From a virus (lineage: Duplodnaviria; Caudoviricetes), in IMG/VR virus record IMGVR_UViG_3300006104_000001, positions 1 through 57,826 of that record: a stretch of DNA of 57,826 nt. One strand, written 5' to 3'. Position numbers and translations under genes: made by a program. Positions 1 through 57,826 of the stretch are shown here, one piece after another. Each line of letters starts with the position of its first letter. The first letter of the stretch is position 1. The notes under the pieces are model-generated. The model was not told the DNA's origin. It did no database searches and was given only the letters and a program-made list of their open reading frames with translations.

Positions 1-120
1 GAACCATGAATTTAGGTTTCTCTGTAGATTTGTCATGTTTTCTGTAATGTCTTCACTGAAACTATTGGATTTTTTAGGACTCTGGGGCACACTAGGCACA
101 CTATGGCATCCCTGTTTAAG
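1..120. repeat. Terminal direct repeat, left copy (circular assembly overlap)
   Basis: 1-120 is identical to 57707-57826; unit genome about 57,706 bp. Confidence 0.95.
86..103 (+). promoter_or_regulatory. Tandem GGCACACTA repeats, putative integrase arm-type sites
   Basis: GGCACACTA at 86-94 and 95-103 (last A is the int ATG); two more GGCACACT copies at 57642-57662 on the other side of the attP core. Confidence 0.6.
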
Positions 121-1236
121 AGAGATCGCAGTCCCTACTGGTGGATTAAATACTACGACGACACCGGAAGGTTGATCCGAGAATCTACCAACCGACGATG
201 GGACTCCGTTCAAGAGACTCGTGACGCCAGAAAGATTCGAGCCGCCAAGGAAATGATTGAGCAAAGTGGAGATCACTCGAACCGATCCGGAAAAGCGTTC
301 TCTTCCTGGGTGCAGGGGTGGCTCGATCAGATCCACAAGAATAAGGAAGAAACCCTTGAGGTTTATACAGGAGCTTGGAAAAACATTTCCGAGTTTTTTG
401 AGATCCAAGGAGTTCGATCTGCCGCTGATGTTACCCGAAACCATGCTTTCCAATACCTTGATTGGAGAACCGGCATGGGGAACAAAAACGATTTCAAAAG
501 CAAAAAGGCCAGAAAGGTTTGCCGTAATACCGCTATTGCCGATCTCAGGTTGCTCCGAAAAGTAATGTACGAGGCCTATAATCGAGAATGGATTGACCGA
601 AACCCGATTGCAAAACTTGGCATTGAAAGGGACATTCCAAAACCCAAGCCTGTCATTACTGATGATGAGCGTGCCATCGTTGAGGGAACTTTTACCGGCT
701 TTCCGGACTGGAAAGAGATCTCTTGGACTATTGCCATCAATCAGGGATGTAGGTTGAAGGAAACCTCCCTTCCCATTGCTGACGTTGATTTCGATAACAA
801 CCTCATCACATTTACTCTGAAGGGAGGGAAACGCCACACCACTAAACTGATGCCGTCCGTAAAATCGCTTCTTCTTCGTTTGAAAAAAGAAGGACTCACC
901 CATACCTGGAAGTTTCATCGCCTTGCCTCTAGGGACTGGTCGCGTATTTTCTCCGGCCTTGGGCTGAAATTCAGTTTTCACAGCACCAGAGTAACTGTGA
1001 TCACTAAACTCGCACGCGCCGGAGTGAATGAACAAATGGCTCGACGATTCATCGGGCACGCTTCTAGTGAAATTCATTCTATTTACCAGAGGCTTGAAGC
1101 TGACGATCTCGATTCTTGTGTTCTGGCGCTTTCCCCCTCTTTGAGTGTGGAACGGCCAGGTAAGGGTACGCTTGGGCAACCCGAAACCCTCCCGAAGAAG
1201 AAGCTCGGTCGGCCAGCCAAGACAAGGCGTGTTTAA
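103..1236 (+). CDS. int: Tyrosine recombinase / phage integrase
   Basis: N-terminal arm-binding-like YWWIKYYD, catalytic R (QGCRLKE), HxxR (FHSTR), GH (FIGH) and Y (IHSIY); adjacent to tRNA-derived attP. Confidence 0.93.
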   Translation: MASLFKRDRSPYWWIKYYDDTGRLIRESTNRRWDSVQETRDARKIRAAKEMIEQSGDHSNRSGKAFSSWVQGWLDQIHKNKEETLEVYTGAWKNISEFFEIQGVRSAADVTRNHAFQYLDWRTGMGNKNDFKSKKARKVCRNTAIADLRLLRKVMYEAYNREWIDRNPIAKLGIERDIPKPKPVITDDERAIVEGTFTGFPDWKEISWTIAINQGCRLKETSLPIADVDFDNNLITFTLKGGKRHTTKLMPSVKSLLLRLKKEGLTHTWKFHRLASRDWSRIFSGLGLKFSFHSTRVTVITKLARAGVNEQMARRFIGHASSEIHSIYQRLEADDLDSCVLALSPSLSVERPGKGTLGQPETLPKKKLGRPAKTRRV

Positions 1237-1354
1237 GCGTCGTCTTGGTGCCGAACTTCATCGAGTACCCGCATCTGATCATCGCGGAGACATAATTAGG
1301 GGATCTCCCTATTGCCTCTGCCAATGACTGCTTATTCAATAATGCTTGGGGCAT
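1079..1354 (-). CDS. Small HTH protein, possible excisionase
   Basis: LLNKQSLAEAIGRSPNYVSAM HTH-like pattern; last gene of leftward operon, convergent with and overlapping int. Confidence 0.5.
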   Translation of the reverse strand: MPQALLNKQSLAEAIGRSPNYVSAMIRCGYSMKFGTKTTLKHALSWLADRASSSGGFRVAQAYPYLAVPHSKRGKAPEHKNRDRQLQASGK

Positions 1355-1556
1355 CGTGCTTCTCCTCTTGGATCTGCTTGGTGATGGCGATACGCGACAA
1401 GGTGGCTTTCATGCACTCGCGGATATAATTATGCCGGAGACCCGACATAAATGCGTGCTTCACCCGATCTTCCGTTGATGGAACAGAGTTATCTTCGTTC
1501 AGGAAACGGATGCCTTCCGACTTCCACCAATCTTCATATACTTCTTCAGGTGTCAT
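1332..1556 (-). CDS. Hypothetical phage protein
   Basis: Part of an overlap-coupled leftward operon. Confidence 0.6.
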   Translation of the reverse strand: MTPEEVYEDWWKSEGIRFLNEDNSVPSTEDRVKHAFMSGLRHNYIRECMKATLSRIAITKQIQEEKHDAPSIIE

Positions 1557-1762
1557 TTTATTTTACTAATTGCGTGCCGCAATTTGCGGAACTTTGCTCG
1601 GTTTTTTGATGTGTTTTTTAGTGATCCAGTGTTCGGATCTACTTTGTAAGTAGTTCCATCCTGCATCCTGATAAGCTGATCAGGTCGCTCGATGGGGTGG
1701 ATTTTCATGGCACGCGATAGCATCCATGTATCTTGTTTCTTGAGAAATTTAGGACGGATCAT
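1553..1762 (-). CDS. Hypothetical basic protein
   Basis: ATGA overlaps with both neighbours. Confidence 0.6.
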   Translation of the reverse strand: MIRPKFLKKQDTWMLSRAMKIHPIERPDQLIRMQDGTTYKVDPNTGSLKNTSKNRAKFRKLRHAISKIK

Positions 1763-2004
1763 GATGTGTATTCCTCTTTATTCATCTGCATAAGCATTGC
1801 GTCTGCATACTCATAAGCCAGAGAAGCAACAATTTTTGAGAAGGGTTGGTTATGACTCGAAATAATCCCCTGCATGGCAAATGCCGCAAAGTAATACCGC
1901 TTTGTAACCCCAGGTAAAAGGTAAGTGTAAGTCATAGGACCCGCTGGGGTTTCTACTCTTTTTGGCATAGGCCACGCAGGGCCTCCGTTGATTGTGTCGC
2001 TCAT
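1759..2004 (-). CDS. Conserved small phage protein (GGPAFP / RDYFAAxAMQG type)
   Basis: NGGPAWP...GVTKRYYFAAFAMQG...AYEYADAML pattern, common in phage early regions. Confidence 0.75.
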   Translation of the reverse strand: MSDTINGGPAWPMPKRVETPAGPMTYTYLLPGVTKRYYFAAFAMQGIISSHNQPFSKIVASLAYEYADAMLMQMNKEEYTS

Positions 2005-2837
2005 GCCGATACCTCCGCGAGTTGGTTAAGTTTCCACTTGGGAAGACTGATAACCTCTACCTCTGAAGAATATGCAGGCCATTCATCAAAACTCATGCAC
2101 TCTGCCAGAAGTGTAAGATTTTTTCGGTACTGCTGGCGTCCGGCTTCGATGCTTTCTGCATCGAGTTGATAGACGGCAACTGCATAGGGAGGCTCTTTCT
2201 CCACAACTAGGAATACAAAAGCCTCCTTGGGCATACCTACTAATGAAGCCAGATCGAGATAAAATGCCGCCTGAACATCATACCGGAAATTGGCTACCGC
2301 CTTGGCAAACTCTGCCTTCCCCCCGGCTCCCTTGGCACAGGTCTTGACATCAATGATGGCATTTCCTTTTGAGATCAAATCCGGCCTTCCCCTGAGACGC
2401 ACCCCACTTTCATGAGTTGCGTAGAGAGATGCCTCGATAAGTCCACCTGCTTTCAGTGCGGCAGATCCGCTCCTGTGGGCGAACACTGCCTCTTTCATGC
2501 CTTGGATATTCTGCAAATCGCTTGGTTTCACGACAATCTTGCCCTGATCCCTTGCGGCGGTTTCTACAGATTCCCAAGCGGCCTTTCCATCTTTGGTGCG
2601 ACGATCTGCATCTGGAGCTATGATATACGACTCTTCAAACCGATCCGGTTCGAGGACTGCCGTATGGACAAGTGTTCCGATCTTCATGGCTGGAGTTGCC
2701 TCTTCACGAGGAGCGGATTTAGCGGCCTGATAGTGTGCTGGGCTGATATTGACCAGATCTAGGTCATGCTTGGATACTCCGGCGCTTGCGAAATATTGCT
2801 CTGCTGGTTGATTTTCAATGATTTCTGGATTGCTCAT
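2001..2837 (-). CDS. RecE / exonuclease VIII-like PD-(D/E)xK nuclease (DUF3799-like)
   Basis: GTLVHTAVLEP, RGRPD, IIDVKT and YDVQAAFY motifs; next to RecT-like gene. Confidence 0.88.
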   Translation of the reverse strand: MSNPEIIENQPAEQYFASAGVSKHDLDLVNISPAHYQAAKSAPREEATPAMKIGTLVHTAVLEPDRFEESYIIAPDADRRTKDGKAAWESVETAARDQGKIVVKPSDLQNIQGMKEAVFAHRSGSAALKAGGLIEASLYATHESGVRLRGRPDLISKGNAIIDVKTCAKGAGGKAEFAKAVANFRYDVQAAFYLDLASLVGMPKEAFVFLVVEKEPPYAVAVYQLDAESIEAGRQQYRKNLTLLAECMSFDEWPAYSSEVEVISLPKWKLNQLAEVSA

Positions 2838-2989
2838 TGTTTTGTAGTGATGTGTTTGACGACACAGTTGAGGATTAGTGTTTGAAGACTCACGCTTTGC
2901 TTTTGGGCGTGTTCATTGAGTGATTCCAAAACCCACCCAGGGATTTTGATTGAAATGGTCTCGTCCTTTGAGGCGGCAGGATTACTCAT
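2834..2989 (-). CDS. 51-aa ribbon-helix-helix-like protein (not in ORF track)
   Basis: Hand translation MSNPAASKDETISIKIPGWVLESLNEHAQKQSVSLQTLILNCVVKHITTKQ; overlaps both neighbours; alternating strand followed by two helices. Confidence 0.65.
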   Translation of the reverse strand: MSNPAASKDETISIKIPGWVLESLNEHAQKQSVSLQTLILNCVVKHITTKQ

Positions 2990-3923
2990 TGGTCGATTCC
3001 TTTTTGTTCATAAAGCTCTTAACCTTTTCCCAGTTAAGGAGAGTGTATTGAAGATCCTCTACAGGAACTTGATTCAGCATCGTGGCATCCTTTGGTGCCA
3101 GATCGTTATTCTTTAACACCTCTAGCAGGGTCTCCTTCGGGATGTTGTCCTCTTCCAACTTGACCTTAATTCCCTCTGCGATCTCCTTCTTGGTCATAGA
3201 TACCGGAGGCTCTGCAATGATGTTCTCCTTTTCAGAAACAACTTCGACATAAAGCATATCATGCTTAACGTCCCTTTCCGGAGACTCAAAAGAAACATTC
3301 GAGGCCTTGGGAGATTTGCGTGATCGGTCGCCCACATCGACAACTTCCTCCACGGATTGCATACCCATGAGAATGTCCGGAGCGTAAAGACGGCCAAAAA
3401 ACGCCGCCGCACGATAGCGAAGCATCAGATCCGGCATGGTTTTCCATTTGGATCCCGACTTGCTGTGCCATCCTTCGGCTTTTGCCATCGAAATAGTCAC
3501 CGGAGGACCATCAAGGCGATCTCCACTGGATTTATCGTATGCCCATGCAAGGCAGGTTTTGTCATCCCCTTCCCCTGTTACATCAAAACGTAATGGGGAA
3601 AACCGACCGCAGGAATTGAGTGCGGCAATAATGAACTGGCTCGACCAGGCCGGCCTTCCATGAATGACATTTAGGTTTTGCATCACCATGAGTGGGGATG
3701 CCTGTAGTCGCTGGGAGATTTCCAGCGCGATCATAGCGCTACCAATGTTCGCATCACCTTGAAATGTGGTGGGAACTAGGTTGCTACTTGTTAGGGCGCG
3801 AGCCATGCGTTGTGCCAACTCAAATGAGGAGGCATTGGCAAAAGCCGTGTTACTTTGCTGTTGGATCATGGCCGGTGCCGATGGGGCAAGAGCCAGAGCG
3901 GTTTCTTCTGGATTGTTTGTCAT
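2982..3923 (-). CDS. RecT/Redbeta-like single-strand annealing protein
   Basis: SPLMVMQNLNVIHGRP and KWKTMPDLMLRYRAAAFFGRLYAPDILMG motifs; paired with RecE-like nuclease. Confidence 0.82.
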   Translation of the reverse strand: MTNNPEETALALAPSAPAMIQQQSNTAFANASSFELAQRMARALTSSNLVPTTFQGDANIGSAMIALEISQRLQASPLMVMQNLNVIHGRPAWSSQFIIAALNSCGRFSPLRFDVTGEGDDKTCLAWAYDKSSGDRLDGPPVTISMAKAEGWHSKSGSKWKTMPDLMLRYRAAAFFGRLYAPDILMGMQSVEEVVDVGDRSRKSPKASNVSFESPERDVKHDMLYVEVVSEKENIIAEPPVSMTKKEIAEGIKVKLEEDNIPKETLLEVLKNNDLAPKDATMLNQVPVEDLQYTLLNWEKVKSFMNKKESTNE

Positions 3924-3944
3924 GTGTGGTGGGTTTTTGTCTGC

Positions 3945-4031
3945 TTACTTGTCCTGGTTGATCTGCAAATGCAGTCCAACCAAAAGTCCTAAAAGGAAAA
4001 TCAAAAGTAGGAATCCGACGAAAGTATCCAT
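3945..4031 (-). CDS. 28-aa single-pass membrane peptide (not in ORF track)
   Basis: Hand translation MDTFVGFLLLIFLLGLLVGLHLQINQDK; starts just after the upstream stop. Confidence 0.45.
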   Translation of the reverse strand: MDTFVGFLLLIFLLGLLVGLHLQINQDK

Positions 4032-4032
4032 G

Positions 4033-4311
4033 CTACTCGGTGGTAGATTCTGGATAATCCTCTGGAAACTCCTCTTTCAGGAGGCGATGAAGCCCACGAA
4101 GGGCATTCTTTGCGGCGGCAAGGTTGGATGCCTCCGTGATGATAAATGTTGTCTCGATAATCAGGATCCACCGGAGAATTTCGCTGGGGGGTTCATAGGC
4201 ATTGAGCTTCGAGAAATAAAGAAGCACAGGGAGACGGATTTTTTTATAGACGGACGATCTAACCGACTTGGCGAGATCGTTGATTTCCTGACGAGTTATT
4301 TTTTTGCTCAT
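4033..4311 (-). CDS. Hypothetical protein
   Basis: ATGA-coupled to upstream RHH gene. Confidence 0.6.
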   Translation of the reverse strand: MSKKITRQEINDLAKSVRSSVYKKIRLPVLLYFSKLNAYEPPSEILRWILIIETTFIITEASNLAAAKNALRGLHRLLKEEFPEDYPESTTE

Positions 4312-4487
4312 GGGGTTGTGGTGGTGGGTTCGGGGGTATATGAACTTGCTTCATCGATCAGGAATGAAACCAATCTGCTGATGGAGATTCCGTTTTTCAG
4401 TGCAAGTTCATAAGCCCTTTTCTTGGTCTCTTTTTCGATGACAAGCGTGATCTGCTCTGGGTCTTTGAGTGTTTTGGGTCTTGCCAT
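4308..4487 (-). CDS. 59-aa ribbon-helix-helix protein, first gene of leftward operon (not in ORF track)
   Basis: Hand translation MARPKTLKDPEQITLVIEKETKKRAYELALKNGISISRLVSFLIDEASS...; Arc/CopG-like pattern. Confidence 0.72.
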   Translation of the reverse strand: MARPKTLKDPEQITLVIEKETKKRAYELALKNGISISRLVSFLIDEASSYTPEPTTTTP

Positions 4488-4588
4488 GCCTCGGATTTAC
4501 CACTGGTTTTCCACATCATCAACACTTTTTTTGTCTGTAGTACGAAAAAAAAGTTGCGCCCTGTTGGTTATACAAGTATTTTGCACTT
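4488..4588. promoter_or_regulatory. Divergent control region (candidate lysis-lysogeny switch)
   Basis: 101-bp gap between divergent RHH genes; minus-strand TTGATG-17-TAAATC ends 6 nt before the ATG; imperfect inverted T-tract/A-tract in the middle. Confidence 0.55.
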
Positions 4589-4786
4589 GTGAAACCGCAC
4601 AAGAAACCCGACCTTAACAAGGTCAATGTGACTTTAACGATAGGTCCCAAGCTCTCTGCAGCATCAAAGCTCTACGCAAGGGAGAATGAAATGTCTTTCA
4701 GTGAACTGGTAGCCCTGCTGTTAAGGCGTGAATTGGCAACACCATCTATATCCGTCTCTCCCCCGAAACCCCCAACAGACGTTTAA
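4589..4786 (+). CDS. Ribbon-helix-helix protein (repressor candidate)
   Basis: VNVTLTIGPKLSAASKLYARENEMSFSELVALLLRREL, RHH pattern; GTG start. Confidence 0.7.
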   Translation: MKPHKKPDLNKVNVTLTIGPKLSAASKLYARENEMSFSELVALLLRRELATPSISVSPPKPPTDV

Positions 4787-4813
4787 CAAAATAACACGGA
4801 AATAATACATAAA

Positions 4814-5389
4814 ATGACACTTGCAGATTACCTTCGGGAGTTACGAGCACATAGCTTTCCCTATCCCAAGCTGGGTAAGGCCGCGATCCAATCCGCTTCG
4901 TCAGAACAATTAGAAAAGTGGCTTGCCGAGAGAAATCAATCTCCCGGCAAAAACATGGATGTTTCCGAAATGCGTCGGGCGCTCAGTCGTTTTGATTCCA
5001 AAATGAAGCCAATGACCCAGCGCGAGATTGCTGATAAGGCCGGTGTCAGTCTTTTTCTGATCAATAAGGTGTTCACGAGCGGGAAAAAGATCAGAGGAAC
5101 CGGACTCAAGCAGATTCTTCGTGCCCTAGGATGTGAACCAAACTCACAGAACTACAGGAAAGCTCTTTCCATCTGGGCAAATGAAAGCGGAATGCAGGTA
5201 GATCTTGAGGATGTTGATGATCTCGTGAGTGAAAAGCAGGGTGAACTTTCGGTCTGGTGGAGGAGGGTATCCCCTCACCTAGTCAAGATGAGTAAGGATG
5301 AGAGGGAACAGATCGCGCTGATGATGACAAGGCCTTCGGTGATCGCGGCTTTGCCTTCATTGAATGCTGTTTTTGACTCAAAGCGGTAA
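4814..5389 (+). CDS. XRE-family HTH regulator
   Basis: MTQREIADKAGVSLFLINKVFTSGK...LKQILRALG; no S24 peptidase domain seen. Confidence 0.7.
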   Translation: MTLADYLRELRAHSFPYPKLGKAAIQSASSEQLEKWLAERNQSPGKNMDVSEMRRALSRFDSKMKPMTQREIADKAGVSLFLINKVFTSGKKIRGTGLKQILRALGCEPNSQNYRKALSIWANESGMQVDLEDVDDLVSEKQGELSVWWRRVSPHLVKMSKDEREQIALMMTRPSVIAALPSLNAVFDSKR

Positions 5390-5732
5390 ATGCTCTCTTG
5401 GTCAAATGGTCAATGATGTGGGCGAGTAGTTCGTTTTTCTCATTGTTTTCCTCAATGCCGTGAGCGTGACGGATGAAGCTGGCCGCATGGGTTAACTCAT
5501 GTACCAGAACGTGCCTGTCATAGTCATTGTTCCTCCATCGCTTCAGGAATACCAAAGCACCCTTTTTTTCAGTATAAACACAGGATCCAAGTACCCCATA
5601 CTTATCAGGAATTAGCTCCACATCCTTGATTTTCTTTTTCTCAAGCCACTTTTCGACCTCGGCCTTGGAGTAAGGCCAGAATATCCAGCACCGATCATTG
5701 ATGAGAGGCACCCTGATATTGAGGATATTCAT
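5283..5732 (-). CDS. Zincin-like metallopeptidase (HExxH)
   Basis: VLVHELTHA plus downstream NELLAH; likely start is M at 5732. Confidence 0.7.
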   Translation of the reverse strand: MNILNIRVPLINDRCWIFWPYSKAEVEKWLEKKKIKDVELIPDKYGVLGSCVYTEKKGALVFLKRWRNNDYDRHVLVHELTHAASFIRHAHGIEENNEKNELLAHIIDHLTKRAFTALSQKQHSMKAKPRSPKALSSSARSVPSHPYSS

Positions 5733-5734
5733 GG

Positions 5735-6730
5735 CTACAGGACTTTTCCGTTGAGAATCCTTTTGTTTTCCACCTCGAACCACCCTTCCCCGCGTTCAAC
5801 AACGGCAAAACCGGCGTTCCACTTATTGATGGGCATATATCGAGGGTGAAGATCGCAGAGGCACCCTACCGACCAGGTAGTGATCATCTTTTTTTGAATC
5901 GTGCTCTCTGTGTGTTCACTGGTTTGGTGATGATGCCCAACTAGGGAATTGGCCTTTGCCCGGAGGAATAGTCCCCTCGCCGCGTTGACAGGCCCGATCA
6001 AGGGTGTCGCATACTCATGGCCGTGCAGGATCGTCAGATCTTCTACTTCGATGAGTTGTTTTTCAGTAATGTATCCGATCCCACGACTCGAAAAACTCAA
6101 AAGGTGAGGAATGCGAAACTCCGGAATATCCAGAAGTTCGGGCGCTTTTACACGCAGGAGACTTTGAAGACGCTCATCGTGATTTCCATCCTTCCAAAAA
6201 ATCTTTGCCTTTGGGAAATTCTCTGCGAGGTAATCTAAAAACTGCCTAGCGGCCTTGAGTTCTTCATGGGTTTTACGCTCCCTGGGATCCTTTTCAAACC
6301 TGCTGAGTTGATAAAAATCCAAGGTATCTCCATTGAGCAGGATCGTATCGACCTTGCGTTTTTTTAGGTAAGTGATTGCGGCCTTGAGTGCGGTGTTGCA
6401 ATGAAAGGGAAGATGAATGTCATTGAGGATTCCGATCTTGTTTCCTTCGAGCAGGAAAGGTTCCCATTTTCTCTTGTACGAAGTGGGAAGTTTTGTTGGT
6501 TCGCAAGGCTTTCCGGCGGGTTTGAACAGATTTTTGTCCTTTGCATTTGACCTGCATAACTGACCCCGATTCCCACGGAAATACCTGATCGAGTTCCTGC
6601 ACCCTTCTAGGTTCACCCATAATTCGGGATGTTCTGCATATAGTTTTTTTGCAAGAGAAAGAGACGGAGTATCGGGAAACCTTTTAACTGCCTCCCTGAC
6701 TACTGGTGTTCCTGCAGAATTGTTATTCAT
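5735..6730 (-). CDS. Calcineurin-like metallophosphoesterase
   Basis: DIH, GDTLD, GNHD, HGH and GHHH motifs. Confidence 0.88.
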   Translation of the reverse strand: MNNNSAGTPVVREAVKRFPDTPSLSLAKKLYAEHPELWVNLEGCRNSIRYFRGNRGQLCRSNAKDKNLFKPAGKPCEPTKLPTSYKRKWEPFLLEGNKIGILNDIHLPFHCNTALKAAITYLKKRKVDTILLNGDTLDFYQLSRFEKDPRERKTHEELKAARQFLDYLAENFPKAKIFWKDGNHDERLQSLLRVKAPELLDIPEFRIPHLLSFSSRGIGYITEKQLIEVEDLTILHGHEYATPLIGPVNAARGLFLRAKANSLVGHHHQTSEHTESTIQKKMITTWSVGCLCDLHPRYMPINKWNAGFAVVERGEGWFEVENKRILNGKVL

Positions 6731-7050
6731 GGATGTAATGGTTTTTTCCCTGGACGAGTCCTTGGGGGATGTGCCCCCGCAAGTTCCTCTAGGATAATTG
6801 CCGCGTGTTCTAGCGAGATGGACTTCTCTTTCATCATTTGCGCTAGGGTTGAGATGGATTGAAGGCGGTGGCAGAGATGGTGAAGGTACGATGCAGAATC
6901 AATCACCTCGTCATGAAGTTGCTGGGCAAACCATCCGCACCCACCAGTCCAGAGTCCTCCCCCATGTTCTCTAACGCCTTTGCGGTATTTTTCTACTCCA
7001 TCGGAGGAAAATTTATCAAATATCTCTTGGGCGTCTTGTTCGGGGTTCAT
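6727..7050 (-). CDS. Small helical protein, possibly MazG-like nucleotide pyrophosphohydrolase
   Basis: GVEKY...QQLHDEVIDSASYL acidic helix pattern. Confidence 0.4.
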   Translation of the reverse strand: MNPEQDAQEIFDKFSSDGVEKYRKGVREHGGGLWTGGCGWFAQQLHDEVIDSASYLHHLCHRLQSISTLAQMMKEKSISLEHAAIILEELAGAHPPRTRPGKKPLHP

Positions 7051-7051
7051 A

Positions 7052-7657
7052 TCAGGTTAGTGGCTGTAGTTGGTATCCGTCTGCTTGTTGGTTAGGGTAG
7101 AAAGAATATAAAAACCGTACTTCTGATGACCCACCGGATTTTGCTGAAGGATCAATACCTAGGAGAGATGCGGCTCGGATGCTAATTTCACCTAGCTTTC
7201 TTGCGGGTCCTGTATCTGCAACCACGGCCTCAACCAAAATTCCAGAAATGGTATCCTTGATGGTGCATCGAGATCCCAGAACAACACCCTTACAGGCCTT
7301 TGCTATAGCCCTATTAATGACGACATAAGAAACATTTTCTGAATCAACATATCTTGCTGGATCACTGGTAGCACACTGCTTGTGTTGAAGCGTTGTTGTT
7401 GAAATATAATACCCAGGAGCGGGATCGTTTTCTCCTTGGATGACTGGGTATCCATCATCATCTGTCACGATACCGCACCAGCGGTCTCCATCTTCTGCAT
7501 TGATTAGATAATCAAGCGTAGGCAAACCCGATTTAGTTGGCGCGTAAGCCCTTGGAGATCCATCGGCATCTACATCCGCTCTACCCATATAGGAGAAAGT
7601 CAGATCCTCGTTCTGGAAAACATCCTGTCCTTGGATGGTAGCGATTAAAGTCTTCAT
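7052..7657 (-). CDS. GH75 (chitosanase-like) hydrolase, candidate endolysin
   Basis: DVDADG, YVDSENVSYVVI, AVVADTGP and LGEISIRAASLLG motifs; directly after holin-like genes. Confidence 0.72.
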   Translation of the reverse strand: MKTLIATIQGQDVFQNEDLTFSYMGRADVDADGSPRAYAPTKSGLPTLDYLINAEDGDRWCGIVTDDDGYPVIQGENDPAPGYYISTTTLQHKQCATSDPARYVDSENVSYVVINRAIAKACKGVVLGSRCTIKDTISGILVEAVVADTGPARKLGEISIRAASLLGIDPSAKSGGSSEVRFLYSFYPNQQADGYQLQPLT

Positions 7658-7950
7658 GACTGAGATGACGTCAATGGTGTAATCGGAGGTGTGGGTTCGA
7701 TTCCTTTCTGTACCAATTTACTACCCCGATTAATGGTAAACCATCCGGCCAGGACTGTTCCAAGGGGAACAGGATTAAATGGGTTTTTAGGGTCATGGAA
7801 ATGAGATCCCAGAGTCACTGCTACCAAAGCAGTTATGCAAATTCCTAAAATGACCTCATGAAACCAGAATGGAGGACGAAGCGACGAAGGAGTTCCATCC
7901 GACTCACTAAGAGCGCGACGTATCCAGTCGATTGCTCCGGTGATGCTCAT
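7654..7950 (-). CDS. Holin-like membrane protein
   Basis: 98 aa with two hydrophobic segments; LSESDGTPSSLR N-terminal motif; upstream of the hydrolase. Confidence 0.6.
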   Translation of the reverse strand: MSITGAIDWIRRALSESDGTPSSLRPPFWFHEVILGICITALVAVTLGSHFHDPKNPFNPVPLGTVLAGWFTINRGSKLVQKGIEPTPPITPLTSSQS

Positions 7951-8426
7951 TTTAATGATTCCCTAGCGTGATGGATCCATCTTACGGACTGATCCCATGA
8001 AGGAATTGTAGGGATCACTTTTCCAATTATATCTAGGAAATGGTTAAGAACCCACATCCCGGAAAATAGACAAAGTGCAAAAAGAATCATGCTAAAAACC
8101 CACCCCTCTAGGGATGGGAAGTTTTTTAGAACTTGCCCTGCCAAGATAGGCCAGATCCAGAGAGAAAAAAACAAAGCACCTATTTCTACAATCACTTCGG
8201 TTCGGTGTTCCCAAAGATCACCACGAGCCGCCTGTTTAGCGTCATCGGCTTGCCACCAATCTCGTTGTCCCTCTACTTTCAGATAATCTGCTTGGGCATG
8301 GTTAAGTTCGTCTTTTTGCTGTGCTGAAAGTTGCTCTATTCCTCGTATAAGTGCGAGTTGACGATCAGATAACTGGCCGGCCACTGCAAAAGCACACATT
8401 AAAAAAAATAAAAGTATGGTTTTCAT
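7947..8426 (-). CDS. Membrane protein with signal peptide, coiled coil and two TM segments (spanin-like?)
   Basis: MKTILLFFLMCAFAVAG, coiled coil, two hydrophobic helices; lysis-cassette position. Confidence 0.5.
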   Translation of the reverse strand: MKTILLFFLMCAFAVAGQLSDRQLALIRGIEQLSAQQKDELNHAQADYLKVEGQRDWWQADDAKQAARGDLWEHRTEVIVEIGALFFSLWIWPILAGQVLKNFPSLEGWVFSMILFALCLFSGMWVLNHFLDIIGKVIPTIPSWDQSVRWIHHARESLK

Positions 8427-8635
8427 CGCGAATGTTCCAGGAGGATTGCTTTGTTTTCAATCTGATCATTGATGCCGGATGCACCTTGTATGTAAGTGTC
8501 TGGGGAAGAATTATGTAAATGTGAGCGAGGATCAGATGCACATCCGGTGATTGAACCAAGGATAAGTAGGAAAAGGATTGCGAAATAGATGATCATAAGG
8601 GCACCTGCTGTGATTTCTTTTGCGTAGGGTTTCAC
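8423..8635 (-). CDS. Small lipoprotein (o-spanin-like?)
   Basis: Hydrophobic signal then ITGC lipobox. Confidence 0.55.
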   Translation of the reverse strand: MKPYAKEITAGALMIIYFAILFLLILGSITGCASDPRSHLHNSSPDTYIQGASGINDQIENKAILLEHSR

Positions 8636-8922
8636 TTGTTGCTTGGAGGAATCAAATGATCCTCGATCCTCCTCGTTCTGGCATCGATGGCTTGGATCAA
8701 TGCCAATGCTGTTGCTAAAGCCTCTCTCCGTTGAGAATTATCTACCTCGATGGCCGCTATTCTTGCTTCTTGGGTTTTGTGCCCTTCCTCCAATGTTGCA
8801 ACCCTGTTGGGTAGCAAAGCATAACTCCAAAAAATCGTGCAAAATGCCGCTACGCCACTCAATCCTCCGAATAATGGCAAATGCTTGAGGATGTATCCTG
8901 AATGTTCCTTATCAGTAAACAT
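8632..8922 (-). CDS. TM plus coiled-coil protein (holin/XhlA-like)
   Basis: One TM segment followed by heptad repeats RVATLEE...RIEDHL. Confidence 0.5.
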   Translation of the reverse strand: MFTDKEHSGYILKHLPLFGGLSGVAAFCTIFWSYALLPNRVATLEEGHKTQEARIAAIEVDNSQRREALATALALIQAIDARTRRIEDHLIPPSNK

Positions 8923-8930
8923 AGCATTAT

Positions 8931-9212
8931 TTAGTTGAGTCCTACTTGGATAATCCCTGCGGATGGGCCAACAAGATTGATGGAAAATGAAACTAAATCT
9001 GCCGCCGTTTTTCCTGATGGGAAGGCAATCAATCCGGAACTTTCCAGAAGCGATTGAAAAGCGGAGACCTGACTTGTGTTTAACGGTCCCCTGAACTGAA
9101 TCGCACCATTAACAGGAGTAAGGTTAATGGGAGTCACATTTTGAGCAGTACCAGAAGGCGCTGTTGTTGGAGCTACTGGTATCTGTATGGATGTTGGAGG
9201 ACTCGTAATCAT
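8931..9212 (-). CDS. Hypothetical small protein, likely paralogue of 9272-9466
   Basis: C-terminal pattern helix-IAFPSGKT-strand-G-strand shared with neighbour. Confidence 0.55.
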   Translation of the reverse strand: MITSPPTSIQIPVAPTTAPSGTAQNVTPINLTPVNGAIQFRGPLNTSQVSAFQSLLESSGLIAFPSGKTAADLVSFSINLVGPSAGIIQVGLN

Positions 9213-9231
9213 AGGGGTGTATTGTTGGTTT

Positions 9232-9263
9232 GGCGTCCGGATAGTTGAGTATATCCGGACGCC
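9232..9263. terminator. Intergenic 12-bp stem-loop
   Basis: GGCGTCCGGATA-N8-TATCCGGACGCC; no strong U-tract, may be a stabiliser or processing hairpin. Confidence 0.45.
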
Positions 9264-9271
9264 TCCATTGA

Positions 9272-9466
9272 TTATTTGCTGAAGCGGATATTCAGCGATC
9301 CGGTGCCATCGTCATTGACGATAACATTGACTGCCTTGGCATTTGCCAGGGATTCGCCAGCCGGAAGCGTTACCACAGGTGAAATCGCGGCAATGAGAGC
9401 CTGGATGTCAGCGGCGGCCAGCTTCGAGGAAGCAACAATAGGAGCGGCAACTAGAGTGATAGCCAT
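9272..9466 (-). CDS. Hypothetical small protein
   Basis: 64 aa Ala/Val/Ile-rich ORF in the late operon. Confidence 0.6.
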   Translation of the reverse strand: MAITLVAAPIVASSKLAAADIQALIAAISPVVTLPAGESLANAKAVNVIVNDDGTGSLNIRFSK

Positions 9467-9588
9467 AGTGTTATTTGTCCGGTTTGATCAGTTGGACTCA
9501 TCTGGTTTTCTTACCTCGGCAAGGCCGTTCATTCCCATCGCATCAAGGCTCAAGGAGCTAAGGGTATTTGCTGTTGGATTGAAATTGT

Positions 9589-11433
9589 TCATAGCTGAAT
9601 AAAAGGCGGCAATCCGATGAGTTGCCCAAGGTTAATTCCAGTGGTAGATCCACCTCCTGAACCGACGTATGTGCCAGTTTGCATCGACAACCCATAACTT
9701 ACCCCCAACCTGACATCCGATGGTGATGGGTAATTTGCGGATATAGTTCCACTTGGTATTGTTCCGTTTACATATCCTGTTTCGTAACTAAATGAGTAAT
9801 CATACGCAAACCCTGTAAAAGTTGGATCAAAATACCCATTAGTATAATAACTGCCAGACCACCCTCCTGAAGAAATTGAACCATTTAAGTATAAAATAGA
9901 AGCATTATAATAGGCATCAAAATCTATGCCGGAATAATAATCCGTAGATCCATTATTATAATGTTGCCCATCGTAACCTACATAAGCCGCAGATCCATTT
10001 ATGTAAAAAATGGTTGCATCGTAATTATAGTCAAAATCTGAACCAGTAAAGGAATCTAGAAAGCCATTGGTATAGTGTTGTCCTCCATATCCTCCTGACC
10101 CACCAGCGGTTCCATTTATAAAAAAAAGCTCTTCCCCATAATAATAATCATAATCTGCCCCAGTAAAGCTATCAGGAATTCCTTGGTAATAATGTTGTCC
10201 ATTATAACCATTATTGGCAATTAATCCGTTTACAAAGAAATAACTAGTTGAGCCAGTTGGATCAAAACCATAGTCTATAAATGAACCTGTTTGACCAGCA
10301 TATATGCCGTATAATGTACCATTAAATCCACCATCTACACCAACTCCATTAATATAGTATTGATTTGAATTGTTAGTAAAATCCGTTGCTGGTCCTGTGA
10401 AAGTATTGTCTGCTAATCCTGATGTGTAGTATTGACCATTCCATCCTCCATTGAGCAAATTCCCTTGATAATAATAAAGCCCATCAGATTGTTCACCAGA
10501 AACCAATGATTGTTGACGAAACCGAACAGAAGTAATATGGAGGGAATTTTCTACTAAACCTGTTGGTTGAATGAATAAAGCGTAAAAACCAACATCCCCT
10601 ATACCCTGAGTATCTTTTGATACTAATCCATCAATATAAACTATATTTGAAGATCCAGGCAAAGAGTTAGCATGGGTTGTAAACCCACTATCTAACCAGT
10701 AATTTGATAAATTACTGAGATCACCATCACCAGTAGAATTATTAAACCATAATTGGGGGCCGGCTGAAATTGTAAAATTTGGATAAGTAGTGCCAAACGA
10801 AGCTCCATATAGTTGCGTAACTTCTGCCGCCGACAATTCTCTTGTCCAATATCCCGCTTCATCGATTTGTCCGTTTTGCCCTACCGCATAAGTAGCATCA
10901 CCATTAGAATTGAAATTTATAGGGTGAATGATATTGCTGTTGATCGGTTTTCCGCTTGAGGAAATCTGACCGACACGGCTTCCATCAACATAGATAGACG
11001 TATGACCAAACTGATTCCATGTACCAACGATATGATGCCAATTACCGTCTTGAGTGTTAATCCCATTTCCATAAACCCTATCCCTTGATCCATCATTGTT
11101 AACAAGAACGCTAAAGTTTCCATACCCACCAGAACCCAATTCTTGACCAGAACTGCCGTATGATTGCCCAGATGAAGCATTCATGGCAAAAAAATCTGCG
11201 GTAGATTTTACCCATATTGCCATTGAAAGCTGGGTTAACCCAGTAGGAACAATGTTTGTTCCTGTGCTTAAATATGTATTACCTCCAGAGAAATTAGCCC
11301 CTTTACCTACTACTGCATCGACAAGATTAACATTAGACCCATTTTGGATTAGATTGTGACCATTTCCGGTTAAATCTGACCAACTTGTATCGTTAAAATT
11401 CCAATACGCTAAAAGATTGTCGGTAAGTGCCAT
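9589..11433 (-). CDS. LamG/concanavalin-A-like tail fibre or receptor-binding protein with Tyr/Gly repeats
   Basis: LLAYWNFND, DGNWHHIVGTW, SIYVDG and GQIDEAGYWTRELSAAEV LamG motifs; ~39-aa GYxGQHYxxG repeats; AT-rich. Confidence 0.78.
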   Translation of the reverse strand: MALTDNLLAYWNFNDTSWSDLTGNGHNLIQNGSNVNLVDAVVGKGANFSGGNTYLSTGTNIVPTGLTQLSMAIWVKSTADFFAMNASSGQSYGSSGQELGSGGYGNFSVLVNNDGSRDRVYGNGINTQDGNWHHIVGTWNQFGHTSIYVDGSRVGQISSSGKPINSNIIHPINFNSNGDATYAVGQNGQIDEAGYWTRELSAAEVTQLYGASFGTTYPNFTISAGPQLWFNNSTGDGDLSNLSNYWLDSGFTTHANSLPGSSNIVYIDGLVSKDTQGIGDVGFYALFIQPTGLVENSLHITSVRFRQQSLVSGEQSDGLYYYQGNLLNGGWNGQYYTSGLADNTFTGPATDFTNNSNQYYINGVGVDGGFNGTLYGIYAGQTGSFIDYGFDPTGSTSYFFVNGLIANNGYNGQHYYQGIPDSFTGADYDYYYGEELFFINGTAGGSGGYGGQHYTNGFLDSFTGSDFDYNYDATIFYINGSAAYVGYDGQHYNNGSTDYYSGIDFDAYYNASILYLNGSISSGGWSGSYYTNGYFDPTFTGFAYDYSFSYETGYVNGTIPSGTISANYPSPSDVRLGVSYGLSMQTGTYVGSGGGSTTGINLGQLIGLPPFIQL

Positions 11434-11442
11434 AAATAAGGC

Positions 11443-11679
11443 TTAACTTTTTGCGATATTGGTAATGTTTCCGTTTCCGTCTCTTGTGATCGTTGTGGTT
11501 TCAAGAACCTGACCTCCACGAGAAACTACGATCTGGATAGGCTTTCCGTTACCATCATTGGTGAATGCTTGGTTATCCCATCCGACGTTGGTTCCTGAAA
11601 CCATATCTAGAATCTTTGACAAGATAATGTGATCGGAATCAGATGTATCTGCTGTTGTGGGTTCGTATCGTTCGCTCAT
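11443..11679 (-). CDS. Hypothetical small structural protein
   Basis: Beta-rich C-terminus (TITRDGNGNITNI) in tail module. Confidence 0.55.
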   Translation of the reverse strand: MSERYEPTTADTSDSDHIILSKILDMVSGTNVGWDNQAFTNDGNGKPIQIVVSRGGQVLETTTITRDGNGNITNIAKS

Positions 11680-11743
11680 GGTAATTGGGGTTTGTGGTTA
11701 ATAGTGTAACAGATAAAATACTAATGCAGACGTAAATCAAGCA

Positions 11744-12493
11744 TTATGTTGACCCAACAGGGATAGCAAGGCCTCCCATGATAGGTAGGGTGAAAGTAAC
11801 ATGGATTGTCTCGTGATCGTAGGCCTGGGTAAGTGCCGAAGAACTTTGAGAAGAGCTTCTGGAAGAACTCTGACTGGAAGAGGTACTTCCGGACTGACTC
11901 CTACTTGAACTCTGGGAAGAACTGGTTGATCCGCTCTGGCTTCTGCTGGAACTTTGACTGGAAGAAGTGCTTCCAGACTGGCTCCTACTGGAGCTTTGGC
12001 TAGAAGAAGTGCTTCCGGACTGGCTCCTGCTGGAACTTTGACTAGAAGAGGTGCTTCCGCTCTGGCTTCTCGAAGATGATCTACTGGAACTTCTTGATGA
12101 TGATCTGCTGGAACTTCTGCTATCACTTCGACTAGAGGATCTACTCGAACTTCTACTGGAAGACCTACTTCCACTACGGCTCGATGATCTGGATCCACTT
12201 CTGGATCCGCTACGGCTCGATGATCTGGATCCGCTTTTGGATCCACTACGGCTCGATGATTTGGATCCACTTCTGGATCCACTACGGCTCGATGATCTGC
12301 TTGCGCTACGACTTGATGATCTGCTTGCGCTACGACTTGATGATCTGCTCGCGCTACGACTATTACTCCGGGAAGAACTTTGGGATCTTGAACTGCTCTG
12401 ACTAGAACTTTGTGATGTTGAATCACTGCGGCTCTGCTCTTGAGGAGAACCTATTGCGCTACCAGATTGGTTAAAGTTAATTGAAGATGGCAT
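11744..12493 (-). CDS. Ser/Arg repeat protein (basic half of charge-zipper pair)
   Basis: 26 x SxS(R/K) then 5 x SQSGSTSSSQSSSR; C-terminal strand IHVTFTLPI; synonymous codons vary between repeats in this frame. Confidence 0.85.
   Translation of the reverse strand: MPSSINFNQSGSAIGSPQEQSRSDSTSQSSSQSSSRSQSSSRSNSRSASRSSSRSASRSSSRSASRSSSRSGSRSGSKSSSRSGSKSGSRSSSRSGSRSGSRSSSRSGSRSSSRSSSRSSSRSDSRSSSRSSSRSSSRSSSRSQSGSTSSSQSSSRSQSGSTSSSQSSSRSQSGSTSSSQSSSRSQSGSTSSSQSSSRSQSGSTSSSQSSSRSSSQSSSALTQAYDHETIHVTFTLPIMGGLAIPVGST
11858..12379 (-). repeat. 12-bp and 42-bp coding tandem repeats
   Basis: 12068-12379 period 12 (SxSR); 11858-12067 period 42. Confidence 0.9.
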
Positions 12494-12495
12494 AA

Positions 12496-13296
12496 TTAGA
12501 CGTACCAGTTGAATGCGTTATATCCGTCTGCTGTAGAAGTGCTGGTGCTTGTTCCGGTTTCAGTTTGTGTTCCGGTTTCTGTGCCAGTTTCAGTTCCAGT
12601 TTCTGTACCAGTTTCGGTTCCGGTTTCTGTACCAGTTTCAGTTCCGGTTTCTGTACCAGTTTCAGTTCCGGTTTCAGTTCCAGTTTCAGTTCCAGTTTCT
12701 GTACCAGTTTCAGTTCCAGTTTCTGTACCAGTTTCGGTTCCGGTTTCGGTAGCAGTTTCGGTTCCGGTTTCAGTACCAGTTTCGGTTCCTGTTTCTGTTC
12801 CAGTTTCGGTTCCGGTTTCGGTAGCAGTTTCAGTTCCGGTTTCTATACCAGTTTCAGTTCCGGTTTCGGTGCCGTTTTCCAAAGAACTTTCTTGAGAAGC
12901 ACCAGAGTTAACCCCTGATTCAGTAAAGCTTTCTTGAGAGATGCCAGAGTTAACCCCTGATTCAGTAGAACTTTCTTGAGAGATGCCAGAGTTAATCCCT
13001 GATTCAGTAGAACTTTCTTGGGTTAAACCATTGTTTTGAGATACTTCATTAGAATTATCTGATGTAGATCCAAGTGAAACTTGTGAATCTTGGCCTGTTT
13101 CAACTTGCGTCGAAACATTGGTTTGGTTTTTGGGGAATTGGTTAAGACCTCCCCCGACGATAACCTCGTAATCAAACTGAACGCTTTCAGGCAATGCCAC
13201 GATCACGTTCTGACGACCAGAAATCACGCCATTCTTGATCGACAACAAGACATTGTTGATGGCACTGGCTACATTGGATAGTTGAATCAGTGGCAT
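12496..13296 (-). CDS. Thr/Glu repeat protein (acidic half of charge-zipper pair)
   Basis: N-terminal helix plus VQFDYEVIV strand, ~4 x 14-aa SGISQESSTESGVN-type repeats, then LENG and 25 x TETG-type. Confidence 0.85.
   Translation of the reverse strand: MPLIQLSNVASAINNVLLSIKNGVISGRQNVIVALPESVQFDYEVIVGGGLNQFPKNQTNVSTQVETGQDSQVSLGSTSDNSNEVSQNNGLTQESSTESGINSGISQESSTESGVNSGISQESFTESGVNSGASQESSLENGTETGTETGIETGTETATETGTETGTETGTETGTETGTETATETGTETGTETGTETGTETGTETGTETGTETGTETGTETGTETGTETGTETGTETGTETGTQTETGTSTSTSTADGYNAFNWYV
12571..13032 (-). repeat. 12-bp and 42-bp coding tandem repeats
   Basis: 12571-12882 period 12 (TETG); ~12877-13032 period 42. Confidence 0.9.
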
Positions 13297-13300
13297 AGTG

Positions 13301-14170
13301 TTAGAATCTCCAAGGTGTCATGACAAAATTCATTCCAGGCCCCGCATCGGGAGCCATCTTGGACAGTAAATCCATCGCCCTTTGCAACCCTGTTTGTGCA
13401 ATCTTGGGGTCGTAATCATTAGGCCACAGGGGTCCTCCTACCATGCGGCTTAATGCCATCGGGAAGAGGATGGAGAAAACGTGCTCATCCGAAACAGGAA
13501 GGGGTGTCGGGCTAATGAGTTGTTTTAGAGTATATTGAAGCGGCCTTACCTCCATGTTCACCTTTAAGGTTAAAGGGCGATCTGGGATCGGGATAAGTCG
13601 CAGATAAAAGTATGGGGAGGCCCCGGAGGCCTGCCCTTGCGCTTCCACCACAAATCGCAAGGGATAACCTATCTGAGCCTCACCCAAGAATCTTCCCTCA
13701 TCGGGTTGTCTAAGAAGGTATCGAACAAAGATCCCATTGTTAAATAGTTCCGGATCTCCTGAAAACCTTGCGAAGTTTGGAGCTAGTGGGAACGCATCCG
13801 TATAGTACGTTGCCGTTACTGACCCTGTATTTCCCTGATAAGGAAGATCTAGAGTATTGGTGTCGATGATGCGGTTCATCTGGGAATCCCCAGGGATCGA
13901 TATGGAGAGTCCTATTAGTGACGGATCGACGCCTGTTATTGAGGTGCTTCCATTTGTCACCCCGACAACACAAGTGTTGGGAGCCTGAATGTTGAAAGTA
14001 ACATTTGATTTTACCCTGTATGGAGAAGGGGCGGCGGCAAAAAACTCGGCGATTGCCGAATTGATGGCATCCAGGACTTCTGTGGCATCGTCTGCCGGCA
14101 TGGAATGGATGTCCCTTACCTTCAGGTGACGGCAAATGCGTGATGCAAGTTGGAGAATTGTCGTACTCAT
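13301..14170 (-). CDS. Podovirus-type head-tail adaptor / tail tubular protein
   Basis: Helical N- and C-termini (VLDAINSAIAEF) around a beta core with GYPLRF...LRLIPIPD; downstream of MCP. Confidence 0.6.
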   Translation of the reverse strand: MSTTILQLASRICRHLKVRDIHSMPADDATEVLDAINSAIAEFFAAAPSPYRVKSNVTFNIQAPNTCVVGVTNGSTSITGVDPSLIGLSISIPGDSQMNRIIDTNTLDLPYQGNTGSVTATYYTDAFPLAPNFARFSGDPELFNNGIFVRYLLRQPDEGRFLGEAQIGYPLRFVVEAQGQASGASPYFYLRLIPIPDRPLTLKVNMEVRPLQYTLKQLISPTPLPVSDEHVFSILFPMALSRMVGGPLWPNDYDPKIAQTGLQRAMDLLSKMAPDAGPGMNFVMTPWRF

Positions 14171-14928
14171 TAGGATTTACCTTGTTGCGGATCAACCTCC
14201 GTATCGAAGTCCTCCCTTGGCTTGGGGTTGAGCAGTTTAAGTTTTTCAATCGCTTTGTCGTAATCTGCGGAGAACATCTGGGCTTCATCCTTTAGGATCC
14301 AATAATGAGATCGCATTGCATGACCGCGAGCTAGTGGCATGAGGTATGTTTCCATCCAATCAAGCGGGATCGGGAGCGTAACGGCATTGAGTGCCGCCGC
14401 TCCGGTGGAATGATTGGCCGAGTAATTGGCAACCAAAGTTCCATCAAGTTCGGGCACCTCGAAGGTCGTGACAACAGTGACGGTTAGCGGTGTTCCGCTT
14501 ACGGCACTTGGGGTAATGTGCAGAATGCTTCCTGGGTTTGCCGTGTAGGTACGCTCTAACCAGAATGCTTCTGGGGATCCTGCGGTGGCACTTGGGTTGT
14601 AGGTTGCCGCATACCAATCCAATTCTTCCTTCCGGTTTAAGGGGCGCAGTCTTGTGATGCCATCGGGTCCGATGACCTCGATGACTCTCGTGCTTTCCTG
14701 AATATTGAGCGGTTGATTTGCTACATTCGAGCTATTGGATCCAAAGGTAACATTTGTGTAAGTGGTGAACCTGAAGAACTCCCCTGTCTCACGGAAAATA
14801 TCCTGAATTGCCGCATTGATGGCATTGGTGGCGACATCTGCAATAAATGCCGGTGCATTGACTGGCTGTTCCATCCCCAGGAGGCGATAGAGGTCATCGA
14901 CGACCTTGGAGAGGTTCAGCATACTCAT
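14170..14928 (-). CDS. Second adaptor-like protein (paralogue of 13301-14170)
   Basis: ATNAINAAIQDIF, GSPEAFW...LHITPS and LPIPLDW...YLMPLA architecture. Confidence 0.6.
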   Translation of the reverse strand: MSMLNLSKVVDDLYRLLGMEQPVNAPAFIADVATNAINAAIQDIFRETGEFFRFTTYTNVTFGSNSSNVANQPLNIQESTRVIEVIGPDGITRLRPLNRKEELDWYAATYNPSATAGSPEAFWLERTYTANPGSILHITPSAVSGTPLTVTVVTTFEVPELDGTLVANYSANHSTGAAALNAVTLPIPLDWMETYLMPLARGHAMRSHYWILKDEAQMFSADYDKAIEKLKLLNPKPREDFDTEVDPQQGKS

Positions 14929-14930
14929 AA

Positions 14931-15320
14931 TCAGAAAGTTATCTCTGCCTCAGAGGGCTGTTCTTTTTTGGGACGACCGGCTTTCTTGGGAGGATTGGCG
15001 TTGTCGTGTACGATTTCCGGATTTTGATCGACAAGTTCCTTTGTCGTGTCGATGTGATCGACAAGAGGTGTTTCCTCGTCACGGCCATACGGATCGACAT
15101 AGATCTCAGGAACAACATGAAGGCGAGGCTTGGGAGCCGTGAAAATGTCGCGTGCTACCTTGTTGAACTCCTTTGGTGTCAGTTCACGGCCAAGGTAGAT
15201 GTGTTTTGCGTATTTCTGATTCCAGACAAACGGATAGGACACGCCACTGCGTCCGGTGTGGTTCACAGTGAGTCCACCGGATCGGTTGGCATCGGGAATT
15301 GTCATTAGGAATTTAGGCAT
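14931..15320 (-). CDS. Hypothetical protein following MCP
   Basis: C-terminal KKAGRPKK motif, often seen in post-capsid genes. Confidence 0.6.
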   Translation of the reverse strand: MPKFLMTIPDANRSGGLTVNHTGRSGVSYPFVWNQKYAKHIYLGRELTPKEFNKVARDIFTAPKPRLHVVPEIYVDPYGRDEETPLVDHIDTTKELVDQNPEIVHDNANPPKKAGRPKKEQPSEAEITF

Positions 15321-15350
15321 TGGGAAAATGGGTGGTGGAGGTTCCTATCC

Positions 15351-15381
15351 AAGGAAAGGAGGGGGGATTTCTCCCCCCTCC
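15351..15381 (-). terminator. Rho-independent terminator after MCP
   Basis: Minus strand GGAGGGGGGA-GAAA-TCCCCCCTCC-TTTCCTT. Confidence 0.75.
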
Positions 15382-15420
15382 CCGGACTGCGGGATAGGGC
15401 GCAGTCCTTGGGAGTCGTTT

Positions 15421-16938
15421 TTAGCTGACGACAGGCAGGCTGATTCCGGCGTATGGGATGGCGTGCTCCATGACCAAGAAATTGGGCATGATGCCATCGA
15501 CACGCTGGTAAGGGCTTTGCCCGAAGACGCTGGTGATGTAGGTCGTCTTCACGAACTCACCATCAAACATCTGCTCGGTGCGCTCGTTCCGGAAGCGGCC
15601 ATAACCACGGACTGCGGCATTGGCACCCAGAATGAGTGTGCGACCAAACGGAACACCCTTGGCGTTGGTCTCAAGGATCAACGAACCGACTGGGTGTGTG
15701 TTGGTGATGTTGGCGTCAGACCAAGGACCTGCGGCGGTTCCAGAACCGACTACCTGACCTACAGTGTGCAGGGCAAAGGAAGTTGCGGTGGTCGTGGAAG
15801 GCACGAGAGCCTGGTTGACAGTGAGGGCGTTCAGGCCACTTCCATCCAGCCCATTGGCATTGTAGCCATAGAAGCCGTACTTGCCCTGATTGGAACCAGT
15901 GAGGTTCACGATCAGGATGTAGCGCTGGGTCGTCGTTGCCGCGAGGCTATCGGTGTAGGTGAAGCGATAGGCGTAGTTCGAGAAGAACTCGAAATAACGA
16001 GCCTTGATCGCCGCCGCCGCCACGGATCCACCTCCGTAGATGTTGAACGATGCCGTGGGATTGTTGATGGCATTGCCAAGGAGGGCCTTGGGGTTCATCG
16101 CACTTCCGATTGCACCATAACCATCGTGATCGAGCGGGTTAAACTCGCGGATCACATGACCGTTCACATCGACATAGCCGCCGGTGAAGATCGGGTTCTC
16201 ATCACCACGGACGCCTGCATAACGCAGAGCCTCCAAGTAATCAGAGCTATTCTTCAGGGGCACGAGGGCTTCACCGAGTCCAACCGTCACGAAACGATTG
16301 ATCTGGTTCTTGCCTACCTTGGAGACCAGAGCAGGGCGTGCTCCGAGGGTCTTGAGGCGCTGACCTGCACTGATGATGCTGTCCATGCTGATGGTGTCAG
16401 CACTGGTCAGGGAATCGCGGGAAGAAACCTGATTTGCATAAATCGTGTTCATTGCGTTGCCCTTGTTGATGAACATCATCTGAAGGCGCTCGGTCTTCTT
16501 GCGACCAAGCCACTTGCCAAGCTGTTCGGGAACACCGGCCTTCAACTCCGCGAGGAGTGCAGTCTGGTCTTCCGTACGCAGGTTGAGTGCGGTGGCGTGA
16601 CGGAGGTAATCCACCTGAAGGGTGTAATTACCTACGCGGAACTCTTCCGCGTTGTCTCCGATGATCTCGTCGCCCTGGACACCATCACCATAGAGACCGG
16701 ACATCGTGCGGAACACGATTGACTGTCCAGCGCCTTTAGCGAGGTCGGTGACGGATTGGATGGGGGCTTCGGGGCCGGAACCCTCGAACTCACGGAAGTA
16801 ATCTTCCATCTGCTCGGAGAGATCGACACCCTTTTTCCAGAGCTTCGGCAAGAACTGCGAAGCCTGTGAGGCTAGATCGACGGCCAAGTTAGCATTGGCT
16901 GGGATATAGTAGGTATCTGCTGAATTATAAGTAGGCAT
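15421..16938 (-). CDS. Major capsid protein (N4-gp56 / DUF4043-like)
   Basis: DLAKGAGQSIVF...LYGDGVQGD...LQVDYLRHA pattern; follows scaffold; strong C-ending codon bias; terminator downstream. Confidence 0.85.
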   Translation of the reverse strand: MPTYNSADTYYIPANANLAVDLASQASQFLPKLWKKGVDLSEQMEDYFREFEGSGPEAPIQSVTDLAKGAGQSIVFRTMSGLYGDGVQGDEIIGDNAEEFRVGNYTLQVDYLRHATALNLRTEDQTALLAELKAGVPEQLGKWLGRKKTERLQMMFINKGNAMNTIYANQVSSRDSLTSADTISMDSIISAGQRLKTLGARPALVSKVGKNQINRFVTVGLGEALVPLKNSSDYLEALRYAGVRGDENPIFTGGYVDVNGHVIREFNPLDHDGYGAIGSAMNPKALLGNAINNPTASFNIYGGGSVAAAAIKARYFEFFSNYAYRFTYTDSLAATTTQRYILIVNLTGSNQGKYGFYGYNANGLDGSGLNALTVNQALVPSTTTATSFALHTVGQVVGSGTAAGPWSDANITNTHPVGSLILETNAKGVPFGRTLILGANAAVRGYGRFRNERTEQMFDGEFVKTTYITSVFGQSPYQRVDGIMPNFLVMEHAIPYAGISLPVVS

Positions 16939-17015
16939 GATAAGGTTTTCCTATCTAGGAAGCACCGACTACCTGACCCTTATTCAGATCCGGCACACGC
17001 CGGCAGAGTGGGCTG

Positions 17016-18128
17016 TTACCTACCCAACTTCGATGCGATGGCGATCAGATCGTCCATCGATTCGGCCTTGGATAAGAGGTCGTCGAAACTTCCATTGACG
17101 ACTGCTTGGCTAGGCCTGCTGGTGCGGGCGTTTGCCGGGGCAATCGGTGGGGTTGTAGGACGTCCGTTAGCCGGAGCGGCGGGAGTACGAGCCGAAGTGG
17201 TTGCCTTGGGTGAAGAAGTCTTCTGCCTTGGATCGCGTGGTGGGATTCCGAGTTCGTTTGCCGCCATCTGAGCCACCTTGAGGGGCTTATCGGCGCTGTA
17301 ATAGAGGGGGTTTTCGGAATCTTTAAGCCGAGCATCGATCTCGATCATCTTCTGGACAAGGGGGCTTTCGGCCTTTGTCACATCGGGATAGAGTTCGACC
17401 GCTCGGGTCTTACTGGTGGCAACAGTGGTCTCGAAGCGAGCGGCCTCCTGTGCCTGTTGCTGTGCTTTTTGAACACGGATATTGCCGATCTGATCCTTCG
17501 CGGCCTCGATTTGTTCATCGAGTTCCGGGATCTTATCAAGCTCCACGTTTTTGAAAGCATCGGCGCGGGCGGCTTTAAGTTCTGCAAGCCTAGAAGTAAT
17601 TTCCTGTTCTGAAGGAAGAACTGGCTCCGGAGTTGCTTCAGTGGTTGGATCCTGTTGTGACTGGGGGCTGACGCGGGCAAGAGCCTCGGCCAGAGTCATG
17701 TCGGGATTCCGCTGACGAAGGAGAACTGCTTTACGCTCGATCTCGTTCCAGTTTCCGATCCTGATCCTTTCTGGAAGGCGTGCGTCTTCTAGGGGGATGT
17801 CAGGATTGACCTCTGTTTCGGGATCAACCGCCGCCTCTTCAGGAACTTCCTCTTGAGAATGTTCTTCTGTCTGTGCTTGCGTTGCGTCTGCCTGTTTGGG
17901 GGCATTAGCAAGCGCCGCTTCGATATTTGCGATCTGCTGGTAGTAGCCTGCTTCATCCAAAGCCTCCACATCTAGATCGGGCTGGATCGCCGCTTCCGTC
18001 GTGGGAGTGTCCTGGGTTGAAGTTGCTGGAACCGAAGCAGGAGCCTCCCCTGTAGGCAATGCCGCCAGGGAATAGGTTTCTTCGGACGTCTGGGTTAGAG
18101 GATCGGCTTCCGCCAGATTGTTACTCAT
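17016..18128 (-). CDS. Capsid scaffolding protein
   Basis: Acidic disordered N-terminus, coiled coil, Pro-rich C-terminus; directly upstream of MCP. Confidence 0.7.
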   Translation of the reverse strand: MSNNLAEADPLTQTSEETYSLAALPTGEAPASVPATSTQDTPTTEAAIQPDLDVEALDEAGYYQQIANIEAALANAPKQADATQAQTEEHSQEEVPEEAAVDPETEVNPDIPLEDARLPERIRIGNWNEIERKAVLLRQRNPDMTLAEALARVSPQSQQDPTTEATPEPVLPSEQEITSRLAELKAARADAFKNVELDKIPELDEQIEAAKDQIGNIRVQKAQQQAQEAARFETTVATSKTRAVELYPDVTKAESPLVQKMIEIDARLKDSENPLYYSADKPLKVAQMAANELGIPPRDPRQKTSSPKATTSARTPAAPANGRPTTPPIAPANARTSRPSQAVVNGSFDDLLSKAESMDDLIAIASKLGR

Positions 18129-18214
18129 AGGCCCTTACATAGCCTGAATGTTTTTTATACGTCTATGTTATTCTCTTGTCTGTTGCCTTAAATTGTTATT
18201 TTATCTTTTTTCAC

Positions 18215-18481
18215 ATGAATGCGATTTATCCAGAAAATATCAGGGCAAAAGCCGAGCAACACTTACTTGCGCTTAATGCACTCAAGGGGCAACCGGCTTG
18301 GAAGCACTATCTTCTTCCAAGGTTAGCGGAACATGAGGAGAGTGCATTACAGGCAATGCTTGAAGACGACATCGATGCCAATGAAAGGGAGATTCGGCAT
18401 CGGATCTGGCGTGCAATTCAATCAATGGCTAAATTTCCAGAAACGGACGAGCGATCCGCTAGATCAATCGTCAATTCTTAA
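18215..18481 (+). CDS. Small helical protein resembling the portal-proximal podovirus gene, on the opposite strand
   Basis: MNAIYPE...AWKHYLLPRL...REIRHRIWRAIQSMAKFPE; fills the gap, ATG at 18215. Confidence 0.6.
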   Translation: MNAIYPENIRAKAEQHLLALNALKGQPAWKHYLLPRLAEHEESALQAMLEDDIDANEREIRHRIWRAIQSMAKFPETDERSARSIVNS

Positions 18482-19500
18482 ACAGGAACAAAGGGTTGTT
18501 CCTTCTGCCGGAGGTGTCCATAGGTTTGTTCGTTAAGATCATGCCACGCTACATGATGAACAATCTCTGTTTTGCCATCACGCTCACGGCGCTTGATATG
18601 GTCGCATACAACATGAGGGACACAGGCAATTCGTAACCCTGCTGGCTTCCACCTCCTGTAGCAAAGGTGCAAATCTTGAGTTCCATGTCCGGAATAAGAT
18701 GAGAAATCCGCAAGTGCCAAAGCGTGCTTGCTCATGAGAGTGCACCCCAATCCGCACCAGTCCGATGGGACAATCGCACCGAGGCCGATGGCCGGATATG
18801 CGAAGTCCAGCCAACCACGCTTTCTCCATCCATGTTTGGCCGTGATTTCCCAGATATTTCCGTCAGGGGGTGATTTTTTCACCCATTCACGAAGTCTTGC
18901 CATTCTTTTCATTTCCCTCTCTGCGGATTTTTTATCATTTACTGACTTCAATCGTTGTTCCGATTTTTCGAGCAACAGGGAAAGCCTTGGTTTTAGTTTA
19001 CGCTCATGAGGCTTAAAATCTTCGTAAATATGTTCATTGTGGCTTCCATGCCCTCCTAAAAAAAGACCATTGGGGTAAGTTCCAGCGGCGACCTGATAGT
19101 AGGGATTACCGACAGCATCCGGCATGGAGAGTGTCCACTCAAGAACTCGAAGTGCATTTGCCGGCGGTATGGTGTCACTTTCCACCGACCAACAGATATC
19201 GCTCTTAATGCGTCTTGCAAAAGCAAAAGCCGCACCCTGAAGTTGTGCAATACGAATTTGAGCCTCTTGCTTGTAATTTTTAACATCCTCTTCGATGGGC
19301 AATCTAATGACACTGATTTTCCAGTTTTCGGGAAGCGTGCTTTTTGCGAACTCCTCGGCTTTTTTACTTTCTTCACTAAGATCAGTTGCAAAAATAAAAT
19401 GCCCCTCGTCATGATGAGATGCGGCAACTGCTATTGCCCTGATGAGAACCCCCCATGCATGGAGATACGATTTCGTGGCGGCGGTACAGATAGTGATCAT
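18478..19500 (-). CDS. GT-A fold (GT2-like) glycosyltransferase
   Basis: ITICTA N-terminal strand, SVESDTIPP (DxD equivalent), WCGLGCTLMS, QDLHLC and CDH motifs. Confidence 0.72.
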   Translation of the reverse strand: MITICTAATKSYLHAWGVLIRAIAVAASHHDEGHFIFATDLSEESKKAEEFAKSTLPENWKISVIRLPIEEDVKNYKQEAQIRIAQLQGAAFAFARRIKSDICWSVESDTIPPANALRVLEWTLSMPDAVGNPYYQVAAGTYPNGLFLGGHGSHNEHIYEDFKPHERKLKPRLSLLLEKSEQRLKSVNDKKSAEREMKRMARLREWVKKSPPDGNIWEITAKHGWRKRGWLDFAYPAIGLGAIVPSDWCGLGCTLMSKHALALADFSSYSGHGTQDLHLCYRRWKPAGLRIACVPHVVCDHIKRRERDGKTEIVHHVAWHDLNEQTYGHLRQKEQPFVPV

Positions 19501-21290
19501 AGAATCCCGGAAAAACCACTTCTGTAATCTGTAAATGTGGGCATACTCCAGAATCCCTTCGGTGATATTGAAATTGTCTCACTGGGCATCAAAGTGAAGG
19601 TTGTGGATGCAGTAGTCTGTGTTCCCCATGGGGGATCATATGGATAATCGGCTACAAGCAATGAACTTTGTGAGTTAGAAGAATCAGAAAATGTAGTGAT
19701 TCCGGCCAACCCCTGCCAACTCATGCATATCTCAAGACTTCCAGTGAACCATTCTGGCATAGAAAAAACATACTCATTGTTTCCCTGATTATAAGTGGAT
19801 TGAAAATAAGATCGTGAAATCTGATTGCTTGTCTTAAATGCAGATGAATTTGTTGTCTGAGAAGATCCCGATAACGAAGTCCAAGAAAAATTGGTTCCTT
19901 CAATGGAAACACCCAATGCATCTTTGATAAGACCATATCCAGGCAAGAAAGGATCAGTTATTATGCCAAACTCATCTCCATATATCTCTGCCTTTCCAGG
20001 AAGAAAGGCCCAACCATTATCATTTCCATATTTGGCTATTCCCAAAACCGTAGGATTTCTAGTCGAATTTACAGGAAGTGGAAATTCATAATCTAGAACA
20101 GAAGTGGTTCCTGATTTATCAAAGAATACCCAGTAACTTTGTTCGGTGTAGGTTGGGTATTCATAGGTAACTGTCGCTATAAGATAGTTATTGTAAGGTG
20201 TAACAAATGGTAAAAAGTATGTTAGTGCGGAGTAATAAAGATTTCCATCGCTATCGCCATAAAGGGGATTTCCTGCAAGTTGACCATAGGGTGTTACAAA
20301 TGTTGATGATGTCTGACCGGGACTTATTGAATCAAGGGCAGTTGCATACACTGCGTAATATTCAAGTCCCCCTGTATATGTCAGGACTCCACCATCAAAT
20401 CCATCATAGGTAACTTCTGTTGTGGTTGTTGAGTCAACCTCGATGGTATAAGATGTGGAAGTTGTTGGTTCTAATGATTCACCTTTATAAAAGCCATATT
20501 GATTTCTCCACATCCTATCATTATTCCATGAAGTCAGTGCATCTACTTGATTATATGGAAAACCATCTAGCCAAGAAGTAATAGAAGAGACTGAAGAACT
20601 CGAAGATGTTGTGGTGTTTTCTGAAGTTGGATAATTGATAGTGAAAGTCGCCGTAAATCCTCCGAATTGTGCCGTTTGATCTGAATCGGTAGTTGGGTTT
20701 ATTGGACCTCCAACATGATTTTCTCCAACTCCATATATGGTGTGTTGTTGTCCATCTACTTGAAGTTGTTGGTATGTTGATACGTTTGAAAGATACCCTG
20801 ACATACCTGGCGAAAATGTTTGAAAATAACTTGTGCAGGTGATGTTCCAGGCAGATGGAATGTCAGTTGGCAACTGCCCATAGTTGGGATTTGTTACTGA
20901 AACAAATGAATAAACAGAAGAAAATGATGTAATTGTAACCGTTGTGATTTCAGCACTTTCTGGATACCAGACAGTTGTAGTTCCGATTAATCCATCGGAA
21001 CCTCCATTTGAATCAAAATAAACCCAACCAACTGCCGTATCGTAAGAATACGAACTATATGTTGACTCCGTAGTTGTTAGTGGAGTTAAAAATCTGTACC
21101 TATCTCCCGCTTCTCCAACACTGAAAGAAGATGAAGTCGTCGTATTAACATACAACGTATAAGTAGATGTTGTTAAAACCTGAAAATTATCAAGAGCGGT
21201 ATAATTTGGCATAATATTACCATGTCCAGTAATACCAACTGGTAGAGGATCCTGTTGAATCAGTAGTTGAAAAGGCAACTGTGGATACAA
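19497..21290 (-). CDS. Thr/Ser/Tyr-rich beta protein, putative tail or receptor-binding protein
   Basis: 597 aa, very T/S/Y/G-rich with few basic residues; AT-rich DNA. Confidence 0.5.
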   Translation of the reverse strand: MYPQLPFQLLIQQDPLPVGITGHGNIMPNYTALDNFQVLTTSTYTLYVNTTTSSSFSVGEAGDRYRFLTPLTTTESTYSSYSYDTAVGWVYFDSNGGSDGLIGTTTVWYPESAEITTVTITSFSSVYSFVSVTNPNYGQLPTDIPSAWNITCTSYFQTFSPGMSGYLSNVSTYQQLQVDGQQHTIYGVGENHVGGPINPTTDSDQTAQFGGFTATFTINYPTSENTTTSSSSSVSSITSWLDGFPYNQVDALTSWNNDRMWRNQYGFYKGESLEPTTSTSYTIEVDSTTTTEVTYDGFDGGVLTYTGGLEYYAVYATALDSISPGQTSSTFVTPYGQLAGNPLYGDSDGNLYYSALTYFLPFVTPYNNYLIATVTYEYPTYTEQSYWVFFDKSGTTSVLDYEFPLPVNSTRNPTVLGIAKYGNDNGWAFLPGKAEIYGDEFGIITDPFLPGYGLIKDALGVSIEGTNFSWTSLSGSSQTTNSSAFKTSNQISRSYFQSTYNQGNNEYVFSMPEWFTGSLEICMSWQGLAGITTFSDSSNSQSSLLVADYPYDPPWGTQTTASTTFTLMPSETISISPKGFWSMPTFTDYRSGFSGIL

Positions 21291-21816
21291 GGCTTATCCA
21301 ATTTGCAGATATAAAATTGAATGTTTTATTGTTTTTATGAGCATACATTCCAATGGGTATATTTAATAAATTTGGAGGGGAGTTTTGTGAAATTGTTTGG
21401 GGAATAGGCAATGTCCCTCCACTATTCAGAACCACGGAATTGACCGATCCATCTTGTATCGTACACGTTGCCCATACATACAGATCGCTGTCTGAAACAC
21501 TTGGGTTAAATGTTAAAATGTTTGAAGGTAAAAATCCTGCGACAATACCAGGGGTAATCGTCATCTGGCCCCCTTCAACAATGGGTTGAAAGGGAATGCC
21601 TGTCGTTTGATCTAATTGCAGTGCCTTTGTAAGAATATCGCGGGAACCTGGTATGGAAACCCTGACTAAAGGAAAGTGTTTATCTACCTGTTGCGCTTGC
21701 TGATGAACAACATTTGAAATCTGATCCATTCCTGCGGCTTTATTAAAAGCCATAAATGGGTCATAGTTCCCCCTATTGGACTCGGCAGATTGATTGAATG
21801 CCTCAAAAGGATCCAT
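21217..21816 (-). CDS. Hypothetical virion protein
   Basis: Beta-rich, directly downstream of portal. Confidence 0.5.
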   Translation of the reverse strand: MDPFEAFNQSAESNRGNYDPFMAFNKAAGMDQISNVVHQQAQQVDKHFPLVRVSIPGSRDILTKALQLDQTTGIPFQPIVEGGQMTITPGIVAGFLPSNILTFNPSVSDSDLYVWATCTIQDGSVNSVVLNSGGTLPIPQTISQNSPPNLLNIPIGMYAHKNNKTFNFISANWISLVSTVAFSTTDSTGSSTSWYYWTW

Positions 21817-21823
21817 AATCGGA

Positions 21824-24010
21824 TTACCTTACCGGCATGATTTGTCCGGGGTCGTTGATAGGAATGTTTGCGGCTGGCTCTTGGCTCTTGTCAGTATCCT
21901 GATCAACAGGAGTTCCATCTGGATTCATCTGCGGTGGTTGTGGTGCAACTGGGGTAATGATCTGCTCGGCCTGCTCGATCTGAAGGGCCTTTAGTGCCTG
22001 AACATAGAGCAATTTTGCCTTTTCCTGCACGTTTGGTTGAAGCTGATAGAATTGGTTGAGAAGATTTGCCGCCTGAACACTACTTTCTAGCATTTGTTCG
22101 CTCTTGGATCTGGTAAGAAGCAACTCCACATCAATGTCTAGGTTACGAACCTGATCCGGGGTCAGGGAAAGAACTTCTTTGGCATCTCCATTTGTCACAG
22201 TGAATACCTCTTCGGCATCCATGTTCTGATAAATGATTTCTGCGGCTGTTCTAAGAACCTCCGTAAGACCTGGCTCCAATGCCTCTAAATAAAGGCTAAA
22301 CATCTCATTTCCTGATTTCTCGATATTCCTGACTCCGGTGGCGAGTTTTGCACTGGGAAGACCAGCGGCCTGACCATCCATCGCATTCACCACGCCGCTT
22401 TCCAACTGCATGAGTTGCATAAACGTCTCCATCATTTCAAAAAGATTGTTGCCCTTCACTTCAGGCAAAGTGACATAATCTAGGGCATCTTCCTTTTTGC
22501 TCCCAGGAAGGAGCGTATAGGTCATCCCGGTGTTGAGAACTAGATTAGGATCACGCTGTCCCTCAAGCGTTTTGCTTGGATTCCAGAATGTCGTCCTACC
22601 TGCGGCACTTTCTGCAAAATTGCGGCGATTGATACACAGATCAATGAATTGCTGGCTGAGTTCAAATACTTCCATCCCCCCTACCCCATGCCAACGGCCA
22701 TCGATGCCATTGATGCGGATCACTGTGAATGGACGTTTTCCGGATGGTGAGACATTTCCAAGGTAATCGTAAAAAATCGGGGACATCGTGCGCTTGTCGA
22801 TCACCAGCATGATTTCCTCCACAAGGCCGTCCCCATCTGCATCATAGGAAAGATAGCACTCGGCAATTTCGGAGGTGGGGTTTTCGGTACTATTGTCCGT
22901 TTGGAGTTCACCCCACTCGTATCGGGGTTGATTGCGTCCTGTTTTGGGCACGTTCCCATCACCGGACATATTTTTTAGAAGATCCATCATCTTCTGGGCA
23001 TTTCGTACATCCTCCTCCGTTGTCGGTGGATTCATGATGTCCCTGCGGCTATATTGGTCGATCAGGGACATGACAGGTAAATCGTAGAGATGGCAGATAA
23101 AGTCGGCGCTCTGAACATCCTCTGCTGTCAGTGGGCACAGAAAATCCTTGTAATAAACAACTCCGCAATCAGGCCCTCGATAAAGGCTGTTTTTCTTGGT
23201 GATCATTTTCGGAGCAAAGATCGGAATCTCCGGCATCGGGGTAATTTGATCGCGCTCAAGAACCATTCCACCAAAAGGTTGCCCTGTAGCTGGATTCATT
23301 CCCTGAACAAAAGAATCTTCCTCTGTAATTGGTAGTCCGTCAGTGCCAAGAATCTCGTTACCCTGCTCGTCAACTAGGACGTTTTGCATGGTTTTGTAGA
23401 TCATGTCTCGGTTCTTAAAGGTCGTTTTGACAACGGCCTCGCCACGGATAAAAGCGTACTCGATTGCTTTTATGAGTTGGTTTTTGACGTTTGTTTTATT
23501 TTCGATCTTCCACTGGGCGTGTTTTTCAATCGTCTCGGCAAGTTCGTCATCCTGTTGTGCCACCGGATACACTCCAAACCACGGATCAGTTCCAAAGAAA
23601 TACTCAACGGATCGAGCGATCATCTGGCGAACCATGCGTCGTGTGACAGGAAGCGTCAGATTACTTTCCTTAAAGATTCCACCTACTGCCCAGCGCCTCC
23701 ACTCGACCTTATTGTGATAGGTCATTTCGTAGTAATCACGCTTACCCATGAAAGTTCTTCCCCCAGTGGGCTTTTCGGGATCTTCACGCTCGAACCAGTT
23801 GTGCCAGAGAGTAATTGTCCTGCCCAACTCCACTTCAAGTTGTTCGATGCGGGTCGTGGCAAGTTCCATCAGCTTATCCTCGGTGGCACGATCAAGCCGC
23901 AGGGAACTAGGGAAAGGTACCCTGGGGGCATTCGGGTCTAATGCCGGTGATACGTCAGGGAGTTTCCTATTATCTAGGGCGTTTGTGGCTTGGTTGTCTG
24001 AAGAAATCAT
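21824..24010 (-). CDS. Portal protein (P22/podovirus-like)
   Basis: 728 aa; FIRGEAVVK, IAECY...DGDG, RPFTVIR...WHGVG and TGV...GN motifs. Confidence 0.85.
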   Translation of the reverse strand: MISSDNQATNALDNRKLPDVSPALDPNAPRVPFPSSLRLDRATEDKLMELATTRIEQLEVELGRTITLWHNWFEREDPEKPTGGRTFMGKRDYYEMTYHNKVEWRRWAVGGIFKESNLTLPVTRRMVRQMIARSVEYFFGTDPWFGVYPVAQQDDELAETIEKHAQWKIENKTNVKNQLIKAIEYAFIRGEAVVKTTFKNRDMIYKTMQNVLVDEQGNEILGTDGLPITEEDSFVQGMNPATGQPFGGMVLERDQITPMPEIPIFAPKMITKKNSLYRGPDCGVVYYKDFLCPLTAEDVQSADFICHLYDLPVMSLIDQYSRRDIMNPPTTEEDVRNAQKMMDLLKNMSGDGNVPKTGRNQPRYEWGELQTDNSTENPTSEIAECYLSYDADGDGLVEEIMLVIDKRTMSPIFYDYLGNVSPSGKRPFTVIRINGIDGRWHGVGGMEVFELSQQFIDLCINRRNFAESAAGRTTFWNPSKTLEGQRDPNLVLNTGMTYTLLPGSKKEDALDYVTLPEVKGNNLFEMMETFMQLMQLESGVVNAMDGQAAGLPSAKLATGVRNIEKSGNEMFSLYLEALEPGLTEVLRTAAEIIYQNMDAEEVFTVTNGDAKEVLSLTPDQVRNLDIDVELLLTRSKSEQMLESSVQAANLLNQFYQLQPNVQEKAKLLYVQALKALQIEQAEQIITPVAPQPPQMNPDGTPVDQDTDKSQEPAANIPINDPGQIMPVR

Positions 24011-24031
24011 ATTTTCGTCTGTGATTGCGTT

Positions 24032-25129
24032 TTATACTTGTGTTTTGGGTTTATAGCCAGCCTTCTCTTTCAGGATAAATTCATACCAGAGCCACGATTT
24101 TTCAGGATTTCCAGATCCCTCATGGAGTTGCCAGTTTCGAGCCTCCTTTGCCATTTCTTCTCGTTTCTTGGGATTAAATGCCAAGCACGAGGCGTAATAA
24201 CTGGCCTCATCTGCTGAATTACAGAGAAAACCAGTCACTCCGTGCTGAATTTGTTCCTTAAAACCCTGAGTATTTGATCCTATTGGGACACATCCACTAA
24301 GCATTGCCTGGGTGGTGGAGATTCCATAACTTTCTAGGAATGGGTAGTAATGAAGCAGACAATGGCTTGTCGCGTAAAGTTCCGACATCAGCAATGGATC
24401 AGAAATATGATCATTGAGAATGACATTGAGTGAACCATTCCACTTGCTCGATGGGTCACAAGGATTTCCCACCTTGTAAAGCGCCTTTTCCCCCCATCCG
24501 GCCACCTCTATCTGAACCTTAATTCCAGCCGGTGCCATGATGGAGCTAAACATTCTCCAACTCTCTTCATGCCATTTTTCAGAATCATCGCGGGAGGCTT
24601 TGAGCACCCTGAACTCCTTGCGATTTTTCTTTTTGGGGGCAAGCGGCATATAACGACTCTTGGGATTGATATAGATCTGATACCCTTTGCGGTGACAGAT
24701 TCTTGTCCCCTTTCCGGCGGCCTTGACAAGTTGAGGGCCAACAAGATCTCCATTACTTGTCGTTTGAAAGAAATACTCATCGACAAGGCCATCTTGGATC
24801 GCACTGATCTCGGCATCGATCAAATGGGACATACAACTACTCCAGATCATCCATTTTGGCCTGTCTGAATACTGCCTCATGTAGTCAAAGCACTTGTCCT
24901 CTCCAAAGCTCATCAGGATCTTGCACTCCTCGAACATACCTGGCCGGTAATGAACGACCGGCACTCCGAGTTGCCTTAAAAAGTTAGCCCTACCACTATC
25001 TACGATAGGGTCTCCCATTGGCACGATGCACCGAACAGGTACATTTTTAGATTTCAGGAGTTCTATTGCACCAAGGAGTTCAGGACCACATCCTCCGGCC
25101 TGATGAATGATTCCAAAAAACGAAATCAC
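24032..25129 (-). CDS. GT-B fold (GT4-like) glycosyltransferase
   Basis: ESYGISTTQAMLSGCVPIGS...GFKEQIQHGVTGFL; second Glu of ExxxxxxxE replaced by Gln. Confidence 0.85.
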   Translation of the reverse strand: MISFFGIIHQAGGCGPELLGAIELLKSKNVPVRCIVPMGDPIVDSGRANFLRQLGVPVVHYRPGMFEECKILMSFGEDKCFDYMRQYSDRPKWMIWSSCMSHLIDAEISAIQDGLVDEYFFQTTSNGDLVGPQLVKAAGKGTRICHRKGYQIYINPKSRYMPLAPKKKNRKEFRVLKASRDDSEKWHEESWRMFSSIMAPAGIKVQIEVAGWGEKALYKVGNPCDPSSKWNGSLNVILNDHISDPLLMSELYATSHCLLHYYPFLESYGISTTQAMLSGCVPIGSNTQGFKEQIQHGVTGFLCNSADEASYYASCLAFNPKKREEMAKEARNWQLHEGSGNPEKSWLWYEFILKEKAGYKPKTQV

Positions 25130-25803
25130 TGAACTTCCTCCATTTTTACGCCGTAGATTACGTTAAAATGATGCTCGCAGGATTCTTGGAAAGTAATGCC
25201 ACTGCAATTTAGAGAAAGATCTGCCAAGCGACTATAGTAATCATGAGATCTGCGTTTGATTACTTCTTTTGTGACATAATGTTGAGATCCCCATACACCG
25301 CAACTATAGGCAGGAACATGATACTCAGGCGGAACAATCCATGTCAGATTCCCAAATGCAGATCCTTTTCCGACACTTGTATGGAAAGGCCTAGAATTGC
25401 AGAAATAATCAAAAATGTTTGTCATTTTTTCCCTATTCACTTCTAACAGAATTTCACTGGTATGCCCTATGAATGGTGCTCCTTGTAAAAAAACAATGAT
25501 GTCATCCAGATTTTCGTAATTTCTGTCAATCCAACGAATCCACTGACCGCAATCCCATCCCCCATTAGGAGTTTTTTCAATTTTTGCATTGATACCTTTA
25601 GGTATTTCCGGAACTTCACCTGCCTGAGAAATGGTGATGGAAAAATCTTTAGGCAACGCAGTTAGCCATTGAAGTTGCTCTTTGTAATGCGCCACGACAA
25701 CTCGAACACTTGGCAATTTATTGATGGGCGTAGAAATAGTGGCGGAAAGGTATTCAGTATTGTTTTTCATAGGTGGTGGTTTTGTGTCTGTTTTAATTTC
25801 CAA
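25126..25803 (-). CDS. DUF3431-like glycosyltransferase-related protein
   Basis: VVVAHYKEQLQWL, YENLDDIIVFLQGAPF and SQHYVTKEVIKRRS motifs. Confidence 0.72.
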   Translation of the reverse strand: MEIKTDTKPPPMKNNTEYLSATISTPINKLPSVRVVVAHYKEQLQWLTALPKDFSITISQAGEVPEIPKGINAKIEKTPNGGWDCGQWIRWIDRNYENLDDIIVFLQGAPFIGHTSEILLEVNREKMTNIFDYFCNSRPFHTSVGKGSAFGNLTWIVPPEYHVPAYSCGVWGSQHYVTKEVIKRRSHDYYSRLADLSLNCSGITFQESCEHHFNVIYGVKMEEVQ

Positions 25804-28800
25804 AAAGCATCTGCTGGATACTCTTTGTTTTAGGCCTCATTGAGGACAATACCTGTTGTTTAGCGTCCTTTCGGCTCTGTTCAAGGATTTTATGGACAAG
25901 TTTATGGTCTTCCTCAGTGGGATTTTTAGCCATTTGTGGAGTGATTGCGGCGCGGGTAGCTTGTTGGAATGCTTTTCCTGCTAGTTCCGAATACTTCCGG
26001 AACATCTTGTCATCCATGTAGTGAACTTTACCTGTCACTGGATCGACATACCTGCGGGTTGGCTTATCCGGGGCAAATGCCTCGTCCGGATGCTTGGCAT
26101 TCCAGTTGGCAAAAAGCCTATCTGCCGGTTCGACCTTGGGTACTTCCCTACCCTGCATTGGGGTCAACCTAGAAACCATAGTCCCCTCTTTCTTGATGGG
26201 ATTGCCATAGAGATCGATCCTGGGTTCATTGAGTGAACCAAATGGCAATGCTGATTGACCTACCCGCTGGGCAATGCGTGGGATGAGTTCTTTGGGGTTG
26301 CCCTCAACGCTTGTTTCCCTGACATAAGGATCTGATGCCCGGATTGGCTGGCGTAACAGGTTGGGCACAAAGCTCGCGGCAAAGTTTGCCGCCCAGTCTG
26401 CGGCGTTTTGAGGGTCACTGGTAACTCCGGCGATATCTTTTAATCCTTTACCAAAAGATTTTTCCTGAAATTGATTCCATATACCGCCAAAAACCTGCCC
26501 TAAGATTTCTTTTCCACTGGCTCCATCGCGAGCAGACTTTGCGGCTCTAATCATGTCAAGGGTTGTACCAAGGACTGTTGCAATAGGCTCGATGCGGCCA
26601 TAATTGTAAGTGGTTCCATTGACCTTGATATGATAGGCAGGAACCCCAAGACGTTCGGATAATGCCTTGTCTCCCTTGTTGTGGGATTCACTGCTTCCAG
26701 TAAATAGGATTTTTTTCTTGTCGTCGTCCTGATCTCCTGCGGCGGCACCCCAGAGAGCGGCCATCAACGACCATGCGAGAATCTGCTCTGAAGTGTCTCG
26801 GATCATTTCAGCGCCGGCATAGGGATGGGGGTTAAGTTTTCCGTCTTGGAATTTGTAAAAACCCTCTCGCCCCATCTTGTAGAGCATGGTTGCCGTACCT
26901 ATAGGTGATTTTCTAATTCCTACGCGGGGGATATTGTAAAGAACGCGTACAAAGGGTATGAAGAATCTTCCAGGAGTATATCCCCTGAGGCCACGTTGAA
27001 GAGCTTCCGCTCCGGCCTCGACGATGTTGCCACCCGACTCATCCATGTTCCGAAGTGGTGTCTGGAAAGCCAGATTTACGGCATGGCTAACAGCACGCTC
27101 CCATGATTGAGATCCAGGTGTCGTGATTTCGCTTTGAATGTATTTCGCCATCTCATCGCCTTCATATCCCTCGGCCTTGGCAGATCTGTAGGCCTGTGCC
27201 CCGACTTCCATGTGGGCGATGATGGTTTTCACGGCATCGTCCATGAAGGCCAGTGCCCTCATTGGCATACGGATGATCCTGCCTGCCTTGCCGGGAATAG
27301 CGCCACTTGATGCATGACCGACGATCTGCCCCTGATCGAGCTTCAGATTGTGACCCAACAGATCATAGTCGATCATGGATTGTTCGGCGTCCCATGCACG
27401 AAGGCCTGCTCGGACAGCATTGCTTACCCCTGGAACGATTCCTTTCATGATATATTTGAACTCTCCCATCTGAGTTCCCTCTGGATTGCCGATTGCCGAA
27501 TTTACTAAAGCCTCCATGCCTCTCTGTATGGTGTAATCAATCGCTCCATTAACACCCATTCCGGTAAAGTTAGCCGCGTGTGTCACCATTCCTGAAAGGA
27601 TTGAGGACATCCAGTATTCGTGAACCATGTTTAGGGCATTTCCGTTACTTGCAGAAATGGTACGTCCCAGTTTGATCGCATCGACAGGATCCGCGATATT
27701 GAAAGTGCGATTGGGCTTCTTCTTGGCAAGACCTGCATCCTCACCCATTCCCATGAGTTCGAGTGCTTTCTGAAACTCGGATTCAGCTTTATCAAGGTTG
27801 ATTGGAGATCTGGAGTTGAGTCCGGATGGCGGTTGCTCGATGTCACTGGCACTCATTCCTTTCTCGAACTTGGCAAAATGCCTTGAACGGAAGCTGTCTT
27901 GAAATTGTTTCTTGAGGTTTTCGACCTGCTTGACGCTTAATCCGGTGGCTTTTGCAGTGTTTTCAAATGTTTTTCCCTTCTGAAGGAGCCTGATTGCCGT
28001 TTGCTCATTGGGACGGAAACTTCCGATCAGGTTTTCGCTGACCTTGCTTCCGATCAAGGAGACCTTGACCTCTCCGTTGAGGATGTCGTCAAGAGAGACG
28101 CCCATGCTTTCGAGAGCTTTCTTTGCTGATTCCATCTGGGCATCGACGATTTTTGAAAGAGCATTAGACTTTTCTGCGGCATCTTCTATTGCATCGATCC
28201 TACGAGATTCTTCAGGAGATGGTGAAAAGATCATCTTTGCCAGAAACTCACGATGGCGATCTGCCGGTGACTGAAAGGGATCCACGCGGGATCGTAATCC
28301 CCTCGCCTGTTCGGTTCCTGTCTGACGATAGGCATAGATCAGTTTGGCAAGTTCGGCACGTTTTGCGCTGTCGGTAGAGGCTCCGGCGAGTTCACGAGCC
28401 ACCATCATCTGAGCGGCCTTTGTCTCGGCAGGATTCAGGGTTCCGCCATTCATTCCGGCATCCATGATCCGCTGGCGAGTACCAGCATAGTCATTATCAA
28501 GAAGGTTTTTCCCCTCTGCGGACCACTGGGATTCTTTCTGCTTGGTAGCGATGGTTTTTCGGTACTCATCAACTCCCATGATCTGCGGATCAAGGGCACC
28601 TAATCCTAATTTAGGGTTTCCAATGGTACGACTTCCGGATTTCTCTGCCTTGGCTAGATTTTGCCAATCAGAGATGTCCCTCATGGCATTTTCCACATCG
28701 CCTTTCAGGTCAGATCCTTCTGGATTGAGTGGGTTTCTTGCAAAAAGAGTATTCCTTCCCGACTGATCGGGTGGCGTGGGGCGATCATTGATCCCCTTAA

Positions 28801-31800
28801 ACATGACATCAAATGGAACAATCTTGCCATCTGGCCTCTTAATGAAGTTTCCCTCATGAGCATCACGCATGAGGATTCCTGTATCTCCATGCTTGTATTG
28901 ACCATATCCATAGTCCCCGGCAAATGGCTCCCACCCCTGAGTTTTTAGGTATTCAGGAAGATCATTGCCGGTAGGGTGCAGGCCTTCGAGGTAAGGTTGG
29001 GAAGTCCAGATGGATGGTTTTCCGGTTTTTGGATCTTGGCTTATTCCAAGGAAATCAACTTTTGCACTTGGAACCTCCCGCGAAAACTCATCTAGCCTCC
29101 GTAAGTATTGGAAGGCTGATTTGCCTGGGAATCCATATTTTCCATTTGCCGTAGCCTTAACAAGGCGCTGGGTTCCATCGCTTCCTGTTATCTTCCAAAC
29201 ATGGTGCTCTGTTTGGCCTGCATTATTTTTGTCTTTTGAAAACTCATCAATAGCATCTTGAGGGATGATCCTATTGTTTTCTTTTGCCCAATCAATGAGG
29301 GCCTTGTCATGATCCCCGATTACACGATTGTCGCTGACGACCCCCGCATATTCCGGTGTTTTGCCCCCAGTAATTTCGACAAACGCGCGTTCCGCTGGAA
29401 TTGCTTGTCCGACTCCTCCTTGCTCAAGGTCTGCGGAAGTGATTTCTCTGGGAAGAGCGGAGGGCGTCCGGTTTTCTGTGCTGTTTTCTGTGTTGTCATG
29501 CGTTAAGTCTTCATTATCCCAAGACAATTTGCCAAGGTTTTCTTGGGTGCGTCCGGCCATTTTATCGCGGATGGCCTGCATTTTCTCTTCTGGGCTGAGC
29601 GGTTCGCGGGAATCAAGCCCCTGCGGCTTTCCTTTGATGGGGGTATAGGATAGCTTTTCCCCATTGTCGGAAAGGAACTTGTAGAAGTCCTCAAGTTTAC
29701 CAGGAAGCAGAGAGCCGCGCATGAAGTTTCCTTTGCGAACCATTTCTCCACCTGCGAAGAACTTGTTAAAGACAGGGTTTTGCCAGTATTTGCCACCTGA
29801 CGCCTTGCTCTGGGGAACCTGAACAAACCGGACTTGTGACTGAATGGGGTCACTCGTGATCGTAAGTGTTTTATCTCCATTTTGGATATCGTAATCCTGA
29901 GCTTTTACAAAACTTTGGAAATCATTGATCGGTTGCCTGTTAAGATCCTGAGTTGCACGGATTTTGGTGAAATTGTTTGGGAGAAGGATACCCATCTTGC
30001 TTTCTCCGGAGTCAGTCGTGTAATTGATGACTTGGCCTGTGCCTCGAAGTTCTGCCAAGGCGGCAAGTAGATTTCCAGTAACGATGTTTCTGGTATTGGA
30101 AACGTCTGCGGTGGCATCCCACTCCCTTGCACCGCTTCCAATGGCAATCTGGAACTTGTCGATCTGCGAAGCCGGAACCTTCAGGGTATTTGTGGTGTCG
30201 TTTGTACGGATAGTGAAGATTTGCTTACTGGGTGTGATCGGGCTGGATTTATCAAGATCAACGGATTCGATGACGGCCAGGCCTTCTGACCCATCAGGTC
30301 GTGTGTAGGAAAGAATACGACCCATCATTCTCATTCCAGTGGCAACAGTGCTTGCCATCTGGCGTTGCTGGGCTAGGAAGCTCTCCTTCTTCTCATCCGT
30401 CCAGTTAAGGGATCTCTTGGCCTTAACCTGCTCGGCTTCCGTATAGAAGTCGCGGGCCATTTTTTCGTAGTTCTGCAAATCATTACTGGAAGTTGCCCTC
30501 TTGTTGGTGGCAAGCGTAGCCGCCTCATCTCCACTAATGGGCTTTTTACCCATCTCTGCATGGACTGTTTCCAGATAGCTCGGATCGGAAAACACCGAAT
30601 CCCCATCTCCGGCGTGCGTAAAGACTTCACTGGCCGTTGTCTTGGCCTTAATGTCCATCGGCTTTGCTTCCAGATCATTCTGTCCCAATTCATTGAGATA
30701 ACTGATGTGGGCATTGTATTCATCCGTCACCTTGTCCCAGAAGTTTTGCTGTTCCTCGACAGGAAGGACAGCCAGGTAACTGGTGATCATGCGGGCAGTA
30801 TGGCCGTCCGGATGCTCCTCCATTGCTGATTTTATATCATCGAAACTCTTTATTTCCCCATCATCACTGAAAAAGTTTTTCTTGAGTGAACCGCCAAGGT
30901 TGAAAAGCTGATTGGCGAGATCCTTATCCTTCATGAGGAACCGGAAGGCGATTTCGTCACCATATTTGTTGTAGATGTCGGTGTTCTTGATCCCCTCACT
31001 GACATCGCTTTTAGCATTGCTGGTCGTATTGGCATTCAGTTTAGCCATCTTGCTTGCAAGGATCGCGGCTGGGCGCTTCTCTGCGGGAAGAGCAGTTTGA
31101 AGAAGCGTGTATTCCGGAAGCCTAACTTGCCCGGTTCGGTTAATGCGTCCCAGCGTTTGCATGAACTCGTTGATGTCCTGATGGGGCTGGGCAACGATCA
31201 TGACGCGGGGAGACTGATCCTTGGCCGTCTCACTTGCATGGAGACTGACTCCGGTTGAACCACTCTGGTTCAGGATAACAAAATTCAGAGGGCTATTATT
31301 AAATGCCTTGATGACATTTCCCTTGTGAATGCTGGTTTTCTGCTCGTGATCTGGGCGTGAGTAGATTTCGTTGTATTCATCAAGCCTAGATTTCCGACCA
31401 GTGATTTCGTCAGTAGCAAAGTTATTACCCGATTTCTCAACCTTACTTCTGATATAATCGATTGGGGAAATGGGAAGATCACCCAGATCGGCCTGGTCGA
31501 TCTCGGCGCGGGCATCCTGGTGGACATCCCACATTTTGCGTCGCATCAGTTCTTGAGCGGCCTTTGGATCTGCCTCAACAACCTTTGTTCCATCTGGAAG
31601 AACACCTTTTTTGACAATGGCCTGTGCAAGCTGATTGTCGCTGAGACTAGCGAACTCTGGATCAGGAACTCCTGTGATGGTGAACTTTTCGTGTTCGTCG
31701 TTGGCATTCTTTTTTCCAGTCTTAAAGGTAAGCATTCCATCGAGATACTTTTGGGTAATCCCCTTATAGGACATATCGTAGCCACCATTTTTAAGATCTT

Positions 31801-34800
31801 CGACGATCCCCTCCATCGTATTCTGGACAGTGACAACTACCTTTTTACCTTGACGCATTTCTTGAATTGCCTGTTCAGCGGCGGCATCTGCCTTGATGGC
31901 AAGTAGGTATTGACTGACTACATTGTGCAGTTGGGATGCAAAATCGCTATCCATAGCGATATTGGATCCTTTTTCAGCACTGAACCGCTTGGCCTGTTGG
32001 GAAATGACACCATTGATGGCATTGGCGGCTTGCTTCATCTTGTCCTGAACTCCCATGATCGTTCTCAGGGATTCGGTCAGGTTGTCGGCTAACTTGGCAT
32101 CTCGTTCAAGATTCTCCTCGGTAATATGAGTATTAAATTTAATGCCCTCGAAGCTACGTTCGCGGCGAAGGTATTGACCAGCACGAGCAAGCATCTGAGA
32201 TGCTATCTGCATGGCAGGGACTCCTCCGTGGTTCATCAGGTCAACAAGGCCATCCATTCCTCCGGCCATTTTCCCAAGAGCAGTCTTGAAATAAACACCC
32301 ATTGTTTCGGGTCTCTTGATCGCGGTCGCAGAGGAGTAATAGGCGTGTTTTGCGTTATTCAAGAGATCACGCATCCGGTAGCCGATAGTCGATTTGCCTG
32401 CCGCCAGATGACTTTCATCAAGAATAAATACGGCTTTTGGCCCGAATGCTTTAAGAGCTTCCGTCCTCCATTTTCCAGGAGGTGCCTGACCATCCATTAC
32501 CATACGCATTGCCACCTTTGTCGGTGCGGCCTTGCGGTCGGTATCGGACTTTAACTGATCATAAGTGGTGAAGATGGCATTGGCTCCGTTGTGTAGCTTT
32601 CCATTCTTGGTAGCTTCCTTCCAATAGGACTCTCCATAATTGAGCTTGCGATCCTTTGCGGCGTCAAAATCACGCGAGGAATCAAGAAGGGCTGGGACAA
32701 TGTGTTCAGCGCCAACATCGACTAGATCGCGGGTAAGCATATCGCTTTGCAGGGTGCGATCTTTAGTGATAAAAACAGGGATAAGACCATTTTTCTCTGC
32801 CCATCGCATCAGTGCGGCGGCAATACGCCCCTTTCCGATACCTGTCTGATCTCCAATGATGAGCGCTCCATCATTCTTGAAGTTATGAATCGCGGCGGCA
32901 ACGCCATCGACTTGCTCTCCGGATAGGTACTTCGAGATGTCCTCACCATCCTTGTAACCCAGTTCACTGTGCACCCACTTCCCTAGATCGCCATACTGCT
33001 CTTCCATTTTGGCAAATGCCTCCTTGGCGGCAGAGGCCATATTGGTCGGGATCAGTGTATCGACCCCCTTGACCTTGCTGAAGGGTTCGTAAGCTACTTG
33101 GAATTGATCTGCATCCGGAGTTAGTTCGTTTCCGGGTCGTGGGGGGTTATCTGTTGAAGGACGTACTCCACCAGATTGTTCACCTTCTCCCCTGGAGTTG
33201 TTTCCTGATTGCTCATCAGATCCTCCGGAACGTCCAAATTCGTCTTGTCCAGAACTGCCAACATCCATTCCTGAAACTGGCTCTTGGCCTCCGGACTGAA
33301 TTTGTCCGCTGACAGGTTCGGAAGGGGTTCTTGGAGCATTGTTCCGCTCTGATCCTGTATTGCGTTCAGGATTTCCGACAGGTTCTTGTCCAGGGATGTT
33401 CTCTCCTCTGGGCTTTGAAAGTCCGGAGAGCCTACCAACCATGTCGCCCACTTTCGAGCGCAGGTCGTCCTCTGTGATTCTGTTTTGCTGGATACGTTGT
33501 TCATCGGTCAGTTGGGTTGTTTTCCAGAGATCATCCCATGTATTGATGATACGAGGGGCTTTGTAAGAAGGCAACGCGATCTCTGAAGGTTTCGTGCCGA
33601 CTAGGGTGATGACATCCACCGGCCAACCCGCTCCCTGCTTCTTGTAGAGGTCGCCATTGACGGTGAAATGATCGACAACTCCGTAGTTGTCATAGAGATA
33701 TTTGAAAAATGCTCCGCGCTGGCCTCCGGCGTAATAACTTTGGCGTGCCTCATCGGAAAGTTGTTTTGGTGGTCCTCCGATAATCAGTGTGGCGCGGCCA
33801 CGATAGTCGCGATTGTCCACGACTGGTTGCATTTTCCGGTCTTGGAATTGCGATCTTGCCGAATGGTTTTTTTTAGCTTCCGCTTCTTCGTCCGTAATTA
33901 GCGATTCCAGTGCTTTGGCATTAATGGCATGATCGATCTGGGTGGTTTCCCCAAAAGGAGTTTTGAAAACTTTGGCCTTCCCATCTTCTCCCATGACAGA
34001 TCCAAAGGGAGCATTTGTGATGACTCGATCTACTTTATCATTTTCATCCATTCCTGTTGCAACTTTTGGTGAGAACTCCGTTGCATCTTCAGAAGTAACT
34101 CGCGTATGCGGGTTAGGCATACCCGATTTCACATAGTTATCGACCCTGTTGGGATCAAGTTCGTTAAAATGAATGATCTGGCCGAAATTGGAATCGATTA
34201 ACAACATTCCATGACCTGCTGATGGTTCATAAACCCGAAACCCATTTGCAAGATCTGCGAGTTTATCGGCAACATAAGCCAATGGCGCAGGAGTGGAATA
34301 TGCCTGATTGATCTTTGATGTGCTTGTTTGTGCCCCTAATGTTGGTTGATTTTTGTAGAGATCAATTAACGATTTATAGGCCTCATCATCTTCCTGGCTA
34401 TGAACGATATCTTTGGCGGCCATTACGATTCCGGCCTCGATAGACTCTTGGACTTTTTTGATTCCACCCTGTTCTGCTATGCCCTGATTATCGATTAAGT
34501 CTTTTACCTGAAAAGAATCGCCGCCTCGAGATGCTTCCTCTGCAAGGTCAGCGGATTTCATAATTAGTTCCCGATGCTTTTGATCTTTTATTTGTTCAGG
34601 AGTATATTCTGTTTTTTTAAGTTCTTTTGGCCCAGATGGATCATGCTGGTTGAGAAATTGCCATATCCTGACGACATCTTTTCGTTCTGCACCAGATGTT
34701 CTTTCTTCATCAAAAATACGTTGCGCGACTTTCCTTAGTCCATTAACCGAGGCTTGAACAGCTTCATTTCTGGTCGGGTATTCTGTATCGCTTGTAGTAT

Positions 34801-37800
34801 TGAAAGGTCCACTGCCACCTCTCATGCTAGTATTGTAGGAAGTTTTCGTTACCCAGTTCCCATTAGGCCTTTGACCAACTTCAATTTCAGCATTATTTAG
34901 GGCATTTTTGCTGGGTAGTATTAGATGCTCGTAATTTGAAATTTGCGGACCATGCCAATCGTGAATATCTCCACTTCGATTCCCTGGTGTTGCTGGTTCT
35001 GGATGCTGTGGAAGTGGTTTATTCTGCTCATTAATCTCTGCAATCCGTTCAAGAGCCATTTTTTCAACCATCTTTTTACGATCCATGTAAGCGACTAGAT
35101 GCATACCTGATGACATCGTTTCGTTCCACTGATTCAAAAGATCATTGACAGCTTCTTCGGTTCTTGTTTTTGCACTATTGATTTTTAACTCGATCTTTCT
35201 ACCTTCTCCCCATGTTTTTGTTGCTTTGATTTGAGAATCTTTTAGGGATGCAATGTAGTTTTTCCTGATAAAAGCACTCTGTTTTTTAACCCAATCATCC
35301 ACCTGGCGAGCATCAGTGAATCTATCAAGAATACTATTATTCTTGATTGTATCCCCTTCGGTTGAGGTGTCTTGAGTAGATTCAGAATCGATATTTTGAC
35401 GAATTTCTGTCGATTTCGGCGTTTCGATGGGTTCTTTTGGCTTGCGAGCGTTGTCGAAATGCGTTTTCCAGTCGGTGACATCATCTAGGCTTGTGTCAAC
35501 TGCACGAAGAAGGCTCCAGATTGCCTTTGAGTATTTAGGGAGCTTTTCCGGAGAGATCTCATGGAGTTTGGCGGCAAATGCCTCTGGGGTTTTGATCCCC
35601 TCATCAAGTAGTTTTTGAGCTACTTGCAGGCCTCCTATGATTTTGTCTGGAGGCAGACCTTTATCGAACGTCTCCTCTTCCTGATTTACTGCAATCGGCT
35701 CGCGGGAATCCAATCCATCTGCAAACTCCTTGAGTGCCTTGTCACCTTCTGAAAGAGGTTTTGGCTCTTCTGGCTTGATGTTCCTGGTTACAGGTTGTTC
35801 TAAAACGGCATTTTCGGGTGTTTTTTCGGGTACTTGCTCGTTTTTCTTACTTACCCATTGATCAAATGCTTCTTTGGATCCGGATTGAGTTGTAGGAAGT
35901 TTTAATCCGCTAATCCGAGTAAAAATCGACCTACTGATCTTGTTTTCTGGCAATAGATAGTCCGTCCATTTTCCATTTTCGATTGCATTATAGAGAGCGG
36001 GGGCAATTTTTTTACTGGCTTTAGCCGGTATTGCCTCATTACCAAGCATTTTCTCAATAATTTCAGGAGTATGCTTTTCAACATCAGGATTTCTTCTTGC
36101 CCACTCTTGAGCATCTATAGCCGATTTGAAATCAACGGCTTTTTTACCATCGTAATCGACAAGAGTTACTTTGTTTTCTTTACCCTTGGGTTCAAGAATC
36201 CATTTTGTTGATGATCCATCGTGAAAAGTAACTAGATGAGGGGATTCTTGAGAAGGTTTTGCCTCCTCTGCTGATGTAGGGCGTACCTTTCCTTCTTTGA
36301 TGGAGACATTTTTACCCTGATCAACAGCCTCTGGATGAGTCAGGTTAATCATCTTTGCCATATAATCAGATGAGGCCGTCACCATCTGATCAAGAGCAGG
36401 GCTATACTGGGAGGTGTTTTCGGAAACTTTCTTTAGGCCGGCCAAAGCATCTCGCAGAAAGCGATAGACTTTCTGGATAAAGTTACCTGCCTCGGCGTTT
36501 TCCGTGATTCTTCCAGTAACTCGCATTTCTGCTAACTGACGACCCAATTCATTGACAAAGACAAAGGGATTCCGCGACCCCTCTGGTTTTTCGGAAAGTT
36601 GTTCTAAAATCTGAAGAGCGTTTTTGTGAGCAACATCATCTTTGCTCGAAACAATCCTGTTTCCGTCAGTGTGATAGCTATTCCATGAACCGATAATTGC
36701 TTTTGCAAAATCCTTTCCTAGATCTGTGTCCCCAAGGTTATTGAGGTCTTTGTGCATTCCGTCAAAAACATCAAAACTCCTCTTGTTGACATAATCATCG
36801 AAATTTCCACGGCTTGTTTCCGGAAGGTTTAACCATTCCTGTTTTGCATTAAGCAACCATCCTGCATGACCTATCTCCTGCGCGGCTACAGCATGGGCAT
36901 ACTCTATCGAGTCGCCATCATAGGTTGCCCCTCCGTAAATTGATCTACCTTGCCCTTTTAGAGCCGCATTTTGGCTAACAACAGGGTTGTATTTGATCGT
37001 GATGTTTCCATCTTTGTCAAAAGCAGTTCTGGCACCTCCTAGTCCGCCCTCCTTTTTAAGTTCATCTGCCCCCGACTGCTCGACCTTGATTCCAAGATCG
37101 TTTGAAACCTTTTCTAAGTTTCTGAAGATGTCTGCATGGATTTTAACTCTGTCCGATGCATTAGTGAAATTTGTGTTCCTGGCATTTGCTTCGATCCGTT
37201 GTGCAACTCTTGCTCTTGCCTCTCGTAATCCTGAATCGTCACGCTCTGATACCGGAGATGTTCCCACATCAGATCCTGATCCCTCGATGTTTCCTTCTGT
37301 TCCCTGCTCACCACTTCGAGCACTTCCGACAGGTTGTTGACCCTGTTCTGTAGATCCGCTCTCTGTAGATGCTCCGTTAGGCGTTGAGGGTTGCTGTTGT
37401 GGGGCAAAGGATTCATCAGGTGTGGGTTGCTTGGATTCTGGAGTGGATTCAGGCTTTGTAGGAACTCCTTCTGGATAAATGTTCCTGAGTTGTCCGGTTT
37501 CGTCCAATGGAATCATTTGTGCGGCAGTCGGCGCTTTTCCTTCCATCCATCGGGTAGCCGCATCGGTAATGATTGGTTTTCCCTGTTCGATTCGGACAAG
37601 AGGGGGCGTCTGGGTAGCCTGTCCTGTTGTCGGATCGGCAGAAACTCGTGGCTTGAGAAGTGAATCGCGCTCCTCTCCGGTCAGATGCTCGATAGGCTGG
37701 CCGTTTCCTAGCTTTGCAAGGCCTGTAGCAATCGTTTGATCTCCCTGATCGGGCAGAGAGTGGATTTCCTGTGCCGCCTTGAGGGCTAGATCGGATTTTT

Positions 37801-40738
37801 GGCCGGCATCCTGGGCTTTTGCCACTTCTGAATTAAGGATTTGTGCCCTCTGCTGAAGCGCATCTTGAAGATCAGAGTTGGCAAGCGAGAGATTTTGAGG
37901 GTGATTGATTCCATCTTCAACTCCCCTACCCTGCGATTTTTGGCCTCGTGCCTGTGCATCGGCGATTTGAGCGTCCAGTTGGGCAAGCTGACGTTGAGTT
38001 CCGGCAAGATCAGGGGCAGGAGTCGGGTTAATCTGGCGTGCTAGGGCGATTTGCTCCGGAGTATAGGGCTGGGATCCTTCTGGAAGGTTGGAGTTGAGGT
38101 TCTGTGCCGTTTTGACATCGGCTCCGTACTGCTTTTGCTTGTTGAGTCCCGGTTGCTCCGTTGTCGCTACATTCGAGTAGTGATTGTTTAGGTCGCCTAC
38201 AAAGTTCTGTGTACCACCATTCTGATTATAGGCATTGATATCGGGTTGGGATTTATCAAAACGAGCCGACTCTACCGAACTCGGTTGCTCTTTTGCCGTA
38301 CTTCCTCCAAGAGCACCTGACATGAGTGCCATCGGGGCCGCATCGAGTACCATTGATTTAAGATCTTCAGGAACATACGGCTTTCCATCGATCCATGATT
38401 GAACAACTTTTTGTGCTTCTCCGATAGGAATGCCGGCAAGCCATCCGATAACTCCCCTTTCCAAGAATCGGGCCGTTCCATTAACGAGATTGGCCGTAGT
38501 CGATGAGTCTTTTAACAACACTCTTCCACTTGTGGCTGACATGGGAATAACTCCTGTCAGGTCGGTCGCTACGGCAGTCGCAATTCCCTTTGCAACCGCT
38601 GAAGTAGTGTCTGCTCCTTGTTCCTGGGCTTGTTTGATTTGTTCCGATCCAGCGCGGGCGGCTGGAATACTCATGGCCTTCAACCCATGTTCAAAATGCG
38701 GAGCTGAATCTTTGATTGCCTGAAGGATCGTTGGAGCTTCATCCCCCAAAAGTTTAGCCCCTTGTGCTTCAGCGGATGCACCTCCAGTAGCGGCCATGAG
38801 GGGCAAATCTGCCGCCATAGTTCCTAGTCCATGACCAACTGTACCAAGATTTGAAAGTTGTTCAGTAGGCTTGATAGCACTTGCATCTACTCCTGGCTGG
38901 CCTATTCCGGTTTTGTTTTGGAAGTTTTTGATCTGCTGGACAGCCCAATCATAGGGTTTGGCGTCACTTCCTACCGCCTCTGCCGCTTTTTGAGAGAGAT
39001 ACGGCATGATTGTTGCCGCATCGATCATCATTTGGTTTGTTTTTGACGCCCCTTCGGTAATTCCCCTGCCTAATCCTTCCCAGAATCCTACTTCGCGTTT
39101 TGGAGTCGATTCTGGAACTTGTGGGGTAGGTTGGGACTGCTGGGACGGCACAGATGCACTCGAAGCAGGAGTCGCGATAGGTGTCGGACTCGAAGTTTGG
39201 GACGGCTGGGACGCCTGAATGGAAGTCGTTGTAGAGTTTTCGTCAGGAATGCGATTAGCGGAGAAATTCAGTGAGAATTTATTGGGATCTACATTGATCG
39301 TAAATTCACGCTTACCCGGTTGTGGTTGAATGACTCCGTTGTTGTTGTGTAAGGAGTTGACTGCCTGTCCCCTGACCTGCTCGATGGCATTTGCCTCCGC
39401 TCCCGCATGGTGCATTTCGTCATGGACATCCTGAAGCTGGGAAATAATCGCCTGCCTTTCATCACTGGAAGTAAATGTTCCATCTTGTAATTTTGCCTGA
39501 AGTCCCTGCTCTTTAGCGTTTAGTTGCTGGAAGCTGTCCTGATGCTTTTTAAGCATCTGATCCAGAGAATTGATGTCATCCTGCGTGGCAGGATCTTTCA
39601 TAAAGGTACGTTGAGCCGCATCCCCTGCCTGGGTAATGATCTGATGCTGTTGCTCGACCTTGCTCTTGGTAAGGCCTACCTCGTCTTTTTTCTTCTGGAT
39701 CGTGTCGAGAACTGGATCTGCTTCGATCTCATCACTGGACTTACCCTGAGAGATCAATGCTTGCCGGCGCTTTTGCTCCACGGCCTCATAGCCATTCAGT
39801 TTGTTGGTATTCTCCAACATCTGTGCTTCGAGCTTTGTTTTCTTGTCTTCAGCTTCGGCCTTCATCCGATCCTGAGTTGCCTGTTGCTGTTGCTGAGACA
39901 GGGTATCAATCTGCGATTGGATTGCGTCGTTTTGTGATTTCAGCTTTGCGGCCTGATCAGTTGGCTTGGCTCCAATCCCAAGGAATCCTCCACTTGTTTG
40001 GGTATAGGCAGGATTGCTTGTAATGGCGTCCTGTTGCTTTGAAAGTTCTGCCGTAGATGCCTGAAGCTGTTGTTCGCGTTGCTTGGCAGTTTCGAGATCT
40101 AGCTCACCTTTTGCTTTGAGTTTATTGATCCCCTCATTCGCGGCAGAGCTAACTTCGTTGCGTCCATTGTCAGAAACACTCTTTGCCGCATCTGCGGTTG
40201 CCTGATCCCATCCTGATTGCTTTGCAATATCGTAAGCATTTCCAAGCTGTTCCCAAGGTTTGTAATTATTTTCTTTGTAAAGAGTTCCAGGATCATTTGA
40301 AACTGATGACCTCTTTGCATTGGCATCCGGATCGCTGATTTGTTGATTTCCGAACTTATCAACCTGCCTGCGGTACGGATTACCTTTTTCATCGTAATCA
40401 ACGTAATCTTGCTCTTTGAAAAGCGGTTTTCCAGTGGCTTGATCTAAAACTGGTTGGATATTTCCAAAAGCGTCGGTGTAGTGCTGTTGACCAGCGGCCT
40501 CCATAGCTGACTTCCTTTGGTAATTCCACATCTTGTCACTAGCGGCCTGATTGGCACGCTGGATCGCTAGGTTTTGGTCAAGGTTTGGCTCATTGGCTGG
40601 CAAGGCCTTTGTGTCGCTTAATCCCAATGCCGGTACTCCATTTTGATTTGGCGACACAGATGGTTCGGGCAAGTTAGGGTTGGCCGTGTTGTACGGCTCA
40701 GGATACCCCATCATCTGACCAATGGATTTTCCGGCCAT
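25793..40738 (-). CDS. Giant DarB-like polyvalent (probably ejected) protein: coiled coil, N6-MTase-like, Strawberry-notch SF2 helicase, kinase-like domain, helical C-terminus
   Basis: 4981 aa; YSTPAPLA, EPSAGHG, NAPF (MTase); GDQTGIGKGR, DESH, SSAT, GRINRTGQ (helicase); EHHVW, VKAT, RDAHEGN, PFD (kinase-like); degenerate zincin QEIGH. Confidence 0.85.
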   Translation of the reverse strand: MAGKSIGQMMGYPEPYNTANPNLPEPSVSPNQNGVPALGLSDTKALPANEPNLDQNLAIQRANQAASDKMWNYQRKSAMEAAGQQHYTDAFGNIQPVLDQATGKPLFKEQDYVDYDEKGNPYRRQVDKFGNQQISDPDANAKRSSVSNDPGTLYKENNYKPWEQLGNAYDIAKQSGWDQATADAAKSVSDNGRNEVSSAANEGINKLKAKGELDLETAKQREQQLQASTAELSKQQDAITSNPAYTQTSGGFLGIGAKPTDQAAKLKSQNDAIQSQIDTLSQQQQQATQDRMKAEAEDKKTKLEAQMLENTNKLNGYEAVEQKRRQALISQGKSSDEIEADPVLDTIQKKKDEVGLTKSKVEQQHQIITQAGDAAQRTFMKDPATQDDINSLDQMLKKHQDSFQQLNAKEQGLQAKLQDGTFTSSDERQAIISQLQDVHDEMHHAGAEANAIEQVRGQAVNSLHNNNGVIQPQPGKREFTINVDPNKFSLNFSANRIPDENSTTTSIQASQPSQTSSPTPIATPASSASVPSQQSQPTPQVPESTPKREVGFWEGLGRGITEGASKTNQMMIDAATIMPYLSQKAAEAVGSDAKPYDWAVQQIKNFQNKTGIGQPGVDASAIKPTEQLSNLGTVGHGLGTMAADLPLMAATGGASAEAQGAKLLGDEAPTILQAIKDSAPHFEHGLKAMSIPAARAGSEQIKQAQEQGADTTSAVAKGIATAVATDLTGVIPMSATSGRVLLKDSSTTANLVNGTARFLERGVIGWLAGIPIGEAQKVVQSWIDGKPYVPEDLKSMVLDAAPMALMSGALGGSTAKEQPSSVESARFDKSQPDINAYNQNGGTQNFVGDLNNHYSNVATTEQPGLNKQKQYGADVKTAQNLNSNLPEGSQPYTPEQIALARQINPTPAPDLAGTQRQLAQLDAQIADAQARGQKSQGRGVEDGINHPQNLSLANSDLQDALQQRAQILNSEVAKAQDAGQKSDLALKAAQEIHSLPDQGDQTIATGLAKLGNGQPIEHLTGEERDSLLKPRVSADPTTGQATQTPPLVRIEQGKPIITDAATRWMEGKAPTAAQMIPLDETGQLRNIYPEGVPTKPESTPESKQPTPDESFAPQQQPSTPNGASTESGSTEQGQQPVGSARSGEQGTEGNIEGSGSDVGTSPVSERDDSGLREARARVAQRIEANARNTNFTNASDRVKIHADIFRNLEKVSNDLGIKVEQSGADELKKEGGLGGARTAFDKDGNITIKYNPVVSQNAALKGQGRSIYGGATYDGDSIEYAHAVAAQEIGHAGWLLNAKQEWLNLPETSRGNFDDYVNKRSFDVFDGMHKDLNNLGDTDLGKDFAKAIIGSWNSYHTDGNRIVSSKDDVAHKNALQILEQLSEKPEGSRNPFVFVNELGRQLAEMRVTGRITENAEAGNFIQKVYRFLRDALAGLKKVSENTSQYSPALDQMVTASSDYMAKMINLTHPEAVDQGKNVSIKEGKVRPTSAEEAKPSQESPHLVTFHDGSSTKWILEPKGKENKVTLVDYDGKKAVDFKSAIDAQEWARRNPDVEKHTPEIIEKMLGNEAIPAKASKKIAPALYNAIENGKWTDYLLPENKISRSIFTRISGLKLPTTQSGSKEAFDQWVSKKNEQVPEKTPENAVLEQPVTRNIKPEEPKPLSEGDKALKEFADGLDSREPIAVNQEEETFDKGLPPDKIIGGLQVAQKLLDEGIKTPEAFAAKLHEISPEKLPKYSKAIWSLLRAVDTSLDDVTDWKTHFDNARKPKEPIETPKSTEIRQNIDSESTQDTSTEGDTIKNNSILDRFTDARQVDDWVKKQSAFIRKNYIASLKDSQIKATKTWGEGRKIELKINSAKTRTEEAVNDLLNQWNETMSSGMHLVAYMDRKKMVEKMALERIAEINEQNKPLPQHPEPATPGNRSGDIHDWHGPQISNYEHLILPSKNALNNAEIEVGQRPNGNWVTKTSYNTSMRGGSGPFNTTSDTEYPTRNEAVQASVNGLRKVAQRIFDEERTSGAERKDVVRIWQFLNQHDPSGPKELKKTEYTPEQIKDQKHRELIMKSADLAEEASRGGDSFQVKDLIDNQGIAEQGGIKKVQESIEAGIVMAAKDIVHSQEDDEAYKSLIDLYKNQPTLGAQTSTSKINQAYSTPAPLAYVADKLADLANGFRVYEPSAGHGMLLIDSNFGQIIHFNELDPNRVDNYVKSGMPNPHTRVTSEDATEFSPKVATGMDENDKVDRVITNAPFGSVMGEDGKAKVFKTPFGETTQIDHAINAKALESLITDEEAEAKKNHSARSQFQDRKMQPVVDNRDYRGRATLIIGGPPKQLSDEARQSYYAGGQRGAFFKYLYDNYGVVDHFTVNGDLYKKQGAGWPVDVITLVGTKPSEIALPSYKAPRIINTWDDLWKTTQLTDEQRIQQNRITEDDLRSKVGDMVGRLSGLSKPRGENIPGQEPVGNPERNTGSERNNAPRTPSEPVSGQIQSGGQEPVSGMDVGSSGQDEFGRSGGSDEQSGNNSRGEGEQSGGVRPSTDNPPRPGNELTPDADQFQVAYEPFSKVKGVDTLIPTNMASAAKEAFAKMEEQYGDLGKWVHSELGYKDGEDISKYLSGEQVDGVAAAIHNFKNDGALIIGDQTGIGKGRIAAALMRWAEKNGLIPVFITKDRTLQSDMLTRDLVDVGAEHIVPALLDSSRDFDAAKDRKLNYGESYWKEATKNGKLHNGANAIFTTYDQLKSDTDRKAAPTKVAMRMVMDGQAPPGKWRTEALKAFGPKAVFILDESHLAAGKSTIGYRMRDLLNNAKHAYYSSATAIKRPETMGVYFKTALGKMAGGMDGLVDLMNHGGVPAMQIASQMLARAGQYLRRERSFEGIKFNTHITEENLERDAKLADNLTESLRTIMGVQDKMKQAANAINGVISQQAKRFSAEKGSNIAMDSDFASQLHNVVSQYLLAIKADAAAEQAIQEMRQGKKVVVTVQNTMEGIVEDLKNGGYDMSYKGITQKYLDGMLTFKTGKKNANDEHEKFTITGVPDPEFASLSDNQLAQAIVKKGVLPDGTKVVEADPKAAQELMRRKMWDVHQDARAEIDQADLGDLPISPIDYIRSKVEKSGNNFATDEITGRKSRLDEYNEIYSRPDHEQKTSIHKGNVIKAFNNSPLNFVILNQSGSTGVSLHASETAKDQSPRVMIVAQPHQDINEFMQTLGRINRTGQVRLPEYTLLQTALPAEKRPAAILASKMAKLNANTTSNAKSDVSEGIKNTDIYNKYGDEIAFRFLMKDKDLANQLFNLGGSLKKNFFSDDGEIKSFDDIKSAMEEHPDGHTARMITSYLAVLPVEEQQNFWDKVTDEYNAHISYLNELGQNDLEAKPMDIKAKTTASEVFTHAGDGDSVFSDPSYLETVHAEMGKKPISGDEAATLATNKRATSSNDLQNYEKMARDFYTEAEQVKAKRSLNWTDEKKESFLAQQRQMASTVATGMRMMGRILSYTRPDGSEGLAVIESVDLDKSSPITPSKQIFTIRTNDTTNTLKVPASQIDKFQIAIGSGAREWDATADVSNTRNIVTGNLLAALAELRGTGQVINYTTDSGESKMGILLPNNFTKIRATQDLNRQPINDFQSFVKAQDYDIQNGDKTLTITSDPIQSQVRFVQVPQSKASGGKYWQNPVFNKFFAGGEMVRKGNFMRGSLLPGKLEDFYKFLSDNGEKLSYTPIKGKPQGLDSREPLSPEEKMQAIRDKMAGRTQENLGKLSWDNEDLTHDNTENSTENRTPSALPREITSADLEQGGVGQAIPAERAFVEITGGKTPEYAGVVSDNRVIGDHDKALIDWAKENNRIIPQDAIDEFSKDKNNAGQTEHHVWKITGSDGTQRLVKATANGKYGFPGKSAFQYLRRLDEFSREVPSAKVDFLGISQDPKTGKPSIWTSQPYLEGLHPTGNDLPEYLKTQGWEPFAGDYGYGQYKHGDTGILMRDAHEGNFIKRPDGKIVPFDVMFKGINDRPTPPDQSGRNTLFARNPLNPEGSDLKGDVENAMRDISDWQNLAKAEKSGSRTIGNPKLGLGALDPQIMGVDEYRKTIATKQKESQWSAEGKNLLDNDYAGTRQRIMDAGMNGGTLNPAETKAAQMMVARELAGASTDSAKRAELAKLIYAYRQTGTEQARGLRSRVDPFQSPADRHREFLAKMIFSPSPEESRRIDAIEDAAEKSNALSKIVDAQMESAKKALESMGVSLDDILNGEVKVSLIGSKVSENLIGSFRPNEQTAIRLLQKGKTFENTAKATGLSVKQVENLKKQFQDSFRSRHFAKFEKGMSASDIEQPPSGLNSRSPINLDKAESEFQKALELMGMGEDAGLAKKKPNRTFNIADPVDAIKLGRTISASNGNALNMVHEYWMSSILSGMVTHAANFTGMGVNGAIDYTIQRGMEALVNSAIGNPEGTQMGEFKYIMKGIVPGVSNAVRAGLRAWDAEQSMIDYDLLGHNLKLDQGQIVGHASSGAIPGKAGRIIRMPMRALAFMDDAVKTIIAHMEVGAQAYRSAKAEGYEGDEMAKYIQSEITTPGSQSWERAVSHAVNLAFQTPLRNMDESGGNIVEAGAEALQRGLRGYTPGRFFIPFVRVLYNIPRVGIRKSPIGTATMLYKMGREGFYKFQDGKLNPHPYAGAEMIRDTSEQILAWSLMAALWGAAAGDQDDDKKKILFTGSSESHNKGDKALSERLGVPAYHIKVNGTTYNYGRIEPIATVLGTTLDMIRAAKSARDGASGKEILGQVFGGIWNQFQEKSFGKGLKDIAGVTSDPQNAADWAANFAASFVPNLLRQPIRASDPYVRETSVEGNPKELIPRIAQRVGQSALPFGSLNEPRIDLYGNPIKKEGTMVSRLTPMQGREVPKVEPADRLFANWNAKHPDEAFAPDKPTRRYVDPVTGKVHYMDDKMFRKYSELAGKAFQQATRAAITPQMAKNPTEEDHKLVHKILEQSRKDAKQQVLSSMRPKTKSIQQMLFGN

Positions 40739-40741
40739 AGA

Positions 40742-42214
40742 TTAGACGTCTGTAGAAGGTGGAGTTGGCGTTGACTGCTGTGCTTGAATGGCACCTGGAA
40801 CTTGGTAGCTATCTGCCATACGCTGTCGTTTCATCTGTTCCGTCTCCTCTCCGGCTACTTTGTTTTCAGGATTGGAATAAGGATTTGGTGAAGATGGGCC
40901 ATTTCCTTTCTGGAGCATATCCATGATCGGAGTTCCCATTTTCAAACCATTCCCTTCCTTCTGGTTAATTCCCTCGGCAACAGGAACAGCAATTTTTTCG
41001 TTGGTTTTGATTTGATCAGCAATCGCCTGTTTTCCTGGAACTCCATTGATGTAACCAGAGGGAGTGTCACCAACAGTCATTGGTGTTGTATAACCTGGCA
41101 CATTATTTGACCCACCCTGTATGTGCCATTGGCCTGTTCCGCCGATTGTATCAGGCCTGTAACTGACAAAAACATTTTGATCGTTTGTATGTTGGGCAGG
41201 ATTATGGGGGGTAGCCATACGATCTTGCATTTCATTAAATTCCTTCCCTGACATTACCTGATTGTTTCGATCACCAAGATATTCGTCCCCCCTGTTATTG
41301 TATTGCTGTTGAGCAATTTCTTGGTTTTTTGCAACAAAAGCATCCGCATTAGGCATTCGGACACCTGAAGTATTTTGAGTATAAATGTTTCCAGTCGGAG
41401 AATTTGTTTCTACAGAAAGAACATTTCCAACTTGAGACTGAATACCTAATTGCTTTTTAAGATCTACCTGATGTTGAAGAATTGCACGATTCTGATCGAT
41501 TTCAGATTGAGTTGTACCATTTGTAAGACCCATGCTGGATCTGCTTTGATTGATCTGATCTGGAGTTTTATACGTCGTTGTCTGGCTACCTGCCCCGGCT
41601 GGAAGACCATTTAATCTTTCAAATGCAGAAGGAGTTTTTTGATTAGCTTCAAAATCCCTAATTCGACTTGTATCTACAGAGTTCTGACTGCCGATTACAC
41701 CATTGGCAACATAGTCATTTGCTTTTTCCGCCCTTTGATCCGGAGATAGTTTAGACCATTCATTTCTATATTGTTGCTCGTATTTTGCCTTTAACTCTTC
41801 AGTCTGTGCTCCTCCATATCCAGCCATGCCGCGACGGCGGTTGTTGTGAAGTTCACGCTGATAATTGGGATCAGTTGCCAAACGCTCATCACGATAAGCA
41901 TCAAATGCGGTTTTTTGTGGAGCACCCTGAACTGTGGGTGGCTTATCGTACCCCATAACGGCAGGCGTTACAGGGCCATTGCCGGAAACACCAACATCTA
42001 TTCTTTGTTTTGGAGTTGGAGTTGTATCCCTTACATCCATTTTAGACTCCATCATATTTCTATAATAAGGAGTAGAAATTGGTGCTGAAAATTGTGTTGG
42101 CGATGCAGATCCATTTACCTGCTGTGGCGGGACATAACCATTCGTCATCAATGCAGGGTTAGACGCATAAACAGGTCCCTGGGCAAATTGAGGAGGATTT
42201 TGCGTGTCTGCCAT
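40742..42214 (-). CDS. Gln/Asn/Pro-rich putative internal virion (ejection) protein
   Basis: 490 aa low-complexity protein directly upstream of the giant gene. Confidence 0.5.
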   Translation of the reverse strand: MADTQNPPQFAQGPVYASNPALMTNGYVPPQQVNGSASPTQFSAPISTPYYRNMMESKMDVRDTTPTPKQRIDVGVSGNGPVTPAVMGYDKPPTVQGAPQKTAFDAYRDERLATDPNYQRELHNNRRRGMAGYGGAQTEELKAKYEQQYRNEWSKLSPDQRAEKANDYVANGVIGSQNSVDTSRIRDFEANQKTPSAFERLNGLPAGAGSQTTTYKTPDQINQSRSSMGLTNGTTQSEIDQNRAILQHQVDLKKQLGIQSQVGNVLSVETNSPTGNIYTQNTSGVRMPNADAFVAKNQEIAQQQYNNRGDEYLGDRNNQVMSGKEFNEMQDRMATPHNPAQHTNDQNVFVSYRPDTIGGTGQWHIQGGSNNVPGYTTPMTVGDTPSGYINGVPGKQAIADQIKTNEKIAVPVAEGINQKEGNGLKMGTPIMDMLQKGNGPSSPNPYSNPENKVAGEETEQMKRQRMADSYQVPGAIQAQQSTPTPPSTDV

Positions 42215-42260
42215 CCAACCGACATAAACAATAAACAGACGCCAATCAATCTGTTTATGG

Positions 42261-42497
42261 TTAGCTCACTCTTTTATCTTTTTTCTTTAGCGGAGCCATA
42301 AACTCCGAATTGTCTTCAAAAATGTTGGGACTTCCCACCATGTTTGCCTTTGGGTTCGATGGATCTGGTTTGTTCCAACCTCCTCTTCCAGTAGCCCCCT
42401 GACGCAATCTTTTCCCCTGATAATCAGGAGAAACATTATCAGGTCTGTTATCGCGTCCCATAGTCTGTGATGTATTCCAATCGAAGACGCAAATCAA
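42261..42497 (-). CDS. Hypothetical protein
   Basis: Overlaps the TerL stop; true start may be the downstream MGRDN. Confidence 0.5.
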   Translation of the reverse strand: MICVFDWNTSQTMGRDNRPDNVSPDYQGKRLRQGATGRGGWNKPDPSNPKANMVGSPNIFEDNSEFMAPLKKKDKRVS

Positions 42498-44461
42498 GAA
42501 AATTGCCGTGACAAACTAGGTTGCCCGGATCTTACAAGTGCCGTTGCAAGATCCCTTGGGATCTGACGCACAACCTGTGCTTCGGTTTTAGTAGTGGCTC
42601 CACTCAAGCAAAAATACCCGATTGCTAGGCTCATCACATCATCGTCATGTTTCCCATGCAGTGCTTCGGCCTTTCCCTTGTCCGTGACAATGAACGCCCG
42701 CATTTGCGACAAGATGCTAGGACACCAGATGTCAATCTCCTGATCCCTGATCGCCGCCGCAAGTCTTTCAATCAACATACTCCTGTTCCCTGTTCTCCCT
42801 GCCCCATCGCTTGTCTGCCATCCAAGTTTCTCGGATGTCTGGCTTGTCATCTGATCAAATGCCTGCCGGCGATAAATATGAATGTCCGAGTATTGCCGTA
42901 ACAACTCGATCAATGCCAGACCAGGGCCGTTGACCTCCGGAACAATCAAGCAATTCCCATAGTGCTTGCTTAATCGCACCACAAGATTTGAAAGCACATC
43001 GAGATCGTACCGGCAAGGAGGCGCAATCCTAGCCACTACCGCCGCCGGATATTGCATTCCATTCATGACGTAGGGAGCACGCAATACCAATGCCGCATGG
43101 CAATCAGGATCCTTTCCGCTTGCCTGAGATCCAGTCATCACATCCACCGAAAGCAAATATGAACACCCATTCCTCGGTTGCTCCCAGACATGATACACCG
43201 CCTCATTGTCATCCGTAGCACGCCAGATAAGAGTGTCACGATTTCCCTGTGCATCGAGAACACCTTTTGCCGGTGCCGATGATCTGATCTTTGATTCGAT
43301 TGCTTTCATCCCCTGCCCATCAAATCGGAGACGCCCGGAGGCCAACCAACAATCCTCCTCGTTGCTGGGATACTCTTGATTAAACATCCTTGGATCACCT
43401 TGGCATTCTGTAGCGATCGTTCTCCTGCGGTAGCTGATATGCCCCAGACGCAAATTGTATCGCGTCATAATTTCCTTTTCTTCATAGGTCAGAGTAGCCT
43501 CCAAAGCGGAGGCGGCAGGGGGGTCTAGCTTATCCTCGGAATCCGCAAACTCGAACCAAGGCGAAAAAATTCGCACATACCCATCGCTAGGTTTTCCAGA
43601 GAGAAAATCCTCTAGCGAAATCGCATTCTGATACCGCTCATAGAATGCCCCAGCCGCACCATTGGGCGTACTTTCCATGATAACCATCGTATCCGGAAGG
43701 TATGGCGTACAATTCAAAAGGCCATTCAGGATCGTGTCCGCACTCCTGACACCATCGCTACTCCAATGCGCCACTTCCGAGCATAGCAAAACCTGAAAGG
43801 TTCCGCTTCGTCCTGGATCACTAGCACCGGCAGTTTCAGATACTACCCTACTTCCATGTGTCCAGTTTCCTCCTTCTGCCAGCACCTTTCCACTATTTCC
43901 CCACACAAACTTGTCGCTGTCATTATACCGACGCAACATCGTCAAAAGGTTCTGTGTCGTCTTATCTTTGTTACCAACAAAACACGCCGCCGCCCTAAAA
44001 TTGCGGAGGTGTGTGTAGGCCAGTGCGGTTGAAATTGTAGATGACCCTTTCTGTCGAGGCTTCAAACAGATGAGACGGCAGGGGCGTTTGTGTTTCTGTG
44101 CGTACAGATACGCTTGAACAATCTTTCGTTGATACTCATTCGCCTTGGGTGCCACGATTTGTCCAGATTTATCCAGAATGCGTCCAAAGATCTCCATCCA
44201 GACAAGAGGAGAAGACCTCACAATAAATTTCAGTTTATCGTTTTCGGCGGAGCGATCAAAAGCGGAGACGGCAGGGGGGTTCGCGGTTTTGCCAAGCGAT
44301 TCTCTCGATGCCGATCCGGATCGCGATGCCTCGATGTCAGAATCGTCGGGATTGGGGGTGGATTGCGGGATCTCCGGGGCGGTACGCTTGGATTGTTTCA
44401 TGGTCGGGTCCTGTTGGTATGGGTGACTAGGTTGGTAATAACTACAGATAATCGACGGCAT
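42494..44461 (-). CDS. terL: Terminase large subunit
   Basis: LKPRQKGSST (Walker A), LLCSEVAHW (Walker B), ESTPNG coupling motif, nuclease SVDV, PEVNG and HDDDVMS. Confidence 0.92.
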   Translation of the reverse strand: MPSIICSYYQPSHPYQQDPTMKQSKRTAPEIPQSTPNPDDSDIEASRSGSASRESLGKTANPPAVSAFDRSAENDKLKFIVRSSPLVWMEIFGRILDKSGQIVAPKANEYQRKIVQAYLYAQKHKRPCRLICLKPRQKGSSTISTALAYTHLRNFRAAACFVGNKDKTTQNLLTMLRRYNDSDKFVWGNSGKVLAEGGNWTHGSRVVSETAGASDPGRSGTFQVLLCSEVAHWSSDGVRSADTILNGLLNCTPYLPDTMVIMESTPNGAAGAFYERYQNAISLEDFLSGKPSDGYVRIFSPWFEFADSEDKLDPPAASALEATLTYEEKEIMTRYNLRLGHISYRRRTIATECQGDPRMFNQEYPSNEEDCWLASGRLRFDGQGMKAIESKIRSSAPAKGVLDAQGNRDTLIWRATDDNEAVYHVWEQPRNGCSYLLSVDVMTGSQASGKDPDCHAALVLRAPYVMNGMQYPAAVVARIAPPCRYDLDVLSNLVVRLSKHYGNCLIVPEVNGPGLALIELLRQYSDIHIYRRQAFDQMTSQTSEKLGWQTSDGAGRTGNRSMLIERLAAAIRDQEIDIWCPSILSQMRAFIVTDKGKAEALHGKHDDDVMSLAIGYFCLSGATTKTEAQVVRQIPRDLATALVRSGQPSLSRQFS

Positions 44462-44534
44462 GAATAGGCCTAACGTGCCATTTTACTCTGTAAACTTGCA
44501 AAAAAAGGTTCATGACCTGTCGCTAGTGGGATTT

Positions 44535-45032
44535 TTACTCTGATGGTGGGGCGCTGTCCCAGTTTTTGAGCGTTAACATCTCTGTCTCGATAATGCGTTT
44601 GGCTTCGTCGGAATGTTCGGCGGCCAAGATCGCATCTCGAAGGCTCTCGAACGACTCCTGCATCACTACCTGGCGTTGCACCGGCATTCCCTCCTTGTAG
44701 GCCAAGATGGTTTTGCTGGCTTCGAGCCTGATCCGGAAGTCTGGTTCCTCCACCATACGCTTCGCAACGCCGTCCCAGTGCGTTTTATTGGCCTTCATAG
44801 CACCTCTGATGGTTTCAACCGCTTCGTCCAGATCTCCATCATCGAGTAAATCGCTTAATCGCTTCTTAAAAGAGCCTCTATTTGGTTGACTTTCCTTCGT
44901 TTTTTCGTTATACGCGCGTGCGAGGGTTTTTTTTGACCCAATTACGGCCTTTTCTCCGTTTGCGTCCTGTGCCAGAATTTCGGCTGGGTTTTGGAAATGC
45001 TCCTGTGTGTCTGTTTTGGTTCCCTTTTTCAT
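44535..45032 (-). CDS. Putative terminase small subunit
   Basis: Immediately upstream of TerL; EEPDFRIRLEASKTILAYKEGMPVQR helical motif. Confidence 0.55.
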   Translation of the reverse strand: MKKGTKTDTQEHFQNPAEILAQDANGEKAVIGSKKTLARAYNEKTKESQPNRGSFKKRLSDLLDDGDLDEAVETIRGAMKANKTHWDGVAKRMVEEPDFRIRLEASKTILAYKEGMPVQRQVVMQESFESLRDAILAAEHSDEAKRIIETEMLTLKNWDSAPPSE

Positions 45033-45646
45033 AAAATCTTATTTTTTTGATATTTTTTTTGATTCTTTGATTTGTTATTTATTTTTTTATTAGATTGCTC
45101 TGGTGCCAATTCCGCAAATGGCACCGAGTGAGGGTTGGTCGTGGTGCCAAGTGGTGCCAATTTTATAGGGTATATCCCCCGTAGGGGGATACCCTGAAAT
45201 GGCACTAATGGCACTAGACCTACCCCGATGCCATTCCCAGTTGGTGCCATTTTTGCACTGGATTGATTTTTGGCACTGGATCGTGGAGATCTCGAAATGG
45301 AGTTATTGGGGATACCGGAGCATTCCCTAGAAACCTCGCCTTTCGCTCGTAAACGGCCTTTCTGCTCGTTTTTATTCGTTTTGGGTGATCCGATAGCACC
45401 CTGCTCTTTTTGCTCCGTTTTTTTGGCTTCTCGCAAATCCCTCCGACGTTGTTGCCATGCTCGGACTAACTCTCTTGAATAATCGAGATTATTAGCACGC
45501 CATTCTCGGACTCTTTGGCGTTGCTTTTCCAATGCCAGAGGTGACATGAACATTGGGTATTCCTTGCCATTGGAATGCCGGTTCATCTTGATGAAGATAA
45601 ATCCGTCCTCCCTGACAAAACCTTTCTTGGGGATTTCCTTTGTCAT
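45029..45646 (-). CDS. Hypothetical basic protein; C-terminal half runs through the repeat/ori-like region
   Basis: Probable start MTKEIPKKGFVREDG at 45646 (ATGA overlap). Confidence 0.45.
   Translation of the reverse strand: MTKEIPKKGFVREDGFIFIKMNRHSNGKEYPMFMSPLALEKQRQRVREWRANNLDYSRELVRAWQQRRRDLREAKKTEQKEQGAIGSPKTNKNEQKGRLRAKGEVSRECSGIPNNSISRSPRSSAKNQSSAKMAPTGNGIGVGLVPLVPFQGIPLRGIYPIKLAPLGTTTNPHSVPFAELAPEQSNKKINNKSKNQKKYQKNKIL
45101..45280. repeat. Cluster of GTGCCA/TGGCAC repeats around a GC hairpin, candidate replication origin
   Basis: About eight GTGCCA/TGGCAC copies in both orientations flanking AGGGTAT-ATCCCCC-GTA-GGGGGAT-ACCCT; AT-rich tract at 45030-45095. Confidence 0.5.
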
Positions 45647-45882
45647 TCGATAGCCTTGAGGACACTCATCTCGGAGAGTTTTCGCTCGTGTTCGAGGTGG
45701 ATGGGTTTTCCGGTGAGGTGAATGAGTTCCCATACGAGTTCAAGGCCTAGCTCGATGAGATGCTTCCGATCGGCCTGGAGTTGGATCGTCTCGCGTTCGA
45801 GAATCCGGGCGTGTTCGAGGATCGAGGTGGCTAGGCATCCGTTGGGGGATACGAGTTGATCGGTTCGAGGTGTTGGGATCAT
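45643..45882 (-). CDS. Small TPRTD-type coiled-coil protein
   Basis: MIPTPRTDQ...HARILERET, similar to the N-terminus of 52222-52665. Confidence 0.6.
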   Translation of the reverse strand: MIPTPRTDQLVSPNGCLATSILEHARILERETIQLQADRKHLIELGLELVWELIHLTGKPIHLEHERKLSEMSVLKAIE

Positions 45883-46059
45883 CGGGCGATTTTCCTGCAG
45901 GGATCGAGCGGGTGCAAATAGGGAAACAGACAGAACGCAAAAAAAGATAAAAAACATATTGATCTTTTTTCTCGGCGCGTGTAAAAGATTACCCAAGGTG
46001 AAAAAAGATCAAACGATCATTGGACGCCGAAGCTAGATAAACACTACATCCAAGACTCA

Positions 46060-46374
46060 ATGAAACTCGAAGACATGACTCCATTCCAGCAGGAGCTAGC
46101 GAAGAACCTGCTTGTTGCAATCCGCAAAGCTCGTGCCGCCGGAACTGAATATATCAACGCCGAAAATCTGGCACAGATCACCACCGCTCCAAGTCAATTC
46201 CTGCAGGGAGCGCCCAAGGGAACAAACGCACGTTGGGCATACGTCGAGATGATCCGCGACATCATGAATGCCGCCATCGAGCGCGACAAAGAAAACAAAC
46301 GCCGCAAACGTGCCGCTCGCAAGGCCACGAAGCAACACATCCTTTCTGTGCTTCTTTCCGAGATAATTGACTAA
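46060..46374 (+). CDS. Hypothetical protein, paralogue of 49912-50166
   Basis: MTPFQQELAKNL...RKARAAG...APSQFLQGAPKG. Confidence 0.7.
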   Translation: MKLEDMTPFQQELAKNLLVAIRKARAAGTEYINAENLAQITTAPSQFLQGAPKGTNARWAYVEMIRDIMNAAIERDKENKRRKRAARKATKQHILSVLLSEIID

Positions 46375-46396
46375 CAGACACAAATCTCACACCTAC

Positions 46397-46909
46397 ATGA
46401 AACACATCGACAACCCCACATTTGGCAACCCTATGACCACATACACAACGCAGGAGGCCTCGCGCCTGATCACGTTTGATCTCGATAATGGCGACTCTCC
46501 GGCGCTCATGACATACGAGAACGAGAGCAACACCGAGACGATTCAGATTCACATCGACGAGGTATTTGACTTTGAGGAGGCCTCCGGTGAGGAATTGCTT
46601 GGGGATGTCCTTCCCGACAACCTTTTCGCAAACCTGCTTGCATGGGCAGAGGGCGAAGAGATCTTGGAACATCAGATTGCTCCCGACACATCGCTTGACA
46701 TCTCCGGCACCGACTGGCGTGTGATCGAGACAGGTGGAGGTTGCACCGCACTCACCTTTGGCAAATCGGAAAACCTCGTTACGTCCATCTACGGCGCTCG
46801 TGTTCCGTTGAAGGGAGAGGACGTAATCGTGTGGCACCACGGATTGCAATTCAGGTTCCAGGCCGATGCGGTTCCTACGTTTCTCAACACCTATTGCGCT
46901 ACATACTAA
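46397..46909 (+). CDS. Acidic hypothetical protein
   Basis: WRVIETGGGCTAL motif; ATG at 46397. Confidence 0.65.
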   Translation: MKHIDNPTFGNPMTTYTTQEASRLITFDLDNGDSPALMTYENESNTETIQIHIDEVFDFEEASGEELLGDVLPDNLFANLLAWAEGEEILEHQIAPDTSLDISGTDWRVIETGGGCTALTFGKSENLVTSIYGARVPLKGEDVIVWHHGLQFRFQADAVPTFLNTYCATY

Positions 46910-47034
46910 TGAAACTCCTACGCAACCTTGCCATTGCAATCTTTTGGACATCGCTCCCATTCGCGGTGATCACCTTCAGCATCTTCATCAGCAACCACGA
47001 CAAGGCTATGGCTCGCGCCTACGCCGGAAAGTAA
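46909..47034 (+). CDS. 41-aa membrane peptide
   Basis: MKLLRNLAIAIFWTSLPFAVITFSIFIS...; TAATG overlap. Confidence 0.55.
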   Translation: MKLLRNLAIAIFWTSLPFAVITFSIFISNHDKAMARAYAGK

Positions 47035-47063
47035 CAGACACAACCCAACAACAGACACAACAA

Positions 47064-47324
47064 ATGAAACACAAGCACCTAGTAGTCATCGGACGCATTC
47101 CCGACGAGGAGAACGTCTCTATGGCATTCACAAACAAAACCATGGAGGGGGCACGCATCGAGTTCGATATCGAGATGATCAATACGCACATCGAGAACAA
47201 TGCCGAAACTCCGGAGGAGGAAGAGGAGATCCGCGACAACGGAACCTACGTTGACCTAATCCTGACATCAGAATCCGAAATAAAAATCGCATACACCGAA
47301 ATAGCAATCGCATTCAGAAACTAA
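47064..47324 (+). CDS. Acidic hypothetical protein
   Basis: MKHKHLVVIGRIPDEEN...; AC-rich leader. Confidence 0.6.
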   Translation: MKHKHLVVIGRIPDEENVSMAFTNKTMEGARIEFDIEMINTHIENNAETPEEEEEIRDNGTYVDLILTSESEIKIAYTEIAIAFRN

Positions 47325-47342
47325 TCCATACGCATCAATACC

Positions 47343-47699
47343 ATGAATACGAGCATTGTCATTAAAGACATCCCCGAAGGTAATAACCAATTCTCGCAAA
47401 TTAGCGTGAGTTATCACAAGAGCCGCAAGGGATATTTCCTTGTAACTGCACCATACGAAGCAGGGTGGCGCGGCCTACAGACATTCAGTTTAAGCAAAAT
47501 GAAGTTTGAATTGATCGAAACCGCATCTCGGTTTTCCGCAAAGCGCCTGGAGACCTTGGCAGAGATCGAGAAATGCAGGATCGAGGCAAACACTAATGAG
47601 ACTAACGCATTACTCTACGAGCATGGAGTAATTGGGCATGACGCATACGAAAGCGGATGCCGCAACATCGAAGATAGCAACGTCCACTTGGCCTCCTAA
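47343..47699 (+). CDS. Hypothetical protein
   Basis: SVSYHKSRKGYFL...SRFSAKRLE. Confidence 0.6.
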   Translation: MNTSIVIKDIPEGNNQFSQISVSYHKSRKGYFLVTAPYEAGWRGLQTFSLSKMKFELIETASRFSAKRLETLAEIEKCRIEANTNETNALLYEHGVIGHDAYESGCRNIEDSNVHLAS

Positions 47700-47725
47700 T
47701 CACTCACTCATCAATTCAAGAATCT

Positions 47726-48376
47726 ATGAACATCAAGATCACCAACATCGAAACAGGCGATAGTTACTACGCTCGGAGTAGTTCGGAATGCTTAACCGAT
47801 ACAGAGGAAAGTGCATGGGAAAGCGCCTTTGATACCAACCGCACCATTGGCATGGGTATCATCGTTGCGGAACCGATTAACGAGATCGGGCGTTGCATCT
47901 TCACCGAGGAATCGTGTTCTTCCATTGAAGTATCGACAAAGGTTGCAATCGCTTACCTTCGAGCCAGCAAATTCACAGGGATCAAAGCACAGATTGATTA
48001 TCCTGATGGCAAGATCCTGACTACGGACGACATCATGTTTCCGTCCTCTCTTAATCACTTTGACGAGGTTAGCAGGGCATTGGAAATCCTTTGTCACCGA
48101 AGCATCGCTGAATACTCCAATCCCATCGACAGGACCGGCATGGATTACGAAGTAAAAAGGCACATGGGAATGCCATACATCGAGGTGGGTGAGTTTCGAT
48201 ACTCACTCATTCCACAAATCCTTCCAGGCCTCGGTGGATACCGCAGGCGAGTTACCTGGAATGCAATGGATTCGGAAGGGGATTACCTAGAGAAGGACGT
48301 TTCATTCCATACGGCCTTTCTGCACGCAACCAAAGACGCCTTTGTTTGTGAACTGAACGCAATCAACCGGGACTAA
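47726..48376 (+). CDS. Hypothetical protein
   Basis: ORF in tightly packed plus-strand operon. Confidence 0.6.
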   Translation: MNIKITNIETGDSYYARSSSECLTDTEESAWESAFDTNRTIGMGIIVAEPINEIGRCIFTEESCSSIEVSTKVAIAYLRASKFTGIKAQIDYPDGKILTTDDIMFPSSLNHFDEVSRALEILCHRSIAEYSNPIDRTGMDYEVKRHMGMPYIEVGEFRYSLIPQILPGLGGYRRRVTWNAMDSEGDYLEKDVSFHTAFLHATKDAFVCELNAINRD

Positions 48377-48380
48377 TCAC

Positions 48381-48668
48381 ATGACAACACAACACACTCA
48401 AACCATTTGGACCCAAGGAGAAGATAACCCTCTTAAAATTTACGGAAATTATACGTCCATAGCATCGGTTGATGGAGTTCACGCGACCGGAGCAAGAACG
48501 CATGAAGAAGCATTGGCAAACGCCCGACTCATCGCCGCCTCTCCGGAACTACTTTATGCCTTGCAAGACACGCTCGAAGAACTGAAACACGCGGCGCATA
48601 TCGTCAACTTGAACGCCGAAGTAATTGAGACAGCACGAGCCGCAATCGCCAAGGCAACTCAACCATGA
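48381..48668 (+). CDS. Conserved phage protein (ANARLIAAAPELL type)
   Basis: EALANARLIAASPELLYAL...ARAAIAKAT. Confidence 0.75.
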   Translation: MTTQHTQTIWTQGEDNPLKIYGNYTSIASVDGVHATGARTHEEALANARLIAASPELLYALQDTLEELKHAAHIVNLNAEVIETARAAIAKATQP

Positions 48669-48892
48669 ACATAGCAACCGAAACCCAGCGCTTTGTTCAC
48701 AGCATCGAACCGCTTTTCTTTTCGTGCTTAAAGCTATCGAGGCATCACAACCTGGACGAGATTAGGATAAGCACAGGCAGGGCAAAAGAGATCTACCAAG
48801 ATCTTGCCCGCTTAAAACTCATGCTCAAAGAATTGGAAAGGCCAGAACGATCAAGGGATACACACCTCGATGCTATCTTTAACCTGAATTGA
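48665..48892 (+). CDS. Hypothetical protein
   Basis: ATGA-coupled. Confidence 0.55.
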   Translation: MNIATETQRFVHSIEPLFFSCLKLSRHHNLDEIRISTGRAKEIYQDLARLKLMLKELERPERSRDTHLDAIFNLN

Positions 48893-49104
48893 TTATGGAT
48901 AATCCTGAAAACGAAATCGACGCAATCACCGACGCACTACTCAGGCTATACCGAAAGCATGGCATGAGAATCACCAAGCTCTCACTTCGAGCGGCAGTAA
49001 GCCACTTCGCACATGAGAGCATAGAACCCCTGGACGACAAGGGAGAGATTGAGAACAGAATCAACCAACTGGCAAACGCAATCACGAACACGCAAGCATC
49101 ATGA
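48889..49104 (+). CDS. Hypothetical protein
   Basis: Coupled to neighbours. Confidence 0.5.
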   Translation: MIMDNPENEIDAITDALLRLYRKHGMRITKLSLRAAVSHFAHESIEPLDDKGEIENRINQLANAITNTQAS

Positions 49105-49466
49105 CACAGACACTTGAACTTAACGGAGGCCTAGCAACCTACACCCGAAACGATCATGGAGAATGGGATCTTGTTTCATGGAAAGCCCCGGAGAGAACCC
49201 GCTTCACTTACTTTCGCAACATGGCAAGGGCGCTTCGTTCCAAAGGATACATCCTTGAGAAGACATCTTGGGCAGACGGATGGAAGATCAAGGCACAGGG
49301 CGATTACTGGACAAGGTGGACCCTATACCTATCCCCCGACAACAAATGGTCTATCTACGACTCCATTCCTGACATCCTTCGAGGCGAGGATATTGCAGAC
49401 GAGAGAAGGGTAAAGACGCAATGCGATCAGCACGAAATCCTAACTTATCTTCTTTTCTTCGCATGA
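49101..49466 (+). CDS. Trp-rich hypothetical protein
   Basis: ATGA-coupled. Confidence 0.55.
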   Translation: MTQTLELNGGLATYTRNDHGEWDLVSWKAPERTRFTYFRNMARALRSKGYILEKTSWADGWKIKAQGDYWTRWTLYLSPDNKWSIYDSIPDILRGEDIADERRVKTQCDQHEILTYLLFFA

Positions 49467-49915
49467 CCTCAAAAATATCGGATATTTTGTATAGTGAATT
49501 TATCAAGGGTGGAAATAATCACGCCACTAAATTCCTAAAAAAAGAAGTAGATATTTTTATTAAAAGAGTCTTATTAGAAAGAAAAAAAATAGCAAAAAGG
49601 TTAATTAAAAAGTCAAAAATAGAAACAAACCCCCAACCATTAAATATAAAAACTGTTCTTTCAAAAAAAGAAATGGAAGTTTTTATTTCCAAGTTTGGAT
49701 ATGAGGGGACCCATAAATCATCAAATTCTTTGGCAAAAATATTAAAAGTCTCAAACAGATATATTTCTTGTATCCAAAAAAATGCTTTAAGAAAAACACG
49801 ATGGGCAATCGAACGGTGGGAAATAAGAGAACAAAGAAATGGTTGGACATATACGCCTGAAGAAAAAAAAGAAATTCTTGAAGAAGAAATCATGGAATAC
49901 ATAAAAAACAAATGA
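49463..49915 (+). CDS. Sigma-70 region 4-like HTH protein, AT-rich
   Basis: VLSKKEMEVFISKFGY...SLAKILKVSNRYISCIQKNALRK; ATGA overlaps at both ends. Confidence 0.62.
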   Translation: MTSKISDILYSEFIKGGNNHATKFLKKEVDIFIKRVLLERKKIAKRLIKKSKIETNPQPLNIKTVLSKKEMEVFISKFGYEGTHKSSNSLAKILKVSNRYISCIQKNALRKTRWAIERWEIREQRNGWTYTPEEKKEILEEEIMEYIKNK

Positions 49916-50166
49916 CTCCCCTCACCCCTTACCAACTGGCACTTGCCAAGAATATGGCAGAGGCCTTGCAACGAGCCAGGGCGTCCGGCGCTACCATGAT
50001 GACATGGAAAAACCTCATGAAGATCACGAAGATGCCTAGCAATTTCCTTGAAGGATCCCCAAAAGGGTGGAACTCCTTCAATGAATGCGTCGATCACTTG
50101 ATGGCAAGCCTCGATCACCCCACGACCGATCCGAACATTATGATCCTTGCAGATCAATTCGCTTGA
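49912..50166 (+). CDS. Hypothetical protein, paralogue of 46060-46374
   Basis: LTPYQLALAKNM...RARASG...MPSNFLEGSPKG. Confidence 0.7.
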   Translation: MTPLTPYQLALAKNMAEALQRARASGATMMTWKNLMKITKMPSNFLEGSPKGWNSFNECVDHLMASLDHPTTDPNIMILADQFA

Positions 50167-50182
50167 CGCTTCACTCCCATGA

Positions 50183-50398
50183 ATGTCAGAACAACAGACA
50201 GAAGACAGGCAAAGACGAGCCGCAATCGTTTTAAGCAACCCAACCGGATTCAAAGTCTGCGAAGGTTGCGAAAGCATTATCCGCTCCGAGGCCTCCTTCT
50301 GTCCTCTGTGTCATGCATATCGGTTCAATGAAGATCCGAAGGATGTCATCGAGGGGGCAATCCTCATTGCCATGCGTCCATCTACAATTCAACTCTAA
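50183..50398 (+). CDS. Zinc-ribbon protein
   Basis: CEGC...CPLC. Confidence 0.65.
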   Translation: MSEQQTEDRQRRAAIVLSNPTGFKVCEGCESIIRSEASFCPLCHAYRFNEDPKDVIEGAILIAMRPSTIQL

Positions 50399-50411
50399 CC
50401 ACCACAATTCA

Positions 50412-50633
50412 ATGAAACTCAATTTAAGCGAATCCTTCCTAGTGGAGGAGATCCATCAGTCCGGAGAAAACGAAAAAATTATGATCTTCGAGGGACTGGT
50501 ATGCCCCAGGCACAAATACCCTATCCCCTCCAAAATATACGAGGGAGATCGTCCTAATCTTAACTGGCCGGCCTTTCTCATGCACTTGACCTCGAAGGTG
50601 CCACTTCAACCACGTTATCGCCGTGTTGCGTGA
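50412..50633 (+). CDS. Hypothetical protein
   Basis: ATG at 50412 with AC-rich leader. Confidence 0.5.
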   Translation: MKLNLSESFLVEEIHQSGENEKIMIFEGLVCPRHKYPIPSKIYEGDRPNLNWPAFLMHLTSKVPLQPRYRRVA

Positions 50634-50735
50634 ACTATTTCACTTTCTTTGCTGTTTCATCATATCGGCGGCAATTATCCACATTTTCCATTCCAGATTC
50701 CATTAACAGACAAAACCCTAACACCTACACTAAAA

Positions 50736-51050
50736 ATGATTAAAGTAAGCATCGACGTAACCAAGATTGAAAAACACCGCCTCTTCGAGGGAAAGCCTCG
50801 TCAGAGTGACGGAGGCATCCCGAAGTATCTTTCCTGCGCTCTCCTTGAGAACAAGGACGGACCCGACAAGCACGGCAATCAAGGCTTCATTGTCCAGGAT
50901 GTCAGCAAGGCCGAGAGGGAGAGTGGCGTCAAAGGCGTCATCATTGGCAACTGGCGCGATCTGGACACGACTCCGAAGCCCGCACCCGCTCCGGTAGCAC
51001 CTCGCGCCGTGCATTCTGCATCAACGGCGCAGGATGACATCCCATTCTAA
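50736..51050 (+). CDS. Putative single-stranded DNA-binding protein
   Basis: MIKVSIDVTKIEK...KYL...DKHGNQGFIVQ...IIGNW, Pro/Ala linker and acidic DDIPF tail. Confidence 0.65.
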   Translation: MIKVSIDVTKIEKHRLFEGKPRQSDGGIPKYLSCALLENKDGPDKHGNQGFIVQDVSKAERESGVKGVIIGNWRDLDTTPKPAPAPVAPRAVHSASTAQDDIPF

Positions 51051-51246
51051 TCGCCTTACCTGGAATGGACGCAAGGAAGCTAAACGCATCGCAGGTGAAA
51101 TGCTCCGTATTCACAGAGAATATCCGGGATCTCTTGACGATGAATCGGATCAATTTATCGCGGCTATCCTCATCCATCGTTTCGGCGCTCAAGTTGTCAC
51201 GAGGGATCGTTATGAACGCATTCTAAAGACCGAAGATCATGAGTGA
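51034..51246 (+). CDS. Hypothetical protein
   Basis: Overlap-coupled ORF. Confidence 0.45.
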   Translation: MTSHSNRLTWNGRKEAKRIAGEMLRIHREYPGSLDDESDQFIAAILIHRFGAQVVTRDRYERILKTEDHE

Positions 51247-51448
51247 TTACGATGACGAATGGAGTGAGGAGAAGCCCAAGAAAAAGAACTCCTGTAGAGG
51301 AATGGCTACGTTTCCACACAAACAGGCCGCGACTCAATCATGGGATAACAAGCGAAAGGCAGGTCGGCTTCCCAAGCATCAACGTCCCTATAACTGCAAA
51401 ATCTGCAAAGCGTGGCATGACGGAATACCTCCGTCGTTCCGCGATTAA
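51239..51448 (+). CDS. Small Zn-finger protein
   Basis: SC...F...A...RPYNCKICKAWH. Confidence 0.6.
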   Translation: MSDYDDEWSEEKPKKKNSCRGMATFPHKQAATQSWDNKRKAGRLPKHQRPYNCKICKAWHDGIPPSFRD

Positions 51449-51451
51449 CTC

Positions 51452-51485
51452 AAGAACCTAGAACTGATCCATCTAGGTTCTTTTT
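51452..51485 (+). terminator. Rho-independent terminator
   Basis: AAGAACCTAGA-N9-TCTAGGTTCTT-TTT. Confidence 0.7.
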
Positions 51486-51516
51486 CATTAAGGATCAACC
51501 AACCCATACAAACATC

Positions 51517-51831
51517 ATGTCAGAAAACATCATAACAAAGGTGGAGAACGTCCTCTCCGAGGCCGCCTCTGGTATCAAGCATGACTACCAAGTGTTGCTG
51601 AATGCTCTTAAAGAGCTTTTTGCACATCATCAGGAAGTCACCGGAGAGAAGCCGGAGATCTCCGCAAGCGAGATCCATCCTGAATCACTCGCAGAGGTTA
51701 GCGCCGCTACTGGCGTCCCTGTTGCAGAGATCACCGGAGCAGGTGGAGTTGTCCCTCCTACGTCCCAGGCAGAGGCCGTCACCGACCAAGGCGATACTGC
51801 CCCTTCTGTCACCACAAAGCCAACTCTGTAA
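51517..51831 (+). CDS. Acidic hypothetical protein
   Basis: ATG with AC-rich leader after the terminator. Confidence 0.6.
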   Translation: MSENIITKVENVLSEAASGIKHDYQVLLNALKELFAHHQEVTGEKPEISASEIHPESLAEVSAATGVPVAEITGAGGVVPPTSQAEAVTDQGDTAPSVTTKPTL

Positions 51832-51835
51832 TCCC

Positions 51836-52012
51836 ATGAAATCATCAGGAAGACCAAACCCCATGAAGATTAAAGGGGGCAAAGGAAAAGCATCTGCAAA
51901 GTTCAAACCATCACCCATGTCACTGAAGGGATCCATGAAGACCCCCTACGTTAAGGGTAGCCCAATGAAATCACCCAAGCAGACGCTTTGGGAAAAGCAA
52001 CACTCTGATTAA
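51836..52012 (+). CDS. Small Lys/Pro/Met-rich basic protein
   Basis: MKSSGRPNPMKIKGGKGK...MKTP...MKSP. Confidence 0.5.
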   Translation: MKSSGRPNPMKIKGGKGKASAKFKPSPMSLKGSMKTPYVKGSPMKSPKQTLWEKQHSD

Positions 52013-52018
52013 AAAATC

Positions 52019-52225
52019 ATGATCGCAATCGTCAATGTTGGAGGGGGAGACCCTAAAGACGTTATGGGTATCCGGAATTATGAGGTCCGGATTAATAGCG
52101 AGGTGATCGCAACCTTCCAGCATCGACGAAGCGACGGCTTTGCAGAGTGTATTCTTAAAGCATCAAAAGCCGTTGAAAGTAAAAAAAGGAAACAAGTGGA
52201 CGAGTTTTTAAGGAGAAAACTATGA
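52019..52225 (+). CDS. Hypothetical protein
   Basis: YEVRINSEVIATFQHRRSDG. Confidence 0.6.
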   Translation: MIAIVNVGGGDPKDVMGIRNYEVRINSEVIATFQHRRSDGFAECILKASKAVESKKRKQVDEFLRRKL

Positions 52226-52665
52226 ACCCCGACACCACACAAACGCCTAGGACGGATGAGGCTTGCGAGGTCATGGGCTTAAAGGCCTTTGTAGTGCCAG
52301 TAGAAACCTCCCGCCAGCTAGAACGCGAGCTCTCCGAAAAAACCAACGAGGTCGCAAGGCTCAGGGAGCTTTTTGATAAAGTCCTTTTTGAGCTAGAAAA
52401 AGTTCCTTTCCAAACACCAAAGCTGACCGCCTTTACAGCTCACAGACTCGCCGATAGGTATCGCGAACAAAATCAACCAACAAACCAAATGAACCCACAG
52501 ACACCCGAAAACGAGGTCGCAAGGCTCAAAGAGATGCTCATGGATGCCGCAAGACGCGGCGACATGATGGCCGCACATTGGAAAGAACGAGCAGAGAAAG
52601 CCGAGGCACTAATTCAACAACTTCACCACCTTGCAGAACTATTACCCGAAGCTAATAAAGCCTAA
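52222..52665 (+). CDS. TPRTD-type mosaic coiled-coil protein
   Basis: TPRTD...RQLEREL and two NEVARL modules. Confidence 0.65.
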   Translation: MNPDTTQTPRTDEACEVMGLKAFVVPVETSRQLERELSEKTNEVARLRELFDKVLFELEKVPFQTPKLTAFTAHRLADRYREQNQPTNQMNPQTPENEVARLKEMLMDAARRGDMMAAHWKERAEKAEALIQQLHHLAELLPEANKA

Positions 52666-52902
52666 TTATTACTCACAGCTAGTATGTCAACGAACGCATA
52701 CAATTCACCGATGACAACGAGCAACGACACCGACAACGAGGCCGAAGTTTCATCAAAACAGACCATGCTAACCGCACAATCTGATTCAGTAGAGCTTTAT
52801 CATGCTCTGTGTGATCGGTCTGCTGATTTCAGTAAGGCATTGGACGCTTGCCGAGATTACAGAAAGCAACTTGCCGAGAAAACCAACGAGGTCGCAAGGC
52901 TC
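52345..52902 (+). repeat. Three exact 18-bp direct repeats AACGAGGTCGCAAGGCTC
   Basis: Copies at 52345-52362, 52510-52527 and 52885-52902, each encoding NEVARL. Confidence 0.85.
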
Positions 52903-53580
52903 CGTAAGCTTATGAACCGAGCTATTGCGATTGCGGATAAATCTTTGGACTGCCTTATCCCTGTTTTTAGGGGAGAGCATGAAGAGCTTGAAACTGAACT
53001 AAAACAACTCAAAGCAGAAGCCCGACTCGCCACTGCGCTAGAGGAACAAGAAAACGATTGGAAATGCCCGCATTGTGGTAGCACTTCTGGAACTTATTTT
53101 AGCCGAATTGATCCTATGGGTGACATCTGCGAAGATTGCGGAAAAGCAGTTGATGAGGAACCAACCATCTATTTGCGTGAACCTACTGCTGAAGAGTCAA
53201 AGGTATTAGACAAGGTTCTTGAGGAATTGAGAGAAGAAGATAGGCACTACGCTCCCGAATGGCGAGAGCTTGGCCCAGACGAGGTGATCCAAGAGGGGGA
53301 TGAGTGTCGATACAAGGGAGAAGCTCAATACGAACCTGTGATGGATTCCATGATTGGAGGTTATTCGGAACTTTTTAAGTTTTTCCGCCTCCGCACTCGC
53401 CGCCCGTTATGCCCCAATAATGCCCCAAAGCAGGAGGAGATGCCTCTTGAAAAGGAACTAGACTACCTGACTTGCGAGGCATCAAGTGCCGCTGACATCC
53501 ATAACCATGTTCTGATCGTGGACTGCCTCCGCTATCTCTGCGACGAGATCCAGAAGCTAAAGGAGATCATCAGCACCTAG
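52684..53580 (+). CDS. Mosaic protein with coiled coil and Zn-ribbon
   Basis: NEVARL, CPHC...CEDC and WRELGPDEVIQEGDE modules. Confidence 0.65.
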   Translation: MSTNAYNSPMTTSNDTDNEAEVSSKQTMLTAQSDSVELYHALCDRSADFSKALDACRDYRKQLAEKTNEVARLRKLMNRAIAIADKSLDCLIPVFRGEHEELETELKQLKAEARLATALEEQENDWKCPHCGSTSGTYFSRIDPMGDICEDCGKAVDEEPTIYLREPTAEESKVLDKVLEELREEDRHYAPEWRELGPDEVIQEGDECRYKGEAQYEPVMDSMIGGYSELFKFFRLRTRRPLCPNNAPKQEEMPLEKELDYLTCEASSAADIHNHVLIVDCLRYLCDEIQKLKEIIST

Positions 53581-55561
53581 ACCATAGCCCCTTATCCTCA
53601 TCCAAGATGACGAAGCCCTCTTCACGGAGGGCTTTTTTATGGTTTTCGTGAGTTCTCTTGGGAATATCGGCTTTTTCACACTTCTCCATCCACTCTTTTG
53701 GAGACATTGGGTGGGTCAATGCCTCTAAAGTCACCCTGCAAGTCTTTAGGAGCTTTGCAATCCGCTTTTCTTCCTTATCCTCACTAGATTCCCCCCTGCG
53801 TCTTGGGCCTTTGTCCTTCTGCATCCGCTCCGGCTGCTTGAGATCGTTAGGATCAAGATCAGGGCACCTGATCATGAGGGGATGTTCACGCATCAGGACG
53901 AAGGGATCCACACGCGGAAAGTTGCGTAGCGTGAAGTCTGCGGTGAAGTAGGCATCTCCGGCGCTATGTCGTGTAAGTGTCAGGATCGAGTCAGGATCGC
54001 GGGCAGTTACTCCTGACCCGCTAATTCGGTCGATGGCCTCCTTTCCGGAGGCATTTCCTTTGGCAAAGTGAGATCCAAAAGCAACTGAAACACCTGTAGA
54101 GTGGCAAAGTTGCTCGAACGTATTCATCAAATTATTCATGTCTGAAGCAGAGTTTTCGTCACGATCACCCATCACCTTGTAGGTCGGATCAATGATAGAC
54201 AGCACATATTCTGCCTCTTTAAGCTGATCCACAATATCGGTAGATAGTTTTTCAAAAGAGCCGGCATATCCTCGCAAGTTCCATATTTCTAGTTGCCCTG
54301 GTTCTAGCTTGACGCCCTTGGCTTCGAGGACGGCCTCAAGACGCTTACGCATGAACGGACGAGGGATTTCAAAGTTCAGGTAAATAACCTTACCTTTGAC
54401 GCAAGGAAACCCCCACCAATCGCTACCAGTAGCCACGCTAACGGCCAGATCGAGTAGCGCCCATGTCTTGTATGCCTTGGATGGTCCTCCGAGAACCATC
54501 TTGGTTCCCTTGTGAAGGACGCCAGCAACCAACTCCGGAGGGATAGCTATATCATCTTTTACAAAACTCATTCCATCATCAGGAGATGGAAGTTCTCCAC
54601 GCATCAGACGTTTTGGCGTCTCTACAGCACGGCAGATTGCTAGGCTATTATTGCCTGCCTTTGCCCAATCATTGAGATCCTTGTATTCGTTTGGAAAGCT
54701 GACCAGATAAGGGCTTCGTTCGTATTTTTTTCTGACGATCTCGATCACCGCATCAGACCACTCCTTACCTATATCATCATGCTGGGGAACAATGATTAAC
54801 CTTGCCTTCGGTGACATTGGCACGTTTTCCAGAACCTTTGTGTTTTTAGCACCCCTCGAACTGACAAAGGCAATCGAGGCGAAGGCATCAGCATCATCAG
54901 CTAACCATTCCAGGGAATCGGCGGCTGTCATGGCATCCCATTGGCTTTCAAAAAAGTAAATCTGCTCTGCGGTGCGAGTGTTACCCATGACATAGGGATA
55001 CCATCCGGCCTTGGCACCATCCGTATAGATCCATTTTCCGTTTGCCGTTTTACGATGAGCGCCGACGATTGTATTTCCATGCTGATCCATTGCTGGGAAG
55101 GCAACAAACCCATCATTTGTGATACCTATAAGGTTTTTAGAGACAAGGCCTGTGCAGAAAGCAGGTGATAAAGCCCTTTGCTCTGCGAGTTTATTCACTC
55201 GATCTTGTGTAAATGCTTCACGAAATGGTTGCCAATCTACTGACTTTATTGCTGAAACCGGAGTGGCCGGCGTTTCGATAATCCCTGCCAGGTCTTTGTA
55301 AAACCTCATGGCCTGTCCCTTGTCGTATCCCTCGTGCTTCATCAGGAAATCCAACTCATCTCCCCCCTCACCTGTTGCATGATCCTTCCATTTCCACCTT
55401 CCATCCTTTTGATAGATCCCAAAGGATGGATTGTTATCCTCACGGAATGGTGAGCGTGCGCTTGATTTTGCCGCCGCACCCTTGCCCAGTTTCTCCATGA
55501 GATCGGGAAGTGGCATGATGTCGCGGCAACGTGAAAAGATTTCTTCAAAATCTGTGTCCAT
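53570..55561 (-). CDS. DNA primase-helicase (DnaG-like N-terminus, TOPRIM, AAA_25/RepA-like helicase)
   Basis: SPFREDNNPSF...WKDHATGEGGD; FESQWDAM and KDLNDW; GGPSKAYKT Walker A, IIDP Walker B and SGSG. Confidence 0.85.
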   Translation of the reverse strand: MDTDFEEIFSRCRDIMPLPDLMEKLGKGAAAKSSARSPFREDNNPSFGIYQKDGRWKWKDHATGEGGDELDFLMKHEGYDKGQAMRFYKDLAGIIETPATPVSAIKSVDWQPFREAFTQDRVNKLAEQRALSPAFCTGLVSKNLIGITNDGFVAFPAMDQHGNTIVGAHRKTANGKWIYTDGAKAGWYPYVMGNTRTAEQIYFFESQWDAMTAADSLEWLADDADAFASIAFVSSRGAKNTKVLENVPMSPKARLIIVPQHDDIGKEWSDAVIEIVRKKYERSPYLVSFPNEYKDLNDWAKAGNNSLAICRAVETPKRLMRGELPSPDDGMSFVKDDIAIPPELVAGVLHKGTKMVLGGPSKAYKTWALLDLAVSVATGSDWWGFPCVKGKVIYLNFEIPRPFMRKRLEAVLEAKGVKLEPGQLEIWNLRGYAGSFEKLSTDIVDQLKEAEYVLSIIDPTYKVMGDRDENSASDMNNLMNTFEQLCHSTGVSVAFGSHFAKGNASGKEAIDRISGSGVTARDPDSILTLTRHSAGDAYFTADFTLRNFPRVDPFVLMREHPLMIRCPDLDPNDLKQPERMQKDKGPRRRGESSEDKEEKRIAKLLKTCRVTLEALTHPMSPKEWMEKCEKADIPKRTHENHKKALREEGFVILDEDKGLWSRC
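53613..53638 (+). terminator. Rho-independent terminator of the plus-strand operon, inside the primase 3' end
   Basis: AAGCCCTC-TTCACG-GAGGGCTT-TTTT about 30 nt after the last plus-strand stop. Confidence 0.7.
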
Positions 55562-55587
55562 AAGTCTTAATGTGTAAAGATTTAGGG

Positions 55588-57198
55588 TTATTTTTTACCC
55601 CACTTGGTTTCTAAAAATACCGAGGCCTTCTCCATGCTCCACTGCTCCCCATTGGGAATACCGAAGCGCCGGAGCCATTTTATTTGATTTGGTGTTGCCA
55701 ACTTGAAGCGTGATCGACGGATCAACTTGTCCAGAAGGTTGCTTGCTTGTCCGCGAGTCTTGATTTGCGTGGCGTCTATTTTCCATCTTTGTAGTTGTTC
55801 TGTCTGTTTTTCTGTTGGGGGAAGTTCATGCCATTGCATCGTAGGTTCCCAGTCCGCGAGATCGGAATCATGTAACATGACTGCCAATTCCTCAATCGAG
55901 ATTGTTTTAGCTTTTTTCCTCTCCTGTTTAGCCAACTCGCGTTTGAGCGCGGCCTCCCTGTCATGTTCGGCCTGACCCTGTGCTTCGAGGAGATCCATCG
56001 AACCAGACCAACTTTTCTTTATGGCCTCGGTGATGTATGCCGCCTCCTCTGCACTTTTGGCTATGAGATGGGCAGGTCTGATAAGGGAATGCTTTTCGTG
56101 TAGCCATAGGAAATCCAAGAGAACGCACTCTGTTTTACCTGGGTGAAGTCTTGTCCCCCTACCCACCATTTGAGCGTATAGGGGCTGGCTTTTTGTGGGA
56201 CGGAGAATACAGACGCAATCGACGGAAGGCTCATCGTATCCTTCAGTAAGGAGCATCGCGTTACAAAGAACCTGAAACTCCCCTCTTCCAAAGGATTCAA
56301 GGATCTCCCTCCTGTCATCACTTGCCCCATCGACATGGCGTGCCCGGATCCCGATCCCATTGAGAATATCGGCAAACTTTTGGGAAGTCTTTCGCAGGGG
56401 CAAGAATACAAGCACCTTTCGCCCTGCCGCCTGCTCTAGGATAGCCGCCGCCGCCTTGGTAAGGATTGGATCGAGGGCTTGGTCAACCTGATCCAAGTCA
56501 TAGTCTCCGGAGACAGTCCTAACACCATTGAGATCAATCTGAAGCGGAACACTCTTGATCCTGATAGGAGAAAGATACCCCTGTTTGATCAGGTCAATAA
56601 GCCCGATCTCAAAAGCCACATTTTCAAAAAGGCTACCGAGATTCTTTTTGTCTCCCCTGAATGGAGTTGCAGTAACCCCCAGTACCCTTGCCGTGCAGAA
56701 ATGTTCCAAGATTCTCCTGTAAGTGTCGGAAAGGGCATGGTGGGCTTCATCAACAACGATCCTTGAGAAATGATCTTGCGGCCATCCCTCAAGACGATCC
56801 CCCTGCAATGTCTGAACGCTTGCAACAACGACATCCGCGTTGCGTCCTGCCTTGCGTTCAGCTTTCTCAACTTGGGCAATGATTCCGGTTGTCGCCTCGA
56901 TCTTGGACACGGCCTGTTCGATCAACTCCTCGCGATGTGCAAGGATAAGAGTACGTCCAGGCAATGATCTCTCCGTTACCTTGGAAAAGATAACTGTCTT
57001 TCCGGCTCCTGTTGGCAAGACCGCCAATACTTTTTGATATTCCTTCCAGTTATCCAGCACGGAATCTACGCACTCCACCTGATAAGGCCGGAGGGTCATT
57101 TCTCGTTTTGGTGCTTCGGGAATCAGGTTTATTTCTTCCTTAAATGCGGATAGCGCCGACTCGATGGCCGGATCGTCAAAGAATGTCGCCTGTGTCAT
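55588..57198 (-). CDS. SF2 DEAH helicase
   Basis: LRPYQ, PTGAGKT, DEAHH, TAT, TEGYD and QMVGRGTR; likely start 57198. Confidence 0.92.
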   Translation of the reverse strand: MTQATFFDDPAIESALSAFKEEINLIPEAPKREMTLRPYQVECVDSVLDNWKEYQKVLAVLPTGAGKTVIFSKVTERSLPGRTLILAHREELIEQAVSKIEATTGIIAQVEKAERKAGRNADVVVASVQTLQGDRLEGWPQDHFSRIVVDEAHHALSDTYRRILEHFCTARVLGVTATPFRGDKKNLGSLFENVAFEIGLIDLIKQGYLSPIRIKSVPLQIDLNGVRTVSGDYDLDQVDQALDPILTKAAAAILEQAAGRKVLVFLPLRKTSQKFADILNGIGIRARHVDGASDDRREILESFGRGEFQVLCNAMLLTEGYDEPSVDCVCILRPTKSQPLYAQMVGRGTRLHPGKTECVLLDFLWLHEKHSLIRPAHLIAKSAEEAAYITEAIKKSWSGSMDLLEAQGQAEHDREAALKRELAKQERKKAKTISIEELAVMLHDSDLADWEPTMQWHELPPTEKQTEQLQRWKIDATQIKTRGQASNLLDKLIRRSRFKLATPNQIKWLRRFGIPNGEQWSMEKASVFLETKWGKK

Positions 57199-57617
57199 AG
57201 GTCGATCTCCTCTACAAAAACACGGATGCCTGGGGATTCTGCCCAACGCTTGATCAGTCTCAAATCGGCTATCTGTCCGTCGTCTTTCCAGAAGTTCAGA
57301 GTCGTCATTGTGTCCAATACTCCCTTTCCAAGGTTATCCACATCAGGCCGGCTAGGGATATGAATAGGCCCCAATTTCATACGGCTCTTGGATTCACTTT
57401 TTCTAAAGGGGAAATGCCAAGTTAAAGCGACTCGAAGAGGACCCTCGTAGGGCACTTCCGGTGCGAAAGGTTGCAGGAGCGCGATGTATGTTCCCTGTGC
57501 TTGAGCAACCTTCTTTTTGGTAAAGAATTTTACCTTACCACCCAGCACGAAAGCCCCCTTTTGCTGGGAAGTGGTCGTCGGCGGCACACAAGGGATCCAG
57601 ATGTCGATGGAGTTCAT
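57195..57617 (-). CDS. rusA: RusA-family Holliday junction resolvase
   Basis: RPDVDNLGKGVLD...WKDDGQIADL. Confidence 0.85.
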   Translation of the reverse strand: MNSIDIWIPCVPPTTTSQQKGAFVLGGKVKFFTKKKVAQAQGTYIALLQPFAPEVPYEGPLRVALTWHFPFRKSESKSRMKLGPIHIPSRPDVDNLGKGVLDTMTTLNFWKDDGQIADLRLIKRWAESPGIRVFVEEIDL

Positions 57618-57689
57618 TCTGAATCCTCCATGCTTTCGGCGGGCACACTTAAAGGCACACTAGCCGCTAGACCCTTATAAAAAGAGGCA

Positions 57690-57716
57690 CTGCCCCGCAT
57701 GGATTTGAACCATGAA
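57690..57716 (-). mobile_element. attP core: copy of a tRNA 3' end (probably tRNA-Gln)
   Basis: Minus strand CATGG-TTCAAAT-CCATG (T arm) then CGGGGCA-G (acceptor 3' strand, A72/G73); about 100 nt upstream of int across the circular junction. Confidence 0.78.
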
Positions 57717-57826
57717 TTTAGGTTTCTCTGTAGATTTGTCATGTTTTCTGTAATGTCTTCACTGAAACTATTGGATTTTTTAGGACTCTGGGGCACACTA
57801 GGCACACTATGGCATCCCTGTTTAAG
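57707..57826. repeat. Terminal direct repeat, right copy
   Basis: Identical to 1-120. Confidence 0.95.

Follow-up and report, generated by a model that had tools for sequence, protein, structure and literature searches.

This study addressed the question of what is specified by two adjacent genes, designated A and B, which encode mirrored arrays of short polar repeats and, in the genome of a phage, follow the adaptor genes and precede a fibre gene. The window, meaning the whole stretch of 57,826 nucleotides that was analysed, is an entire podovirus-like genome of 57.8 kb, with an N4-type capsid protein, and SU10-type portal and adaptor proteins. An earlier note on the same DNA had proposed that the two products pair as an antiparallel charge zipper, a giant beta-hairpin divided between two genes, and that this structure could serve as a tail stem.

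Layout of the locus and its charge register

The gene immediately upstream of A (13301..14170, minus strand, 289 aa) and the one before it (14170..14928, minus strand, 252 aa) are paralogues. The latter matched Pfam SU10_adaptor with 29.6 bits (cut-off 27), while the former gave a weak match of 20.4 bits, under that cut-off, and an AF2 model of high quality (pLDDT 94.8), for which the best Foldseek matches were the podophage head-to-tail adaptors A4, VP1, GP4, DEV, N4, Moo19, and SU10, with probabilities of 0.97-1.00. By Pfam match and modelled fold, both genes are assigned as SU10-type head-to-tail adaptors. A full HMMER search with the 289-aa protein recovered 431 relatives without genomic context, which served solely as the alignment behind its AF2 fold, and the same protein used as a single query against viral and metagenome contigs found no loci. 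Downstream of B are an ORF of 78 aa (11443-11679) and a gene for a fibre-like protein of 614 aa with a Laminin_G_3 domain (9589..11433, minus strand), the product of which is a possible distal partner of A/B. The remark in the earlier note that no tail tube or tape measure is visible was a fair one, as no such family was present in the ORFs scanned. The giant ORF of the genome was considered as an N4-like virion RNA polymerase and rejected, its domains being those of a Strawberry-notch helicase and a methyltransferase, and a promoter/terminator scan gave a signal no better than that of shuffled sequences. Glycosyltransferase genes are found within the structural module of this genome, and likewise in those of relatives (20 and 16 loci matched).

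Gene A (12496..13296, minus strand) encodes 266 residues, comprising an N-terminal helix and strand, five 14-residue units, 26 TETG units, and an aromatic C-tail. Residues 1-50 (13147..13296, minus strand) form the conserved anchor of the A family, with a helix at 6-27 followed by an 'LPE..F.YEV' strand. The 14-residue acidic units occupy residues 66-139 (12880..13101, minus strand; 42-nt period) and carry D70, E84, E98, E112, and E126, as well as additional Glu at 94, 108, 122, and 136, the last of which is in phase with the 4-residue series that follows. That series fills residues 140-246 (12559..12879, minus strand), with 26 Glu at every fourth position from E140 to E240, a 2-residue insert, and a final E246 reached by a 6-residue step. 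The distal tail, residues 247-266 (12499..12558, minus strand), bears a Y/W/F motif that recurs at the C-end of homologues. An AF2 monomer model of A contained the N-terminal helix 6-27 only, with pLDDT values of 74-88 over residues 1-40 and below 50 past residue ~57.

Gene B (11744..12493, minus strand) begins with an ATG 2 nt after the stop codon of A and encodes 249 residues in the mirrored order, with a short N-terminus, 26 S-R-S-x units, five 14-residue units, and a C-terminal strand. R36, a 2-residue insert, and 26 Arg/Lys at 4-residue steps from 42 to 142 make up residues 36-142 (12068..12388, minus strand), and the five 14-residue units, residues 143-216 (11846..12067, minus strand; 42/84-nt period), have one Arg apiece at 156, 170, 184, 198, and 212. 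Residues 217-249 (11747..11845, minus strand) are the anchor of the B family, with a conserved strand motif F-[ST]-[VL]-P-[IF] and an invariant alignment column at F234. The hand-counted positions of the earlier note were correct in both proteins, and so was its description of mirrored blocks (five 14-mers, 26 4-mers) and a mirrored 2-residue insert. Outside the end motifs, I/L/V/F/M amount to 3-4% of A and about 5% of B.

Tandem Repeats Finder detected 12/24-nt and 42-nt periods in both genes. Derivation of the B array from the A array by copying, whether direct or inverted, was rejected since the two lack DNA similarity: on either strand, identity over long ungapped overlaps was at best 37-38%, and blastn E values were at least 0.74.

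When all registers were scanned, i+j=282 was the best antiparallel one, in agreement with the original proposal. It places 32 of the 33 Lys/Arg of B opposite Asp/Glu of A, K56 of A opposite D226 of B, and E94 of A opposite G188 of B, with Thr against Ser on the other face. The second-best antiparallel register, 278, gave 31 pairs and the best parallel register 28. Register 278 is nearly as good because the four additional Glu of A substitute there, so that the register of the window pair is ambiguous by one 4-mer. That the match is better than chance rests less on the window than on its relatives, with their 42 length-matched pairs and co-located indels.

Length matching in related phages

Related loci came from Verrucomicrobiota assemblies. 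Sixty-seven of them extended at least 3.5 kb beyond the capsid gene, and 49 of these carried an A-type gene after the adaptors according to a jackhmmer profile (47 loci initially). Across the pairs, B starts between -8 and +23 nt relative to the stop of A. The A proteins retain the N-terminal helix and strand, and the B proteins the C-terminal strand, while the polar arms between these are hypervariable; both reading frames are pinned by the conserved non-repeat ends. One clade carries a third gene, A2, specifying another A-type chain, and here B is the most Ser-rich and least charged of the chains. In clade 2, A2 is separated from A1 and B by a membrane-protein gene beside lysis-like genes. 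In the other 18 of the 67 loci there was no recognisable A gene and the adaptor was followed by small proteins and fibres, which means that the pair is not indispensable as a DNA conduit in this phage group. One of these 18, L091, has a diverged pair when inspected by eye.

Homologous pairs with co-varying repeat lengths, the check suggested by the earlier note, were found, and the lengths vary one-for-one. Total lengths of A and B were correlated with r=0.972 (39 distinct pairs), arms measured from the anchors with r=0.988 and a slope of 1.03 (n=42), and the arms of A2 and B with r=0.998 and a slope of 0.97 (n=19). The difference between A and B arms was constant within each clade (13 in 5/6, 17 in 7/7, and 15-20 in 11/11), while the arms themselves spanned 148 to 250 residues, and permutation p values for the three clades were 0.017, 0.00075, and 0/20,000. 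The sole outlier, L006, has the same A as L101 and L102, whose B is 24 residues longer, restoring the constant. Even the near-identical relatives L042 and L040 have arms of 111 and 213 residues, respectively. Short pairs also occur naturally, among them L057, with proteins of 107 and 87 aa, and the Luteolibacter pair L085, with proteins of 156 and 129 aa. In these statistics identical pairs were counted once; the length set leaves out L002, L007, L008, L023, and L064, where A or B runs off the contig, and L004, which has no B candidate, and the arm statistics also leave out L017, the B of which has no anchor motif.

Not only totals but also the positions of length changes correspond. Compared with L108, L035 has 12 extra residues at 31-42 past the A1 anchor, 27-38 before the C-anchor of B, and 28-39 past the A2 anchor, and the comparison of L026 with L039 showed 6 extra residues at 80-85 in A1, 78-83 from the C-end in B, and 81-86 in A2. 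The inserted sequences differ among the three chains and so are not copies of one another. It might be supposed that A and B are unrelated low-complexity genes that happen to have similar repeat counts, as several reading frames are opened by repeat arrays, which may then look meaningful, and register 278 scores close to 282. However, the 42 homologous pairs (r=0.988, slope 1), the clade-constant differences, the co-located indels, and the fixing of both frames by the conserved ends refute such a coincidence, to which we assign a vanishingly small probability.

The register itself could be carried over to a relative. Moved via the conserved end motifs, the window register of 282 predicts 286 for L040, and this was the best of all its registers (score 42, rank 1/451; best parallel 37), even though the repeats of L040 are unlike those of the window, with Arg/Lys of B opposite Gly of A. 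A single +2 irregularity occurs in each of the L040 arms, and the two face each other. For L041 the best register was 322 and the prediction 321, a shift of one residue that would flip the faces. The charge/Gly score discriminates only in strongly periodic, charged arms (the window pair, L040, and partly L041) and was dropped as a test for all pairs, since the predicted register of most clade-2 pairs ranked from 1 to 131. The A-B anchor-distance offset was 13 in the window and L040 and 2-4 in the pairs with indels, so either the register near the anchors varies by clade or the anchor motifs used are not equivalent. The one-for-one arm lengths and the transfer to L040 support the antiparallel, fixed-register pairing put forward in the earlier note.

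Its charge zipper holds for the window lineage but not as a general rule, given that relatives can put both charges on one chain. In L005 and L069 it is A that bears both (NENR), opposite a neutral B (TSTG), while L040 and L042 have the reverse arrangement, and other pairings, of Arg/Lys with Gly or Glu with Ser, also occur. NENR and TSTG DNA arrays occupy opposite genes in close relatives, which suggests that repeat cassettes are interchangeable between the chains. A frameshift origin linking the TETK array of L003 to the NENR array of L005 was rejected, as blastn aligned the gene ends only.

Repeat periods match between partners and are all even (4, 8, 10, 14, 16, 18, and 6/12/18), and proline is scarce: the arms contain 46 among 14,021 residues (0.3%), whereas its share in the remaining ORFs of these loci is 5.3%. 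Disordered linkers are usually proline-rich. These features bear on an explanation in which A and B are flexible, possibly O-glycosylated, mucin-like tethers joined at their ends, with only total length under selection and the Glu and Arg forming a fuzzy electrostatic complex. The low-complexity Ser/Thr/Gly/Asn composition and low AF2 confidence would suit tethers, as would the glycosyltransferase genes in the structural modules of the window and its relatives, but tethers require equal totals and not same-level indels, whereas the +12 and +6 changes fall within 4 residues of each other in three chains. The facing irregularities of L040, the near absence of proline, and the evenness of every period also count against them. 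With indels co-located to within 4 residues and so little proline, the arms differ from disordered Ser/Arg- or Ser/Thr-rich linkers, and we regard tethers as improbable.

Co-variation, same-level indels, equal even periods, and proline scarcity together provide strong support for co-assembly, and A and B very probably associate antiparallel and in register. Even periods, proline depletion, and composition (polar-small 0.60, acidic 0.17, basic 0.09, hydrophobic 0.13, Pro 0 in A arms) make it likely that the arms form beta structure, although Ser, Gly, and Asn have a low propensity for beta structure. About half of the arms lack period-2 alternation; it was dropped as a test for beta strands as it is also absent from those of phi29 gp11 and is therefore non-discriminating.

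Possible assemblies: stem, ribbon, or ejected chains

The best explanation of these data, favoured at a little better than even probability, is that A and B belong, as two subunits, to a single extended tail structure of the virion that is all-beta. Sequence comparison supports an arrangement in which the N-terminal helix and strand of A and the C-terminal strand of B share the head-proximal end. From there the polar arms extend in antiparallel fashion, matched at every residue, as far as a distal end formed by the aromatic C-tail of A and the short hydrophobic N-terminus of B. In the three-gene clade, A2 runs parallel to A1 in the same register. If beta strands make up the arms, several A/B units may close round the tail axis beneath the adaptor ring as a water-exposed beta-barrel stem, with the topology of the phi29 gp11 lower-collar hairpin, but severed at the distal loop and encoded by two genes. 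The length of the arms would then set that of the stem, at ~2.6 A per residue (the phi29 scale) giving ~50 nm here and ~10-65 nm across the family, with Glu-Arg contacts between strands in the window phage and other polar pairings of unchanged geometry in its relatives.

A stem resembling that of phi29 gp11 is our best structural guess. The phi29 description (PMC6542822) gives residues 103-258 of gp11 as two antiparallel strands of 180 A in a 24-stranded tube. According to the same source, the two strands of each subunit are very long and antiparallel, and its chain ends both lie head-proximally, as suggested for A/B from sequence. The lower collars of phi29 (gp11) and related picoviruses form a stem beneath the portal/adaptor, a position suggested for A/B by gene order. 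The gp11 strands are polar, rich in Thr/Ser/Asn/Asp/Lys, and proline-free, and their composition (polar-small 0.51-0.54, acidic 0.17-0.18, basic 0.13-0.16, hydrophobic 0.13-0.17, Pro 0) is near that of A arms. There are also differences. Whereas gp11 is a single chain with a distal loop, the A/B hairpin would be split over two or three genes; the large alpha domain of gp11 is itself the adaptor, while the A/B genomes encode separate adaptor proteins; and the A/B arms are hypervariable and up to ~3.5 times longer. The analogy drawn in the earlier note therefore stands for topology and composition but does not extend to sequence homology, as hhalign comparisons with gp11 gave probabilities of 0.33% (A family) and 0.10% (B family).

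Whether the units form a closed tube is finely balanced, with the chances slightly under even. Where A1, B, and A2 are all present, an all-antiparallel closed barrel needs a 1:2:1 ratio or a parallel seam between A2 and A1. The same register might instead give a thin ribbon of two or three beta strands, or several such ribbons bundled, as a central spike, whisker, or stalk that spaces the fibre from the tail. All of the register evidence fits a ribbon equally well, the A1, B, and A2 of the three-gene clade lend themselves to being read as a sheet of three strands with B central, and relatives without the pair keep their adaptor and fibre genes, as would be expected of an accessory stalk. In the N4 study (PMC13434306), gp53 provides a precedent for long, free-standing beta-sheet protrusions at this tail site. 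A lone sheet of two or three strands, 150-250 residues long and polar on both faces, has however no known means of stabilisation, and the dodecameric adaptor ring encoded directly upstream, together with the phi29 precedent, favours barrel closure, making a ribbon unlikely.

Another candidate is a role for A, B, and A2 as ejection proteins that would be held without fold inside the capsid or the lumen of the tail and would later form a polar conduit across the host envelope, in which case arm length would match the thickness of the envelope or capsule. The phages share an N4-type capsid protein with N4 and the Schitoviridae, and the A/B genes are placed equivalently, after the neck/tube genes; in N4, the gene for the tail-tube protein gp54 is followed by those for gp53, the plug, and gp52, a small ejection protein. 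According to the N4 study (PMC13434306), gp52 has an N-terminal peptide inside the tail tube and a hydrophobic helix. A likewise has a short N-terminal element, a helix, followed by a long segment that is unseen and has no predicted fold of its own, and proline-free polar chains could be kept unfolded. Yet A and B do not have a hydrophobic helix such as that reported for gp52, and no homology to the N4 tail-module proteins was found. The giant ORF of the window, a helicase/methyltransferase, also differs from the virion RNA polymerase of N4. A two-fold arm difference, as between L042 (111) and L040 (213), is hard to reconcile with periplasm width, and in clade 2 the position of A2, split from A1/B by a membrane-protein gene near lysis-like genes, is not that of a compact cassette. 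We consider ejection doubtful, more so than a ribbon.

Returning to an extended tail structure, the placement of the pair between adaptor and fibre genes gives good reason to regard A/B as a virion tail component. More tentatively, at somewhat less than an even chance, A/B could represent an undescribed class of tail part, a free-standing, water-filled beta-barrel nanotube or ribbon bundle with its hairpins split over two or three genes, tuned over ~10-65 nm by even-numbered blocks that are added or removed at an equal level in every chain. In this reading, glycosyltransferases encoded by the phage itself may modify the Ser/Thr faces.

Known repeat assemblies and the significance of length matching

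Searches for known relatives of the pair were largely negative. The N-domain of A and an A2 homologue had no homologue in 50,697 deposited phage genomes, and DNA and protein searches of deposited phages returned one low-complexity match of 101 bp and one distant capsid match. Pfam and PHROG held no family for A or B save one weak match (phrog_7187, E 0.0044), a word-index protein search with A residues 1-95 gave no match, and an exact cluster look-up found neither protein in the collection. In the ESM Atlas there was no usable feature match and the structure rows were all below TM 0.5. Sequence searches of the PDB returned only low-complexity SR-type proteins for A and B, and nothing meaningful for both adaptors and the ORFs of 597 and 490 aa.

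Two kinds of repeat assembly invite comparison. In Perutz polar zippers and alternating-charge beta peptides, repeating complementary polar or charged side chains hold the strands together, as Glu against Arg would in the window pair and NENR in relatives, but these are homotypic and mostly model peptides or aggregates, whereas A and B are different gene products of matched length with one defined register. Collagen heterotrimers and keratin pairs are specified by separate genes with repeat regions of equal length for in-register assembly. Their period is 3 or 7, their chains are parallel, and their lengths are evolutionarily stable, while A/B have even periods and one antiparallel chain, and change length in step between close relatives. 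A literature search found no description of residue-exact length co-variation between separate genes with same-level compensating insertions.

Such co-variation, accompanied by insertions at the same level in three chains, is a case, rare in nature, in which quaternary structure can be read from sequence alone, and the pairing rules (Glu-Arg, Arg/Lys-Gly, Thr/Asn-Ser/Thr, even periods only) are usable for designed heteromeric beta assemblies. If the nanotube reading is true, the phages would possess a natural 'molecular ruler' that works by co-variation, and heteromeric beta-sheet nanotubes could be designed by the same rule. The question is accessible to experiment, as a scaffold of 63 kb from the cultured Luteolibacter pohnpeiensis KCTC 22041 bears such a pair. 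Related phages alter the lengths of two (or three) proteins in strict concert, which suggests a tail part of a new, length-adjustable kind. If the stem model is true, podovirus-type phages of Verrucomicrobiota would set tail length by strand-length matching, without a tape measure, and quick changes in tail length would bear on their reach through capsules and envelopes of differing thickness.

Register and length matching of A and B

The polar repeat genes A (12496-13296, minus strand, 266 aa) and B (11744-12493, minus strand, 249 aa) are separated by a 2-base gap between the stop of A and the start of B, and Tandem Repeats Finder detected periods of 12/24 nt and 42 nt in both. Every residue position that the earlier note had listed for the two proteins was verified by script, and similarity between the DNA arrays was absent on either strand, so they are not reverse complements. 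All registers, antiparallel and parallel, were scanned by script. The top antiparallel register in the window was i+j=282 (residue i of A opposite residue j of B), which places 32 of the 33 Arg/Lys of B opposite Asp/Glu of A; the next register, 278, scored 31, and the top parallel register 28. As had been proposed, this register also brings K56(A) opposite D226(B), the 2-residue inserts opposite each other (A 241-245, B 37-41) and Thr opposite Ser; Gly is the partner of the additional Glu in the 14-mers of A.

The register could be transferred to a related locus from another contig, L040, in which the arms (the polar parts outside the conserved end motifs) are without sequence relation to those of the window (A is TGST/GSSS, B is NENR). 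Shifting 282 by the positions of two conserved motifs predicted 286 for L040, and the score of Gly in A against Arg/Lys in B had its maximum exactly there (42 matches, rank 1 of 451; top parallel register, 37). Each chain has just one +2 irregularity, and these two (at 203-209 in A and 77-83 in B) also meet at 286. For L042 the prediction was 184, at which the Gly array (A 95-163) covers the same rungs as the Arg/Lys array (B 21-89), and which ranked second of 247 registers with a score of 19, against 20 at 188. Weaker points are that the best register of L041 was 322 against a prediction of 321, and that the window and L040 share an A-B offset of 13 from the end motifs, against 2-4 in the two locus pairs with indels described below; the register score was uninformative in most weakly charged pairs.

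Close relatives in a clade with a second A-type gene, A2 (its first being A1), differed by indels equal in size and height. Between L035 and L108, +12 residues occurred at 31-42 after the end motif of A1, 27-38 in B (counted back from the C-terminal motif) and 28-39 after the end motif of A2; between L026 and L039, +6 residues occurred at 80-85, 78-83 and 81-86, respectively. The inserted sequences differ between chains, and the indels are therefore not copies of one another. Measured from the N-end of B, the same indels require offsets of +1 and -47, which makes a parallel arrangement ill-fitting. Three independent lines (the charges in the window, the transfer to L040 and the co-located indels) set B antiparallel to A at residue resolution.

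The earlier note proposed testing whether repeat counts vary one-for-one in homologous pairs, and for lengths this was borne out. Total lengths of A and B were correlated with r=0.972 and slope 1.06 (39 distinct pairs, from 46 loci with complete genes). When arms were measured from the conserved motifs (in A, everything from 'LPE' to the C-end; in B, everything from the N-end up to the Phe motif), the correlation was r=0.988, slope 1.03 (n=42), and for A2 and B r=0.998, slope 0.97 (n=19). The A-B arm difference was constant within clades: 13 in five of six pairs with arms of 148 to 250 residues (permutation p 0.017), 17 in 7/7 pairs of a second clade (p 0.00075), and 15-20 in 11/11 pairs of a third (0 of 20,000 permutations). 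The sole outlier was L006 (14065-14586), in which A is identical to that of L101/L102 (12065-12658); B of L101/L102 is 24 residues longer, with extra TTTG units, and restores the constant. L006 is probably a repeat collapse in assembly, and cautions that short-read contigs may give false repeat counts.

A wider family with exchanged repeat arrays

The capsid protein had 103 relatives in a large protein collection, and an alignment of 25 of these led to 79 viral, 19 genome and 4 metagenome loci. Relatives in named assemblies were nearly all from Verrucomicrobiota (e.g., Luteolibacter, Chthoniobacterales, Prosthecobacter); among the 19 genome loci, one was labelled Burkholderiaceae and one merely 'bacterium'. 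Sequence of 3.5 kb or more downstream of the capsid gene was present in 67 loci, and in 49 of these a profile seeded with the first 62 residues of A detected an A-type gene. The following ORF begins -8 to +23 nt from the stop of A and has a terminal conserved strand motif in common with B of the window. Of the 18 loci without a profile match, L091 has a diverged pair by eye, and in others the adaptor is followed directly by small proteins and fibres.

In the large clade carrying A2, this gene lies downstream of B, with a gene for an 83-aa tail-anchored membrane protein in the gap and, after A2, genes for a CHAP-like protein and for a lipoprotein that has a membrane helix at its C-terminus. By eye, proteins of 83-85 aa that start with a coiled coil and end in a membrane helix lie in the B/A2 interval of L018 (14716-16090) and L019 (14477-15728), and the same type occurs after the fibre gene in the L005 clade (L005 17411-18267). 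Also by eye, this type is followed by a unimolecular-spanin-like lipoprotein with a C-terminal membrane helix and, in L018 and L019, by a CHAP-like gene.

Where both partners are periodic their periods agree and all are even, so that a two-residue in/out alternation is preserved: six pairs have 4 or 8, all three chains of L030 and L031 have 10, and the others have 14 and 4 (window), 16 (L095), 18 (L041, L063) and 6/12/18 (L016, L018). Proline accounts for 46 of 14,021 arm residues, whereas its share in the remaining ORFs of these loci is 5.3%. By net charge, A arms are mostly acidic and B arms mostly basic, with extremes in the window, L041 and L082. The charge zipper described by the earlier note holds for the window, but not as a general rule: A carries NENR repeats and B neutral TSTG repeats in L005, L069 and L101, and in L040 and L042 these roles are reversed. 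Within the regions L005 13352-14625, L040 13343-14952 and L042 10059-11056, the NENR array in gene A of L005 shares 82-84% DNA identity with that in gene B of L040, and the TSTG array in gene B of L005 shares 86-87% with that in gene A of L042. The arrays have changed places between the adjacent genes of the pair in close relatives, a reciprocal exchange of cassettes.

The A and B families were assigned to no Pfam or PHROG family, had no sequence relatives in the PDB, and gave no tblastn match among 50,697 deposited phage genomes, and the exact sequences of A and B were absent from the large protein collection. Across the arrays, long ORFs also stay open in alternative frames and on the opposite strand (11737-12426, minus; 12051-12401 and 12509-12918, plus), and gene callers may choose these, perhaps accounting for that absence.

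Genome context and candidate structure

The window spans the whole genome record, 57,826 bp, and its minus-strand order is terminase, a 4,981-aa protein, glycosyltransferases and SU10-type portal, capsid, adaptors, A, B, a 78-aa ORF, a fibre-like protein, and membrane/lipoprotein ORFs. The pair thus directly follows the adaptor genes, as had been stated; these are two paralogues of SU10 type, and the capsid protein before them is of N4-gp56 type. Adaptor 2 was modelled with AF2 (pLDDT 94.8), and the model matches head-to-tail adaptors of solved podophage tails. In agreement with the earlier note, the scanned ORFs of the window gave no match to a tail tube or tape measure family, nor to a nozzle family. 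In the giant ORF (25793-40738, minus), helicase domains of the Strawberry-notch type (AAA_34, Helicase_C_4) were found, and a methyltransferase domain was weakly matched. It is similar to large packaged proteins of anti-restriction function, for instance P1 DarB, and unlike an N4 virion RNA polymerase.

Three glycosyltransferase-like genes (GT1, DUF3431, weak GT2; 24032-25129, 25126-25803 and 18478-19500, minus) lie within the head/tail module, with homologues in 20, 4 and 16 of the fetched loci, and the Ser/Thr-rich arms would be obvious putative substrates. In the fibre-like protein (9589-11433, minus), a Laminin_G_3 domain precedes a long series of units that are rich in Tyr, Gly and Asn, measure about 30 residues and conform to 'GQHY..G..D.F.G.D.D'; no homologue was found among the fetched loci. 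The ORFs after it (7052-8922, minus) are, by eye, likely a lysis cassette: a 96-aa protein that combines an N-terminal membrane helix with a coiled coil, a lipoprotein-like ORF of 70 aa (8423-8635), membrane proteins of 159 and 98 aa, and a 201-aa protein. The 96-, 159-, 98- and 201-aa ORFs had no Pfam match.

The AF2 monomer of A contained a helix (6-27) and an unpaired segment only, the remainder having pLDDT <50, as would be expected for a strand requiring a partner and also for disorder. For phi29, gp11 residues 103-258 are described as two antiparallel strands of 180 Å, twelve such hairpins forming a 24-stranded tube (outer diameter 55 Å, inner 32 Å), with both chain ends folded together on the proximal side (PMC6542822). 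The gp11 strands are close in composition to the A/B arms and likewise lack a period-2 alternation, although there is no sequence homology. In topology and composition, the pair resembles a gp11 hairpin severed at its distal loop, with the adaptor function in separate genes. With lower probability, A and B may instead be ejection proteins comparable to N4 gp52, but both lack a hydrophobic helix such as that described for gp52 (PMC13434306).

The antiparallel pairing of A and B in a fixed register, as first suggested, is upheld by matched arm lengths, the transferred register and same-height indels, and sequence comparison by itself gives good support for the co-assembly of A and B (and A2) in this antiparallel register. 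Beta structure of the arms is likely, as is, from gene order, a location in the virion tail; a tube formed by A and B is the best single candidate model. No prior description of such a family was found in open-access papers and preprints; the family extends well beyond the window pair, which is the most regular of its members. A pair also occurs at 12746-13610 of a phage-sized 63 kb scaffold of Luteolibacter pohnpeiensis KCTC 22041, with a capsid relative (41% identity), A of 156 aa and B of about 129 aa (start picked by eye, 4 nt past the stop of A); this is a cultured strain, and may offer an experimental system.

What the first reader, a model, noticed from the sequence alone, without database searches (positions are those of the whole stretch)
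11744..13296. Non-repeat ends of the zipper pair look like two halves of one small (Trypco-like) domain
Seen: A starts with an amphipathic helix (LSNVASAINNVLLSIKNGV) and strand VQFDYEVIV; B ends with strand TIHVTFTLPI. By eye this matches the helix / V.FD..V / long hairpin / I.F.LP layout of trypsin-co-occurring (Trypco-like) small beta-hairpin proteins. Inference: an ancestral single domain had its hairpin expanded and was split at the tip. The junction is TAC GTC TAA TT ATG, a 2-nt gap and out of frame, so a fused product would need a frameshift.
Basis: inference. Interest (0 to 1): 0.7.

Follow-up and report, generated by a model that had tools for sequence, protein, structure and literature searches.

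The report
Two-gene charge-matched repeat zipper in phage
Two neighbouring genes of an uncultured freshwater phage encode an acidic and a basic repeat protein whose lengths stay matched across related phages, so they probably pair into one long hairpin-shaped fibre whose non-repeat ends meet, but it is not a recognisable Trypco protein.

Summary
A (12496-13296, minus strand) has the helix and the VQFDYEVIV strand. B (11744-12493, minus strand) ends with TIHVTFTLPI. The junction reads TAA-TT-ATG. The window is a complete 57.8-kb phage genome with SU10-like portal and adaptor genes.

The A/B pair recurs as two ORFs, 2 or 5 nt apart, in 8 of 8 loci from three lineages. In five close relatives A and B lengths move together: 161/113, 213/163, 241/191, 310/261 and 337/289 aa. 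In one lineage (L011) the charges are swapped, with A basic and B acidic. In the window the charge gradients fit an antiparallel pairing (r 0.84) and not a parallel one (r -0.17). That places A's N-domain beside B's C-terminus.

A 128-aa single-chain protein in L011 is homologous to A's N-domain (hhalign E 7e-10). Its C-terminus resembles B's only weakly.

No Trypco1/2 signal was found with Pfam HMMs, and the genome has no Trypsin_2 match. Structure predictions failed or gave no verdict.

Verdict: "two halves brought together" is partly supported and "Trypco-like" is not. The matched zipper itself appears new. Repeat lengths come from short-read assemblies and still need long-read confirmation.

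The parts
12496..13296 (-). Gene A, 266 aa, net charge -39: N-terminal domain, acidic (S/T-x)n repeats, aromatic C-terminal tip
13117..13296 (-). A N-terminal domain (residues 1-60): helix plus VQFDYEVIV. This is the only part with detectable homologues.
   Evidence: homologues P0002, P0005, P0008-10 and loci L003-L011; homology to the 128-aa single-chain protein
12883..13020 (-). A, low-charge 14-aa repeat (42-nt unit, 3.3 copies), next to the N-domain
12551..12879 (-). A, (TETG)n array (12/24-nt unit, about 27 tetrapeptides), one Glu per 4 residues
   Evidence: predicted as beta strands at pLDDT 70-81 in a single-sequence AlphaFold2 model
12499..12550 (-). A C-terminal tip, aromatic (ends GYNAFNWYV). 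Relatives also end in Tyr/Trp-rich tips.
12491..12498 (-). Junction: A stop TAA (12496-12498), 2-nt gap (12494-12495), B ATG (12491-12493)
11744..12493 (-). Gene B, 249 aa, net charge +28: short N-terminal tip, basic (S-x)n repeats (a strict run of 100 dipeptides), C-terminal strand
12170..12361 (-). B, Arg-dense repeats (36- and 24-nt units), about one Arg per 4 residues, at the N-terminal end of the tract
11865..12067 (-). B, low-charge 14-aa repeat (42-nt unit, 4.8 copies), at the C-terminal end of the tract
11747..11836 (-). B C-terminal end (residues 220-249) with TIHVTFTLPI
24032..25129 (-). GT1-family glycosyltransferase. Its orthologue (56% identity) lies directly after B in related loci. 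It is a possible modifying enzyme; this is inferred.
25126..25803 (-). DUF3431-like protein. Its orthologue (57% identity) lies directly before A in L003.

Best explanation
A and B are two separately translated chains of one hairpin-shaped structural module of a tailed phage. A's acidic (T/S-x)n tract and B's basic (S-x)n tract run antiparallel and pair through complementary charge, and their lengths are kept equal. As a result, A's N-terminal domain of about 60-75 aa and B's C-terminal strand sit together at one end (the base), where they probably complete one small domain. A's aromatic C-terminus and B's N-terminus form the other end (the tip). The module most likely acts as an extended fibre or stalk of adjustable length near the tail fibres. 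It may be O-glycosylated by the phage's own glycosyltransferases. Shown here: conservation of the pair, the length lockstep, the charge swap, the mirrored charge gradient, and homology of the N-domain to a single-chain protein. Inferred: physical pairing, beta structure, completion of the base domain, location in the virion, and glycosylation.
For: (1) The pair occurs as two ORFs with a 2- or 5-nt gap in 8 of 8 loci: the window, L003, L005 (A cut off by the contig end), L006, L007, L009, L010 and L011. (2) In the five close relatives the lengths are 161/113, 213/163, 241/191, 310/261 and 337/289 aa. The difference is 48-50 aa in all five, r=0.9999; across all 7 complete pairs r=0.98. Only 1 of the 120 possible pairings of five values gives this (my arithmetic). 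(3) Charges are opposite in 7 of 7 pairs. In L011 they are swapped: A is +5 and B is -19. (4) In the window, A's charge density rises towards its C-terminus and B's falls from its N-terminus. The fit is r=0.84 antiparallel against r=-0.17 parallel (one choice of parameters). The 14-aa low-charge repeats also face each other only in the antiparallel arrangement. (5) Ser or Thr occupies every second residue for up to 100 dipeptides, as expected for strands with two distinct faces. (6) The A and B repeat units are not alike as DNA: best match 20 of 42 nt, reached by 162 of 2000 shuffles. The lockstep is therefore not a by-product of DNA homology. (7) The N-domain is homologous to a 128-aa single-chain protein. 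(8) The neighbours are virion genes: SU10-like adaptor genes upstream and a Laminin_G_3 fibre-like gene downstream in the window, and a tail-fibre-like gene next to the pair in L011.
Against: No structural support was obtained. AlphaFold2 on A alone reached pLDDT 51 and on the 128-aa protein pLDDT 35. Similarity between the C-terminus of the 128-aa protein and B is weak or absent, depending on the method. A profile of the relatives' B C-termini does not find the window's B by HMMER, so equivalence of the window's B rests on its position, composition and an 18-residue motif. Only three independent lineages are known. All repeat lengths come from short-read metagenome assemblies. The longest exact internal repeats are 9-92 nt, which reads can usually resolve, but collapsed arrays cannot be ruled out. 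There is no expression or virion-proteome data.
Confidence: 0.55

Rival explanations
1. The pair is a true member of the Trypco/Pepco family. In this reading a Pepco-type helix-plus-hairpin protein had its hairpin expanded and split, and it still oligomerises into a beta-barrel.
For: The layout is helix, strand, long hairpin, terminal strand. Pepco is a small (117 aa) protein that forms 9-10-mer beta-barrels and carries a functionally important Ile near its C-terminal tail (bioRxiv 10.1101/2025.11.14.688446; abstract and passages read). B and its relatives end in ...PI followed by a short tail. The 128-aa single-chain relative is of Pepco size.
Against: Pfam Trypco1 and Trypco2 find nothing at E<=10 in the genome's six frames. 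They also find nothing on A residues 1-60, the last 37 residues of B, whole A, whole B, or the 128-aa protein at E<=1. There is no Trypsin_2 match in the genome. The context is phage virion genes, not a defence locus. The arms have no hydrophobic face. I could not run a profile-profile comparison with Trypco.
Confidence: 0.06
2. A and B are two independent, disordered, mucin-like (possibly glycosylated) proteins that do not pair laterally. Their lengths match only because both span the same distance, or by an assembly artefact.
For: Long (S-x)n dipeptide repeats are typical of serine-rich repeat glycoproteins, which are O-glycosylated on Ser/Thr (PMC6973325, abstract start seen in the listing). 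A GT1 gene follows B in 6 of 6 related loci that have downstream sequence (Pfam-confirmed for L003 and L011). Another phage locus (L004) has a (T-x)n protein beside a 310-aa ORF that I read as an epimerase/dehydratase-like sugar-nucleotide enzyme (not scanned). Low-complexity tracts are often disordered.
Against: This does not explain opposite charges in 7 of 7 pairs, the swap in L011, or the mirrored charge gradient. Independent assembly errors in two arrays would break the correlation rather than create it.
Confidence: 0.15
3. This is a charge-neutralising pair. B is an Arg/Ser-rich nucleic-acid-binding (protamine- or SR-like) packaged protein, and A is an acidic chaperone or DNA mimic that masks it until use.
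For: Net charges are -39 and +28 in the window. Matched lengths and opposite charges would also suit stoichiometric neutralisation. The stop and start lie 2-5 nt apart, which suits equimolar synthesis (inference).
Against: In L011 the chain with the A-type N-domain is the basic one, so neither chain has a fixed role. Strict Ser/Thr alternation and the conserved end pieces are not needed for neutralisation. Charge density in the L003 group is low, about one Arg per 14 residues.
Confidence: 0.12
4. A and B are one gene, split by a sequencing error or joined in vivo by a programmed frameshift.
For: B is in the +2 frame relative to A in 8 of 8 loci.
Against: The stop plus gap is present in 8 of 8 separately assembled contigs from three lineages. 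Contigs of 4 of 4 runs agree at the junction. B's frame is closed 2-8 codons upstream of its ATG in 7 of 7 loci. I saw no slippery heptamer in the last codons of A. A search of 120-2000-aa proteins found only 132-176-aa A-type proteins and no fused form (only the 8000 best candidates were scored).
Confidence: 0.03

Closest known systems
Pepco (Trypco1 PF19493 / Trypco2 PF19631), protease-activated pore-forming defence effectors
   Same: Both are small modules built from a helix and a long beta-hairpin. The single-chain relative here (128 aa) is similar in size to Pepco (117 aa). Both end in a strand with a short tail after a hydrophobic residue.
   Different: No HMM similarity. No Trypsin_2 match in the genome. 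The context is phage virion genes. The module is two chains with hydrophilic repeat arms of about 200 residues. Barrel formation is untested.
Serine-rich repeat glycoproteins (SRRPs) of Gram-positive bacteria with GtfA/GtfB
   Same: Both have very long (S-x)n dipeptide tracts and a GT1-family glycosyltransferase in or near the locus. Both may act as an extended stalk.
   Different: This is a phage, with two complementary chains and no signal peptide. I see no LPXTG motif in A or B. No accessory Sec genes were found among the 21 proteins scanned. Glycosylation is not shown.
Polar zippers (Perutz; recalled, no paper read here)
   Same: The idea that strands with alternating polar or charged residues pair through complementary side chains.
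   Different: Here the two strands would be separate gene products with tens of repeats, and the comparative evidence is for matched length. No structure exists.
Strand complementation between separate chains (for example donor-strand complementation in chaperone-usher pili; recalled)
   Same: One chain supplies the strand that completes the other chain's small domain.
   Different: Here the donor strand sits at the end of a long partner arm. Complementation is inferred only from a single-chain relative and from the antiparallel topology.

Membership tests
Trypco/Pepco (PF19493, PF19631) | Match to the Pfam Trypco1 or Trypco2 model | tested here: not met
   No match at E<=10 in the six-frame genome. 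None on A residues 1-60, the last 37 residues of B, whole A or whole B at E<=10. None on the 128-aa relative or on the L011 A and B at E<=1. HMMER filters drop most matches above E of about 0.1. No profile-profile test was possible.
Trypco/Pepco (PF19493, PF19631) | Neighbouring trypsin-like or caspase-like peptidase and a sensor NTPase (defence locus) | tested here: not met
   No Trypsin_2 (PF13365) match in the genome at E<=1; the control rang in 14 of 14 genomes. The neighbours are adaptor, capsid, portal and fibre-like genes. Other peptidase families were not searched one by one.
Trypco/Pepco (PF19493, PF19631) | Single small chain of about 100-120 aa | tested here: not met
   A is 266 aa and B is 249 aa, on two ORFs. 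Only the L011 paralogue (128 aa) has that size.
Trypco/Pepco (PF19493, PF19631) | Stable 9-10-mer beta-barrel, activated by cleavage after a conserved Ile in the C-terminal tail | not testable with these tools
   The feature is taken from 10.1101/2025.11.14.688446 (passages). B ends ...TLPI+11 aa and the relatives end ...IPIKAA. This is a resemblance only.
Serine-rich repeat glycoproteins | Long Ser-x dipeptide repeat tract | tested here: met
   Strict (S/T-x) runs of 100 dipeptides in B and 52 in A.
Serine-rich repeat glycoproteins | Dedicated glycosyltransferase in the locus | tested here: inconclusive
   A GT1 gene follows B in 6 of 6 related loci with downstream sequence (Pfam-confirmed in L003 and L011). 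In the window the orthologue lies about 11.5 kb away. No activity data.
Serine-rich repeat glycoproteins | Signal peptide, accessory Sec export, LPXTG cell-wall anchor | tested here: not met
   No LPXTG motif in A or B by reading. No Sec-related Pfam hit among the 21 window proteins scanned. Signal peptides were not predicted with a dedicated tool.
SU10-like podovirus head-tail genes (context of the locus) | Pfam SU10_portal and SU10_adaptor above their cut-offs | tested here: met
   The portal scores 98.7 bits (cut-off 30). The adaptor 14170-14928 scores 29.6 bits (cut-off 27). The second adaptor-like gene 13301-14170 scores only 20.4 bits.

The most novel reading that the evidence does not exclude
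The A/B hairpins assemble side by side, as Pepco hairpins do, into a hetero-oligomeric, fully hydrophilic beta-barrel tube tens of nanometres long. Its length would be set genetically by the matched repeat number. This would be a repeat-programmable protein nanotube or ruler that a short-tailed phage uses as a fibre or a conduit through the host envelope.
Probability: 0.06. Interest if true: 0.95.

Novelty: categorically new. Interest (0 to 1): 0.8.

Why it matters
If A and B really pair, this is a natural two-chain "zipper" with an unusual genetic design. Two separate tandem arrays in adjacent genes would have to expand and contract together. Which chain is acidic and which is basic can swap, as long as the charges stay complementary.

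That would give a clean system for three questions: how selection couples two unstable repeat arrays, how very long polar beta ribbons or stalks are stabilised, and how phages tune the reach of a surface structure.

It would also be a worked example of a small domain split at the tip of an expanded hairpin. The domain is unknown to Pfam, PHROGs, the PDB sequence set and GenBank phages.

Tried and rejected
- **Complex prediction.** Complex prediction on A residues 1-70 plus the last 45 residues of B, with alignments A4 and A6, scored 0.07 and 0.11 against a mark of 0.32. This is no verdict and is not evidence either way.
- **Structure prediction.** The AlphaFold2 model of the 128-aa protein reached pLDDT 35 and is unusable. 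Foldseek of the A model against the PDB gave 0 matches at E<=0.001 and 8 at E 4.6-9.8 (beta-helix and ice-binding proteins), which I disregard.
- **ESM Atlas.** No usable feature hit for A residues 1-62 or for the 128-aa protein. The structural rows rest on low-confidence models.
- **PDB sequence searches.** A4 found only a leucine-rich-repeat protein at E 0.35. A7 found only integrin alpha-6 at E 0.038. I judge both to be chance.
- **Spurious hits.** The large FN3, Ig and NHL proteins P0001, P0003, P0004, P0006 and P0007, hit by A residues 1-70, score by summing many weak matches to repeated domains. I rejected them as relatives.
- **GenBank phages.** tblastn found nothing for A, B, the L003 A N-part or the 128-aa protein.
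- **Locus searches with no result.** Searches found nothing. One search found only the L011 contig again.
- **Window paralogue.** The window has no copy of the 128-aa protein at E<=10.
- **DNA homology.** DNA-level homology between the A and B repeat units is rejected.
- **RNA.** No RNA holder is listed among the 24 runs.
- **Literature.** "polar zipper" plus bacteriophage returned 9 papers, none on phage repeat pairs by title. Two searches on phage glycosylation gave nothing usable. These few searches do not show that the pair is undescribed.
- **Closed resources.** Supplements of the Trypco/Pepco papers were not seen and may hold alignments that bear on membership.

Full report
**What the window is.** The window is a whole virus record of 57,826 bp with direct terminal repeats, rated 100% complete. 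It carries these virion genes:
- a terminase-like gene (42494-44461)
- an SU10-type portal (21824-24010; 98.7 bits against a cut-off of 30)
- a major capsid protein (15421-16938)
- one SU10-type adaptor above its cut-off (14170-14928)
- a weaker adaptor-like paralogue (13301-14170)
- a Laminin_G_3 fibre-like protein (9589-11433)
- a GT1 glycosyltransferase (24032-25129)
- a DUF3431 protein (25126-25803)
- a 4981-aa ORF (25793-40738)

A and B lie between the adaptor-like gene and the fibre-like gene. The only GenBank phage hit for the capsid protein is 25% identical. At least 20 freshwater metagenome runs hold half or more of the sampled words of 11400-14200.

**The observation.** It is correct as written. 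A is 266 aa. It has a helix-like segment at residues 6-24, VQFDYEVIV at 39-47, three 14-aa repeats, about 27 TETG units, and an aromatic end. B is 249 aa. It has a short N-terminus and a strict (S-x) run of 100 dipeptides, Arg-dense first and then 14-aa low-charge units. It ends with TIHVTFTLPI plus 11 residues. Tandem Repeats Finder gives the DNA periods. The junction is TAA TT ATG.

**Relatives.** A full HMMER scan of 1.84 billion representatives with A residues 1-70 gave 7 hits at E<=0.001. Two are real: P0002 (176 aa, 56% identity) and P0005 (132 aa, 40% identity). The other five are large repeat proteins whose scores are sums of weak matches.

A profile search among 120-2000-aa proteins added P0008-P0010 (161-163 aa) and found no long or fused form (only the 8000 best candidates were scored). 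Locus searches then gave L003, L005, L006, L007, L009, L010 and L011. L008 and L012 repeat L003 and L011.

**The pair is conserved and always split.** In 8 of 8 loci an A-type gene is followed, after a stop and 2 or 5 nt, by a B-type gene. In L005 the A gene is cut by the contig end. B's reading frame is closed 2-8 codons upstream of its ATG in 7 of 7 loci examined. Contigs of 4 of 4 runs show no difference at 12380-12560. These are contigs only, and the window's own source may be among them. So this is neither an indel artefact nor a likely frameshift fusion. The close stop-start spacing suits coupled translation; that is my inference.

**Lockstep lengths.** In the five closely related loci the A/B lengths are:

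| Locus | A (aa) | B (aa) |
|---|---|---|
| L010 | 161 | 113 |
| L009 | 213 | 163 |
| L007 | 241 | 191 |
| L003 | 310 | 261 |
| L006 | 337 | 289 |

The difference is 48-50 aa in every case, and r=0.9999. Relative to L010, A grows by 52, 80, 149 and 176 aa, while B grows by 50, 78, 148 and 176 aa. Both grow by 14-aa units: TETGTETQTSTQTN-type in A and SSSRSQSGSQSNSQ-type in B.

Outside the arrays these proteins are 75-95% identical, so the arrays changed recently and together. The two unit types are not similar as DNA: the best match is 20 of 42 nt, reached by 162 of 2000 shuffles.

One caveat applies. All lengths come from short-read assemblies. The longest exact internal repeats are 9-92 nt, which reads normally resolve, but a collapsed array would look clean too. 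Long reads are needed.

**Complementary and swappable charge.** Net charges (A / B) are -39/+28 in the window, between -12/+5 and -34/+17 in the L003 group, and +5/-19 in L011. In L011 the chain with the A-type N-domain carries the basic Ser/Arg tract, and the chain with the B-type C-terminus carries the acidic TETG-like tract. That is a compensatory exchange.

**Orientation.** In the window, A's negative charge density rises from the N-domain towards the C-terminus, and B's positive density falls from the N-terminus towards the C-terminus. After rescaling, the complementarity is r=0.84 antiparallel against -0.17 parallel (one window size and one choice of ends). In the L003 group and in L011, an acidic stretch just after A's N-domain faces a basic stretch just before B's C-terminus. 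An antiparallel pairing puts A's N-domain next to B's C-terminal strand, and A's C-terminus next to B's N-terminus.

**A single-chain relative.** L011 also encodes a 128-aa protein (4127-4513) that has 7 close homologues of 113-128 aa. Its residues 4-76 match the A N-part, residues 5-78 (hhalign 96.5%, E 7.2e-10; 93.4%, E 2.5e-7 with the broader alignment).

Its C-terminus aligns collinearly with B's C-terminus, but the support is weak and mixed:
- BLASTP against L011's own B: 11 of 35 identical, E 0.004
- hhalign: E 0.043-0.044, probability 1.2%
- HMMER: E 89, rank 199 of 1320 rows, in a background of 1746 frames
- against the window's B: no alignment

So [quoted passage not shown] is a reasonable reading but is not demonstrated. 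The L003-group records hold one copy of the N-domain each. The complete L011 genome holds two (L007's record was not held).

**Trypco.** Trypco1/2, now called Pepco, are small defence effectors encoded beside peptidases (eLife PMC7159879, passages). They form 9-10-mer beta-barrels activated by C-terminal cleavage (10.1101/2025.11.14.688446, abstract and passages). Two other preprints only mention them.

Neither Pfam model matches anything here. There is no Trypsin_2 gene. The context is virion genes. I could not obtain Trypco sequences for a profile-profile test. Membership is therefore not supported. A distant fold relationship remains open.

**Glycosylation lead.** The window's GT1 and DUF3431 proteins are 56% and 57% identical to the genes that directly flank the pair in L003. 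A GT1 gene follows B in 6 of 6 related loci with downstream sequence (Pfam-checked in L003 and L011 only). L006 ends 53 nt after B.

Strict Ser/Thr alternation recalls serine-rich repeat glycoproteins (PMC6973325, listing and abstract start). This evidence is contextual only.

**Structure attempts.** AlphaFold2 on A alone reached a mean pLDDT of 51. The TETG tract was modelled as long strands at pLDDT 70-81. This was a single-sequence run on a low-complexity tract, so it is only a lead. The other attempts gave nothing usable; they are listed under Tried and rejected.

**Verdict.** The idea that the two ends belong together is partly supported by independent comparative evidence. The Trypco label is not supported. 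The more striking result is the pair itself: two adjacent genes with oppositely charged dipeptide-repeat tracts of matched, co-varying length. It has no counterpart in Pfam, PHROGs, the PDB sequence set or GenBank phages. My limited literature searches found none either.

Noticed in passing
L006:2384-4272: Within the matched arrays, A has four TENGTEHQ-type units plus one TEYQ unit (His or Tyr in place of Thr). B has five consecutive SSCR units (Cys in place of Ser). Both sets lie in the middle of their arrays. This may be a contact-level covariation, or a metal site.
   Followed up: partly
L003, L006, L010 versus L005, L007, L009 (A 3' end and B 5' end): There are two tip variants. A ends ...YYSLSGGSF..QNFS with B starting MALEDINGMQANV and a 5-nt gap, or A ends ...YFVMDSNNGAIQIQEN.AGFR with B starting MAREDLDGMQADV and a 2-nt gap. 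The two pieces are adjacent in the DNA, so this may be a single recombination block rather than co-evolution.
   Followed up: partly
L004:7410-10079: An unrelated 889-aa phage protein carries several hundred residues of (T-x)n repeats (TETQ-type). It lies next to a 310-aa ORF that I read as an epimerase/dehydratase-like sugar-nucleotide enzyme; that ORF was not scanned.
   Followed up: no
window 25793-40738 (-): A single 4981-aa ORF lies between the 490-aa ORF at 40742-42214 and the DUF3431 gene. The relatives L003, L009 and L010 carry long ORFs that end at the same relative position. I read helicase-like and sigma-factor-like stretches in the L003 copy; this was not scanned.
   Followed up: no
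window 13301-14928 (-): Two adjacent SU10-adaptor-like genes. Only one (14170-14928) is above the Pfam cut-off.
   Followed up: no
window 12509-12918 (+) and 11737-12426 (-): Long ORFs on the opposite strand or in other frames inside the repeat arrays (117-229 aa). They are by-products of the repeat periodicity, not genes.
   Followed up: partly
window 11443-11679 (-): A 78-aa ORF directly after B, with no family hit (best PHROGs E 0.16).
   Followed up: partly
L009:5832-6008: Only a 58-aa remnant of the DUF3431-like gene lies upstream of A. L003, L006 and L007 have a full-length copy there.
   Followed up: no
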